The notes under the pieces are model-generated. The model was not told where the DNA came from and did no database searches. It was given only the letters and a program-made list of their open reading frames with translations. A program made the position numbers and the translations under genes. Shown one piece after another: positions 1 through 64,000 of a stretch of DNA of 64,000 nucleotides. Source of the DNA: Phallusia mammillata (Eukaryota). The DNA is taken from contig OZ281499.1 of the NCBI GenBank assembly GCA_965637545.1, forward strand, positions 5,394,001 through 5,458,000, given 5' to 3'. How positions within the stretch are numbered: position 1 is the stretch's first letter; each line of letters opens with the position of its first letter.

Positions 1-3000
1 ATATCATCACATTAAAGGTGAGAAAACAAAACTGGATTTTACATTAGAGCAATGGTCAGCATACTATGGGCTGCAGCACATTTGTGGGCCCTGGCGTATT
101 TTTAGCACTTTCCCTTTTTGGCCGCAACAAGATCTCTGTGTAGAGTAAAAGTACTCAATGCTCATTTTGCGCCATGGTCACAGTTGGAATCTAAAAAATT
201 TGAAATAATTGCTTTATTGGACACAAAAATGGATTGTTTGGTAATAAAGGAATGTATTTGAACAAACAGTGCAACTTTATCAGTACATGTTGTTAAGACT
301 GTTTTAACCAAGATCTAATTGATGATTGCCAAAAAAAGAAACATGTTTTATGTCTATAAAGCTAAATAAAAATTACATCTTCAGTGTACTTCTATTGTGT
401 GGGCCTCCAGGTATTGCAGAAATATATTTTGGACCGTGACAATAACAGTTTGCCAATTACGATTATAAAACACCGAATTTTGTGAATTTGAAATGGTAAC
501 ACGGTTAAAACTTTCCTGTGAATTGTCTTTCCGCAACATACCTCCAAAAAAGTGAAAATAAAGATTTTGATTTGTATAGATTGGACACTGAAGATTATCT
601 GTTGACATTATAATTTAAACAGAAAAAATAGCTTCCTGCAGGCACATAGTAACAACATTTAGGTGTTCAGCAAAGCTAAATACTTCCTAGTGATTAGTTG
701 TTGCTTGGTCGTGGTTTCAGGTCGACTGCTTGCTGCAAAGGTTGTTTGTTATGTTATGAAACTCAAATTGTGTCACCATTTCTCCCTTTATTTTCATCAA
801 TTTTTTATGTGTGTAGTTTTGTTACCTAATTATTGTTCTTGTAACCAAATCACTGAGCTAAATTATTTATGTAAAAAGTCCAAGGTGTGTCACATTTCTG
901 TACCTGTTAACCTCTGTTGACCCTTTCCTTGGACACATTCCTACCTTTTGGCCCCTTTTTAAAGTGACTCATACTTCTACAGATTTGAAAAAAGCACTTT
1001 AGGGCTGGACCCAACCAGCAATTTACCCACATGTACAATAAATCTCTGTTAAAGAGAATTTATTAATCCGGCTCTTTGCCTAATTCAGACAGAACTTGAG
1101 GTACACATGATTTGTAATGCGGTAAGGCTTGAACTAATCGACATCTGTTAATCAGGAATCGCAAAATCCAGACAATTTTTTTGGTTTTAAACAGGTTCGG
1201 ACTACATACCATCAAGCCTGTGTCGCTCATTTAGTCAGTTGGCTGCAACATCTCCTAGTTTTTTGTACCTTAGCTGTAACAACATGTTAACAACTTGGTT
1301 TTCTATTGTTGCAGTTTTCAAACAGCTAGAAACACAAACTAATTTTTTTATATCTTTGTAGGATGTATTTGATGATGGTCAGCATGTTTTTCTCGTCACT
1401 GAGCTGATGAAGGGTGGCGAACTTCTCGACAAAATTCTTCGTCAGAAATTTTTCACTGAGAAGGAAGCAAGTGCCGTGCTGAAGACAGTCACTAAAGTGG
1501 TTGATTATTTGCACAAGAATGGGGTAAGATTTAGTGAAAATCTGTTCAGATGAAACAATCGAAAAGCCATGCAATTTACAATTATAAGTGTGTTATATGT
1601 CAATTACCACCTTTTCATATTAGCAGACTTCATTTATAAAACCATGTCTATTAGGGATGGCCTAAAACAGCAAATGTTCTATTTGGTCGAGCACGGGTGG
1701 TGCAGTTTTGTAGCTTTCAAAGATCCCTTAGAAGTATGTGTTTATCCACCATCTAATGGTCAATTTTGTTTTTGCATAACATTTCGAACACTGGTTTCGT
1801 ATGTTAGCAGGGCATGAATATGCTAATTAAATGCTCGGGTCAGTTCGTACAGCTGCTCGGCTGAGCACCGAGCATAAACAACAGCAATGTTTGCTACTGA
1901 TTACTTGGGTTCTGGCTCGGCTTGGCACATCCTTAATGTCTATAGAACCCTGTCTAGAATTTGCCTAATCTTATATTGGATGAACTAAGTGAGTGATTAT
2001 GAAGTTGAAATGTGTATGACAAGCAAGAAAAGAATAGAATAATTATATTGACGAATATTACGTTTCGGCAAATGCTCATGCCATCATTAGTGAAATGAAG
2101 CGGCCCCATCAGTTACACCCATTAATAACCACTCGGGTCACATAAAAGAATAATAAAAAGTTGTGAAAGAAGCGCCGTGTAAAAAAAAACAGACAAAAAG
2201 GTGTGCATTAGCATTTGCCAAAACAGTTGAAAATAAAGTAGCTCCTTTTTATGTTTATTTGGTTTGTTATATTCATCACTAAACTTATGAACAGATCTGT
2301 GTATAGTATTTCAAAATAATTTTAGCTGCTGGAAAAACTATTTACATTGGTAACATAGTAGAGAAACCTTTTTCACTAATTTAGCAAAAAATCACCACAA
2401 ACTCATTAAACTTTTTCTGACAAATTCTTTAGGTTGTTCATCGTGATTTGAAACCCAGCAATGTGTTGTATGCTGATGAAACTGGTAACCCAGACTCAAT
2501 TCGTGTATGTGACTTTGGTTTCGCCAAGCAACTTCGTCATGACAATGGTTTGCTGATGACTCCGTGTTACACTGCAAACTTTGTAGCCCCAGAGGTCAGT
2601 TGACATTGGATACTTTAATGTACTAAAATGTTTTTACTACGAATGCAGTGGTGGGATTCAAATTTTTGTCAGCTGGTTCTATCACAAAAGTCATATTTTT
2701 TAGCCGGTTTTGTTACAAAAACTCCATTGACAGTAACCAGTAATGCTAACCGGTTCGTTCGCTGATCTCATAAAATTTGGTGGGGCAGTTCTGTGAAACG
2801 GTGTGAACTGGCTGAATCCCACCACTGTGTGTATGCAATTTTAAAGAAAACCATGTGCCTAAAATATCATAATGGGCCTCTTTTGTGCTTTTGAATCATT
2901 AATTTTAATGGACAGTCTTCTGTGGCTTTTATTGGATGACTGAATTTTTTCTTTTTCACTTTATAAAAAAATGGATGAACATGTTTTAGTAAATTTAAGT

Positions 3001-6000
3001 CAAAGCCGCTGTCACCTTTCACATAGAGTTTCCTTTTCTTGTTTTATGTTGTATTCTTTAAATTTGTTGTTTTCATTTATTTACAATTTTTGCAAATACC
3101 CCTATTCGAGTAGTTCATAGAAACTAATTTGTAACTTTTAACTGGTTTTGCTTGAAACTTTTTTAATCACTGTGTTTGAACAATATTTATTCGTTGCTTT
3201 TGAATGCTGTAATCATTGCTGTAAATGCTTTTAATCACTGTTTTAAACATTTTTTTATTCAAACAGTTTTTTTCACTGCCTTAATTTTTGTTAATCCATT
3301 TCTTTCAACTTTTTTTTATCACTGTTTTAGACATGTTTGCTTTATTTTTTATAATTACCTACAAACAGTTTTTTTGTAAATTAACAAAATATTCAAATTT
3401 GTGTAGGTGCTGAAAAAGAAGGGATATGATGAAGCTGTGGACGTGTGGAGCTTAGGTGTTCTACTTTACACAATGTTGGCAGGCTACACACCATTTGCTA
3501 ATGGGCCTGATGATACTCCAACTGATATATTGAAGAGAATTGAAACTGGCAAGTTCAATATGTCAGGAGGAAATTGGAAAAGTGTGTCTGATATTGCCAA
3601 GGTAACGATACAGTTCATGCTGTATTTCAATTTTGGTTGACAATTTTGAGTAAATATTTGAAATCACCCTGGATTTAAGTTTACCCTTTGGGTTTAATGA
3701 GGTTTTTACATGACTTATGTTGGTCCTACTGGATTAAAATTTAGTAGGTTTCATTGCACAATTTTATTCTTACAACTAAATAACCCCCATCAAATATTGT
3801 GCGATATATAAACACAACTGAAATTAACCTAGATAAAAATTTAATCCATGGGGTTTCAATGATGGTTTTACATAACTTATGAGGTTCCTACTCGATAAAA
3901 ATTTGGTAGATTTAATTGCACAATTTTATTCTCAATGACCCTTGTCAAAAATGTATGATAGCTAGCTGATTTTAGCCTGGAAATAAATAGTTTTTAAACT
4001 TGTGTTATATAATATGAAAGGTGGAAATCGTTACAAGAATGGTAACACAACAGGAATAGATTTCCAGAATCAATTTACAAGGATTTTATCATCAATAACT
4101 GTGCTATATTTTGACAAGAACTTTGAAAACAGATTAATTTGAAAATAACTGTCTGAGAAAGCATATGTCATTTTGTCCTGACAATAACCGCAATTGTAGT
4201 AACATCTCCATCAAAATGTATTTACTACATATTGATATGCAAGTTTTTTTTATGTTTTTTGGGAGGTTTTCAGTCTGGTACCAGCAATAAATTGTGTCGC
4301 CAAGGTTTTAGGAGATATTTTACTTTGGTTTGAAAAGGTCTGTTTTGTGTCTGAATTGATAACACATGAAAGGCTGTTTTACCAACGGCAAAACCCCACA
4401 AAGCTGCATGTACTCTATCAGCTAGCCTATTATTGAAGGTAGATTCAATTCCCTTTTGTGAAAAATGGAATAAAATGACAGTGTTTATATGAAAAACATA
4501 GACCAATTGTTACAAGCCATATTTGGTTACATTTTTAGAAACGACTTTATGACGTTTACACTAACAACAATAAAAAACAATTTGTTTTCTGTTTCTTAAT
4601 ACAACACTTTATTTCAATACACATCCAACAAGGTACTAAATCCCCCCACACCTTAAATACCCTAATTGTTATCATAATGATGAAAGTTGTACAACTTACT
4701 ATCATCTAAAATACATATTTTTCTTTGATTACATCTTAAACGAAAGTGAAAAAACATAACAGAAAAATCGTTTTTATAGCTTTGCTACTGCAAGAAAACA
4801 CGTAATGATTGAATTTTTGTGTAAACAGTAAAATTTTTAGTCACCAGAGCAAAGAAGCTCTAGCAGTAATGCTTTATTGAAACACATTTTAATATCCTCC
4901 CCACCATTTTTATTCTATAAGTCAAGAAAAACTAAGAGTTCAAATGCCTCTATGTGCTTTCTTACGTGGGTGTTTGGCGTTTTTTTCTTCGTTTTTTTTT
5001 TGTCAATGAAAGGTGCTTTAAACTTATTCAAACTTACACATATGACGGATAGTCACCTAAAGTTAGTACCTGTGAATTTTGACCCCGGTTAACCCAGCGG
5101 TTCACTCACAGGCCCTCGAAACTTAAAAATTCCATTTTTTCAGGATCTAGTCCGTCGGATGTTGCACGTTGATCCCAATCGTCGTCTCTCCTCTGCTCAA
5201 GTCCTCCTGCATCCTTTCATCGCTCGTCCGGATCAACTTCCGGAGTTTCATCTCAACCAGAGCAAGGATTACAAGTTTGTGAAGGGAGCTATGTCCGCAA
5301 TGTTCAGGTTAGTGCGGTTTACTTTGTCTAAAGTTCAGCTGATTCTATTTGAATAAGAATTAAAGGATGAATTTGCTGTTTTCTACGTTAAAATAATGTC
5401 GGGTAAAACTTTTCGACCCCTACTCGACCTGATTTCAACCAAGAACAAAGCCTTAATATTGCCTTTGCACAATATAGTACTGTTGTTTTAACACACTTGG
5501 CCAAAAGTCAGAGTCCCGAAAAATCTCATTATTTCGATATCGATTTAACAACATTAAAGAACGACTTCGACTCTACAACTGTGGTTGAAATCCGAAAATT
5601 CGCCCAAACATTATAGTTTTCTGTCGATATTTGTTAATCAATTACAGAACAAATGTTAAAGCCAGAATAACTGAACACTTTCTCGCCAAACCTAGAGATA
5701 TTTGCATAAGAACGAATGTTTGATGAAGCTCAAATAAGCAATATTTCAATGCACACAATAAAAGCAGAGAGCAGTAGTTTGTTACGTCACGTGTGTCTGA
5801 CGTCATAGTAGCCCAAGAATTGCTAGAACTCGTAAAGGGAAAAAATAAATTTAACAAGTTTAAATAAATTTAAAAAAATTAGAATTTACAAAATAATTCA
5901 AAGAATAATTACGTCACATGTGTCTGACGTCATAATAGCCCAAGCTTGGTTACGAGTATTTATTTGAAAATGTGGATGCTTGGAAAAATACATCGCTTTC

Positions 6001-6226
6001 AGTTTTGCCTAACGGTTAGGTCCTAACCCAATAGAAGACTTCATCAAATCTGTTCATACTGAAGAGCCCAAAAATATGTCTATTTTTTTGAGAATATAAT
6101 TGAATAAAATTGCTTGATTTATATAGTGCTGCGCGCTCTCACAAGCCGCTCAACCTAAACCCTGTCGGGACATCTCTGCTTGCTCAACGACGTGGGGTCA
6201 AGAAAATCACATCTACCGCTCTTTAA
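1..6226 (+). CDS. RPS6KA: p90 ribosomal S6 kinase (RSK), 3' part with C-terminal kinase domain; 5' end lies outside the window
   Basis: Exons 1-17, 1362-1523, 2433-2594, 3407-3601, 5144-5307 and 6127-6226 have GT/AG sites and consistent phase. They read (N)IITLK|[18 protein letters not shown]..|[34 protein letters not shown]|[17 protein letters not shown]..|[20 protein letters not shown]|[22 protein letters not shown]. The ERK-docking LAQRR motif and C-terminal STAL PDZ motif are diagnostic of RSK. Confidence 0.97.
1652..1935. mobile_element. Non-autonomous hAT MITE (TAGGGATGG TIR family) in an RSK intron
   Basis: Imperfect TIRs TAGGGATGGCCTAA / TTGGCACATCCTTA; perfect 8-bp TSD ATGTCTAT; internal GCTCGG/CCGAGC repeats shared with 8623-9014 in opposite orientation. 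Confidence 0.85.
2646..2827 (+). mobile_element. MITE, CAGTGGTGGGATTCA family, copy 1 (RSK intron)
   Basis: Perfect 15-bp TIR; internal sequence homologous to 10147-10323 and 34568-34755; TSD degenerate. Confidence 0.88.
3690..3932 (+). repeat. Diverged ~160-bp-period duplication in an RSK intron
   Basis: gggttt..tttaca(t)(g/a)acttatg..cctact..aaaattt..ttgcacaattttattct occurs at ~3690-3770 and ~3850-3932. Confidence 0.75.
5780..5944 (+). repeat. Direct repeat carrying paired CRE-like sites in the last RSK intron
   Basis: ttacgtcac(g/a)tgtgtctgacgtcata(g/a)tagcccaag occurs at ~5782 and ~5909. Confidence 0.85.
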
Positions 6227-8256
6227 ACGACACCGTCCAGACACAAGGTCAATACCGGCAGTTTTGACAGCGTGTCCTGTAACGCTGTCAATACCACACA
6301 CGACTTCTCCTCTCGTTGCAAAGATGCGAAAAAAGTGCCATTTGTCATTTGCGACCAATAGTAGAAGATTCTGTGCGACTAAAATGCCTTAATGGATGCG
6401 CTATATGTCCAGTTGCTATAGCGACTGTATTTGTGTTTGAAATTCGTGATTTTGCAGTCTTAAATGCTGGGGTTTGCCTTGCTCAAACGGCGGCCTTATC
6501 ACAATTTTTTTCCGAACGCTTGTTTTGTATTTTTGTTTTCTGCGAGCTCCGACTATGTTCTGTTTTACTCGCAGACATTTGTGTTTTTTCACAAAATATT
6601 AACGCGTTTTTTCCCAAAACAACATTACAGTTTTTTCATGCACCATAACAATTTAAACCAGGCCTTCTCAAACTAAAGTATAGCGCCCTCTTCCGGATAT
6701 TTTGTAACACTTCGTTTGCTATACAAACTTAAACGTAAAATTTAAATATGGGCATTGCTGTAAAAGCTTAAGAGGGTTTGGTTTAAACCACTAACCGCCT
6801 TAATTCCAGTCTAACTAGCTTGATTCTAAATTGCCACTTACAAATGTGTTTTGTATTTTGCTCTAACTAGTTCTTTGTCTATCCTGTATAAAATCGGGCG
6901 CTCTATATAAATGTCTGTGCGTGTGTTTATATATATATCCCTGTTACTAGTTGCTTTAGCTTGCAATCGATCTCTTGTAATGCGCAAACGCTTTTCTAAC
7001 GTTTGAAGGACGAAAAAATGTCATTGACCAATCACGGGCCCTTTCTTGTTCCCATAGCAACCGGCCTTCTAATAATTTGATGCATATTTTTTTTGTGCTG
7101 ACGCAAGTGATTTATGTCCGTTTTCTACGCAATAGGTTGTCCGCAGAACGAATACGTTTTTGTTGTTAAGTTCCTTGAATTGTTACGTAAAAGTGAGTGA
7201 ACCTGAAATGATGTTCACTTTGGCCAATTTATTAATTTTTGTGTAAAAGTAATAATTAGCATTAAAGGGGATTTAAATGTTTGTTTAGGGGGTATTTTCT
7301 GCACATAGTACATTTGCAAAGATTTTGCATTAGGCCCTTTGTTATGTAACAAAGGTAGTTTCGTTTGAACGCGACCAATTATTTTTTCTAGTATGTCATG
7401 ACGTCACTAGTTATGACGTAACGCCTTGCTTTGCACGTGTCGTTGACGATTATGTCGGTCGCCTTTCGCAGAAGTCTCGGCAAACGATTTTGTACATACT
7501 TTTCTGCTTTCCCCAATCCAGTTTCTACAGACATCATTTCGGGATTTCCCCGTTTAACCCACCTGGGGCCGGATTAGCTTAAATATGTGAAACCCTAGAT
7601 ATCAAAATTTGCACCCCAATACATTGTGTGCTCAAGGTTTTTTTTTCATATCTTCCTTTTGGGTCATTATAAGCACTCGCGCCCTTGTAGCCGAAATCTA
7701 CCTTGTCGTGTCTTTACACTGCGCGAATGTCTCATGAGGTAAGTGAATATATACGACAATGTCATTTGTCTTGAAGTTTTTGAATCCAATCGTGTTCTTG
7801 TCTCAGTTTATTCGCCCAAACATTTTTTGTATCGCTCTGCTTATAATTTGTTCCTTGTATAGCGTATAGCGCCCTCGCGTGTGTGACTAACTGCAGAAAT
7901 AATTTCCTATCGTGTCCGCTTAGTGGCGCTCTTTTACAAAACGCCCCGGTACATTGTGGTGGCCTCAAACAAAATTTAAACATTTCTATTTCATCAGCAA
8001 GCCTTGTTCAAGTGCCCTTACTGTTCACTAACAATCTGTTCTGAGTTGTATAGAGCCACGCCTTCGACACACCCCCTCGCGGAGATCGCTGATTGGTCGA
8101 GGGGACGAGAGGCGTGTTTAGAGATTACGAAGATTGCATTTAATTATATGCAGCAAATAAAATCCTTCTTTCACACTGAGTTTGTGTATTTCTGCATTTA
8201 CTTTGTGTGCTGCGAAACTGATATGTACAGCATATGAGGAAAGCAATGGTGCTTGT

Positions 8257-8455
8257 GATTTGACTTTCGACGGGTTCACCGCTTAGCCTGTGTAGCTCAG
8301 TTGGTAGAGCGCGAGTCCCGGAAAGACTCCTGTCGTGAGTTCGAATCACATCCCAGATTAGATTTTTCTAGCCTACACCTTGCGATATGGTAAGTGCTTG
8401 GTGTCCGGCTGATTCGGTATGGCGCCTATAGGCCTGGCGTAAAGTGATCTGCCTT
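8257..8455 (+). mobile_element. tRNA-derived SINE-like element, family 1
   Basis: A box TAGCTCAGTTGGTAGAGC and B box GAGTTCGAATC; 3' body (..GGTGTCCGGCTGATTCGGT..) shared with the other copies. Confidence 0.8.
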
Positions 8456-8622
8456 TTAGAAGTGGATTTAGATTTATTGATTTGCCAAGTTTCAACCTGA
8501 GCTTAACTGAAAACAATTCAAATCACGACAATTTACTGGAAAGAAACGTACTTTTCAATTGGATGGACGACAAGATAAGGATAAACAATAGACAATAGTA
8601 CAAAATAGTTGGTACAGCTGAC

Positions 8623-9014
8623 TAGGGATGGGCCAAGCCGAGCCAGAACCCGAGTACTCGGTACCGAGCATTACTGTTTTTTATGCTCGGTACTCGGCCG
8701 AGCGGTTGAACAAACTGACCCGAGCACCAAATTTGCATATTCATGCTAACATACGAATATTTTTTCTATGAAAGGGTATACAAGAACAAAAATGACGGTT
8801 TATTTAAATGCGTTATGGTTGTAAAAAACGTATACTACTAGGGCCTGTACACCACTGGTGACGTAAGCGACCCTGTGATGCTAAAACTTGCTTGGAATAA
8901 GGAATGTTTGTGACGTCATAATGCACCCGAGCGTGCTTGGCCGAGCACCGAGCATTAACGTGAGATGCTCGGTACTCGACCAAACAGAACACTTGCTGTT
9001 TTGGCCCATCCCTA
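8623..9014. mobile_element. Non-autonomous hAT MITE (TAGGGATGGGCCAA TIR)
   Basis: Perfect 14-bp TIR and perfect 8-bp TSD CAGCTGAC (8615-8622 / 9015-9022). Confidence 0.92.
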
Positions 9015-9191
9015 CAGCTGACATTTGTTCTAAGAAGACACAAATTTGTTCGAAGAACAACAACAGAATATTAGCACATATACAGTATAGAGATTAACCC
9101 ATGCATAAACATATGAGGTGCAAAAACGGTGAAAGAAATGCTGATGTTGGCCATCGTATTGTTAAATAAGTGCCATTTTTCTCTGTCATTG

Positions 9192-12100
9192 TTACTGGAC
9201 GACAGATAGCATTTCAAGTTCGGCTTCAGAATGTATGCGAATTTTCTTCTCCCGTTCCACTTCGCTAATTTCGTCAACATCGCTGGAGAAACTTTGACGT
9301 CTTAACTAGAGGAACATAAAATAAAATTAGTTTTTTTTGTAACTGAAGAGCGCTTTGCTTGTGTTTGCGTTCTTCAATACTCAATTTGTTTATTTTTTCC
9401 CCGTTAATATTCTAACTTATTTGAATAAGAAACCATAGGTTATATTTTAACAAAACGACGTGAACTGAGGGTGCTACTTAGGCGAAATATATATTTCAAT
9501 TATCTATATATGGACTGGTTCTGTTTTTGGACACGATTTTTCATACTCAGTCATTTAGTTTTATAATTGCCTTCACCAGTGCCATAAATACAAGTTGTCT
9601 GATTTATTTGTTGAAGCACTTTCTGGTGAGCTCCTGCCACATAACGCTTTATAATACAGTGTAGCTGCAGCGCGTTTAATCATGATTCCCAATTGTGCCC
9701 TCCACTTTCTTGCGCCCAATAACATCTTAACGTTGCCCAGCTATTTCCGGCTTTGTGATTGTCCAGTGTAATCGTGTCGCTATGTGTTCTTTCACCAGGC
9801 GAAATAAACTCAACTTAACTGAACTCAAGCGTGCAGGGTCTTATTTTTGTGCATAAATATTTCCACACCATTTTTAAAACGCTTCGATAGGTTGAAAATG
9901 TTACAAATTAAAATGCAAAAAATAAAATCAATCTCACTTTGTAAAGACTTTCCCCTTTCATCCGCGCTGAAATGACAAGATAAATCGCGTATCCAGGAAT
10001 AAACAAAACAGAGCTTAGCGCCACCATGTGACAGAGAAGTTGTCCCCACACCGGGTACGTATATTTACCGTAAGCAAACGGTTTTTGTTTCACCAAAAGG
10101 TATAAAGCCATGATCTGAAAACAAAATAAAGTTATTGGCATATAAGCAGTGGTGAGATTCAAATTTTTGTCAGCCGGTTTATCACAAAAGTCATATTTTT
10201 CATCCGTTTCTGTTACAAAAAGTCATTGACGTTCCCCAGTAATGCTAACCGGTTTGCTGATCTAATAAAATTTCATGAGACGGTTCTATAGAACCGGTGC
10301 GAACCGGCTAAATCCCACCACTCCATATATTAGTAGCTAAAATCCTGCAATCAACTTTCGTTTGTGTGAAATACACATTTAGGCTTAAGGACCGCGAGCC
10401 CTCGAAATAGTGGCGAAGGGACCGTTTTGAAAAAGAAAAAGTTTGGGAACCACTGATATAAAGGATGAGTGCAAATGTTTCTTAACAGTTTAATTGCGGA
10501 TTCCTGCATTAAGTTTAAAGCAAAATATACTGCGAAAAAAGTTTATGACACAAAAAAACACATGAAATATCCGCCCACACGCAGTTTATAATTACTTTCA
10601 AATGTTTTCCCTTTGGTTTTGTGCGTTAAATTAAATTATTTTACTAAATTAGGATTGCTTTTTGCGCTGAATTGAAGTATTTCACTAAATTAGGACTATA
10701 CTACAGGAGTTTTTGCTTAATCGTCTGATGTTATGTGCAACATTTTTGTTATTTGTTCGGAACATGGCAATGATGAGATAAGAAAAGTGTAAGGCTTACT
10801 TCGGTAAATCTGTACCTAGAACTGCACTGAGCCATGAAAAGCAAAACAAATGTTATTTACTTATAATCTACCATCTGCGAATTTTAACTGTAAGTTATAA
10901 CTTAGTACTACAGAATCAAAGGATATAATCGAAGAGGTCTTTTGTACCTAAAATGGGTCTTCCATTCAAAAACAATACTTTTAACCATTCCCATTAATAA
11001 GTTAGGTAATTAAAACAACTTGAAAAAAGTCTGTTTAAATTTACATCATTTTCTCTTAAGCAATCCGACTTTAAAATATTTTTTGGAGCACGCATTTTAA
11101 TTACCTAATTTTTTTAATCTGATTGGATCGCTTTAGTAAAAGGTGGCCAACCCCTTTCTAAATTACTCAAAAATGCCTTAAATGCCTTAAATAACCCTAA
11201 AATTTGCTGGTTTTACTTACAGAGCAAGTAATAGGGGCGATAAACTTCCAGGACGTTTTAAGCCACAATTTTCCTCTTCTCCTTCCGATCATTAGTTCTA
11301 TTTCTTCCCAGTAGTTATCGAAGCCGAAAAACCAACCAATTGCCACAAATTCACACGTAACTGTTGTAAAAACGCTCCATCCAGACATTCCGTAATTATT
11401 TAAGATCTCAAAAACGTAAACACCTCCCTGTAAAATAAATCATTTCAAACTATTCTATTTGAATAAGAACTATAGTGATATCATTATAGTGGCGAAATCA
11501 ATATTATATTTTACTACTGTGCATTAGGCTACCAACAAAGCAAACTAGTTTAAGTATAAGTTCAAACTAAAAACAAAGGTTTTCATCAATACTGGCTAAA
11601 ACAGTGACTTTAAAGTAAAGTTAAGAAGAATGCATTTTAATTGGTGAAAAAAAAGTTGAGCAGAATTTGCTTGGGTCCATTACCAAGACAAAATTGGGTT
11701 GCGCATCGTTATAATGTTATGAAGAATACAATAGTGAAAAGCACGCTTGATGAATAGGAGTTTAGCATTCTGCAACTACCCCGTTATTACAGGATAACTT
11801 TACATCCATATAGGTGCGTTTTGTCACATATGCTGTAATATATATATTCATAACAAAGATTGTTTTAGAAATTTATGGAATATATGCTTAAGTATTGTGG
11901 TCGTCATGTTCTTTTGATTAAACTTTTCGTATTGGATTAGCATAGGTGTGGTCCATTGAAATACCAACATTCACAAATGGCATAAAAACACGAATTTATA
12001 AATACCTCGTCTACCATCGAAAGGCAGATAAGAAACAGAAAAGCGTAGACCACTGCTCTCGTTGTTTTATCCCATACTCTTAGCGTGGTGAAATTGTCGT

Positions 12101-15100
12101 ACAAAATAGCCATGAAAGCTTCCAAAGTTGCAAACTGCAAAGTTCATAATTAGTTGACAGCTGGATGACCGTGAAGTTATCCCGAGGTCGCAAGGTTATA
12201 GGTTTAAATCTCATGACGGTCACCCAACTTCTTGGGGGTCAGATAAGTTTTAAATAGTGAGCGAGAGTCTCTTAACTTACAGACCCGAACCTAAACTCTC
12301 GGACACAGACAAAATATCATAGGTCTCCGCAATCAGGAGGTCTCATTACCTAAAGTTTAACATATAAATAGAACTTGTTGGGATCAATCCCCTATGCAAG
12401 TTGCTAGACTTGCGTTGTACCAAATAATGCGAATAAGTGCAACATAATCTTACTAATTAAAGGCTACAGATAATAATCAGTATGCAATCAAATGGAATGG
12501 CCGATTGAACGGTACGCAATCATTAAAGACATCAGACTTTCGGTGGTTTAATAAACTAACGTTGCGGGAAGTAGTTGGCGATTTCTACTTTATTATGCAG
12601 ACCAGCGACCACAACACATAGTACGCCAGGTTTACCAGCTTTACATAGTCCGGCCATCACAGCATGTCCACATATGGCAAGGCATTGGCCAGAAAATCTA
12701 GCCTGCGCTGGGATTCGAACCCACCACAGGAGACTATCACAAACTAGCATTCTGTCGTGAATTCGTAATGATGTCTTTAAAAGACTTAGTACACTTTTCA
12801 CCTGACTGTCAATTCCCAGGGATAAAATAGTGAGAAAAAATACAACTCCCCAGAATTGTGGAATAGGAAGAAGTGAAATAACTTCAGGATACGCAATAAA
12901 CGCTAAACCGGGTCCTGATCTTGCGACTGACTCAATAGAAACGTTCTAAAACAGAAGAAAACGTGTGTTTGATTTTTGTCATTTCTAATGCTTTTTTGCA
13001 ATTGCGAATTAAAAATTGTTTTAGAAATAAAGTTTTAGGTGTCTTGCTTCTTTTTTAATATAGATCAAAACCATTAAACACTTTTTGTGCTTTTCAAAAA
13101 TAAAACGTCCGGACAACCTGATAATTCGCCATATATCCGAGAGTGGAAAACACTGCAACTCCGCTTAGAAAGCTGACCAAAGTATTGAGGCCAGCAATAA
13201 TAAACGAATCTCTACAAAAAATATTTGTCACAAAAAGTTAATGCATGACGAAACTTAAAAAAACAAACATATTTTTGATACGCAGGATAAACACACTGCC
13301 CATCTTTATGTCAACATTGAAAAACGAAATTTCGCCTAAATGTATAATGATAGAAGGAGAATAATTTTCTTACTGGAATGAGGCAGCGTTTGTCAATATT
13401 GTCTCTTAAAATTTTCCAAAGAACTCGATGTTGTTTCAGATATTTTATTATAGTTTAGGATATAGGCTAGTCTATCTTGTGACACAAATGCCTTTTTGAC
13501 AGTGTTCCATGCCGTTGTGGCTTACGTTAAACAGAACAAGAACCTGTACAATATTAACAATTGTCGTTTTTTTTTTTTTTAACACCTAAAATTGTTTTAG
13601 GGCATTTGTGTCTCTGCTTTTTATTTATTCATGTGAAATCAACTCAACTGCACAACAGCGATTGAAATCAGCCTAGATGTTTTGCACTGTTACCTCCAGA
13701 AGTTATAATGGAGTTTGTTGTAGCTCGCCATCGTAACGAGAGGTAGAGCTCCAACAGAATAAGAAAATAGCAATTGGGATCCTGCAGCAACCCAAACCTG
13801 AACAAAAAAACAACCTTTGAAGGCTTATTGAAGTTAGTTATAAACCAGGGCTCTTAACCTTTATTCTAGCGCCCAATATTTGATTTTTTGTAAATAAAAC
13901 AACTTTATACCAATAAACTAATGCATTGTACCGAGTTATTAAAACCCTGAGGTGACTAATGATGTCACACAGTTCAAAAGCCCTGATATCGTAGGCCTAC
14001 CATATTTTCATCACCAAAAAGGAGGACACATTCCCGTTAAAGAATATTAACACTTACTTTTGTGCCCAAGAAAATAAAGGCACAAGATATTTGACGAATT
14101 TCACGTAGTCAATTACTACAGTCCAATTTGGATGAAGTTTAACTTACTATAAATGATGAATTTCAATTTACAACGACCACAACTCGCACTCTTTGACATT
14201 TAGTAAATACAGAAAATTCAAAAGGAGGATATTTGGGTATTTTTTTATTGTCCTTGGAGGACAACTTGTTTTACGTTAAAAAAAGAGGACGTATGGTAGG
14301 TCTATATCAGGGGTGTCCAACACGTGGCACGCAGGGGATTTAAAAATGGCACACAAGCTTTTGCAAATTCAGATGATTATTCTCGCTTCAGTAAAAATTA
14401 GTAAAGTTACACAACCCACTAATTAAATTGTTCGTTTTTTGACAAAACCCCGGTTGCAAACTATTTGTATCTTGTGTCACATAAACATAATAAAAGGTTT
14501 TTGGAGTATCATAAATTGAACCCGTCACGTTAGGACGTTTAAGAAATGGTATGGAAAAAGTACCAAACAGTGGCACGCGAGTATATTCTAAAACAAAATT
14601 TGGCACGGCGGTGTGTTCGAGTTGGACACCCCTGGTCTATATGATATCGACGTTTGAAGACTTTATTCTTGGCGTCGTATTATTACCGTATCTGTTTTAA
14701 AGCTCTGTGCACAGGCTATATAATAGTGAGTATTAATATTTACGAATATGCCAAACTTATAACTAGGGTAGCACGCAGCTCCAAAGGGTATACCAGGCCA
14801 ACGGGCCTAAGGGTTGCGTTAATGCTAAATCATAAGAATAAGGGAATAAGATTTACTTTCAGGAAAATGCAAAACAGGTGTGAAAATTGACCGACGATTT
14901 ATGATGGGTGTCAACACAAAAGGCTTAGGAAACGCTGCCTTAGGCCATCCTTACAAATACCAGACATTATGGTAACTCGCACTTGTATACCTCCGGATTA
15001 TTAAGCTTCGTTGCATCAGGAATTACGTAAAACCGCAACCCCTTACCAGCGCCCTCCAGTGTTACTCCTCGTACCAGAATGACGATGATAAGAATAAAGG

Positions 15101-17883
15101 GGAGGGTCGCTGTGACGTAGACAACCTAGACAAGTCAAACAACAATTGGTTGAGCTTTAATGGCGTCATATGTATCGGACTTTGATGAAAACAGCGGCAC
15201 ATTCGTACGTAAATCATAAAACGACAGGTCTATTAAATACGTAACACCAATGCAAGCCGGTCTCCCGAGCATTCCCATATGGTAAGGAGGTGGCTACGAA
15301 ATCTAATGAAATATTTGATTTGACTTTCGTCGTGGTACACCACTGAGCCCGTGCAGCTCAGTTGGTAGAGGGTCAGTTCTTTATAGGCTCCTGTCGAGGA
15401 TTCGAATCTCACCGCAGGCTAATTGTTTTTAGTTAATTACTTGTCGCATTGGAACGGCTGGAAGACAAACTTGGTTCGGTATGACCCTTTTAATAGACTG
15501 GATTATTACAACTAAGAAAAAAACTTCCGCACTAGTTCAATTTATACAGTTTTTTACAAATTGTTATTTTTTAAAACTTGCAAAAGGATTGTTCATACAC
15601 GCATATGGTTGTTGTTGGTTACAATATTGCGACATAAAATATATCACCTAGGAATGTTCGCAGTCATAAACACTACAGACTTACCTTTGCTGTCGATTTC
15701 ACACCTTTCAACATGCAGAAGTAAAACACAACCCACAGAAGCAACATGTATACGACCAGATCTTGAACTAATGCTCCAGGCTGATCAAGACTAGGGGACA
15801 GATGCAGAACTTCATTGCTATGAAACATTAAAACGAAAAACGTTTTAATAAGGCGCGGAGTTGTTATTTGGGTAATGTCCCTCTGTGAATTAAAAATGTT
15901 GCTAAAATATCTTTTTTAACCTAAGAATTCTTATAAATGTCAATACCTTTTGGTTTCAATTAAAACGAGTTTCAAAAAACATGAAATGAAAAAATCGTAA
16001 AATGTTTCACTGAAACTCACATCCCCCTATAGAACGCAACCATATGTTGGCAACCACTACGTTTTCTTTAAAGATTTCACTCTATTTGTCAAGACACTTC
16101 AGCAGACATTAACTTAAAAAATCCAAAATCCAACTTACACAAAATATTCGTTCGTAGCCGAGATTGATTTATTCACGTGATAGGTCAAATTGAAATTGGA
16201 CGTTCGGTTGATGTTGCTGGAATTAAAAGTTGTGAGATTTTTGACTCCAGCGGCCGTGACACAATGTTCCGTGTTCCAACTGTTGTCACATGTTGACCAG
16301 GGCAAGGTTGCGGAAAAACTTTTAACCAGGTATTTGGTTGTCCATACCAGCACAATGGGATAAGACAAGCTCCCGTAGAACATGATAATCCATTGCGCGA
16401 TCGGCAAACCTAAAAATATAACCAACCAGGGTTTTTTTAAGGTTTGGTTTGGGTGACCGCTAAGTAGTTTTAAGAGACCGCAAGTGTTTCATTTAAATAC
16501 CAAAAAATATCCATATTTGCTTTTTGGGAAACCGCTGGAGAAACCTTAAAAAAAAACACTGTAACCAACAACAAATATTTTAAATTTCGTGCTATGTTTT
16601 AAACTAACTTAGAGCAGATCAAAATGTTTAGTGTAATGAATGTTACGTTTTAATCACTATGTCATTACCAAAGTCAAAATAGATGTGTAATCCCTAGATG
16701 CGTAAAATATCAAGCAAATTAAGGTGTAATTGAAAATGTTGTGTTTGAAAGCCCTTTTCTTCTTTTCTTACTGCTTTTTACTGTACGACAGTCCCATCAA
16801 AGGCGTTATGCCGAATCAAGCTGCATGGTCTCCCAAGCATTCTAATATGGCAAGGCACTGGTTAGAAAAATCTAACCTGCGGTGGGATTTGAAACCACGA
16901 AAGAAGTCTTTCTGAGACTCCGGCAATGGATACTTCAGGGCTAATCCCAATATGAATGTACTGATCTTAACTGTTCAGTTTGTTAGCTTATGGTATGTTC
17001 TATTTTATGCATTGCGAAATCCTAAAGGTATTTTTTAAGTGCTGTACCTCGAAATATGGGAACGATTTTCCAACTTTGGACTGCTCCGCGTCTTACACGT
17101 TGCCCCAAAGAAGTTTCAAGAATAACTGCCGGCACAGCAATTAGAATCGCAAAAATGAAGTAGGGAATCAAAAATGCCCCTAAACAAATATTTTAAATCG
17201 TGTTGTGATAATTTAAGTTAAAAACAAAAACAAAATATAAATACTTCTGAAAAGATCATGTAACAGCATGAGTAAAAAGATTCTTATCAGCAGAATTTGA
17301 AAATCTGATGTACAAACCCGGGGGCCAAATAAGATCAACTCGTATGCAAATTAGGAACTTATATCTGTAATACAATGTTTAAATGGATTGATTTTGTCCA
17401 ATCAAAGCTTGTTCGGTTTTTGAGTTGGGTTCGCTTAGTGTGGAAAATCGTTGAAGCACAATTTCAATGAAATAAGTCCAAAAAAGCTACATAACGTTGA
17501 AACGTGGAGCGTAAAACGCGAAAAAGACAATTAGTTGATCAAATGTCAATGCGCTGCTGTCATTACCAGGCCGCAGACATTGTAAAAGGGTGATTAGGGT
17601 TACACATCATGCCAACTAAAATTGTGTTTGAGTCAAGATAACTTCAAATTCTACATCAAATGTCTAGCAACACTAAAAAGATCAACATTATGGGTTTGTA
17701 CAACAAATATAACATCATACCTCCACCGTTTTTGAAACACAAATACGGAAATCTCCAAATATTTCCAAGTCCCACCGAAGCACCGATTGTTGCAAATATA
17801 AAATCGAATGAATTTTTCCATTCTTGCCTTTTGTGCTTTGCTTCGTTATTCGTTTTCAACCCGGACAAAAATTTACCTTCCAT
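9192..17883 (-). CDS. SLC6 sodium/chloride-dependent transporter, GABA/taurine/creatine-like, 12 coding exons, ~600 aa
   Basis: Exons 5'->3': 17883-17721, 17179-17048, 16409-16139, 15817-15685, 15125-14991, 13797-13694, 13211-13118, 12945-12802, 12134-12006, 11427-11221, 10114-9938, 9305-9192 (1803 nt, phases consistent). Motifs: [88 protein letters not shown]. An exact ortholog is not assignable by eye. Confidence 0.95.
10147..10323 (+). mobile_element. MITE, CAGTGGTGGGATTCA family, copy 2 (SLC6 intron)
   Basis: Homologous to 2646-2827; flanks CATATAAG / CATATATT (6 of 8 match). Confidence 0.85.
10331..10455 (-). mobile_element. Truncated left end of the 38869-type MITE
   Basis: Reverse complement of the first ~125 bp of 38869/63278, ending GTTTGGGAACCACTG. 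Confidence 0.85.
12600..12770 (-). mobile_element. tRNA-derived SINE-like element, family 1 (SLC6 intron)
   Basis: Reverse strand reads GGGTTCGAATCCCAGCGCAGGCTAGATTTTCTGGCCAATGCCTTGCCATATG, matching the body of the 8257 copy. Boundaries approximate. Confidence 0.75.
14308..14634. mobile_element. hAT MITE (CAGGGGTGTCCAAC TIR) in an SLC6 intron
   Basis: Perfect 14-bp TIR and perfect 8-bp TSD GTCTATAT. Confidence 0.92.
15317..15490 (+). mobile_element. tRNA-derived SINE-like element, family 1 (SLC6 intron)
   Basis: CAGCTCAGTTGGTAGAG A box, GATTCGAATC B box and the same ~30-bp leader as the 8257 copy. Confidence 0.75.
16427..16561. mobile_element. 135-bp hAT MITE next to the SLC6 exon 3 acceptor
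   Basis: TIR CAGGGTTTTTTTAAGGT / ACCTTAAAAAAAAACACTG; perfect 8-bp TSD TAACCAAC. A related end fragment lies at ~40005-40081. Confidence 0.88.
16790..16945 (-). mobile_element. tRNA-derived SINE-like element, family 1 (SLC6 intron)
   Basis: Plus strand ccgaatc..atatggcaaggcactggttagaaaaatctaacctgcggtgggatttgaaacc matches the other copies. Boundaries approximate. Confidence 0.72.
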
Positions 17884-18252
17884 GTTCTTTCAGGCAACTG
17901 TTCGGTATAACACTAATCACTTGACCTGGTGCAAATTATATGATGTGATTTTGCGAGGATTTACTGTAAAAGTATGTCCTGGGGCAAGGATTATTTTTCG
18001 AAAAAGGGCTCAGCGTTAGTTGCTAATTTATTTAGCCTGCAGCTCTTGTACTAAAATTATTTAGGTAACGAAATGCTATGTATCGTCGGCAAAATACCAA
18101 AAAGTCAACTGCAACTTTAGAAACATGACACACGGACCTCACAAGCAGTTCATTCACATCAAAACTGCCAGTTAACCAATTATAATGAACGTATTTCTGC
18201 TGCAGACGTCTCAATATTCGGTGTTGTCATAAAGGGCATTGATGATGACAAC

Positions 18253-18330
18253 AATGATTATGGAACGCCTGCCAGTTAATAATGACCAAACAAATGATTA
18301 TGGAACGCCTGCAAGTTAATAATGACCAAA
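18253..18330 (+). repeat. 40-bp tandem duplication upstream of SLC6
   Basis: aatgattatggaacgcctgc(c/a)agttaataatgaccaaa occurs at 18253 and 18293. Confidence 0.95.
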
Positions 18331-19609
18331 ACCAGTCTTTCGCAGTTTTGTTTTTGGTTAAATTTTTCTTAGATTTTGGACAAATGTTTAACATAGCAAA
18401 CTTTTAGGTCGCGCACAGTTTGACTCTGAACATTTCAAACCAATTTATTTCATTTTTAAATCTATGCCGCATTTTACACCCTTCCTCATTCTGGAAACTT
18501 CCTTTCAAATACTCGGAAATTTGGGGTTGAACTTTTGGGTGTGGCTGAACCAGCTTACAGACCGGGTGGCATGTTAAACATCGATTGATTACTCCTGGTG
18601 ACCAAACACTCTTATAACTTCTTACAAATTTCTACTAACCATCAATATAGTTGTCACACATACAAAGTTGTTCAAAACTTGCGAAGTTTTATGTTGTGCA
18701 TGAAAATGATTTTGGTCATAAATGAGATGAAAATAAGGTTTTAGCGTTGTCTTGCACACCAGCACATCTCAACTGAGCTTTTATACACTAGTTAAAAGTT
18801 GCAATTTTCAAAACGTATTTTTTTTTCTTTTTTCTTGGAAATGTCTTGGTGCCCACGCCAAGTCAATTATAGTACAATGAACTTATTCACGCCTACGCAC
18901 TTTAATGCCAAATTAGAGACATTCTAATTCGGGAGTCACTTTTCAAGTCAAATTGCTACAAGAATAGACGAAATGGTTGGTTTTATAAGTGTGCGTTACG
19001 ATACAAGACCAAATGCCCGTACATACCGACAGATAAACGAGCGACATGCTAATATGCAAATAGGATATTTATTAAATGCTGATTGAATGGTATAAGTTGT
19101 TAATACAAGTTTCTGTTGTTTTAATGTTTTGCGAGCGGTACCATGTTTCAGTATTTTCTACTAAGCTATTTGGCCTAAACAAACTCTTAAATCGTTTATT
19201 AGTTTGTAGAATTTAGCCGATTTGCAACAATTTAGAAAGTATGATTTAACTTATATATTATCTGATGTGTTTTAAACCGAAAATAAATCAATAAATATTG
19301 TCTGATGACACGTGGCAAGATTTTGATTTCATTGAAACCGAACATTTTACAAACAATTACCTGAGTCAAGCGGTAATTTTTGTCAAATTGCAAAGTAGCC
19401 GGGGTGATTATAACACTGATCAACACATTATTTCATGTTGACTCCTAAAGCACATTTGTACATTTTCTTGTCGCACCCAATAACCCATATAGTTGTAAAC
19501 AATAAATGCATGCGACATTTAAAATATTCTTACACGTAATCGTTGGGCAGAACTATCCCAAAATACTAAAACTGTAAACTAATGCCACCACCTTCCAGAG
19601 AAAAAGACC

Positions 19610-19700
19610 TATTGAAGGTGTAACACCGAATCAGCCGGTCACCAAGCATTTCCAAATGGCAAGGCGTAGGCGAGAAAATCTAGCCTGCGGTGGGATTCCT
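19610..19700 (-). mobile_element. SINE family 1, 5'-truncated copy
   Basis: accgaatcagccggtcaccaagcatttccaaatggcaaggcgtaggcgagaaaatctagcctgcggtgggattc; a shorter fragment of the same body lies at ~42865-42900. Confidence 0.75.
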
Positions 19701-20413
19701 TGGCGATACGGCATTCCGACCTTTGTTACTAATCTCGGGTTTGATGTTTACTGTTCATTAACTCCCCCCTGACCTGCATATTTTGGCACCGAACTTATTC
19801 ATCTACTTCCTGCTGAGTTCGTGTAGTAGCTTCACTACCACCGTTGATGATATTAATCAATCAATCAACGCACGCCCAGTAAAAGACACAACAATATTGG
19901 TAAGTTACTCTTACGCCTGTTAAATGTGTAAACAGCTTTTCTGCTATTGTGAGGTTTTTCCGGCGTTTTGGTAGCTTGTGCAAATTATTATCGAACATAA
20001 ATTATTTTAATATTTTCTCAACAACAAAATTTAAGTTTTGCCTTATATTTTTTTGACCAAAATTTTTATTAGGCAATTTATAAAGCTCAAATTCTAGCCA
20101 CTAATGCCGAGGCCTAATTGGCTCGATTAAAAAAAATCAAACTTAACTTGGATTTAACTTAAGTGAACAAAAACTCGTTTTCTAACTCAAGGCAGTCTTA
20201 TTATAAAAATTTGCAAAGAAATTTAAATTGATTCATTTCGGTTTTTACCGTTTGCCCCACTATTAAGTTATAGGTTGCAGTATTTTAACAATAAATGCCC
20301 AATAAGTAACCGATGAAAATATATACAATACAGAAACCCGCTATAAAAAGTCAACTCAGCTTGGGTAAAATTAAACACTGTATTTATCTTAAACTATATC
20401 TTATACAAAAGTC

Positions 20414-20529
20414 ATTTATCCGGATGAACTGAAGGAAGTGGTGACTGACCGTGAAGTGTGGAGGCTCAATCTCGAGCTGCTGCCCCCGCGACCCTCAAAA
20501 GGATTAAGCGGGAAAGAAAAATGATGATG
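20414..20529 (+). mobile_element. 5'-truncated RTE-type LINE 3' end
   Basis: Encodes PDELKEVVTDREVWRLNLELLPPRPS..* (RTE C-terminal DRxxWR motif), has an (ATG)n tail and an 11-bp TSD ATACAAAAGTC (20403-20413 / 20530-20540). Confidence 0.85.
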
Positions 20530-22583
20530 ATACAAAAGTCGGAACTGAAATGCTGTGATTCAGTCCTGTGTGAAATAGGTTCAATGACCTGAAACGCACT
20601 TTAACCAATAGGTTACCAAACCTCAAAAGCAGAACCTTGGCAATCTATTGTCATAAATCGCGTTTGTCCATTATGTTGGCCCTGAGGCGTATATGATACA
20701 TCGCGTTTTTAAAAAAGTTCCATCGCGAAAATCAACTTTACTGCATGGAAGAATGCCAAATAGTTGATTAAAAAAACGCAAACCACTTCTCAAGCTTTGG
20801 TTTAACTACAAACCTACTAAATATTCCCCTCCACTATTTTCCTGCTTTACAACGTATACAGTTCGATTAAGCTCTTGTATATGAACCTGCCGTTGTTAAT
20901 GTTAGCTTGCTGAATTATATAATGTCAGTTTATCTGATTCTTTAGCCTTGATTTTTATCTGTCTGCGAATGGTTGGGGAAGTAGATAGCTCGCGTCCATA
21001 TCAAAACAATGCTAGCTATACACGGGCTCTTACCCGGCAAGGTACTAAAGTGCTAAACATGGAATTTGTCATCTTAAAGTATAATCTATCAAACCTTCCC
21101 AAATACACACAGTACACAAATCCATATAAATAGCACCTTTCTAAGTTTCAGTAAGGGATCTTATACAACCTTAAACAGTTTCTGAATAAGGTCAATAGTT
21201 ATAACCATTAGACAATTTTGCCGGAAAATCTTCCCTTTTTCTGCTTTTTTTCTATTTTGTACAATCTACTTACAACTCACATTCGAATACCACCGCGGTT
21301 TGGCGCAATTCTGTCTAATCGGTGTTTCAGCCGCACTGATATAATAAATGCTTGTCGAGTAAACACCTCGTTAAAGAAACTACCGCATTTTTCGTGTATA
21401 TATTACGATGCGCTATCGGGGTTTGTTGTTATGACTGCAGGGCGGCGGACCCTATCACAAACAATGTTATTTATTTACAGTTAGAATACGATGACAATAA
21501 TTTCGAAAGAGAATACATATTTTCGTACCCATACAACCAAATTTGTGGCAATTGGGTTCACGGAAAGTAGGTAACATAACTAAGTACATTTTTATCACGC
21601 TGCTACTTGTTTTAGGATATTTTCATTTTCTTGTTTTAAAAAAAACCCATTAACGGCTACAGTTGAAAAATTCTCTCACACGAACTGACAACATCAAAAA
21701 TTATTGTAAAACTTTTTTGTGGCCTCATTTTATAGAAACAAAAACTTACTTAGCACTCAATTTGTTAAACTTAAAATTGATCAACTTTCCCCCCGGAATT
21801 TTAAAAATTTATTCGTCAACAACCGCCAAATATTGTGCGGGTACCATGCACAAATAAATCGCCAAAATGGCGCCAAATTTGTACTGTCTTTGTTCTTGTC
21901 GTTGGCGGCGTATCCTTGTCGCTTTTCATAACATAATAGCTTTATTCCACATTTTTGTCGTCTTCTTCAACTATGGATTTAGGATGGCCTAAGCAACCTC
22001 CAACAGAACTTTAAAGTGAGTTTCGACAATCTTTAAAAGTCGTTTCGTAACTGTTTGTTTTTGATAAATAATCTATTTTTTCCTGATCTGTTTGCTTTTT
22101 TAAAGTGGAAAAGTCGTTAAGTTTTTGGAAAGTTGGTTTTATTTGTTTAGTGAAGGCAAGAATAGAAAAACACGAAGAAATTAAAAGATAAATGAACACA
22201 CAAAAAACTAAACACATTAAACCGTTCCATTGTTAATACAAACAGTTTTCAGGTGAAGGACAACGAATATATACAATTATAGGACATTAATTGCTTAAAA
22301 GTCCTTTTTAATTTCTTACAGTCATGATAAAATCACGGTATTAAGTGTATTTTGTGACAGGTAAACAATTGGTAGGCAAATTTCATTTTAAACATTTTTC
22401 TGATTTACTTTAGTTATAGCAGTATATTGGTCAGTACTCCTGCAAGATAACTCACATTTGTTACACCAAAAAGCTGAATGCTCATATTGACCTTGGTTCT
22501 AACACTAACACATATACACAATTACACATGCTATTGATTTGTGTCAAAACTAGGGTTGGAACAATGGTTTGTTAGCATGCACA

Positions 22584-25500
22584 TCAAGTTTGTGTACAGG
22601 GTGCATTGCATGTTACTGGACATTGTGACTCCATTTCTGTTGCATATGTTGGGTCCGTGCAAAGATGCTGCAGTTGTTGACATCTTTCTGTTGATTCATC
22701 CACACAACCTAGGGGAAAAGTAAAGATGTTTCATAGCAAGCATTCATATGATTTAGGAGCAGGAATTTGTAATGTATAGTAAAAAATGTTTCCTTTCTTG
22801 CCACAAAAAACAGTTTAACATGTTGAATGCTTACCTCGAGGAGTTATTGGACTGCTTGTAGTTGTTACTGCAAACAAATTTTGATTGGTTAGAAATACAG
22901 TTAAACGTGTTTTTGGCAATTAGTGATAATCTGCATGCATTTAGTGTGTTACCTTGGCAGAGTCCACAACTGAGTTTACAGTTTTGTTTCAGTAACGTAA
23001 CTGTTTTACATAAGTCTCCATTGCGAACACGTTGACAGGATGGGAACTTGTCCTCACATAGTCCATTATCTAAAGAAATAAAAAGTGAATATTTGATATC
23101 CAAAAACTGGTAAGAAGTCATTTACATGTCTACATAACATGCGTTAAATTATCCAGTTTTTAGCCTTTTTTTAAGTGTAACTTCTTGACACGTGTGTACT
23201 CTTTTTCTTTTGACTTATGTGGACTTACCAGTAGTTGTGGTGATAACTGTTGTAGTTGTAGGCCTTCTGGTTGGTGGTGTTGTCAGCCCCTGCTGACCTG
23301 GAAAAAATACTAACATTCTAAATTCTTGTCAAATTGACTTTTCCTATTCCACAAAGTAGTAATTATGGGTCCCCTTCCCTGAAGGGGACACATATTGTTT
23401 TTGTCTGTATTTTTTCTCTTATTTTGTTTTTTTCGGTCTAACGCGGATTTGTTCCCACGTTTTGGTCAAGAAGATATGGTTCAAACTCTTTCAAATTTAC
23501 ACACATTATAGATTTTGGTCTAAAGATGTTCCATGTGAGTTTTGACCCCGTTTGATCCCTCGGTTCACCCATGGCCCCCCAAAACGTGAAATTTTTAAAA
23601 CAGCTATACTTGTTTAAGCAGATGATTCTGGAGTTTCATACTTTTTTGATTGGTACATTGCAGCGTATTTCAAAGTACTTTGTAACTTGAAGTTGTATAT
23701 ATCCACTTTCACCCCTTTACCCCCAAATATTTGTTTGTTTGTTCACATGTTAATGAGGTCAGAAATACAAGACTTAACCTGCTGAAATTTTAAACAGCTG
23801 TGGATATGGTGCTCCTTGTTGGCTGTTAAAAATGTCAGTGCAATCGGCTCAGTAATTGCTCTTACAGCCCCAAATATATATGTTTTTACATGCTGTCTTT
23901 TGTCAAATTTGTGCTCGCTCAGTGCACAGCTGACGCAATGGGAGTGATTGACGATAGTGGCGCATGGAAAAATGCCTCTGCTTCACGCATGAATGCAGTC
24001 GTCACTTGACCATTTTTTCTCACTGGTTGGAATTGAGACGTTAAGATGTTAGTTATATTGCACTGTAAACGTTAATGTAGGTCAACTTATTCGTGTTTCG
24101 AATCGCAGAGCGACAACGCAACACGATTTGTTACACCTGTGTAACGTGACTTCTCAAACTGAAAGCGTTAATAAAACTGTTTCAGAACAGGTTTTGGACA
24201 TAAAATGCCCAGCTAAGCAATCGTTTTCAGGGAACGCTATGTACAGATTAAAAATCATAAACAAATAAAGGGCTATTAAGGAAAAAAATGTTGAAACTTT
24301 GTTAAAAGTTTATATAGTTGGACTCATCCATTTTCCACCTCGTGAAAACAACGCGCAACACTATTCCAGTTTAACAATGATTGTGCCCTATTTTTACTGT
24401 TACCAAATCGCGTATGCACATGTGTGGGGACCCATTAGATTATGCTTGCAGAAACAATTATGTTATAAAATGCCAGGAAAAAGATAGGGACCCAATGAAA
24501 TGTAGGTGCCAAATATATATCCATTATAAATATAGTAAATGGTATATGTGATACATCGTTAAATATGATGTAGTACAGGGGTGGCCAACCCCCGGCTCGC
24601 GAGCCGCATGCGGCTCTTTGCCTGGTGTTATGTGGCTCTTACGTTGTTGCGGAAGTTTGGGGCCACTGCGGATTTTTTGGTTAGTTTGTGGCTATGACAT
24701 TTTGCTTTTAAACAAACTTACTATCGGTCTGGCCACAAACGTTGCCTTGAAACTGGAACGGTATTAGACAAATGGCTTGATTATGATGGCACATATTCAA
24801 TTGTTGAATGATGACTGATTCCTCATTGTTTCGTTCAATGCAAATAAAACACAAAGCAACAGCAATATTTACAACAACGTGTTCAAAAATTAATAATGTT
24901 TCAATCCGTTGTTTTTCGGGTTATGACCAACGTTATTTTATGGGCAGTCTGTCTCATGGTCGTGGGTTTGAGTTGAGCGATTGTTTGTGTTGAATACATT
25001 AGTGACGTCGCAATAAATTTAGTTTTACCACCTTGCATTTTTCGACCCCTACTTTTGGGCGCACACATTAGATGAAAGTACCGCAAAGTTCAAAGCAGGG
25101 AAAATCTTTTAAGTTTTTGTCAACTTAGCCTTCAAAATGGCAGAGAAAAAAAAGATTTCAGTACCTCACCAGAAATGAATCTCACCGCCCGTTACTGATA
25201 GTAAGATAAAGAAGGGATATTTTAATTTTATGTTCGTTAAAATGAGAGTTTGTGTGTAAGACACTGACAGATCATTCATTGTTAAAAATGACTGGCCTGT
25301 GGTCTGTACAAGTCAAATTGTGTCATTATTATGTTTGTGTGCGACATTTAGAATAAATCTGGCTAATACAGGTTGTTCATGTTGGCTTATGTGTATAATG
25401 TGGCTCTTTGTGGTAACACAATAACAAATGTGGCTCTTAGGCATTGACCGGTTGGCCACCCCTGATGTAGTATATATAAACTGGCAATATATAGGAAAAC

Positions 25501-25716
25501 CACTATTCTAGTTTGGTAATTATAATTAGGACACTTTTTATGTAGTAGGGTGTTGCTTTGTGGGGCAGAATACACTTGTGTCAAACTTACTTAGTAATCT
25601 TGCTCGAATGTTACATGAATTGCATGACACTGGACAGTTGATCTGTAGTCTCTCTTGCAATTGACATATTCTGTTGCCTTTAAACCTTTCGCACAATCTA
25701 GAAATGTCTTTACAAT
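22584..25716 (-). CDS. ShK domains 8-10 and terminal exons
   Basis: 25716-25591 (CPVSCNSC), linker 23297-23229, 23069-22953 (CKLSCGLC), 22708-22584 (CPVTCNAPCTQT*). There is no TM or GPI segment at the C-terminus. Confidence 0.9.
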
Positions 25717-28700
25717 CTGAAACAAGAAAACTGATTAGAACAGCAGTTAATCTATTTAACTGCTACTAATTCTTTTCTCATTATTTTATGTAAACAGTAA
25801 GATATTTGGGATTTATAATTCTGACATAAGTAAATAGATTATTTGTTTGGGATAATCAGCTGTAGTGGGTTGTGAAATACATCTTTATACAAACAAAAGA
25901 AAGCTTTAATTTTAATGGTTTAAATGTAACAAACAAAAGAAAGATTTTAATTATAATTTATCCTACCTGAAGGCGTGGTTGCTGGAACTATTGTTGTTGT
26001 GAGTAGTTCTGTGAATGTTATGGTTGTTGTAGCTTCAGTCATTGTCAATGTTTCTGTCATGGTTGTTACTGGTATTTCTTCAGTTGTTGTAGCAGCCGCA
26101 GCAACGACAGCAGCCAGTGTTTCTGTTGTAAGGGGTGCTTTTGTTGTAGTTACTGGTACTTCTGTAGTTGTTGTAGCAGCTGTTGTTTCTGTTTTAACAA
26201 GTTCTGTTGTTGTCATTGTTGTTGCCGCTGTTGTTTGTGTTGGAACATTTTCTGTAGTTGTCATTGTTGTTGCAGCTGTTGTTTCTGTGGTAATAGGCTC
26301 TGTTGTGACAGTTGTTACTTCTATAGATGGTGGAGTAGGTTCTGTGGTAGCAGGTGGAACTGCTACCTCTCTTCCTGTTACGCTGGCGCTGTAAAAGTGG
26401 AATTTTCATTTCTTCAAAAACTTGTTATTAAGAGAACAGTGATCTTTTGTTATTTCCAAGATTAGTCCTTTATCTAAGAATAGTCTTTTTTGTCCCAATT
26501 TTAATGTCAAATGCAAGTTTCTAAATTTTGTCCACAAACCATTTTTTTAACAAGCATTAGCTTCGTAAAATACAGAAAAATAATGATTTTTCACCTTATT
26601 GGTTGGCACATCTTGCATGTAAATGAACATGTTTTTACGAGAAGTTCTTTGTAACTTTCATCGGAACAGAAGTGATCAAGATCCTCGCATCTATCATATG
26701 TGTCACCACACACTAAAATAATAAAGTAGAATTGCAAAAAACCTAAACTTTTGTATTTTATACAACACAAATATGTGATTTTTTAAAATCAAAAAAAGTA
26801 TCACACTTGACTAACATCTTTACATTTTAGCAGCAACAAGAATATTCAATGTAAATATGATGGCCAACATTTAAATTAATGAGAAAGTATTAGTTTGGAC
26901 ACTGTTCCTGAGAATGTTTTTAATATTAATGTTTTACCCAAAACGTAAGGACAAGCAAAAAGACATTGTCTTGAAGTTACAGTTAGGAAGAGGATAAAAA
27001 ACAGCTCAACATTTAACGCTACCAACAACAAGAAAGCAAACCTGTATGTTGAGGTGGTGATTGTAGTGACCACGGACTTCTTTTCTTGTCTGCCATTGCA
27101 GTAACAGCAGCTATATATGATGTTCCCGGAAGCAATCCTCTCATGATGTGTTCATAGTTGTGTTGAGAAAGAGAGTTATCATACATCACAGTCATCGTTT
27201 CATTGCCATTTACAGGACTTAAACTGATTTCAAACTCAGATACTGTGAAAGATACTTGTGGCATTTTCCATGTTACTGTCAGTGTGGTAGTTGGGTTTCT
27301 TGTCCTTTGGTGTACTTCAACTTGATATGGCATTGGAGGAGCTAAATTGAGACATATTGGCCATAACAGGCATTTGTTTACCCAGTTGTATCAGTTTTTA
27401 GGCTGCTGTTTTTTGAAGAAAAATCCTAAAAATGTACTTTCAGTTGCATTCACTGTCATTTTGTGGGCTTAACCTCAGTTTTTAGATGTTGACTTATACA
27501 CGACTTAATGTGATCGGTTTAGTTGTGTTTTTTACTTCTTTTAAGTAATGTGCAGTCAACTTAAAAAAAAGCAATGGTTAACTTACATTTGTTAAATTCA
27601 TTTTGTGCAAAACTTTCAACAATTGCTATTATTATTAATGCGACTTTACTTTGTTTGCGATCCCGCTTTTCAAAATTATTTTTCTGCTAAAACAGGAAAA
27701 AACCACAAATATACCTATTTGCACTTCATTCGAGGGCAGTGAAGATTGTGCTTCAGAAGTTCCTCGCTTGGCAATGACAACTGCTGAATAGGTCTCCCCA
27801 TACATAAGCCCAGAAACACCATGGACATACTGCTGGTTCGAAACTAGTATCTCATCTCTCATCGGCAAAGAAAGCATTCGTATAGGACTGACGACAATCT
27901 CAAATTCGGTGGTGGTGTCTCCCGGTGGCATTTCCCATGTAACTATTAGGGAGTTTTCTGGTCCAGAAGTCAGCTGGACATTGTATGGAGTTGCTACCGC
28001 AGCTATGGAAAAAGTTGCATGGGTTATATTGGAAAAGGTGTCTACTCAACTTTTGCATTTAAAGGTGTTTTCAAAAAAACAACTATTCAAGGTATTAGTT
28101 AAAACCAATAGCGATAAAATCCTTGGTGAAAACAGAACCAGTCAGTTTATGTAAAGGAGCATATATTATGCCTATGTGGCATCATCAGTTTCTCATTCAA
28201 ATAGAATCAGATTCTATAATAGAAAAAGGCAAACATTGATCGTCAGTTTCAGCCTTGCTGTTGATGGTTTTGATCCATTACTTCAACTTTCATTTTCACC
28301 AACTTTTCAAGGTTTAGTTACGTTTTTGGATGGTACATCAATACTTTAGGTGCCACGCTGTTTAATAGATGCACTTTTTTGGATTTATTTTTTACACCTT
28401 GATAAATGGCAAAAGTTGTACTGCATCTGATTGTCAAGCAATGATTTGCCACTTAGAAATTGTATCTTTTAAATGGTATTGCTTGCACTTTATATACAAT
28501 GTTATCTTGCAATGAAAAAATCTGAATGCTACCTGGTTCATTTCTGCCACATCGTCCACAAGTTTTGTTGCAAAGCGTTGTAATATGGTCATAGTCAGGA
28601 TTTTGACAATATACTGCTACCTCCTGGCAATTCTGAAGTTTGTCTGTGCATTCTATTTTGACAATAAACAATTAAATTGATTCGTTGATTAGTCCACTAT

Positions 28701-31700
28701 CGATTACAGAATTTTTGATTTCTTTCTAATAGCTGATATTTTATGTAAATTTTTGAGTATCTTTATGTTTATTTTTTTTTATCTCGTATGCAAAGGGATT
28801 AAATTCCAATTTTAGCCATTTGTTAACAAAATCATCTGGTTAATTGCATAATTCGGTTGGTAGCATAAAAAGTGAATACCCAGATTTGTGTCATACACAA
28901 AAGTTTAGTTTTGTTAGTAAGTCAATTTATTTAGTGATGCACTGAACTGAGTATTCTGTAGACTAAGGCCAAATCTAAAACTCCCGTTCTTTTGAATGCT
29001 TTTAACTGGACCTTGTGTTGTCAATGCAAGTAAACTCATTTATGATTGTCCAAAATGGCTTTAGCAACATGTAAGCTGAATAAAATGCCTAAAATTTTGC
29101 TCCCAATTTGGTTTAATTTTTGTGAATGTAATAATTGGTTATGAGTTTTTTAATGATTGATCATACTGTTTTAGTCGAAAAAACTGCCTAATTTTTCAGT
29201 GCATCACTACAATTGTTGTCTAAAACAGTTTTGGAGCATGCATGTTAAAAAATGCTGACAGTTAGGAGCACCAAACACCCCAATTAATTTTTTTTATAAT
29301 GCTGTTTTTGTGCACCAAGGTAACTGAGTTAACTAGCAGTAAACTCTGTCGGTATCTTCTTGTCTATGCCATTAAGTCTGACATTACCCCAAACTTGCTG
29401 ACGTGCCTTATTTATGTTTCATACCCAAATAAATACCCTTTCATTAAAGTACCCATGCACAACCAGTATGCGTTTTCCTTCTTAATATGTTCACACCCAG
29501 TCTCTACACATGCTGTTAAATGTAACTAATATTTTACCATTTGTTCCTTGGTCTGTGTTGTCTTGGCTGAATAAAAACAAATGTCTTGTTACATTTTTTT
29601 TTGTTACTTTCATCCTTTTTACAGCAATTTGGAAATAAATGATTTTTTAAAGCAAGAAAAGATTTGGTTGCTTAATAGGATGATAAGGTGTTAGTATTAA
29701 ATCAGTGTATTTGCAGATTTTTTTAATTTTTTTGGTCCTAAAATATAATTTATATCATTTTTCCAATCCAAATTCAACTGTAATTGTATCTGTAAGCCTT
29801 CTTTTTTATGTCTAATATGTTTTTTTGGTAAGATATATTATGATATCCTAAAATGTTAGTTTAGAAGACATCACACACATGCAAATTGCATATTGTTCTG
29901 AAAAGAACATATATCCAGGGATGCCATAATTTAAGGCTAAAATTGGGGGCAACTAGAAATAATTTATGATTTGGTCGCAAAACGAAAGGTGTTTTTGTTT
30001 TAATTTTTTTTTTTTTTTGACATTGACATGCGAACGTTCATTTTTTTAAGTAAAATAACTACCCAGTTTGCCCAAACTTGGTTTAAATGTGCAAGTAAAA
30101 AAAGGTCATTTCAATCATTTTATGGGCAATCGTGTTTCTGAGGCCCAATTCAATAACGTAGCAAATCTTGGGAAAAAATATGGTATGGCAACCTTACATA
30201 TATGATCTGTTCAGATTTCAAAATGTGGCACCCAAACTGCTACAAAATGCTTTAAGTGTAGAAGCCTTGGATAGTGATTTTTTCACATCCAACCGGTTAG
30301 TGTTACCAGTCTCAAGTAGTAAATTTTATTACGAGAAAATATGCAAGGCAAAGTAATCAGTGAAACAACGAAAATGGTTGATCAAAAGAAATACTTGTGT
30401 TGGTTAAAAGCACTGTAAATTTTGGCATCATGCAACTTTTTACACATGCATTTCTTTTGGAACACAAAGATGCATTTGTAAATCATGTTAAAGAAATAAA
30501 TAGGTTTGGCAGAAGTAAAAAGCGAAATGCAACCAAAAGTGTTAGTTCAGGTTTACTTTGAAAACTGACAGAAGACAATGAAAGGTTTAACAATCTAAAT
30601 GCCTGAAAACATGCAAAAGCAATATTTCTAAGGCTATCAGTAGAAAAGTAATGTCTGTGAATGTCAGGTTTTGATAGCTGGACATTCTGTGGATTGCATG
30701 CATTTTTTGCAACATGCCGATTCAATGCAATCAATACCAAGCTGTTATGTATTACCTTCTTCCTTCACAGAAGTTGCATGTTTTTTTGCAACCAGCCATT
30801 AAACTGGCATATGATGCATCGTTACACAAACTGTCAATATCCTTGCAATAGCTGTGAATGTCCACACACTCTGAAAACCAATGGAAAATGGTGTTTAATT
30901 AATTACCACATTACTGTAACAAATTGATAACAAGTCAAATGAAGCAGCAGAGTGATAAAACTTTGAAAAAATGTTTGTTTTTTACAATAAACATTTATAC
31001 TGTTTGTTAGTAAATAATGTTTCAAAGCCATTAACTTTAAGGCTTGTCAAATGTGATTTTTGTACAGACGACTCATTTCTAGCTTTTATTAGTTGGAAAA
31101 ATCAACAACACCTCACTTTGCACACATAACTAATAAACACTTCTTACCTATATCAGGAGTAGTAGTGGGAACTTCAGTTGTTGTAGTGGTTGTCGTTGTG
31201 GTTGGTGTTGTGGTTGGTGTTGTTGTAGGTGTTGTTGTAGGTGTTGTTGTAGGTGTTGTTGTAGGTGTTGTTGTGGGTGGTGCAGTTGTTCTGGGAGGCG
31301 TTGTAGGAGCATTTGTAACTAAAAAATATAAGCAGTTGTGCAATCCATTGAAAAATTACAATCATAACAATGAACCAAAATATGTTTGGTGCCTAAACTA
31401 TTAGGATTTTATCAATACATGACATTACATTGACCGTTGTAAATTTCATGAAAACTAAAACGTTTTTTATTCCAACATGATACTATCCCTACCTAAAACC
31501 ACAAACTATTTCTAAAATTCTTATTTCGTTTTGTTTGGTTATTGACCGCATACACCTTTGTTTGGTGAAACTCACCTGTTTGGGTTGTTGTTGGTTGACA
31601 TATTCCGCAAGTTTTCTCGCATACACTTGCTAGAGTCTGATTTGAAATGAATGAATCACAAGATGTAATTCCAATTGCCTGTCTGCACAAGGCTTCGCCC

Positions 31701-34700
31701 AATCCGTCTTTGCATTCATTTGGTTTTGCTACACAAACACGAAGATATTACTATTAACGTTTCAACAATTGATCCGAACAAACAACATGGTGGTAACAGA
31801 ATAGTTGTCACAACAAAACAAAAAGTTTGTCAAGGTGTACCAGTTGTTGTTGCTATTGTTGTTGTAGTTGTGGCTGTTGTTGTAGGAGTTGTTGTTGGAA
31901 GATATGCGAGGAAAGGTTCAGGAATTGGATCCGCACAGAAGTTGCAAGTACGTCGACAGTACAAATATAGATCATTGTATCTGCTTGGCCTAGAGCAAAT
32001 TTCCCGAATTCGTGGACATGTGGGATACTCATCAACACACATTGCTGGAAAAGACAAAGTTTATTGTTATATAAGCACATACAACAGGAAAAAACATCTA
32101 TAGAGTAATTTGTGCCTGATTTTTCGTGACAAACATTTCAATGTAACACATAAATGTCTTTTCTACATACAAACAATTCTTGTTTATATCAGGTCTAACA
32201 ACCACTCAGAATCTATGAAAACTGAATTTGTTATTAATCAGTATCTTTAGTTGCAAGAAATTCTGATCCTTACTTATTGGATATGAGAGAACTGGAAGAG
32301 TTGTAGTAGTGGCTGTTGTTGGAATAGTAGTTACAGTGGTGGTGGATACTGGATCAACTGTTTCGGTGCAGGTGTTGCAAGACTTTTTGCATATTGCAGA
32401 TAAGGCGACACCTCGAATAATGTCTTCACAGGAGGCCAAAGATATTGCTCTCTCACAAACAGAGTCACTTAAATCGTTCTTGCATTTAGGAGGTGGCTTC
32501 GGTTTTCCTGGTTCAGTTTCAGTACCTAAATCAACATTGTTAAATAAGTTGCCAATAACTCTTTCCATCCTAACTGATACACTGAAGTCACCCAGTTAGC
32601 AAAAAAAGAGTATAGTATGTGACTTTTTGGGGCGATAAACCATGTCAAAACTCTGTTAATGTTTTTCACAAAACAGAAATACAAAATTCAGACAAAGTAA
32701 TCAAACAATAAAAAAACCTTTGAACTAACACAGTTTGAATTAATATCACTATTTTTGGGATAGCTTTCCCATTAATTGACTAACATTTAGGACACCGTAA
32801 TGTTGAAGTTTAAGTGAAATGAAAACTAACCCTTGCAAACTCCACATGTAATGGGGCAACTTCGTTTAACCACTGGTATTGATTCACATGAAGATCTTCG
32901 CACTTTGCAGATGTCGGCATATTGCTCATTACAATCCACTTTTTCTTGTCCTTAAAAAATAACTGTAATCTGTCTTCCCGAACTGCAGCTTATAATTCAC
33001 AAAATATTACACACAATCAAATGTATATCAGTTCTCATAATACATTTAAGTTGAAAATATCTTTCCTATTACCAATCAGGCTAACCTTTTAGGTCTTTTG
33101 ACTTACAAACACAATTGATTTTGTTTAGCCTAATGCAAATATCTACTGTACCAAAACACAGTGTTTTTAATGAGGTAGCTGGTGCTGAATAATTATATAC
33201 ACTCCTTAGTATGTAGTATGTGCATAAATCAATGCTTTTTAGCGACATATATTTGATCTTCATAAGAAATGATTTTAACCCGGAAATAAACATTTCCCAA
33301 ATTTGTGCATAAATCTGTTTAAAGTTGTGTCTAATTTTTAATGTATTTTTAGGCGATGAAACAAAATAAGTTCTATCTTAACAAATGATAGGATGAATAT
33401 ACATTTGGATTAAGCTCAATTGTTTAACATACCAGGTTCAGGACAAGCAGCTGTATTACAGTCTTTCTCTTCTCTGGGTTTTTCACCGCAGAGTTCACTG
33501 GGAGCAGGTCGATCATCATGATACAAGCAGAAGCGCTCACGATTTCTTGTGCCCTTACCACAAGTCTTTGTGCATTTACTCCATTGTCCCCAGGGTGACA
33601 GCTTCGGTTCTGAAATTACACAAATGTGAACAATTCATTAACAAACAGGTAAGTTGTTGAATCATTTATTAAAAAAAACATCAGTATTTGCAAAATATTT
33701 CCTAAAAAACATTTTAATGTTCACAACTGTTTGGGTCAGGAAATTCTCACATAAAGTCAAATGAAACTTTGGACAAGCTGTTTTGAAAAAATCACTTACT
33801 TGGAAAATGATTTAAATATCTAGGTATGGTTCTTAAAAGTATGATATTTTTTTTCCATTATATCACTGATGGAACATCAGTATTTGCAAAATATTTCCTA
33901 ACATTAACTTTATTATTCACAACCGTTTGGGTCGGAAAATTGTGAAAAAACGCCTAAATCTACTACTCAACTGTTTTCTTCTGAGAAGTAGCAGTTGGGT
34001 TCAGCAAAACTGTTGTAGCAGCATCCTTGTGCCTCACAAGACTGTCTTGTTACTCCGGGAAATGCACATTGTGCTCTATCAAAAATATTGAGGAGATTAT
34101 TTTATGCCTTCAAATACAGTTGCAGAAAAATTGGGCACAAATGCTTTTTCGATGATCAACAATATTTTATTTCAGACTGAAAATAGTTTTACTTGAACAT
34201 TTGTACAATTTAATAGTAAACAGTGCATTTTCACTTTTTTAATTTTTGAACTCAATCACCAGGCATACCTTCAAGTCAAACTTAACTTAAATATGGTTTG
34301 TTGTACTTACCTTACACCAAGAAGTACAGCACAATTTTGAGCAGTTACATGCTCTAAAAAAACAAAAAACATAATTAGAGTTAGATAAATAAGGTTACTG
34401 CATTGATTTTGTTAGTTATGTCAACTTTTGTAGTTTATTTGTGTATTCCTTTAAAGAGCAAATTGAAGGCATAACGAAATGCACAGCTTTGGAGTTCATT
34501 AAATTGCATAATAAGGTGTCAAGGTGTATAACTTATTAATTTTAGTTTAAAATCCATGTGTTTTATTCAATGCTGGGATTCAGCCGGTTCGCACCGGTTC
34601 TATAGAATCGTCTCACGAAATTTTATGAGATCAGCGAACCGGTTAGCATTACCGAGGACTGTCAATGGACTTTTTGTAACAGAACCGGCTGAAAAGTATG

Positions 34701-36504
34701 ACTTTTGTCTTTTGTGATAGAACAGGCTGACAAAAAAAATTGTGTCTCACCACTAGTTTTATTGCAAGAATGAAGCCATTTCATGCAAAACCGGTCGGTC
34801 CCGATGGCCCAAACTGACCGGATAAACGTGTCAAGTGAAATATAACGAAGGTTCAATCAAAACTGCACGCGCCTCGGGGTCCAGTGCGGTGTGCGCGAGA
34901 ATTGCTAATCCGAGCTAATCTCACGGTTAGTTAATTGCGAGATCCTTCCGTTTATATGTAAAGACGAACTTTAAGTGGCGGTGCTTCGATGGGTGTGGTG
35001 TAAGTTTAAGTGGAAATTTGATAGCATAGGACTGGGCACCACATCCCGCAATTGTGGGGAATCTAAAACTAAGCATTGGCGTGGCGTTAAATGCGATCAA
35101 TTTGGGGTGACATATCACGCTTGTAATAGACGCAGGCGATAACTTCAAATGACTTTTTTTCGAGGGATCTAGTTGCACGAATAAACTGATGTAATTTGAG
35201 ATTTCGGAGTATTTTAGCGTGTTGTCCTGCCTTTGCACGGTCGTTCTTGTAAACTGAAGATCGCTTTTGTTATATGCCACTGAATTTGAAATTTATTGGA
35301 AAAAGCAAATTTTTTGCGATGTGATAAAGATCGTTGATGTATGCTTGTCTTACTTCAGGCCACGCATACTGTTGCACAATGGTGTTTGATGTAAAAATTC
35401 TTTGCAGCAAAATTTTACTCCAAAGCGATTGGTAGACGACAAAACTCCGGGTATTTTGAAAAAAAGTTTTTTAGTCCAAAATATAAGACTATGTTTGAAA
35501 GTCGAAATCCAAGCATAAATTATAAATCTCGCGCTAGATTTCTATGAGGAAATTTAGTAGCCGTTTTTTTTATCTTTAGCCAATATGTAAAGGCACTCCC
35601 ACAAGTTGTAACTATGGCAACAACCAACCAACCAGATATTGCAGGTAATGACATGAGCATGTGCCGAAACGTTTGAATAAGAAAGCATGTCGCTTTTTAG
35701 GTCTATTTGGGCCGTTAGATTCGTTATTAAACTTATGAACAGATTCGTGCATGATGTCTTTTACGTCTTTTGGGGGCCACTATTTTCGTCATTAAACTTC
35801 TGAACAGATCCTTAGTTTTCCAAACCAACCAATCAATCAAATATTACAGTTTCTCCCGACTTTTAAAAATGCACAGCATATAGCTACGTGGTCCAAGTAA
35901 TACATCATTGTCGCATTGAATCACGAAACGTAAAAATAAACACACGTGTCTATGTTTGTTTACAACATGCAATCGACGTCATCTCTCGCCCGCAAGTCTA
36001 CAATGACACGCATTTTATGACGTTTGGTCATGTGACAACGACACGTTCTCAGGGTCGTAAAAATTTTACGCGTATCAGTTTATTGCGCGACCGCTTTTCG
36101 AAAGTTTTGAATTACCGTTGTCGTTAAATTTTACCGCGTTTGACGGAACTACACCAATGGCACCTTAGCTTATTCTATGCATAATAGCGGTTTGTCCATA
36201 ATTTCTATGACTTTATGTGAACAGTGAAAAATATTATCACCTTAAAATTATTTTTTGTCAGCGCATAGTTATGCATAACATTTTGCCGGGTTGAAAAAAA
36301 AACTACCCTATATCACCTTGTAGCAAATTGTAATATCTTCCTTTCGGTCAACTTCTATATGTTTATGCCATAAAATGCCTAAAATTGAAACTTTTTTAAC
36401 GTAGCCTATGCATGTTATACAATTTCATACGACTTACTTGTAACAAAAACTGCACAAAACGCCATCAGTTTGAAAATCGTCACGATGAAATCCATTTTCT
36501 CCAT
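22584..36504 (-). CDS. Secreted mosaic mucin-like protein: signal peptide - trefoil - TSP1 - 10 ShK domains with Thr-rich linkers and 2 FN3 domains, ~1055 aa
   Basis: Exons 5'->3': 36504-36438, 34353-34311, 34075-33972, 33609-33433, 32950-32831, 32573-32274, 32044-31841, 31728-31576, 31318-31148, 30870-30756, 29566-29538, 28652-28533, 28002-27715, 27341-27042, 26712-26595, 26388-25967, 25716-25591, 23297-23229, 23069-22953, 22708-22584 (3168 nt, all GT-AG, phases consistent). The least certain points are the 29-nt exon and the acceptor at 32573. Confidence 0.85.
23355..23720 (+). repeat. Interspersed repeat of unclassified family; related fragment at ~5030-5130
   Basis: Shared segment ttcaaa(c/t)ttacaca..gtga(a/g)ttttgacccc..cggttcac in both places. 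Boundaries approximate. Confidence 0.5.
24576..25464. mobile_element. 889-bp hAT deletion derivative (CAGGGGTGGCCAACC TIR) in a ShK gene intron
   Basis: Perfect 15-bp TIR, perfect 8-bp TSD ATGTAGTA and subterminal TGTGGCTCTT repeats; no intact transposase ORF. Confidence 0.92.
25967..26712 (-). CDS. ShK domain 7 plus large Thr-rich mucin exon
   Basis: 26712-26595 (CGDTYDRC..CSFTCKMC) ends in phase 2. 26388-25967 is a 422-nt Thr/Glu/Ala-rich exon with ~16-aa repeats (TETTAATTMTTTENVP). Confidence 0.9.
27042..28652 (-). CDS. ShK domain 6 plus two fibronectin type III exons
   Basis: 28652-28533 ends CNKTCGRC. 28002-27715 reads PYNVQLT..SLIVTWEMP..GLMYGETYSAVVIA. 27341-27042 reads PYQVEV..TLTVTWKMP..GLLPGTSYIAAVTA. 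All are phase 1-1. Confidence 0.9.
30756..32950 (-). CDS. ShK domains 1-5 with Thr/Pro-rich linkers
   Basis: Six-Cys modules ending C-x3-C-x2-C at 32950-32831 (CPITCGVC), 32573-32274 (CKKSCNTC), 32044-31841 (CRRTCNFC), 31728-31576 (CEKTCGIC) and 30870-30756 (CKKTCNFC). Confidence 0.9.
31148..31318 (-). repeat. Coding 12-bp tandem repeat encoding (PTTT)n mucin-like linker
   Basis: Plus strand shows gttgttgtaggt / gttgtggttggt units; the minus-strand translation is PTTTPTTTPTTT...TTTTTT. Confidence 0.95.
33433..33609 (-). CDS. Thrombospondin type-1 repeat exon
   Basis: LSPWGQWSKCTKTCGKGTRNRERFC..C..C..C carries the WxxWxxC, CxxTCG and RxR motifs; phase 1-1. Confidence 0.92.
33678..33942 (+). 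repeat. Intronic ~70-bp direct duplication between the trefoil and TSP1 exons
   Basis: aacatcagtatttgcaaaatatttccta..ttcacaac(t/c)gtttgggtc occurs twice. Confidence 0.8.
33972..34353 (-). CDS. Trefoil (P-type) domain split over two exons
   Basis: QNCAVLLGV|RAQCAFPGVTRQSCEAQGCCYNSFAEPNCYF gives C-x9-C-x9-C-x4-CC-x8-C, the trefoil cysteine pattern with a shortened last loop. Confidence 0.85.
34568..34755 (-). mobile_element. MITE, CAGTGGTGGGATTCA family, copy 3 (ShK gene intron 1)
   Basis: Reverse-oriented homolog with perfect 8-bp TSD GTTTTATT (34560-34567 / 34756-34763). Confidence 0.87.
36438..36504 (-). CDS. Signal-peptide exon of the ShK mosaic gene
   Basis: MEKMDFIVTIFKLMAFCAVFVT is followed by a phase-1 GTAAGT donor. 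It joins 34353 to give ..VTKHVTA-QNC, with a V-x-A cleavage pattern. Confidence 0.8.
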
Positions 36505-36619
36505 TTTCAATTTATTTCGAACACCAGGAAATAATAAACAAAATCTAGCGTTCAAAAATACTTTGTTCAACGACAACCACCAAATGCTACTACCTCAAGC
36601 CGTTCTGTGGGCTTCATAC

Positions 36620-36760
36620 CTTATACTCTTCCGATGTCTGAGTAGCCCGGGGCAAGATTTTTGTCCGTTCCGGCGCGAAATATTTATTGCCGCTTCCCGC
36701 TTGACTCGGAACCAATGCGAGGGTTCTCGGGGCCTTGCTGACGTCATCGACGGTGTTGTA
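36620..36760 (-). promoter_or_regulatory. Candidate promoter / non-coding first exon of the ShK mosaic gene
   Basis: CpG-rich patch 120-250 bp upstream of the ATG, with CCAAT (36712-36716), a palindromic CRE TGACGTCA (36739-36746) and a minus-strand AG|GTATGA donor at 36620/36619. Confidence 0.4.
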
Positions 36761-38868
36761 TCAAAAATAGCTTCAGGTTTATGATTCGCCTAGAATTGTA
36801 ATCATGTTTTCTTGTGCACAGCGGGATAAGCAAGATTTTATGAAAAAATTGATAAGAATAAATTTGCCGTTAAAGAATCATGGAACGTCTCTTTAGTGGA
36901 TTTTTTTTGTTAAAACAGTTTTTGTTGGAACAAAAATATTAAGAAAGTATGCTACGTTTTTTGATGCTTCCAAGACCATTTATTCCCATTAAACATGTTC
37001 CCAAGCCCGTGACCTCAATATAGTGATTACCACTAAAAATAAACAGGACATCAGAAAACATACACAACCTGTATTTTAACTTGCTTCGTGCTATCAACTA
37101 TCATTATTTTGATATTTGAAAAAAAAGACTTGATAAAAAACAAATGTTTAAAATAAGGTTGCATGGGTACTGCAAAAACTTCCAAGACAATGGCATAGTT
37201 TTCTTAATAATAAAATACAATCGTTAACGTTAAACTTTAACAAAAAAGAACGCTTGATTTATTTTTGAAACGGTGGCACTATTCGACACTAATCTCAGTA
37301 AAATAAATTTATTTTTAGATGAAGTGTGAATTGAATGACATTTTAATGCAGCTTAGAGTGTCAACAGCTAAAACCACAAGCTGCTTATTGCAGTAGTTTC
37401 GCATAAGTTCTGTGGGTTGAACGTTGTAATTATTTTCTGAACTGTAGCCGCATTTCGATGTTTGTTTGAGAAACCTTCACCAACGAAATTTATGCCAGTG
37501 CATTTTTGCGTCTAAGTTGTAATTTATATGCCAACAATTTCAAAATCTACTTTATAAATTTGCATTAATGTATGCTTCTTCCAAAAATAGGTTGCGCTTA
37601 AATTCTTTACAACTAGAAGCACGATTTGGTTGACATTTGAAGGTAACTTCATCTGCCGACAAATCTTGATGTCAACTTGATAACATCCACACCAAGGAAA
37701 CCTTTCTGAAAACTATTTTCGTACTTGTCATGTTTGTCCACTTTTACAAAGTATTTTCTCCCCCTGGTGTCTTATCAGAACCACATTGAACTGGTAGATA
37801 GTTTTATTGCATCTTAATTTTTCATTCGAAGGATAGAAAATGTTTTTGAGCATTTGATGGGTGGGTCTAATTGTTTGTACCTAATTCGATATCAAGAAGT
37901 ATTTTTTTCAAAGTAACTAAAGGTTTTGGGAAAATAACGGCCCAAATAGACTTAAAAAGGGACATATTTCTCAAATCAAACGTCTCGGCAAATGCTAATG
38001 CCTTCATCATTGTTATGTGGGGTCACAACGGTTATAGCCGTTTATAAACACTTCACATGAAAGATTGATAAAAAGGTTTTAATTTTGCCATAAACAAACA
38101 CACAAGCTTGTATAGCAGAGTTGACGGTTTTGCAACGCAAAACACAAAAACTCAAATCAATCAGCCCTTTTACAAATCAGCATACAATTATCTCCATCGT
38201 TCACTTCGCGACCTGTCCGTGCACCCATAAACATTCCAGCAATTCCACGCTCGTTTCACATTGTTAATTACGTATGCATGCGTTGTTTACACCCCTCAAT
38301 GTGTCGGCCCGAGATTGCCGGGACATACGAGAATAAGATTGACGCCTCCGGCTATGACAAAACGTATGTGACGTTACGGTCGCGACGAAGGTGTCTCTGC
38401 ACTGAAATTTCGCGTGCGGGTATAACTGGCGGTTGACACATGAACATCCGTTGGTTTTAAAGTAATTTTCTTTTCAAGTGTTTCAAGTTGTCCTTTGTAG
38501 TGTCACGCAAATTGTTTAGTTTACCGAAAAATATCACAACCCTTAGGTGTATATTTAATCCTGGTATTGGCAACGTAAAAATCTTGCAGCCTTTGTAACA
38601 TAAATTGTAACCTAATGTAAACTTGTCTTCTTTAAAAAAAAAAAATCTTAACATGTACTGACATACTACTTCGTTTAATTGCACTTTTGCATCTTTTTCG
38701 CCCATTTTCCAATCACGTTTAAAATTCTGACGTTCCACTTTACACACTAGTAATCTGATCCTCAACTTTATTTGGGTTGCGAAAGCTTAAAACGCCAGTA
38801 CCTTTAGTTTAGGGTTTTAAAAAGCTCTAGTATGTTTTACAGGATCTTTTCCTTCAATTGTTCTACAC

Positions 38869-39269
38869 CAGTGGTTCTCAAACTTTTTCAGTATTTTTTT
38901 AAAACGGCCCCTTTGCCATTATTTCGAGGACTCGCGGTCGTTAAGCCTGAATGTGTATTTCAGGAAAACGAAATTTGATTACAGGATTTTAGCTAGTTAT
39001 GCAAAATTGCGCTTAATAATGATCCAAAGACAGCTTGCGACATCACAAACAAGACAAAAAACATAACGATTGTGCGCGAACAATTGCATTTTTGTTAGTT
39101 ATCATGCAATAAAGGCTATTGTTTAGCAATCGAGACAGTCAATTCTCAATTCTACTTTGATTTAAACTGATTCAGTGGCACATACTGACGCCAAATACGC
39201 TTATAAAATTACTTCAACCATTTCGCGGTCCCCCCAAAAGGACCGCGGACCCCAGTTGGAGAACCGCTG
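38869..39269 (+). mobile_element. hAT MITE (CAGTGGTTCTC TIR), full copy
   Basis: TIR CAGTGGTTCTC / GAGAACCGCTG; perfect 8-bp TSD TTCTACAC; homologous to 63278-63664 and 10331-10455. Confidence 0.92.
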
Positions 39270-41357
39270 TTCTACACCTTTGTGCGTGTTTTTTTTTACA
39301 TATTTTGTGTTTTTTCCTTGTCGTATTACCTATTTTTTGCAGGCTTACTAATAATGTCCACACAGGTAAAATATATACATCTCGTTTTTAATGACAGTTG
39401 TGTTGGCTGATTTAGATATAAATGCACTGCACTTTGGCATTAATATTACTGAATGAACATTAGTAACATAAATACATCAACAAAAGCCAGTTAAAGTTCT
39501 TTAAGAAAAGGTTTTATCGATCACGTTTATGTGCTTCGTCCTAAACATGTCGTTTTTTGTCTAGTGTTGTGATGAATCTTCGAAAACAGCTTCGGACGGA
39601 AACCGAATACTCGGCAGTGATGCTACAACAGGTCAGTACTCTTACATCTTAGTTCTGATGAATTTATGGTTGCTTCGGCCGTGGTTGCCAGTCTCCAAAT
39701 GAGTTACGATTTTTGCCGTGAATAGACAAATCAAGAATACTTTACACTAGCAGACGCTATAAAACATGTATTGTACGTCTATAATCTGACCTTGAAATAT
39801 TACTGTTAGCCATTATAACCTTAACACAAGTGATGCCCTGTACCAGCCTCAAAAGTTTCAGGCCTAACCTAAAATCCTCACTCTGATGGGGTTTTCTGCT
39901 AAACATTTTTGTGTTTATGCAGGTGAACTCATTCTGTTACTGTATGTAAGCTATAGCTTCAAAATATTATTTGAAAAAAAATTGATAAAAAAAAAAATTT
40001 TTTTGGGAAATTTTGGGAAACCGCTGGAGAAATTTGAACACCTTAAAAAAAAAAACTGAAAAACACCTTAAAAAAACACTGAATACAACATCTAATATTT
40101 TAAAGACAACGTGACTTGTATTTTTCAGATTAAACGACAATTTAATTTAAGATGTTTTGTATTGCTGATATTGAAATTTTATTACGCATTAATTTCATGC
40201 ACTTAAAAAAGTTAGATTTTACCGAATTTTCAAAAAAGTTATGCTCGCAAAATATGCCTAAGGTGGTCTGCCCCATGGAAAGTCCGTTAGTACGGTTTGC
40301 CTCAAGAGATTCAAGCTTCTTGCTCGGCAAAAGAGACAGAATTTCGACGTGCAATCTTACGAAAACATTGTCGCATAGAATCTTTTGAAATACATGTACT
40401 ACAGTTTAAAAACAGACAGACAAACAATGATTTGTATGATAAAAATGTTTCATACACTTTGATTACTATGGTCACTCTCTATTAAGGGCTCTCTGTATGT
40501 GAGGCATGCCGTATAGTGTTGAGGTATTTGACTCTCTGATTCTACCGAGAAAAAGTGACAACAATATACAGCCCGGTGGGTGGAGCTATAGAGCGATTGC
40601 TTTCAATCCTTTATCAGGCAAATCTAAATCAGCTGTCTGTTGGATCATATGCACAGGCCTAAACAGTAATTGATTTTTAAATGAAAGTGTGCTTTTTCGA
40701 AACGACTGTAAAGTTTTTGTACGCAGAATTTATGATTGATGATGATTTACGTTGGATACTTATGGTGTTTTGTTGTCTTGCTCAGGGATCAGCAAATTTT
40801 TCGTTATCCCGACCGGCATTAATTTGCAGATTGGTAATAAATAAAGTGTCAAATGTTCGGCCAGTCAATTTTTTTGCCGCAAAAAATATTTTCACCTACA
40901 GTGATGTTGTTGAATGACACCCGCATTGTGTTCATTATTTCCAGTCTGCTAATGTAACTAGTATGTGGGATCTTTATCAGTACTTTCTCAGACAGTGGTT
41001 TCAAAACTGTTGGCCATGGACCAGGATTTGGTTTTTAAAAACTTTTAGCGGACCAGAAGTTTATTTGAGCTGTTATTGTTTTTTGATACAATAAGCTGTC
41101 ATGTTTTTTAAGCGTTAACAAATGTTGCTGATTATTCAGTTGTGAGTATTATGTCCATGCACTACAGCCGCGGTACCTTGGTCTTTGTTCCGCAGGTGTG
41201 CTGACTACAACTTAGAATTTGTGTTTGATGGGGACCCTTGTCACAAACTTGTCGTTGAACTTTCAAGAAGTGATTCTTGATCATTGTTTAAATGTCGTTT
41301 AGACTTTAGAATAGTGGATTTAAACCTTTGTAAGTTCGCGAAACGATAAAAAACAAA

Positions 41358-41491
41358 TAAGCTGTTGCTGCCAGGCTTAGTATCAAGTTTATAGAGCTCT
41401 TCTGGCAAATGTATTTTTAAGTATCAAGTTTATAGAACTCTTCTGGCAAATGTATTTTTAAATACATTTGCCAGAAGAGCTCTATAAACTT
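41358..41491 (-). mobile_element. Second copy of the fold-back mini-element, rearranged
   Basis: Arm present twice in tandem and once inverted, central loop lost; same 3' tail (aacttgatactaagcctggcagcaacagcttat); 13-bp flanking repeat GATAAAAAACAAA. Confidence 0.75.
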
Positions 41492-44400
41492 GATAAAAAA
41501 CAAACTTACAACAAATTTTGCAACCCGTTAGTTTTATAGAATCTGTACTTATATAACCAATAATGATGTCCTTAACCCTGCAATACCAGTAACGAAATAA
41601 AACATACTGCAACAGCAATCACGTTTTATAGCGACATACTGCTGCAAATTGCTTTCAATTGACACAAAACGTTGTAAATTGTCACAAATTCCCACTCTTA
41701 AACGGCATCGTGCCGGTGTAAATAGCGATGTCGCGTGTTTGGTTTTGTTATTTGTCATGTTGCATATCGACCTGATGTAGTGCCGACTCCATATGTTTTC
41801 TGCCCACAAAAGGCGATAGAAAATCAATTGATAAACGCGACAAGAGACGCGCCTCGAATCGAACGCTCTTCCATCTGTCTGTGTAGCCACAACAGCAAAG
41901 GTCGGAAGAAACAGGGGCCAACGACCGGTTTCAGCAGCCAAAATCCGGTGAATAGACACAGGTGTCGGATATTTTTTTTAAGTAACACGGGTTATCTCAT
42001 TTCATTGGTTGAGTTTTGAGGCGAATACCCTAAATGGCGACATTTTGGCTTATGAATGTTTATAAGCTTGTTTGCTTTGGCGTGGAGGAGCAGTGTTAAA
42101 CAATTGGAGGTTATAGCAAAACAACAAGACTGTGTAACAAAAGGAATGCTTGTATTAGAAACGTGATAGAATATTGGCGCTAGATGATACCAGTTTCGAA
42201 TATTGTAGCTTGTGTGGCTAATTGGAATAAGTGTATGTTTTTGAGGATACGTTGCCATATGTTGATATTTGCCATATCTAATAAATAGATTAATTTGAAA
42301 CCATTTTCTATTACAGTTTAGATAACTAAATGTGACAATGTTACAGTCTTATGGTCGAGCTAATATTTAAACAATTTAGAAGTTTTGTGTACGTAGAAAA
42401 CATGCTACATTAAAGCGTAGTGTAACGAAATCAATCCAGGGTATGAATACTTATTCAACATTTTCATGAACGTTAAAAGGTTATATTAAAAAATAAAATT
42501 ATTTGTTTGTTTGTGTTTACCACTCAGGGGCTCGATTTGTTATTTATCAACATTGATAACGTTATGCCCAGTTCGATATCATACAATATGTCAACCGTAT
42601 GCATTATATTTTATTGATGTTGATCGATTGTACTGGTTGTCGATAGGGCATCACAAATGGTGATGGAATAACACAAACAGATAAATATTGCATGTTGCAT
42701 AACTCTTCTTTAGTTGCTGATTCAGCATTTCTTCTTAAGCTTGCTTACAGTTTGCAATCCTTCGTATGTACATGGTATTGTTATGGTTTAGGACTAGAGT
42801 TCATGCAGACTAGCGATCAAAACACACTCATATATAAACCACAGTACGCTAGGTCCATTGAATGCGTTATACCGAATCAGCCGGTCACCATAGCATTGTG
42901 TAGGTTTAGTTCTTTTCAATTTGCTCAATATTTTAAAACAAAACATGCTAAAACGTAACTAAACACTGAAACGTAGCGAACGTTCGATGCTAAAAATAAC
43001 CCGTCAGGTTAGCTATGTTTCAATGTTTGTTTTCTGTTATCGTGGTTTCGCTTTCAGGCATAGAAATTAGTTGACAGTGAAAGCAAAGTTACATTGAAAC
43101 GACGAGTTTGTGCGCACACACGAGTATTTAGCACCGAAGCAAGACTGCCTTGTAATCAACTTGCAGAGTTGCTAAAATATTCTACGCTTTGTGTCAGATT
43201 ACGTTAAAAGGGTTCAGGCTCTTTGCTCCCTAACATTGTCAATGCTAGTTTGAGTACTTGTTAAAGCTACTATGCGGTGGTCGATTTGAGTTGAGTTTAT
43301 TTTACTTGGTAAAAGAACATGTAGTGTATTACTAAGTCCTACTACATGGTGCTGTTTACTAAGTTTAAGTATTAGAAAGTGCAGAATCGGGTTTTAAATC
43401 GATGTATCTTGTTAAAAAGTTAAAACTGCCAAAGAGAACCTTCTGCATTGGTTAAAGTCCCCCATAAAATGCATTTATATTGTTTCCATGTGTTGATGGT
43501 AAATGGATTTGTTCGTTTATTAATGACCAACAATAAACTGGACTCAAATTTATAGGTCTCTTAAAGAAAACAAAAATGGCACATTAACACCCTTTTATAT
43601 GCTGTTAGGAAAGCTATGCCCTGTAACAATACAACGTTCAAGTTCAAGTCAAAATGAAAATGCAAGCGCCGTGTAATGAACTACCAATCAATATAAACGT
43701 AATGCCATGTTAATTAAGGCTTGATCTTACTTAGCAGAAAATTGCCAACACCCTTTAGTTAGACTAATGCTTGTTAAAATAGTCTTACGTATGTAAAAAC
43801 AGTCCTAACTGACATTCTCTTACAATACTTCTGTACGTAGGCACAAATTTTACGCCACATAGCGCTTTGTGCACCTATTTCATGCTACATAGCAGAGGTG
43901 CTTAAGGACAATAATTTCAAATTAATAGATTCATTGTGGCCATTGGTAAACGCGCGTCCCTCGCTTTTTGCTTTCACAATTAATTATTTATGACGAAAGA
44001 AGACACGCGACCACTGGCTTGGCCGTTTTCCCCAAACGAGCGTCGAAAACTCGTCATTGACGCCACATTGCAGATCTCGATCGATTGAGGTAATATTGGC
44101 TCGGTCATGGCAGTTCGCTGTTTTAGTCCATGTCATACTGTGGGTGTGAATTGCCGCTTGTTTACATCCTAAACTATATTAGGTTTTGAACTTTTTTGTG
44201 TGAGCCGCGTATATAGTTGTCGGATGTATTTGATTTTTTGAACATGGGTGAAGTAAACAAAAACATAAAGAAAAATAAAAGAGAGAACTTTTAGTATGAT
44301 GATGGATTTTTGTCCAGTATATAGAGGTTTTTGGTTATATGATAAAGTCTTGTTGCAGGATAGGGTACTTGGGTACAAAGTGGGTGCATAAGAGTTAACT

Positions 44401-45595
44401 ATTAAATATAGGTGTAATAATATGTTGCAGTGTATGCTGCGTGATTGCGTATGTACCACGGCCTACTTTGTATGTGCGTTTGTTCAGCTTACGTATGTTA
44501 TCAGGTCAAAAAAGTAGCTAAATCGCTAAATCAGGCATGGCAAAAACGTGAAAGAACACTACTAGCTAAGTTTGTGGTTTAAATTAGTTTGCACTGTTGC
44601 TAGGTTTTATTTATGGCCTAAAACGGGTAGAACAACATGAAACACCTCTTGTGCATACAAATTGTTTTGATATGACTCATTTTCGACTTAATTGGCAACT
44701 TCATAATGACCAAGAATTGTTGTTATTCTTTTTGCAAAATGGTTTCTATTAGTTTGGCCCAAGAGACTGTGATGACCATGTTGTTGGTTTCCATCATTAC
44801 CCACAAAAGACCACGAGATTCATCAATGAGTTAATTGCATTAAATATGTCTGTGCTTACAGTCCTCACGCACAGTTATTGTTCAACACCAAAGGCGAGTT
44901 TAGAATTACTAGAGTCAGTTGCCTGTTCGTGAGGGTGGATCAGATTTCAAAAGGTTTATTATTGTACAATTAGACATAGTTCAGATTCTGACGCAAGAAT
45001 CCAAACCAGTGTTCTGTTATGCTGTTTAAACAAAATATGTTAGAATTAGAACATCAAGTTTCATCGATTCCCAAGCTGCAAAAGAGAGCTTGTGTATAAG
45101 GAGTACATCGTATTGGAGATGTTTCAGCAGTGCAATATGTTTTTTGGCAGAAATGTTTTAAGGTTTCGAGTACAAATCCCGAGAGGAGACGTCTGGTTTA
45201 AACGAGCGCTTGTCGGGTGACTTGGCTTTCAGATATTCTGTGTGTCGTGTGGCATAGCTTTAAGATAGTCAAGGAACACATTATGGGTGGTAGAAGCAAA
45301 TTTTTGCGACACGTTGTGACCTTGAACTAGGTGAACTATTGTTATTGGTAGGACATATAGGCGCCAATATTGTCACCCAAAAGTGGTCTTGAAAGTCAGT
45401 TTGATAGTTTTATGACTATCAATGCACAGGCGTAGTTAATAAACTCGTAAGCGTAGTCTTGTTGAACAGCAGGTATACTTTTGACGTTGCTTACAGTACA
45501 CGGTCGCAGCGAGCTCATGTACATGCACAGACACAGTAAAACTTAGACTGCGGATAAACTTTTGTGTCCTCAGCTTGTGCTTTACTGTTGCTTAC

Positions 45596-45859
45596 AGTGG
45601 TTCTCAGTGTACCAGGGGAGCCAGGGGAGTGCATAACAAAAGAAAAATAGAAGACGCAATGCATTGACGGCGTGAAAACAAAAGGTCCAACCATCGTAAA
45701 CGTTCGCACAAGCCGCGAACGTCATCAATTTCCACTAATCGATTTCTTCCACTTCTCACCTTCGGATCTCGTCATGCGTTTAAACTTTGACCCCTGTAAG
45801 AGCGTGCAGAGTCAACCTTCGCAAGCAGATGGCCGGATCTTTACCAACTGAGAACCGAT
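45596..45859. mobile_element. Possible old hAT MITE
   Basis: CAGTGGTTCTCAGT ... ACTGAGAACCGAT termini; no clear TSD. Confidence 0.4.
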
Positions 45860-48641
45860 AAGCGCTTGCCGACTGCTGTAGGTAATTGGATTCTAGCGAG
45901 ATTGGATACATTCACGGACTTAAACTCGACAGAATCAGGCGCTGCTGATGATTTTTTCCTAAGTTTAAATGCCTGGATGTGATTTTATTAGGAAGTGGTA
46001 CTACCTGTGTTCAATTACTGCTTCGAACGTTTTGAGGTTACTAGCCTTATTGGAAACAAAAGTTGCATCATAATGTGTAGAACAGTAGGTAGACGATTTA
46101 AAACGAGAATTTGGACGAAACCCAAATACAACGCTAGTATACTGTCTACCTTGTAGTTATCTTTACAGTTGTTGTGCTACATCTACTATATTGTTATGTC
46201 AAACGACGCAGTAAAGTTAGGAGTGCAGATATCAGAAAAAATTAGTTTGCATTTACTTGTGAACTTAAAATCTATTTTGGGTATTTGCTTGTGGCATTTT
46301 GTAGTCTCTTTTTTTAAAATGGTTTATTTTTTAAATTAGAAGTAGTTTTGGTACCAATCTGCGAATGAACCGATTTTTCAGTTAAACCGTTGCTGTCCGA
46401 CAGACAGAGCTGGTTATTTTCCGCTTGTGTCGCTGAGGACCCTGACGTTTTTTTGACATTGGTTTGATGTTAGATCGTAGTGGTTGCAAATGCACGTGAA
46501 ACCGTGAAGCGGATTTGAATATAATATGGACAAAAACCCAAATTCCTCCCGATATGAGTTTCGATAACTTGTGTGTACTTATGTGTGAGTTGGACGACTG
46601 ACCAAATGCTCCATATAGTTTGTCTGCCACAAGTCCTAGTGGTTGCTTTACTAGCTCTCTCTAGTGGTCAAACAGAATAAATGTTATCCAAAGAAGGACA
46701 CATTTAGATACTTGCAGATTTTCATGTACTTTACAACCAGATTTTCATTTGGCTTGACAACTCCTAGTAGCGAACAAATTTATGCCTAAAATGAACCTAT
46801 TCCTCGGTGCTTACCCTCTAATTGGGTGAAATGATTAAGCAAGAAAGAAAATATTTTGGCAGCTTTATTTCTATGTTTGTGTTAAAGCGAGAGTGTTTTT
46901 TTTAATTGAGTTTGTAGATTTATTGTCTTCAGCTAATTAGCTAATACATCTGTTTTTACAAGGATATTGAAATTGCCAAATAGTTCCGGCAACATTTATT
47001 GGTGTTCGATTCTTCTTATCCATCACTGTTCGTTCGTGGTTTTAAATGTGACGTTGGACGGGAAATTGAGCTTAGGTATCGATTGACAAGACAGTGGAAA
47101 TATAAAGACACGCAATTACATACATGCAGTATACTGTTACTTGTATGCAAGTCATTCGCCTCCCTCGGGGTGTAAAACTTACGGATGTTGTCGTATGTGG
47201 AGTATAATGTCAAACTTATTGACAGTGTTTAGCAAAAGAGTGAGTGATGGACTCTTGTTGTAGTTTGAATACTTTGCAAGTTCTGAAACTTTAGACAAGT
47301 TATTGTATATTTCTGTGTGCAGTATAAAAATCTTAAACGCCTTTTTATGCTTTTAGTTTAAATGGCAAACGTATTAGCTTACAACGTTGAAATGTATATG
47401 TCCGATCTTATTTATCACCCAAAACAGTCCTAACAGAAGTTGCAAACTAACTTATTTGACAATTCCTTGTGTTTTTACCCTGCAAAGTGTGCCGCAAACT
47501 CAAAAAAGGTTGACAATCACTGCGCATACAAAAATTTGATCTTGTGTTTTGTAGGGTGGAGAATAACCTACAGCGAGATTATTTTATGTATTGTATTCAA
47601 ATGGCTTGGTAAAGGCTTGGAAATGTGCTTTCTGTTTTTCATGTTTTAACCTTTAGGGCAGGTTGAAAATTTCGGGTTGTCAGAGGTCGTTAGGAACGCG
47701 GTTGTTTACGGTTGTTTAATGAACCAAATGACGAACAACTGAGTCAGTAATGCTTGGTGCAGACATAAATGTTTAAAAAATTCTAGTGAAAAAAATGTTA
47801 AAAAATGTTGCTCTCCTTGTAAACAGAAATTTGGTGGTTGTGTTCATTCCAGGTACTGGCCACTGTCCTTTTTGAATGGCTTTTTTAACGTAACATAAGA
47901 ATGCAGTATAAGACTTTTGGTTGCCTGATATACGTGATTGTTGGTGTTCATATTTTCAAAAATGCAAAGGCTTTGTAACGTTTAGTTGCAATAATCGTGC
48001 ATTGTAACATTCCTTTTTGTCGCTTGAACGTTTCCTGCTAGCCTGCGTTCTTTACGAAAATTCAATAATTATTTCTACGAATTGTCAATAATTGTGCGGT
48101 CAGATGATTGTTTGCGGGCAACTAAAAATCGATAATAGATCAAATTTATGGGTTTTCTCTCGTCAGGAAAACATAAATAACCTTTTTATATGTTTTGACA
48201 AGTTATCATGTATGTCAAAGTGTGTGAAGGCTTGATGTCAATGTCATCTTATCTTTACACCAAAAACAAAAAACTTATGTCTACATTTAAATAAAATATA
48301 TATTCTGGTCGTTAATTTTCAATACTCGATCTTAACTTTTGACACATTGTAAAATTGAGGGGCTGTTTAACAATTTCCCGATTTGATGGTTATTTAGTGG
48401 AAAAGTGTCGTTTTATTTTTCTGTCACTACTAACGAAATAATCTCAACTCAAACTCAACTTAAATCGCAACAAACTGCGTCAACATTTTGTTTATAAACG
48501 AGATATATCCACTGTCCTGTAAGCTTATCCTCCTGTTGTATTTCCTCATAAAGGGACGAGGAAGTTAAACTACTTCTGTAGTATTTCTTTAGTTCTTTTT
48601 TACCTTTAAGTGTTGAAATGGTTTGTACTTATTCAAATACT

Positions 48642-48777
48642 AAGTTTGTAGAGCTCTTCTGGCAAATGTAATTTTATTCCGACGAAGACAACCTGTTGAA
48701 AACGTCGGAATAAAATTACATTTGCCAGAAGAGCTCTACAAACTTGATATTATGCCTGGCAGCAATAGCTTATATAT
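48642..48777 (+). mobile_element. Fold-back mini-element with perfect 43-bp inverted repeat (Penelope-like derivative?)
   Basis: Arms 48642-48684 / 48703-48745, 18-nt loop, 13-bp flanking direct repeat TTATTCAAATACT. Confidence 0.75.
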
Positions 48778-49751
48778 TTATTCAAATACTTTTTGCTCCT
48801 ATTTTTTGTGTCTAATTATGTGGTATGTTTGACAAGCTGTTCCACTGTATGGTGGTTGGGTGCAGATGTCGTATGATATTATATTTACAACTTTAGTTTT
48901 GGAAATAGCTCACAAATATGTTTAAAACAGTTGGAAAAAGGAAAATGGAAACTTTATGTAGAAACTGATCTCACATCTTGTTAAAGCAACGTTTCAGCTA
49001 ATTTTAACACCGAGCGCATCCACAACATTCAATTTATCCTTAAATAGGTGACATCGTGGTCAATAAAGTGGGAATTATGCTGAAAAATATTGACAGGTCG
49101 CTGTGAATCATGGTACACTAACACGTTTTGTGACAAGCAGTTCTAATTCAACAACCAATTACGTCCGTTTATACAAAGTTGCTTCTTATAGCTCACCCTT
49201 AATAGGATCGATGTTTCTGATGTGACTTGTAAAGTGTTTTTTAAACAGCTGTTTTGCAGTTTGGTAAAAGTTTTTTTAGAAAATTAGTACAATATTGTTC
49301 TTACTTTTAAAAAGTGTATACAGCTGTTGTGCATGTCTTTTTATATTCTAATTTGAACCACTTTTTACTGTAAAGAATGTTAACGGGTGAGTATATTTTT
49401 GGCCACGACTTTTATTTCATTATTAACGTTAAAAACGTAATTTAAACTTAAAAAACAGTATTTTTTGTAGTTTTTTTAAGTCACTCTTCAATTAAACAAG
49501 TTTGCTAACCACTCTATGATGTTTCTACTCATTAAAGGCGTTCAAACTTTACATATTCTTCTGTTGTGGAAGTCAAACTACGTTTGTTGTTGTTGTTATA
49601 AGTGTCGCAATGTTAAAATGTAATTTTAATGAATTATTGTCTTATATATATTTCTCCGCGAAGATTACTCTGTCGTTATTAGACAATCTCGGAGCCCTAA
49701 GGATTACTGCTATGTTAAAGTGATAATTTGAGTGATGTTGATAGATTAAAA

Positions 49752-49949
49752 CATTAGTTCTCAAACTGTGCGTCGTTTAAATTTTCCTAGGGCGTCGCAG
49801 AATAGTTTCGTTTCGTGGATCTTTGTTGTTGTATCAATAATCACAACTTTAATAATAAGTTTCCTCATTAACTTTTATTTGCTGGTGCGTCGCATGTTCA
49901 GAAAACTTTTCCAGGGGCGTCGCAATAAACAAAAGTTTGAGAACCACTG
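49752..49949. mobile_element. hAT MITE with internal GCGTCGCA repeats
   Basis: Ends CATTAGTTCTCAAACT / AGTTTGAGAACCACTG; flanks GATTAAAA / GCTTAAAA. Confidence 0.75.
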
Positions 49950-50280
49950 GCTTAAAAGTATCTGCAGACTCTCTTACACTAACCCACCAACCAACTAATA
50001 AAAACCAATTAGTTTTTAGCGTTCACCGCCAGTGGGTCGGTGCATTGTATTCAAATTGCGGGTAGATAAATGGACTAAGCTTGTTAGCTTCGGGTATTAA
50101 TCAAATTGTTTCGCACTCCAGAGTTTTGTAACCAGGGAACGCAACGGTTATTCAGCGTGATTAATTTTCAATCGACCGCTACATTATAAACGTCGATCGT
50201 TTTTTTCTTGATTGGTGCTTTTCATGTTGATTGCCATTTATTACGCGGTGATGGATTTGTTTCGTATAATCCGTGAACGA

Positions 50281-50308
50281 AGTGGTCACTGCAGAGTGGT
50301 CACTGCAG
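50281..50308 (+). repeat. 14-bp perfect tandem duplication
   Basis: agtggtcactgcag x2. Confidence 0.9.
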
Positions 50309-50577
50309 AATAGCAACAGTGAAGCAGTTATACTTCTGATTCAGTTTACTATGGTTGTTGAAAGAAATGTGATGGTGTCTATTGGGTGAATATTTTTCTT
50401 TTAAGATTATTTATCTGAATTCGTGTTAGAATCCAGTATTGTTATTACGTGCATGAGACGGTTGGTCTTAAGTAGGCCTTGAATCCTATTTTATTGGGTT
50501 AAAGGACTTGTGGTCCCTAAAATGCACCACATGTTATTCGTTTGAGAAACGCTGGCTTGGAGACAAAGGTATTAGGG

Positions 50578-51524
50578 CAGTAGTTTCCAACCTTTTTCGA
50601 CAAATTCTTCTCTAATTTAATACATGTCAGATCCTAAACTATACGAAAATTATATAAAATACCGTAATTTTTCAAGTATAGTGCGCCCCCGTGCATAATA
50701 CGCACCCTAAAAATGGCATGTCGATGCTGGAAAAAAGCCTGTACCCATGTATAATACGCACCCAAATGTTTACTCTTAAATCCGTAAACGTAAAATTATT
50801 TCAGAAAAAAGATCATCTTTTGAAACAACCGGATGTTATTCTGCCGGTCAGTATCACTGCGCATGCGCTCGCAAACTCGATAGCGAAAAATGTTTAGGAT
50901 TTGTGTAGGGTACACCGTGACAGCAAACGAGATCTTACTGGTCGCGTTCAAGCGGAACCGATCTTAATACTTGCAGAGAACATTTTTATTTTTAAAACAC
51001 AAATGAAGTTTAATATGTATCAGATTAAAATACCTAAAAATCAGAATAATTAAATTCAAACTTATGTACAAAATTTTAGTTCGATCCGTTGCATATCGGC
51101 AGTGATATCACCCCATTTACGTTGTCGCTAAATGGACAGTGTGCAGTATTTGACAATAACACACCATCAAGGATTGCACCATCGCATCAAACGATGTGTC
51201 GTCAATTATGAGTTTTACTGACTAAGTGTGTTGGGCAGGATGGCTAAATGTGATGCGCGATTGACGACAAACAAGAAGAAAGGTCTGATTTCAAGTTTTA
51301 TTTCGAGGCAGATTTTCTTCAAAAATTGTTGTACCCATGCATAATGCGCACCCTAGATTTTAGGACAATAAATTAATTAAATTTTGCGCATTATACACGG
51401 AAAATTACGGTAGGGCCTTTTATTGCCTTCACAGGTTATATTCCCGGAGTTTATGTGTTTATTTACTAAGCTAAAGTAAATTCCTCTGCAAGTTTTAAAA
51501 TTTCTCCCCGGTTGGGAACCACTG
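50578..51524 (-). mobile_element. hAT MITE interrupted by a nested element; same family as 61513-61769
   Basis: Ends CAGTAGTTTCCAACC / GGTTGGGAACCACTG; termini match 61513-61769 in reverse orientation. Confidence 0.7.
50662..51410. mobile_element. Non-autonomous Tc1/mariner-superfamily (Tc2-like) element nested in a hAT MITE
   Basis: TA|CCGTAATTTT ... AAAATTACGG|TA termini with TA duplication; three subterminal ATAAT(A/G)CGCACCC repeats. Confidence 0.8.
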
Positions 51525-51818
51525 TTCAAAAGTATCTAAATTAAAACCTTTCGTATTTCCACTCTCTTGACAATTTTTGCGTGCAAAACTATTTGATGAC
51601 AAAACAGTTTATGACGTGAAAAACCGCAAGACGTTTCTGATTGTGTTGACAGAACATTCCAGAAGCTTGCTGATTGAGTCGCGATTCCAACCTTAGATCA
51701 GCGCGGTTCCGGTATTAGGGCGCATTTTCTGTGGTTTCGCCGTCTTTCGTCTTCCTAACTGGGTCTGTGTAAATAATTAAAGAATTCGGCTTGCAGTTCT
51801 AAGAAAAGTTCCATAGAG

Positions 51819-52035
51819 CAGTTGTCGGCAACCGCCGGACCACGGGGAGTTCGTTACCGGGCCGTGTAATTTTCAGGGTAAATGCTTTAAATAATTTTCC
51901 TCGTGCATCTCGGGGATGATAAACTGACTTAGGCGTTTTTATTGATCAATATTTGTAGTTTTTTGAAGGCCGTTCCATAATAAAATATCACTTTCAAAAG
52001 CGGTCCGCAGTGCACAAACAGGTTGCCGACCCCTG
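51819..52035. mobile_element. hAT MITE (GTCGGCAACC TIR)
   Basis: Ends CAGTTGTCGGCAACC / GGTTGCCGACCCCTG; flanks CCATAGAG / CTATGGAG. Confidence 0.7.
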
Positions 52036-53477
52036 CTATGGAGGGCTTGTAGAAACACTTGAAACTTTCGGTATTTCCGTAACGCCATCGTGTAGCTTGG
52101 TGTCGTGCTGAGGAAAATAGCTGCATGAATAATGAATGGCAAATATGATAGCGCGTCATCTCTCTGCTCCCCGCACTTATGTTTATTAAAACTTGTGACG
52201 CTACAACAGAAATACACGGGTAGAGCTGTGTTTGCTTGTCAAAAACTTTTTTTGCTTGAATGCTTTTCATTCAGTCAGCATAGCAAAGTCATGTACTGAG
52301 TTGAGTTGGGTTTGTGTAGCTTTAAAGAAGAAACGTATTTTTGACGAAAAAATTTACCAAGCCGGATAAAGCTCAGTGAGGGAACGTTGTGAAAAAGTGG
52401 AGGACACAATTTATGGTTGAATTCGCTGCAGTTACACCTTAATATTTATGAACATGATACAGGAAACTAGTTAAGGAAAACATAGTGGGCACTGGAGGAG
52501 ATAAAGACATGTCCTTTTCGACTTATGAAAGCATAAACTGTTGTTGTTGTAGCGTTTAGAACATGTACGAACATCACCCTGAACGAGTTTTTGGTATAAT
52601 TTGAACCGTTTTGTAACTTGCTTGGCTTCTGCAACAATCGTAACAACTTATTACATGACAAAAATGTTGGCAGTCGAAGTCATTATTGTTTTGACATAAG
52701 AAGTAAGTTAAGCCACCCTGATTCAGATTATAACTTATTATTTGTTTACTATTTGGGTCAGAATCTTTATTTTAAAGTCGTAGCAGAATTGTAAGCGATT
52801 TGAGCTTGACTTCATACTGACAATATTTGCGTTGTGATTTTACGTCAACACTGGTAAATCGAAGTTTCAGGCCAAATGTTCAAATTATCCAAATTCGTGT
52901 TTCAATTCGCACCCGTTTAACAATTCTTATAGTTGATCTCAAAATGTTAATGCAAACATTTTCTTCTTTTGTAACAACCATTGGACATAATTTCGGAATG
53001 TAATGTAATATTTCGCGTGACTTGTCCATGTTTTTCCTCTCGTTGCGATCAACAATGTTCTGTTGTCCTCTTACGGCCCCGGTTCGCCAAAGTGTTGATA
53101 GCGGAACTTGTACCACTTGGGAAAAGGTCCAAATGCTTTGTGTGATATGCGGACGAAACCGGACAAAGGCCTACAAAAATATTTTTGTTTCCCACTGGTT
53201 GCTTGTCGCGGAACGCAATTGTTGGTTTAACTTTGTTTCAAAAGGAAATATTACTTTTCCATGTTGCCGGACGATTTACCACTTTCATAAAATTGGTTTA
53301 TGCAGGAATTAGGCGATTTGGGTGAAATTTTATGGCATTTTCGAAGCATAGCAGTTTTTTGCACTAAAAAAAAACTAATTTAAAACAATTTCGTTTTTTT
53401 GAGGCAATTACTTCGATTCTTCGTCCAGTCCAGAGTAAAAATGTGGAATATGCCAGTCAAAGTATTAGGTAAATATC

Positions 53478-53511
53478 TGACTATTACATCTTTGTGACTA
53501 TTACATCTTTG
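53478..53511 (+). repeat. 17-bp perfect tandem duplication
   Basis: tgactattacatctttg x2. Confidence 0.9.
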
Positions 53512-54457
53512 AGCGAAAAGGCGTTAGCGGTCATATACAAAGAAGAAGTAGCATCCTACTTACGTAACCAACTTCCTAAAAGGCTCGGCCGCTGTCTGCT
53601 CTGTTGGTTTAGCAATGACATTGTCGTCGGTTGTGGATGTTTTCGCGTGTGGCCAACACAAACATGGCGCACATTACGTTCGCTGGCCACTTTTCTATGG
53701 AATTCACTTCAGGGAACTGACCGCAGGAATATAGCAGTAGTTGTGTATGCTTTGCACTACGGAAGTACTGAAAGTTAAATTTTATGATAAATACTTTCAA
53801 GAGCGACAGAATTAGTAAGTTTGAAATTAGATAAAGTATTTTGGCAAGAATAGTTCCTTATTCAAATAGAATTGTATCATCTGGTTTTGTGTGCAATAAA
53901 GACAATCTTCTCTGGTTTTACCGTGTTCATAAGTTGCTTTAGGATTTAAGTATAACTGACTGTGTGACCATATATGGATTGATCCACAACGTAAGTTTGT
54001 GAGTTCTGCAATGGAAATATTGGACACGGATAGTTAGGCAGGAACCCTGGACACGGACCACAAAAGCGGTTGCATTAGAAACGCAGTTTGCACTAGTGAC
54101 AACAAAAGCGGTCCTTGGAGCTATTGCAATCCATTGTAGTTCTGTTCTATTAGAATGAGTGAAAAGAAAGTACAATATTTATGGTGTTTTTGCGCGGTTA
54201 TATCATGTAAAGGTTAAATAGGCTCTTGTACCGAAATGATTTGTTTTATAATTCAGACATTCTGACAGAAACTTATTGTTAAGTTTTGGCAAAAACGTTT
54301 AAACATTTGTGTTGCTACAATAACATGTAATTGTTGAACTTATGCCTCAGGTTTAAAATATTTCGTTTGAATGTTATCTGTTGTCAGAGTCAAAGACGTG
54401 CTAACCTAATGTTCTCATTCGATATTTCCGGCAATTTAAAAACACGTTCCCTTGCAG

Positions 54458-54625
54458 GTCGGAATATCAGGCGTTATGTCAATATAGGAAAAAATTAAGA
54501 CTTTTAACTAACGTCAGTTTAAAAGAAAATGACGTGGTTTGAACACGGACTAGCAGCAACTTCAGCTCGACCATGAATTCTGAAACGGTGGAACTTGAGG
54601 CGATGGAAAATCGGATTAGCGAACG
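54458..54625 (+). CDS. Candidate first coding exon of an unidentified gene (ATG 54573; MNSETVELEAMENRISER..)
   Basis: CCCTTGCAG|G acceptor at 54457, in-frame upstream TGA at 54540, ACCATGA start context and a strong CG|GTAAGT phase-2 donor. No recognisable domain. Confidence 0.4.
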
Positions 54626-56190
54626 GTAAGTTTCCGATGCACGATATTAAGTAGATTTACAAGGGACTGGCATCTGTTGCGGTCTGATGCAAGGTGCTCT
54701 AAATTACGCCCATATTATTAATTATGCAAAATCTACGTCGTTTACAGGGCCCTGTGGTTATTTTCGTGTCAATAGGTATCACGTTTTTTTCGTGTGGATA
54801 AGGTTTGTTTAGTGTGATTGTGATTTAAACTCGTTATTCGAATCTTGGGACTTAATTACGAATATGTGTAAACTAAGTAAAAATTGGTGTAGATTTGTGG
54901 TTTCAATCGTGGTTGTCGCGAACATCGCCGAAGTGTAGGTTACACATACGATGCTATAGGTGTACTACGAAGCATAGTTTTCCAAATGTATTTTCTTGTA
55001 ACTGGCGCTGTTTTTAAAGGAATAAAATTGTTCGAGTTTATTTAAATATCTTTTTTATATGATTAACCGGAATTCTAATGATATACACTACAGTCTTGCT
55101 TTCCTTATGTAACAAACCAAAACTATTTTATTACATAAACAAAATTTGATTGATTACCAGAACAACCAAAACACATTAGAATGTGATAATTAGAGCTAGG
55201 TAAATCTGGTGAATAGTAATCTCATTATCTCTTCCGTTCCACCTGTGCTGCTGATTAATCGACCTTCTATATTTTCTATCTACATGTACTTAGCAGCCTG
55301 CAGCACTCCTGTCCGCGTTAAATAATTAATCCCGTGCATTCATTCACATGTGAATTATTCACGCGCTCACGGCATGATCTACCCGCTGACCCATCACGCG
55401 GGAATGTCATGATCACCCGGCCTGCCACATTCATGTCGTGAGTTAATCATCAAAAACTCGGTTGCTATCGCAAAATGTCAAGCCTGTTTGATGAAGTCCA
55501 ATGCACTCTACCCTAAATAAATAACAAAACAAAATGACATTGGTTCTTGGATCAATAGCTTGCGTTTAAGCTGGGTTGATAATCCCAAATGAAAGCAGTG
55601 TTTTCTAACTTGGCCGCTCGGACCATTGGCGGCGATATGATTTAGTTTTGCTTTTCTGTTTCATAGATGCCATGTTCTATGGATAACTTGTTTAAACTTA
55701 GAGCTGGGCTGCACAACCTGCGGCCGAAGACACTAGTTTATGCGGCTGTGAACAGGTATCATGTATATTAAAATATATGTACTAGCGGCCGTGACGAAAA
55801 TAAAACTCCTTTGTTAAATATTTACATTTCAAAACTGCTACAAACAGATTTTATGGGGCTGAAAGAACCTTTACCAACCTAGCAGTTGCGTCAGACTTTT
55901 TGTAAGCGCATCAAGTTGGAAGTTAATCTTGGCTTTTCGAGCGCCGTTAGATGATGCATGTGTAATAAACCTATTTATTATTATCTGTAATTTGGAAACA
56001 AAAGCAAGCAAGCATTTGGCGGCCTTTGGTGAAATAAGTATCTGCAATGCGACCGTCACAGCGAAAAGGCTGTGCACCCCTGTTCTGTGCACCAAGTCAA
56101 ATAAAAATTATTTGTCTCGCAAAACATATGTCACTACATGGGGAAATTTGAATTTTTGTTGTTGATTAAGTGTAGCGATTGATAAACCCT

Positions 56191-56298
56191 TAGTTTTTTT
56201 TCACGGGGTTCGAACCCATGACACTCTCGGGGACGATCAGGGTTTTTATGTCTGGATATGGGTCAGGCGCGCCGGACCATTTGGCCAAGTTCCTCCCC
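56191..56298 (-). mobile_element. Retroposed tRNA-like element (Leu/Ser-type D and variable arms) with A-tail
   Basis: Minus strand has A box TGGCCAAATGG, B box GGTTCGAACCC and an A9 tail; 10-bp TSD GATAAACCCT (56181-56190 / 56299-56308). Confidence 0.8.
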
Positions 56299-56997
56299 GA
56301 TAAACCCTATATTATGGGGATAAAAAGTTAAGCATCCTAAAACAGCTACATCTGGCGAGTAGATAGCGATTAGACTTGCCGCACGGTGTCCCTAGTGAGT
56401 CATCCAGGTTGAGCCCTGCATGTGACTTTCCTCCAAACCACGCCAGTTCATAATGATGCTTGCTGCGCAAATAACGTAGGTGGCACTCGGTCCTGTGTGG
56501 ATAAGCTATCGTGTTGTTTGCTCAAGGTTCGTTTGCATTTAATACCTAAACTTACACAATGGTTTGGCACCGGGTTTCGGCGAAACTTGATAAGGGTTTC
56601 ACGAAAATCATTCGCATTATTAAAAACAACAAAAATATGCTTGTAGAAGTAATTCGAGAACAAGGGCTTAAGGATCAACAAAGCAAGATAGTTTGTTTGA
56701 TAAGACGTAACAATCTTTACATTAGCCACGGTTTTTAAAAATCCATGATCTGTGTTTGTCAAGTTATTTTTACACATTTAACAGCAACCTATAGCGGTTT
56801 TTATGTAGTTTTGTAAAATTCGATATATTTGCAATCAACAAAATTAGATTTTGAAACAGCTTTAGGCGTTCATGTGGTTGTGGCTATATATGTTTTGCGT
56901 TTATTGCTATAATCTTAGACAGTCGAGTGTTTTTGAGAGTTTCCCACGTAGCACTGTATTAATGGTTATTGTCTGTTCAGTATCCAAAATACCAGAG

Positions 56998-57305
56998 CAG
57001 TGGTTCTTAACTCGTTTCAAGCCATCGACCACCAATTCAAATAAATGAATATCGTGGACCAGTCCATTGTTAAGTAAGGATAAAGAAAACATCCACAACA
57101 AGAATATGGGCTTGAAATATATTCTTTCCATAAATAATTTTAAGGGGTGATGTCAAACAATTGACAGCAAACAATTAATGGCCAATAACTTGGATAAGCT
57201 TTTTTTGCACCGAATATTCAATAAATTATATGCAACTTATTCCAGATAGACATCAAATATGATTATTGTCCAGTGGACCACCAAAAAAGTCAGTTGAGAA
57301 ACATG
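56998..57305. mobile_element. Degenerate hAT MITE
   Basis: Ends CAGTGGTTCTTAACT / AGTTGAGAAACATG; TSD not clean. Confidence 0.55.
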
Positions 57306-60300
57306 GTCTAGAGAGGCAACAAATTGTTATTTGTCTGAAGGAAAAGAAAAAAGACGCGAAATACAGTTAATCCTCGCACCCGAAATAATGATGCTAGCGG
57401 ATTTGATTAATACACGTTACGTCGGCCACGATAGGCATGTTAATTTGTTTACTCAATCAATATACTTATATTGTCCCTACGCCGAACATGTTTTTGTATC
57501 ATACGTCGATCATAGGTAATCCCCTGGCGTACAGGCGCATGACAAACTACCGCGTTTTACCTTAATACTGAGCCGGCATCGATTGAGCAAGCATAGCTAA
57601 TGCCAACCCGGCGTAGGAAGATAGACATCGGCGTAACGGCAAAACATGCGTCGGTTATACGTGAGGCATTTGAGAAAAAAGGTGGAAAAGGGGCGGACAA
57701 GAATTGAAGCGTTGCGTCGTAATTGTGACACAAGACAAAGATATGAACTGCTTTTGTTATGTACCAATCCGGCAGGCATATACTACTTGAAGTAAGGCGG
57801 CTTTAGGATCAACGCTGCTTGTGGCGCTTGCCAGGTTAGGTAACAACTTTACAGGCATGCACCACTTGAAGTAAGGCCATTTTTAAACCGAACGAAGTCG
57901 TGGCAGATTTAGATCCGGTTTTTGGTTTTCGCCACATCAAAAGAAAGTGCACGTGAACTCGAATAGTGTTAGCGGTGAACAAGTGCCTTATACTACATCA
58001 GTGGTTGACTTCTATGTTGAGATTTGTGCAAACAGTCGTCCAGTATATGCAAACATTTGGTAATGGCGTGAAATAGTGTTTTAGCACGTTTGAGCGAATA
58101 ATCAACCAGTCAGTCAGTGTGATATTCGGATATATTCACGTACATGAAACATTAACCTGTGTTCTGAATGTATAATTTGTTTTTGTAATGTGAAAGTGTT
58201 TTCGATGTGTTGGTTTAAGATACAGCTACCTTGCAAAGTATTTACTCACAGACCGCTATTTTGTTGTGTTTATCAGTATTAATGTCGCAGTTTCGTAAGC
58301 ACATTGTTAAATGCGAAAAGGTCCATACTTAGATATAAAAACTAAGCAAATATGATTGAGCATGTAAAAAAAAATTAAGCATGTATTGCTTTTAGGTAGT
58401 GCAAAAAAGGAAGTATCTTTGTTTTAGATAGATTGCCAAGTCACCCATGTTTAAACAAGTGTTCTCTATTCTGTGCTAAACCATAGTTAAATCTGTCCAT
58501 GGCCGTAAACCTTTTGTATTATCCATGTTACCCCTGCCCTTAGTGAAACTGCAGGTCAATCGTTTTCCAGTGCTTTCAAAGGCAGTGATATTTGGCTATA
58601 CATGGGGTAGGTAGCAGGTGATGGCAGCTTTATGTTCCTTTCGAATGGAGCCGCGCTTTGTTTGTGTTCCTATGCTTCGAGGTGTGTCTGTCGGCTTCCA
58701 TGGCACAGTGCACAACGTGTCAACAAATGTAGCGACGGATTGAAAAATGACCCACCTTTTTAACAATATACCCAGGTACACATACGTGTATGTATAGTTG
58801 CTTGGACAATGTCACAATTTTGTTTCATGTCTTTCAGTTTATGCAGTTTTAAAATAGTTGCGCGAGTTATATACCATTTAATTCGCGTTAAGTTCGATTT
58901 AAATACTGCGGCCAAAATTGTCGATTTGATCTTGCAAAGCCTTTTATGGAGGCACATATATTACAAAGTGCCAATATACCTATAAACGTGTCTGTAAAAT
59001 TTTGAAACCTGTCTCATAGACATAGTATTTCCAAATATAATGTATCAGTTCGCTATATAGTTGCTACACACGAGTGGATTTTACTGCCATTCCAGAACGT
59101 ATTTGTTGTACGGTTGTCAGTTTGGCGACCGCAATGTTGAAGCATTGTTGGCACAAAACCGCCGACGTAGAACCACATCAACTATTACCCCGAAGTACCC
59201 TCACTTTGACCGCCCACGCTTTTAACCCTTGCCAATCCGAACCTCACCAAAAAGAAGTGTGTGGTTATGTTAGTACGTGACGACAAGTTATGCCAAGTTC
59301 TTCGCCTATAATGTACAGTGGAATTTTTTTCGTACCTCGTTGCGGCTTTTCGCTAACAGGGAGTTGACGAAAGACATGCGCACATTTTATTTTCTCTTGT
59401 GTTAAAGGATTAGAAACTCATTTCCTGAGCTTCGGCGCTAAGTGCTAATGAAAAGCCAGTATTGCATCTGTGCACTTACCTTCTAACCACATGTTTGTGT
59501 TCACTAGGTGATATATTGTTCCCAAGTTAGACCAAATTGTATTACTTATATGTGGAGATTGGTAGAAGGTTAAAAGTTTAAACGCCTAAAGTTCACTGTT
59601 AACCGGTTTTAATCAGTGATATAGTTGTCTCAAGTTTTTCGAGCTTTTCTGGCAATTGTATTTTTATAGGTCGCCTTCATCAGGTTAAAAAACATTAAAT
59701 GCGCGTAGTACAGTGTACGATAAACAAAGGAAAAAAGATTTAATTGTCTATATCGAATGCTATTGTTGTCCAAATGCACCCTTTTTGATCAAAAAATATA
59801 CTTGTAGTGCCATAATTAGTGACATTTTTGTCTGGCAATTTCCCAAAATATCGCATTTGAAAATAGCAATATGTTTACCATTGTTTGTGACGTCGACAAA
59901 GGTTTTCGAACATCTGCATTGTCACTCCACGTGACACTTTCGAGTCGAAAACAAACGATGACGTCATCCCACAGGAGGTGGGTCTTAACCCATTTTGATC
60001 TGAGACCCACTCACTTTTGACTGACAACCCGGTCACGTCTCGTGGAATTTAAATCGATGTCCGTCACGGCTGAGGGCGCGTGAACTTCTTTTTGTTCGGG
60101 TTTTTAAACAAAGTAGGAAAAAGTTTGCTACCTTGTTAAACAACTTAATTTAGAAAAAAACATTCCTACAAATATGGATTCAGCAAAATATACATATGTT
60201 GTTAAACAAACACATATGCTATATATTCGGTATGCGCAAATGCACTGCTGTAAGCTGGCCTGGTATTGGAACCCAACTTGAAAGAAAAGCATGGAACCCG

Positions 60301-61512
60301 CCCTAAACCCAAATCTTTGCTAAAATAAAGCCCGGATTGGGCCCTTTATAAATGTGAATTTGCGACACAAATGCGGCCTAGTGGTAAGTCAGGCCTGAAT
60401 ACGACCCTAAAATCCAGGTCCTGCCTGCAACGGTGCGCTAACAAAATCGGACTATATATTATCTGTGAACCATGTTTTAGATATGGATTCTAGCCCATAT
60501 AGCCTCTAGGGTGCTAACAAACGTAAAAATCACAAGTAAAGCACCACTAGGTTACGAATATTGTATGTAAATGAGACGAAGTTTTGTGTGGTTAAATTTT
60601 ACGACTGTTAAATATGGAAATCTGAACGTGTATTGTAAATCATTGCAGTGTAATAAAACTCACTCCATCTTTTCTTAGTTGACATCTGTCCGGTTTTGGG
60701 TTTTACCATATGTCAAAACCTTCCATGACAAGAACTTAACTGTAATTTGAAAACATGGTATTGCAAACTTACGTTGGTAATGACAACGGCGATTGCAAAA
60801 TGTTGCAATAATATTCGCTCTCTGTCATTCTATATTTTTAATCAAGGCCATTTTTAAGATTGTGTCTAGTGGTAATGTGACGAATGTCACAAAACGTCTA
60901 TGTAATGAGATGGTTGCATTTATTTCTCTTTACTCTGATACGTATGTCATCACTTTGGCCAATCGCAATAACATATGTAGAGGAGTCATTGCTTTGAGTT
61001 CAACATATGACAATGTTCCCTTAGCGTTTGTTTACCCCCGACATAAAATCTGTTTGCTACACGCGCTTGTGTATTCCCCTTTCGCCCCTAGGGGATTTTC
61101 TATCGAGCAAACTTTCCCGTCTGCTGACGTCATAAGCTTGACGCATTAAAGCGCAAGTTATAACTACTTAAAGCATTAATACTTGGGTGACCCTTTTTCC
61201 GTGTCAAAACATACGGGCTTGATCTTTTCAGAGGATCACTGTCATTAGTTGGACTCCAAACCTAGTTATTTAGGAGGGGGCATACATCTAATAACTGTGT
61301 TTTTCGTTGAAGCGCCTGTGGGCATACCTGCTGTGGTCCAGGGTAGGAATTACGAGCTGCGGTGGGCAAAGCTATGTTGTGTGACCGCTATCTTGCAGTA
61401 CATGATAGTTTTTGGATAGTTTAGCTGCTTTGGTGTAAACTGTTAGTCAGGCAGTGTATTCCAGGTGTGTTGTACTTGCATTATAGGCTAGAATGAAGGC
61501 AGTTGATTACAC

Positions 61513-61769
61513 CATGGGTTCTTAACCGGGGAGGAATTCTTACAAATTGAGGAATGTAAAAACTTCAGGGGCGGATTTTACTTTAATTTGTACATATGGT
61601 TTGGAAATATACACTTCAGCTCTTAAATATAACCTGTGAAGGTGATAAAAGATCCAATTTACAGTGATCTTTATATGGTTTAGCACCTACTGTGTAGTAA
61701 ATTGGTGAGGAATGAAAATGTTTTGAATTGTTAAGTAAGGAAATTGTAGACAAAGGTTGGGAACCACTG
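61513..61769 (+). mobile_element. hAT MITE
   Basis: Ends CATGGGTTCTTAACC / GGTTGGGAACCACTG; flanks GATTACAC / CATTACAT. Confidence 0.7.
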
Positions 61770-63277
61770 CATTACATCAACATTTAAAGACGATGTTTTC
61801 TGCAAATGCAGTTGTGAAATTAGATTCTGTAAAGCAATTTAAAAAAAAAATCCAAAGAACCTTTTTGAGACATTTTTTTGTCAACCAAAAGAATCAAAAA
61901 ACGGAAGTGTTACTATTTAAAACAAAGATGTTTTGGCATGTGGTATATTTTAACCACTTGCTCTATCAGTTATTAGAAGTCTTTGAAGCTTTTGCGGTTT
62001 CCTGTTCAAAGGGTTGGATCTTGACCGACCTTCAAATAGTCAGTCGACTTGGCTCAGACATTAGAGTAATTGCGGGTTATCATCAAAGGCAGGTTCAGTA
62101 TTATTGGCTTCTGCGATCTTTATAGGCAATCCTTTTTAACCACATGCTCTTTGCTTTGGCTTTGACGAAATGTTTTGCTAAGCAGCATGACTTGACTGGA
62201 GTAGTGAGTATAGTTAATTGAAGACTCTACTCACTAACTCGATAGCTACTTTATACCATCTCGGTGAAATACTCGACTTGTAACTCGACCAAACATATAT
62301 TGGTAGCAACTCTGGTGTGTGGTTAAAATAGGAGGCGTTAAAATGAATGACTAAACGTTCAAAGCTGTTTCACGGACTTCAACCTGATCGAAAAAGTGTA
62401 AAACTACTGCCACATGCGGCGCCAGATGACACATTTGGCATGCGGTGCCATATTGTTAATTTGTGTTACCGTACAACGTTCTATGCCAAGAGTATGTCAT
62501 TAACCAAAGCGTTCATAAATGCTCGATAAATGTCTTTGGTCTTCCAATTTGGACACTTTTTTGACTTGTTTTTATCGATTGTCAAATCGTTGGGTTTACT
62601 GCTTGTAAAAAAAGCGTAACGATTTTGAATTTGTGGTACCTAAACCGAAAAGGTTAAAAAACTGCTGGTCTTTAAACACAAACACCTGAAAGTACTCTGT
62701 TGTTGATTTTCAAACACCTTAATGCATTTCAACAACACAAATATACAAAACACCGGCAAAAAAACATTAATCATCTTAAGATTCATGTCTCGTTTTTAAG
62801 CACGAAAGGCCCCTGGCAGGACATAACACCTGTCAAGGCGACAGACTCAGCTGCCAGTCGCTTCATGATTCACAAAAGTAATGAGGCGCCCAAGACAACG
62901 AACTTTAAACTCTTCAGGGACTTGGTTATAACGCGAGTGTCACATGTGTTGTTTCGAGTACCGCGTCTATGGTGAAATTGATCATGAGTTGATTGTTTAC
63001 ATGTTGTTTTCGACAGCGTTTTCCTAGCTGACTTTAAAACTGGGTATTTTTATTTTTAACTATTTTAGGAAGTACCAACCTAATAAAAAGTATATGTAAG
63101 GTAAATGCAGGAATGCAAATTTGTGCTTGTGGCGAGAAAAGTTTATGCTGGAAAAACAGTGGTTCTCAACCGTAGGCTATATTGTTCGGGTACAAGCTGA
63201 GGACTTTTTATAGGCTGATTAGTTGGGTCATTTAAGTTGCATGTCATAATCTGACTTAAATTACTGTAAGTATAACG

Positions 63278-63664
63278 CAGTGGTTCCCAAACTTTTTCAT
63301 ATTTTTTTCAAAACGGTCCCTTTGCCATTATTTCGAGGGCTCGCGGTCCTTAAGCCTAAATGTGTATTTCATAAAAATAAAGTTGATTGCAGGATTTTAG
63401 CCAGTTATGCAAAATTGAGCACAAAATCATTCAAAGACAGCATGTGACATCACAAACAGGACAAAAACATTACGATTGTGCGCGAACAATTGCATTTTTG
63501 ATAGTTGTCATTCAATAAAGGCCATTGTTTAGCATTAGAGACAGGCGATTATCAATTCTACTTTGATTTTTAACTTATTTAGTGGCACAAACTGACGCCA
63601 AATAAGATTATAGAATTACTTGAACCGCTTCGCGGTCCCCCCAAAATTGCCTCACGGACCCCTA
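63278..63664 (+). mobile_element. hAT MITE, same family as 38869-39269; right end replaced by another element starting ~63668
   Basis: Long colinear identity with 38869-39240 (e.g. ccctttgccattatttcgagg, actgacgccaaata, ttcgcggtcccc). Confidence 0.88.
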
Positions 63665-64000
63665 AGGCAGGGGTCCGCAAATAGTGGGTCGCGACACAAA
63701 TTTGGCATTTAAAAATTTAAGCATCTACAGTATTAATGAATTTCGGCTTTTTTCAACCTTTTAATCATTATTGCATTGTTACGTGTGACTACGTAACTGT
63801 GACATACAGTCTGTGTAACAATGCAAAAAGTTAAGCGCACCTATGCAAGCATGCGTTTTCTGATTAGCTGTGCTCTCAAAACAGAGCCCACAGTTCTCAT
63901 TTGTTAGAATAAATACGTTCGTTTACCTACTGTTTTATGTGAAAATAGCAACTGACAATAGCATAATAGCAGTCTTAATATTGATATTTAGTTCATTAGT

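Follow-up and report, generated by a model that had tools for sequence, protein, structure and literature searches.

The minus strand of the 64,000-nucleotide stretch of Phallusia mammillata DNA that was analysed (the window) carries, from position 22584 to 36504, what we read as one intact, lineage-restricted tunicate (probably ascidian) gene. This gene would encode a secreted, unanchored glycoprotein acting as a non-covalent cross-linker or coat of mucus or tunic (estimated probability: about 0.55). The encoded product, of ~1,040 residues, displays the following order of modules: (i) a signal peptide; (ii) a trefoil domain; (iii) a thrombospondin type 1 (TSP1) repeat; (iv) the modules ShK1 to ShK5 with Thr/Pro linkers; (v) ShK6; (vi) two FN3 domains; and (vii) ShK7 to ShK10 with two further linkers. 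All the modules claimed in the original prediction for this interval, that is, the signal peptide, the trefoil and TSP1 domains, ten ShK modules, two FN3 domains and the Thr/Pro linkers, were confirmed as present, with the support of family scans.

Gene model

The model has 19 firm exons, 15 of which are phase 1-1. All the introns are GT-AG and there are no stops in the exon bodies or in the codons split between exons. The bounds of the gene, from the ATG at 36504 to the TGA at 22586-22584, are identical to those proposed originally, and no N runs were found in the gene interval 22584-36504. A TATA-like box lies ~120 nt 5' of exon 1. A separate SLC6 gene follows on the downstream side, and there is no recognisable coding segment in the 27 kb that precede the gene; an extension of the gene beyond 22584 or before 36504 was rejected on both these grounds.

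Only part of the gene can be followed in the list of open reading frames (ATG, GTG or TTG starts; 40 aa or more), which had been described as showing fragments that lack the signal, trefoil, TSP1 and several ShK exons. The trefoil, TSP1, ShK1, ShK5 and ShK10 exons are indeed missing from that list, but the signal exon is contained within a 53-aa ORF with a TTG start. Domain scans and searches were all carried out exon by exon.

Secretion signal and trefoil, TSP1 and FN3 modules

Exon 1 (36438..36504) provides the ATG and a hydrophobic, signal-peptide-like N-terminus, and ends in a phase-1 donor (gtaagt). It is the only hydrophobic exon (19-residue Kyte-Doolittle mean near 2): across the exons, neither a transmembrane segment nor a C-terminal hydrophobic tail was found, so the claim that the protein has no transmembrane or GPI anchor stands.

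Exon 2 (34311..34353; phase 1 in, 2 out; acceptor tttttag, donor gtaagt) encodes the end of the signal region, which has a site of the V-x-A type, as well as trefoil Cys1. The remaining part of the trefoil (P) domain, which has a GCCY motif and five Cys, is encoded by exon 3 (33972..34075; phase 2 in, 1 out), whose donor, gttgag, is weak. Exon 3 alone scores 40.5 bits with PF00088 (cut-off 21), and exon 2 provides, through the phase-2 join, the Cys1-x9-Cys2 spacing with R-x-x-C that is missing from the Pfam match of exon 3; both exons together hold the six Cys and the GCC[FWY] core of a trefoil domain. Among solved structures, it comes nearest to TFF2/spasmolytic polypeptide (2.2e-7), TFF1 and TFF3.

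The TSP1 repeat corresponds to exon 4 (33433..33609) and scores 40.3 bits with PF00090 (cut-off 21.6). It retains the six Cys and the glycosylation motifs WxxW and CxxTCxxG, and its structural matches in the PDB are a thrombospondin-1 TSR (1.6e-12), followed by properdin and F-spondin. The two FN3 domains, FN3-1 in exon 12 (27715..28002) and FN3-2 in exon 13 (27042..27341), reach 31.0 and 39.4 bits with PF00041 (cut-off 25), match fibronectin in the PDB (6e-12) and share 38% identity with each other.

ShK modules

The ten ShK modules are spread over ten exons. ShK1 (exon 5, 32831..32950; phase 1-1), ShK3 (exon 7, 31841..32044, with a Pro/Thr-rich tail that forms a Thr-codon array), ShK5 (exon 10, 30756..30870; phase-2 donor), ShK6 (exon 11, 28533..28652), ShK9 (exon 18, 22953..23069) and ShK10 (exon 19, 22584..22708, in which the TGA follows three residues past the last Cys) score 21.4, 29.1, 28.0, 29.7, 24.9 and 32.3 bits with PF01549, respectively, all above the Pfam gathering cut-off of 20.9 bits. 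ShK7 (exon 14, 26595..26712; phase-2 donor) and ShK8 (exon 16, 25591..25716) fall slightly below it, with 19.4 and 20.5 bits. Exon 16 would be eight codons shorter if another phase-1 donor, at 25615, were used. The match of ShK4 (exon 8, 31576..31728; strong donor CAGgtgagt), a module of the long-loop subtype, is weak (13.7 bits), and ShK2 (exon 6, 32274..32525), of a divergent long-loop subtype and followed by a Thr-rich tail, has no Pfam match with PF01549. Hence, the Pfam check of the predicted architecture is passed outright by the trefoil, TSP1 and both FN3 domains, and by six of the ten ShK modules; three others stay under the threshold, and ShK2 is recognised by profile comparison only.

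In that comparison (hhalign), ShK2 and ShK4 matched a profile of the other eight modules with 88% probability (E 2.8e-6). An AF2 model of ShK2 consists of three short helices (pLDDT 68.7); with so tiny a domain and a pLDDT of ~69, Foldseek returned no match for it in the PDB. The profile of all ten modules, searched against the PDB, retrieved ShKT-fold peptides exclusively, with aurelin as the best match (E 5.6e-7), together with sea-anemone and hookworm ShK-like peptides and the ShK domain of MMP23. Aurelin is an antimicrobial peptide, and a bioactive role is conceivable.

The six Cys are in register in all ten modules, nine of which end in C-x3-C-x2-C and the last one in C-x3-C-x3-C. Apart from the Cys, which alone are invariant, the modules have diverged to pairwise identities of 21-40%. 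No further six-Cys modules were found on the minus strand in the remainder of the window. The only six-Cys pattern match of the plus strand, at 30748-30855, is antisense to the ShK5 exon and was discarded as an extra module.

Linkers and cysteine count

Three exons encode tandemly repeated linkers with a Thr content of 41-62%: (i) exon 9 (31148..31318), made of PTTT repeats (62% Thr, 23% Pro; 12-nt period, 7.1 copies, 95% matches); (ii) exon 15 (25967..26388; phase 2 in, 1 out), with 41% Thr plus Ala and Glu in 16-residue repeats (48-nt period, 2.9 copies); and (iii) exon 17 (23229..23297), a short Thr/Pro linker with 50% Thr and a strong donor, CTGgtaagt. The combination of Pro/Thr/Ser-rich tandem repeats with a signal peptide makes the protein mucin-like in the broad sense.

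Trefoil and TSP1 contribute six Cys each, and so does every ShK module, which adds up to 72 module Cys, all in register. The mature protein has no unpaired Cys, and Pfam detected no VWD, C8, TIL or cystine-knot domain in any exon segment. The formation of covalent polymers is, in consequence, not expected.

Relatives

The FN3-2 exon was searched exhaustively against 1.84 billion proteins. Its matches are only FN3 arrays, at ~36% identity, and there are no ShK modules among them. The best match is ascidian, which is the reason for the ascidian affinity proposed here, and the nearest FN3 relatives belong to Ciona intestinalis, C. savignyi and Clavelina, in keeping with the tunicate setting that had been guessed. 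More specifically, FN3-2 is closest to FN3 units of ascidian fibronectin-like proteins and of an R3-type receptor phosphatase (full-length identity of 37%, with unit boundaries that coincide).

With the FN3-2 exon as the query searched at full scope, neither an ortholog nor an identical architecture turned up. Word searches with FN3-1 and ShK9, which covered proteins with a length 0.55-1.75 times that of the query, gave no match at E<=1e-3; the 120-aa ORF spanning ShK2 had no exact match on record; and a scan of metagenome contigs with FN3-2 yielded 299 pattern matches, none of which was confirmed. No description of this mosaic was found in the literature on ShK/ShKT proteins, whether combined with trefoil, thrombospondin and FN3 or from tunicates. 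Since no ortholog was found, conservation lends no support to a function.

Proposed role and alternative readings

The protein is most reasonably read as a mucin-like scaffold with ShK knots set along it, in agreement with the mucus scaffold displaying an ShK array that had been put forward. The gene would have been built by shuffling of phase 1-1 module exons, of which it offers a clean case, its FN3 units sharing their repeat boundaries with the ascidian receptor phosphatase array. By what is known of these families, the Thr/Pro exons would give rise to extended segments that carry dense O-glycosylation and hold water. The ShKT modules, as small, protease-resistant knots with three disulfides, would punctuate these linkers and offer binding surfaces, as in the nematode ShK/SXC mucins. 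At the N-terminus, the trefoil domain may bind glycans carried by other glycoproteins of the mucus or matrix, as TFF peptides do, also judging from its family, and TSP1 and FN3 may contribute contacts with the matrix or the cell surface. The monomeric protein would then work as a non-covalent cross-linker or coat of a secreted layer, be it pharyngeal or gut mucus, or the tunic. The lack of VWD and cystine-knot domains and of spare Cys argues for such a non-covalent role. On this reading the protein would not be a gel-forming mucin, and not a toxin either.

The division of labour could also be the reverse, with TSP1 and FN3 doing the main work of a cell-matrix or tunic structural protein of the Ciona Epi-1 or oikosin class, rather than of a mucus component, and ShK modules and Thr-rich stretches acting as spacers. 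TSP1 and FN3 are classic matrix modules, and the resemblance of the FN3 exons to ascidian fibronectin-like proteins and receptor phosphatases fits this idea. So do two tunicate precedents: Ciona Epi-1, with trefoil domains and a signal peptide, is needed for normal properties of the tunic surface (bioRxiv 10.1101/2024.09.30.615758), and Oikopleura house proteins contain TSP1 and ShKT (PMC3390340). Nevertheless, ShK modules and linkers make up more of the protein than modules of the TSP1/FN3 type do, and the sequence by itself cannot separate tunic from mucus. We regard this division of labour as possible, if on the unlikely side.

A different question is whether the locus is one gene. Exon 10 (ShK5) ends in phase 2 and exon 11 (ShK6) begins in phase 1, and therefore a single gene requires a small bridging exon, phase 2 to phase 1, within the 2.1-kb gap between them (28653..30755). 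This would be the 20th exon of the phase-consistent 20-exon ORF of 1055 aa in the original prediction, of which 19 exons proved firm and the remaining one is a candidate. Two candidates have a good splice context: 29566-29538, with a product of 1039 aa, and 30633-30557, the one on which the predicted length of 1055 aa depends. Chance alone provides ~60 phase-compatible open AG..GT stretches (unfiltered) in this intron, and for this reason neither candidate was adopted.

Two tandem genes might thus be proposed: (i) an upstream gene with the signal peptide, trefoil, TSP1 and ShK1-5, ending at a stop if the ShK5 donor is unused; and (ii) a downstream gene, with its start at some point ahead of ShK6, that carries ShK6, both FN3 domains and ShK7-10. 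Together with the phase mismatch and the candidate status of the bridging exon, this arrangement has in its favour that read-through past exon 10 meets an immediate stop and that an AATAAA is found ~420 nt downstream, even though this signal is common in the AT-rich DNA of the locus. The exon 10 donor, for its part, is the sole one that retains the sixth Cys of ShK5. The same layout, with a phase-2 donor, is seen in the ShK7 exon, which does join a phase-2 exon 206 nt away. Moreover, a scan of the gap for a first exon that starts with ATG, encodes a signal-like hydrophobic stretch and ends in a phase-1 donor found none, while the same scan recovers exon 1; the putative second gene would, in consequence, encode extracellular disulfide modules devoid of a secretion signal. 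Two genes are accordingly deemed unlikely, and splice logic makes a single gene of 20 exons the likely arrangement.

The ShK array could also be the active part of the protein, the modules being displayed or released to act on ion channels or microbes in mucosal defence, as had been suggested. The ShKT fold does include channel blockers, as well as the antimicrobial peptide aurelin, the best solved match, and ten copies per secreted protein would result in a high local concentration. But the functional dyad of ShK-type potassium-channel toxins, a concept taken from PMC7333891, is missing: the pair of a Lys followed by Phe, Tyr or Trp is absent from the Cys3-Cys4 loop in all ten modules. Nor were dibasic processing sites found flanking the modules, and a toxin polyprotein precursor was rejected because of it. 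With neither dyad nor release sites, and tied by mucin-like linkers, the modules do not qualify as ShK-type toxins. Their divergence around invariant Cys points to a scaffold rather than to a conserved pharmacophore, and comparable dyad-less ShKT modules in Toxocara mucins and in a limpet mucus protein are regarded as non-toxic (PMC7333891). The defence role finds no support here and appears improbable; the missing dyad and flanking sites make a structural role in mucus or matrix the likelier one.

A bolder version, namely the first recognised tunicate-specific "ShKT-array mucin", a trefoil-anchored, O-glycosylated scaffold whose ten knots play a binding or antimicrobial (aurelin-like) role of their own in the feeding mucus or tunic, is quite improbable. 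Finally, the idea of an unexpressed or decaying copy, its frame open only through recent retention, could appeal to the lack of an annotated counterpart or identical ORF on record and to the junction that stays open unless a candidate bridging exon is used, but it is very hard to reconcile with the intact frames and canonical splice sites of the 19 firm exons and with 72 of 72 module Cys in register among ShK modules of such low identity, which argue for long-term constraint.

Comparison with known systems

The secreted cross-linker or coat proposed here resembles several known systems in part. Its trefoil exon is close to the structures of the vertebrate trefoil factors (TFF). In frog integumentary mucins, trefoil domains occur alongside Thr-rich repeats. 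As opposed to both, the Phallusia protein has a single trefoil, accompanied by ShK, TSP1 and FN3; besides, this trefoil lacks the seventh, dimerising Cys, and an Asn replaces the usual Trp before the last Cys. Like the gel-forming mucins MUC2 and MUC5, the protein would be secreted and has long Thr/Pro-rich tandem repeats. The ShK-type toxins and aurelin are matched in six-Cys pattern and profile, but here the modules are parts of a large protein, with no flanking processing sites and no Lys-aromatic dyad.

Among tunicate proteins, Ciona Epi-1 is tunicate-specific, has a signal peptide and P-type trefoil domains, is encoded by a multi-exon gene and is needed for the surface properties of the tunic (bioRxiv 10.1101/2024.09.30.615758). 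Compared by description, it differs in that it contains trefoil domains only and appeared cytosolic (bioRxiv 10.1101/2024.09.30.615758). The Oikopleura house proteins, or oikosins, count TSP1 and ShKT in their module repertoire (PMC3390340). They are likewise secreted tunicate mosaics, heavily glycosylated and part of a filter-feeding extracellular structure; again compared by description, their paper reports neither a ten-fold ShK array nor the present combination (PMC3390340).

If expressed, the gene would provide a chordate relative with a mucin-like protein whose ShKT array is unusually large, and would link the nematode ShK-mucin design, trefoil-based mucus biology and the mosaic matrix proteins of tunicates. 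It opens no long-standing question, lineage-specific mosaic secreted proteins being common in tunicates.

The closest design is found in nematodes. Toxocara canis MUC-1 to -5 and the PHAT proteins of the C. elegans pharyngeal gland are secreted proteins whose ShK modules are tied by O-glycosylated Ser/Thr linkers, and nematode mucins of this kind coat a surface or line a lumen (PMC2563036). The Phallusia protein has the same set of features: a signal peptide, several six-Cys ShK modules, Ser/Thr-rich stretches (presumably O-glycosylated), no anchor and no toxin dyad. Nonetheless, Tc-MUC and PHAT belong to another phylum, are much smaller, have one to four ShK modules and lack trefoil, TSP1 and FN3; the relationship seen at the sequence level is that of the ShK fold. 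By analogy, then, the Phallusia protein would work like Tc-MUC and PHAT and is not a member of their group, which is defined by having no other domains. As for the undescribed architecture that had been surmised, the exact module combination was not found elsewhere, yet its principle is known from Toxocara MUC and PHAT (PMC2563036) and from the Oikopleura house (PMC3390340): the architecture varies the known ShK-mucins and mosaic matrix proteins of tunicates and does not amount to a system of a new kind.

Modular Composition

The mosaic gene runs along the minus strand of the window (ATG at 36504, TGA stop at 22586-22584), which contains no runs of N. When Pfam was scanned with minus-strand stop-free segments, each exon segment being taken separately, the following modules were found: (i) a trefoil domain (PF00088, 40.5 bits vs. 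a cut-off of 21); (ii) a TSP1 repeat (PF00090, 40.3 bits vs. 21.6); (iii) two FN3 domains (PF00041, 31.0 and 39.4 bits vs. 25); and (iv) ShK modules (PF01549, cut-off 20.9), of which six exceeded the cut-off (21.4, 29.1, 28.0, 29.7, 24.9, and 32.3 bits), two fell just below it (19.4 and 20.5 bits), the fourth, ShK4, reached 13.7 bits and the second, ShK2, had no match. After trimming, nine of the ten modules matched ShK at E ≤ 1. A pattern scan of the whole window located the ten six-Cys modules, every one of them on the minus strand (22587-32951), the only other six-Cys pattern being one plus-strand stretch antisense to the exon of ShK5. The module set of the original prediction was confirmed, its ten ShK modules by pattern and six of them also by Pfam.

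Pairwise identity among the ShK modules is just 21-40%, and the six Cys are the only invariant positions of their alignment. ShK2 and ShK4 constitute a long-loop subtype, which hhalign aligned to a profile of the remaining eight modules with a probability of 88% (E 2.8e-6). The only solved structures matched by the ten-module profile are ShKT-fold entries, and its matches are aurelin (5.6e-7), sea-anemone OspTx2, an ShTK domain protein, hookworm Acan1 and AcK1, the MMP23 ShK domain, and BgK. The nearest solved structures to the trefoil exon are TFF2, TFF1, and TFF3; those to the TSP1 exon, which carries WxxW (C-mannosylation) and CxxTCxxG (O-fucosylation) motifs, are thrombospondin-1 repeats, properdin, and F-spondin. 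Every module has an even number of Cys (6 each in the trefoil and TSP1, 60 across the ten ShK modules), which leaves none free in the mature protein.

The linker exons consist of 41-62% Thr with internal repeats. DNA repeats within the gene are these Thr-codon arrays and one intronic duplicate, an 85-nt direct repeat (33677-33761 and 33873-33957, 80% identical) in the trefoil-TSP1 intron. On the plus strand there are two Val/Gly-rich ORFs (25975-26394, 139 aa; 31093-31404, 103 aa), which were rejected as genes, being antisense mirrors of the Thr-codon arrays.

Gene Model and Integrity of the Locus

Splice-site enumeration gave 19 firm exons, all with AG/GT borders, 15 of which are phase 1-1. 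Phase 1-1 exons are a signature of shuffled extracellular modules. A check that computed split codons, phases and lengths only found the firm exons free of stops, both within their bodies and at the codons split between them. A TATA-like box lies about 120 nt upstream of the ATG. As had been predicted, there is a signal peptide and no transmembrane anchor: a hydrophobic stretch occurs in exon 1 only, and a C-terminal hydrophobic tail is absent. Intron 1 contains a 121-codon stop-free stretch (34930-35292, minus strand) with no Pfam family above threshold.

The trefoil is divided between two exons. Its first Cys sits on a separate 43-nt exon (34353-34311, minus strand; tttttag acceptor, gtaagt donor), and so the Pfam match to the main trefoil exon (exon 3) begins at profile position 8; the two exons are joined in phase 2, and the join yields the Cys1-x9-Cys2 spacing with R-x-x-C. 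Another phase-2 join links the end of ShK7 to the second mucin exon, 206 nt away.

The junction between ShK5 and ShK6 is the delicate point. The sole donor retaining the sixth Cys of ShK5 is phase 2 (30756) and the sole acceptor ahead of ShK6 is phase 1 (28652); hence, a small phase 2-to-1 exon is required in the 2.1-kb gap. Two minus-strand candidates have good splice context: 29566-29538 (product of 1039 codons) and 30633-30557 (1055 codons), the latter evidently being the exon chosen in the original prediction. Because about 60 phase-compatible exons (unfiltered) occur in the gap by chance, neither was adopted; of the predicted 20 exons and 1055 aa, 19 exons are therefore firm and the bridging one is not.

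It is possible that the locus comprises two genes divided at ShK5, given that the frame runs straight into a stop unless the ShK5 donor is used. But a scan that does recover exon 1 found, within the gap, no exon beginning with ATG that has both a signal-like hydrophobic stretch and a phase-1 donor, and a second gene made up of extracellular, disulfide-rich modules but having no signal peptide is unlikely. An assembly problem at the junction is also possible. We favor a single gene, with a probability of roughly 0.8.

Genomic Surroundings

Directly downstream of this gene, on the same strand, lie the SNF exons of an SLC6 (sodium:neurotransmitter symporter) gene (9911-17889), with profile positions 1-48 at 17659-17889 and 469-522 at 9911-10222. 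On the plus strand there are two Ser/Thr protein kinase catalytic-domain exons (3407-3637 and 5093-5353; Pkinase, 39.5 and 17.7 bits), which by eye look like a ribosomal-S6-kinase-type C-terminal kinase domain, and a tRNA-Ser with anticodon GGA (8285-8360; ARAGORN and Rfam). As its score is barely over the cut-off (30.8 vs. 29 bits), the latter may derive from a tRNA without being a functional tRNA gene. Upstream, no recognisable coding segment was found among 13 long stop-free stretches scanned in the ~27 kb from 37000 to 64000.

Relatives of the FN3 Exons and Search for the Architecture

Since novelty rests on absence, and a word search with an exon query is blind to long proteins, an exhaustive search was made with the exact exon of the second FN3 domain (FN3-2, 99 aa). 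It gave 68 matches at E ≤ 1e-3, the best reaching 170 bits as a sum over eight repeats at ~36% identity. Among solved structures, FN3-2 is closest to fibronectin. The matches of the exhaustive search include a fibronectin-like protein (XP_078495875.1) and a receptor-type tyrosine phosphatase eta-like protein (XP_078481033.1) of Ciona intestinalis, H2ZLG0 of Ciona savignyi, and a fibronectin-like protein of Clavelina lepadiformis; the weaker matches span sea urchin, hemichordate, amphioxus, vertebrates, and others. These matches suggest that the window is most probably ascidian. According to Pfam, the top matches have FN3-only or FN3-plus-phosphatase architectures. FN3-2 (27042-27341) aligns end-to-end with residues 486-583 of the Ciona receptor-type phosphatase (37% identity; 38% with FN3-1, the first FN3 domain), and the coinciding unit boundaries suggest that the FN3 exons were shuffled out of an array of that type.

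Neither the six-Cys ShK pattern nor an HMM of the window's own modules was found in any of the 72 proteins examined. No protein of the library (about 15 billion proteins, clustered at 50%) unites a detectable FN3-2 relative with ShK modules, and the gene's own product is not on record. Word searches with FN3-1 and ShK9, an exact look-up of the ShK2 ORF and an FN3-2 metagenome contig scan were all blank, and no published description of the trefoil, TSP1, ShK, and FN3 combination was found in the literature. The exact architecture is thus without match within the limits of the search, in which FN3-2 was the one domain searched exhaustively, fast-evolving orthologs could score below threshold and cluster representatives may be fragments.

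Proposed Working and Comparison With Known Systems

The product has a secretion signal and no anchor. From what is known of these families, (i) the Thr-rich linkers would be O-glycosylated, extended segments; (ii) the ShKT knots would serve both as stable spacers and for binding; (iii) the trefoil would bind glycans on other mucus or matrix glycoproteins; and (iv) TSP1 and FN3 would supply matrix contacts. The whole protein would then belong, held by non-covalent contacts, to a secreted layer such as a mucus net, gut lining or tunic. A gel-forming mucin was rejected, VWD and cystine-knot domains being absent. No Lys-aromatic pair occurs in the Cys3-Cys4 loop of any of the ten ShK modules and no dibasic sites lie beside them; a toxin reading was set aside in favor of the secreted-layer component. 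The original prediction was supported in part: the secreted mucus-type scaffold with an ShK array is the more probable reading, and the defence role, with neither toxin dyad nor dibasic sites, the less probable one.

Secreted proteins whose ShK modules are spaced by Ser/Thr-rich O-glycosylated tracts, namely MUC-1 to -5 of Toxocara canis and PHAT of C. elegans, have already been published, and one PHAT protein lines the pharyngeal lumen (PMC2563036). In consequence, what stands of the claim to an undescribed architecture is the exact combination. A limpet mucus protein with a ShKT module lacks the toxin dyad, as do Tc-MUC-1 to -4, and is considered non-toxic (PMC7333891). Among tunicates, the Oikopleura house proteome includes mosaics bearing TSP1 and ShKT (PMC3390340), and Ciona Epi-1, a tunicate-specific protein, carries a signal peptide and trefoil domains and has been linked with properties of the tunic (bioRxiv 10.1101/2024.09.30.615758). 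The ShK-mucin principle is, in short, already known, and no match to this exact domain mix was found; the gene is lineage-specific. Its product would work in the manner of the nematode ShK mucins without belonging to their family.
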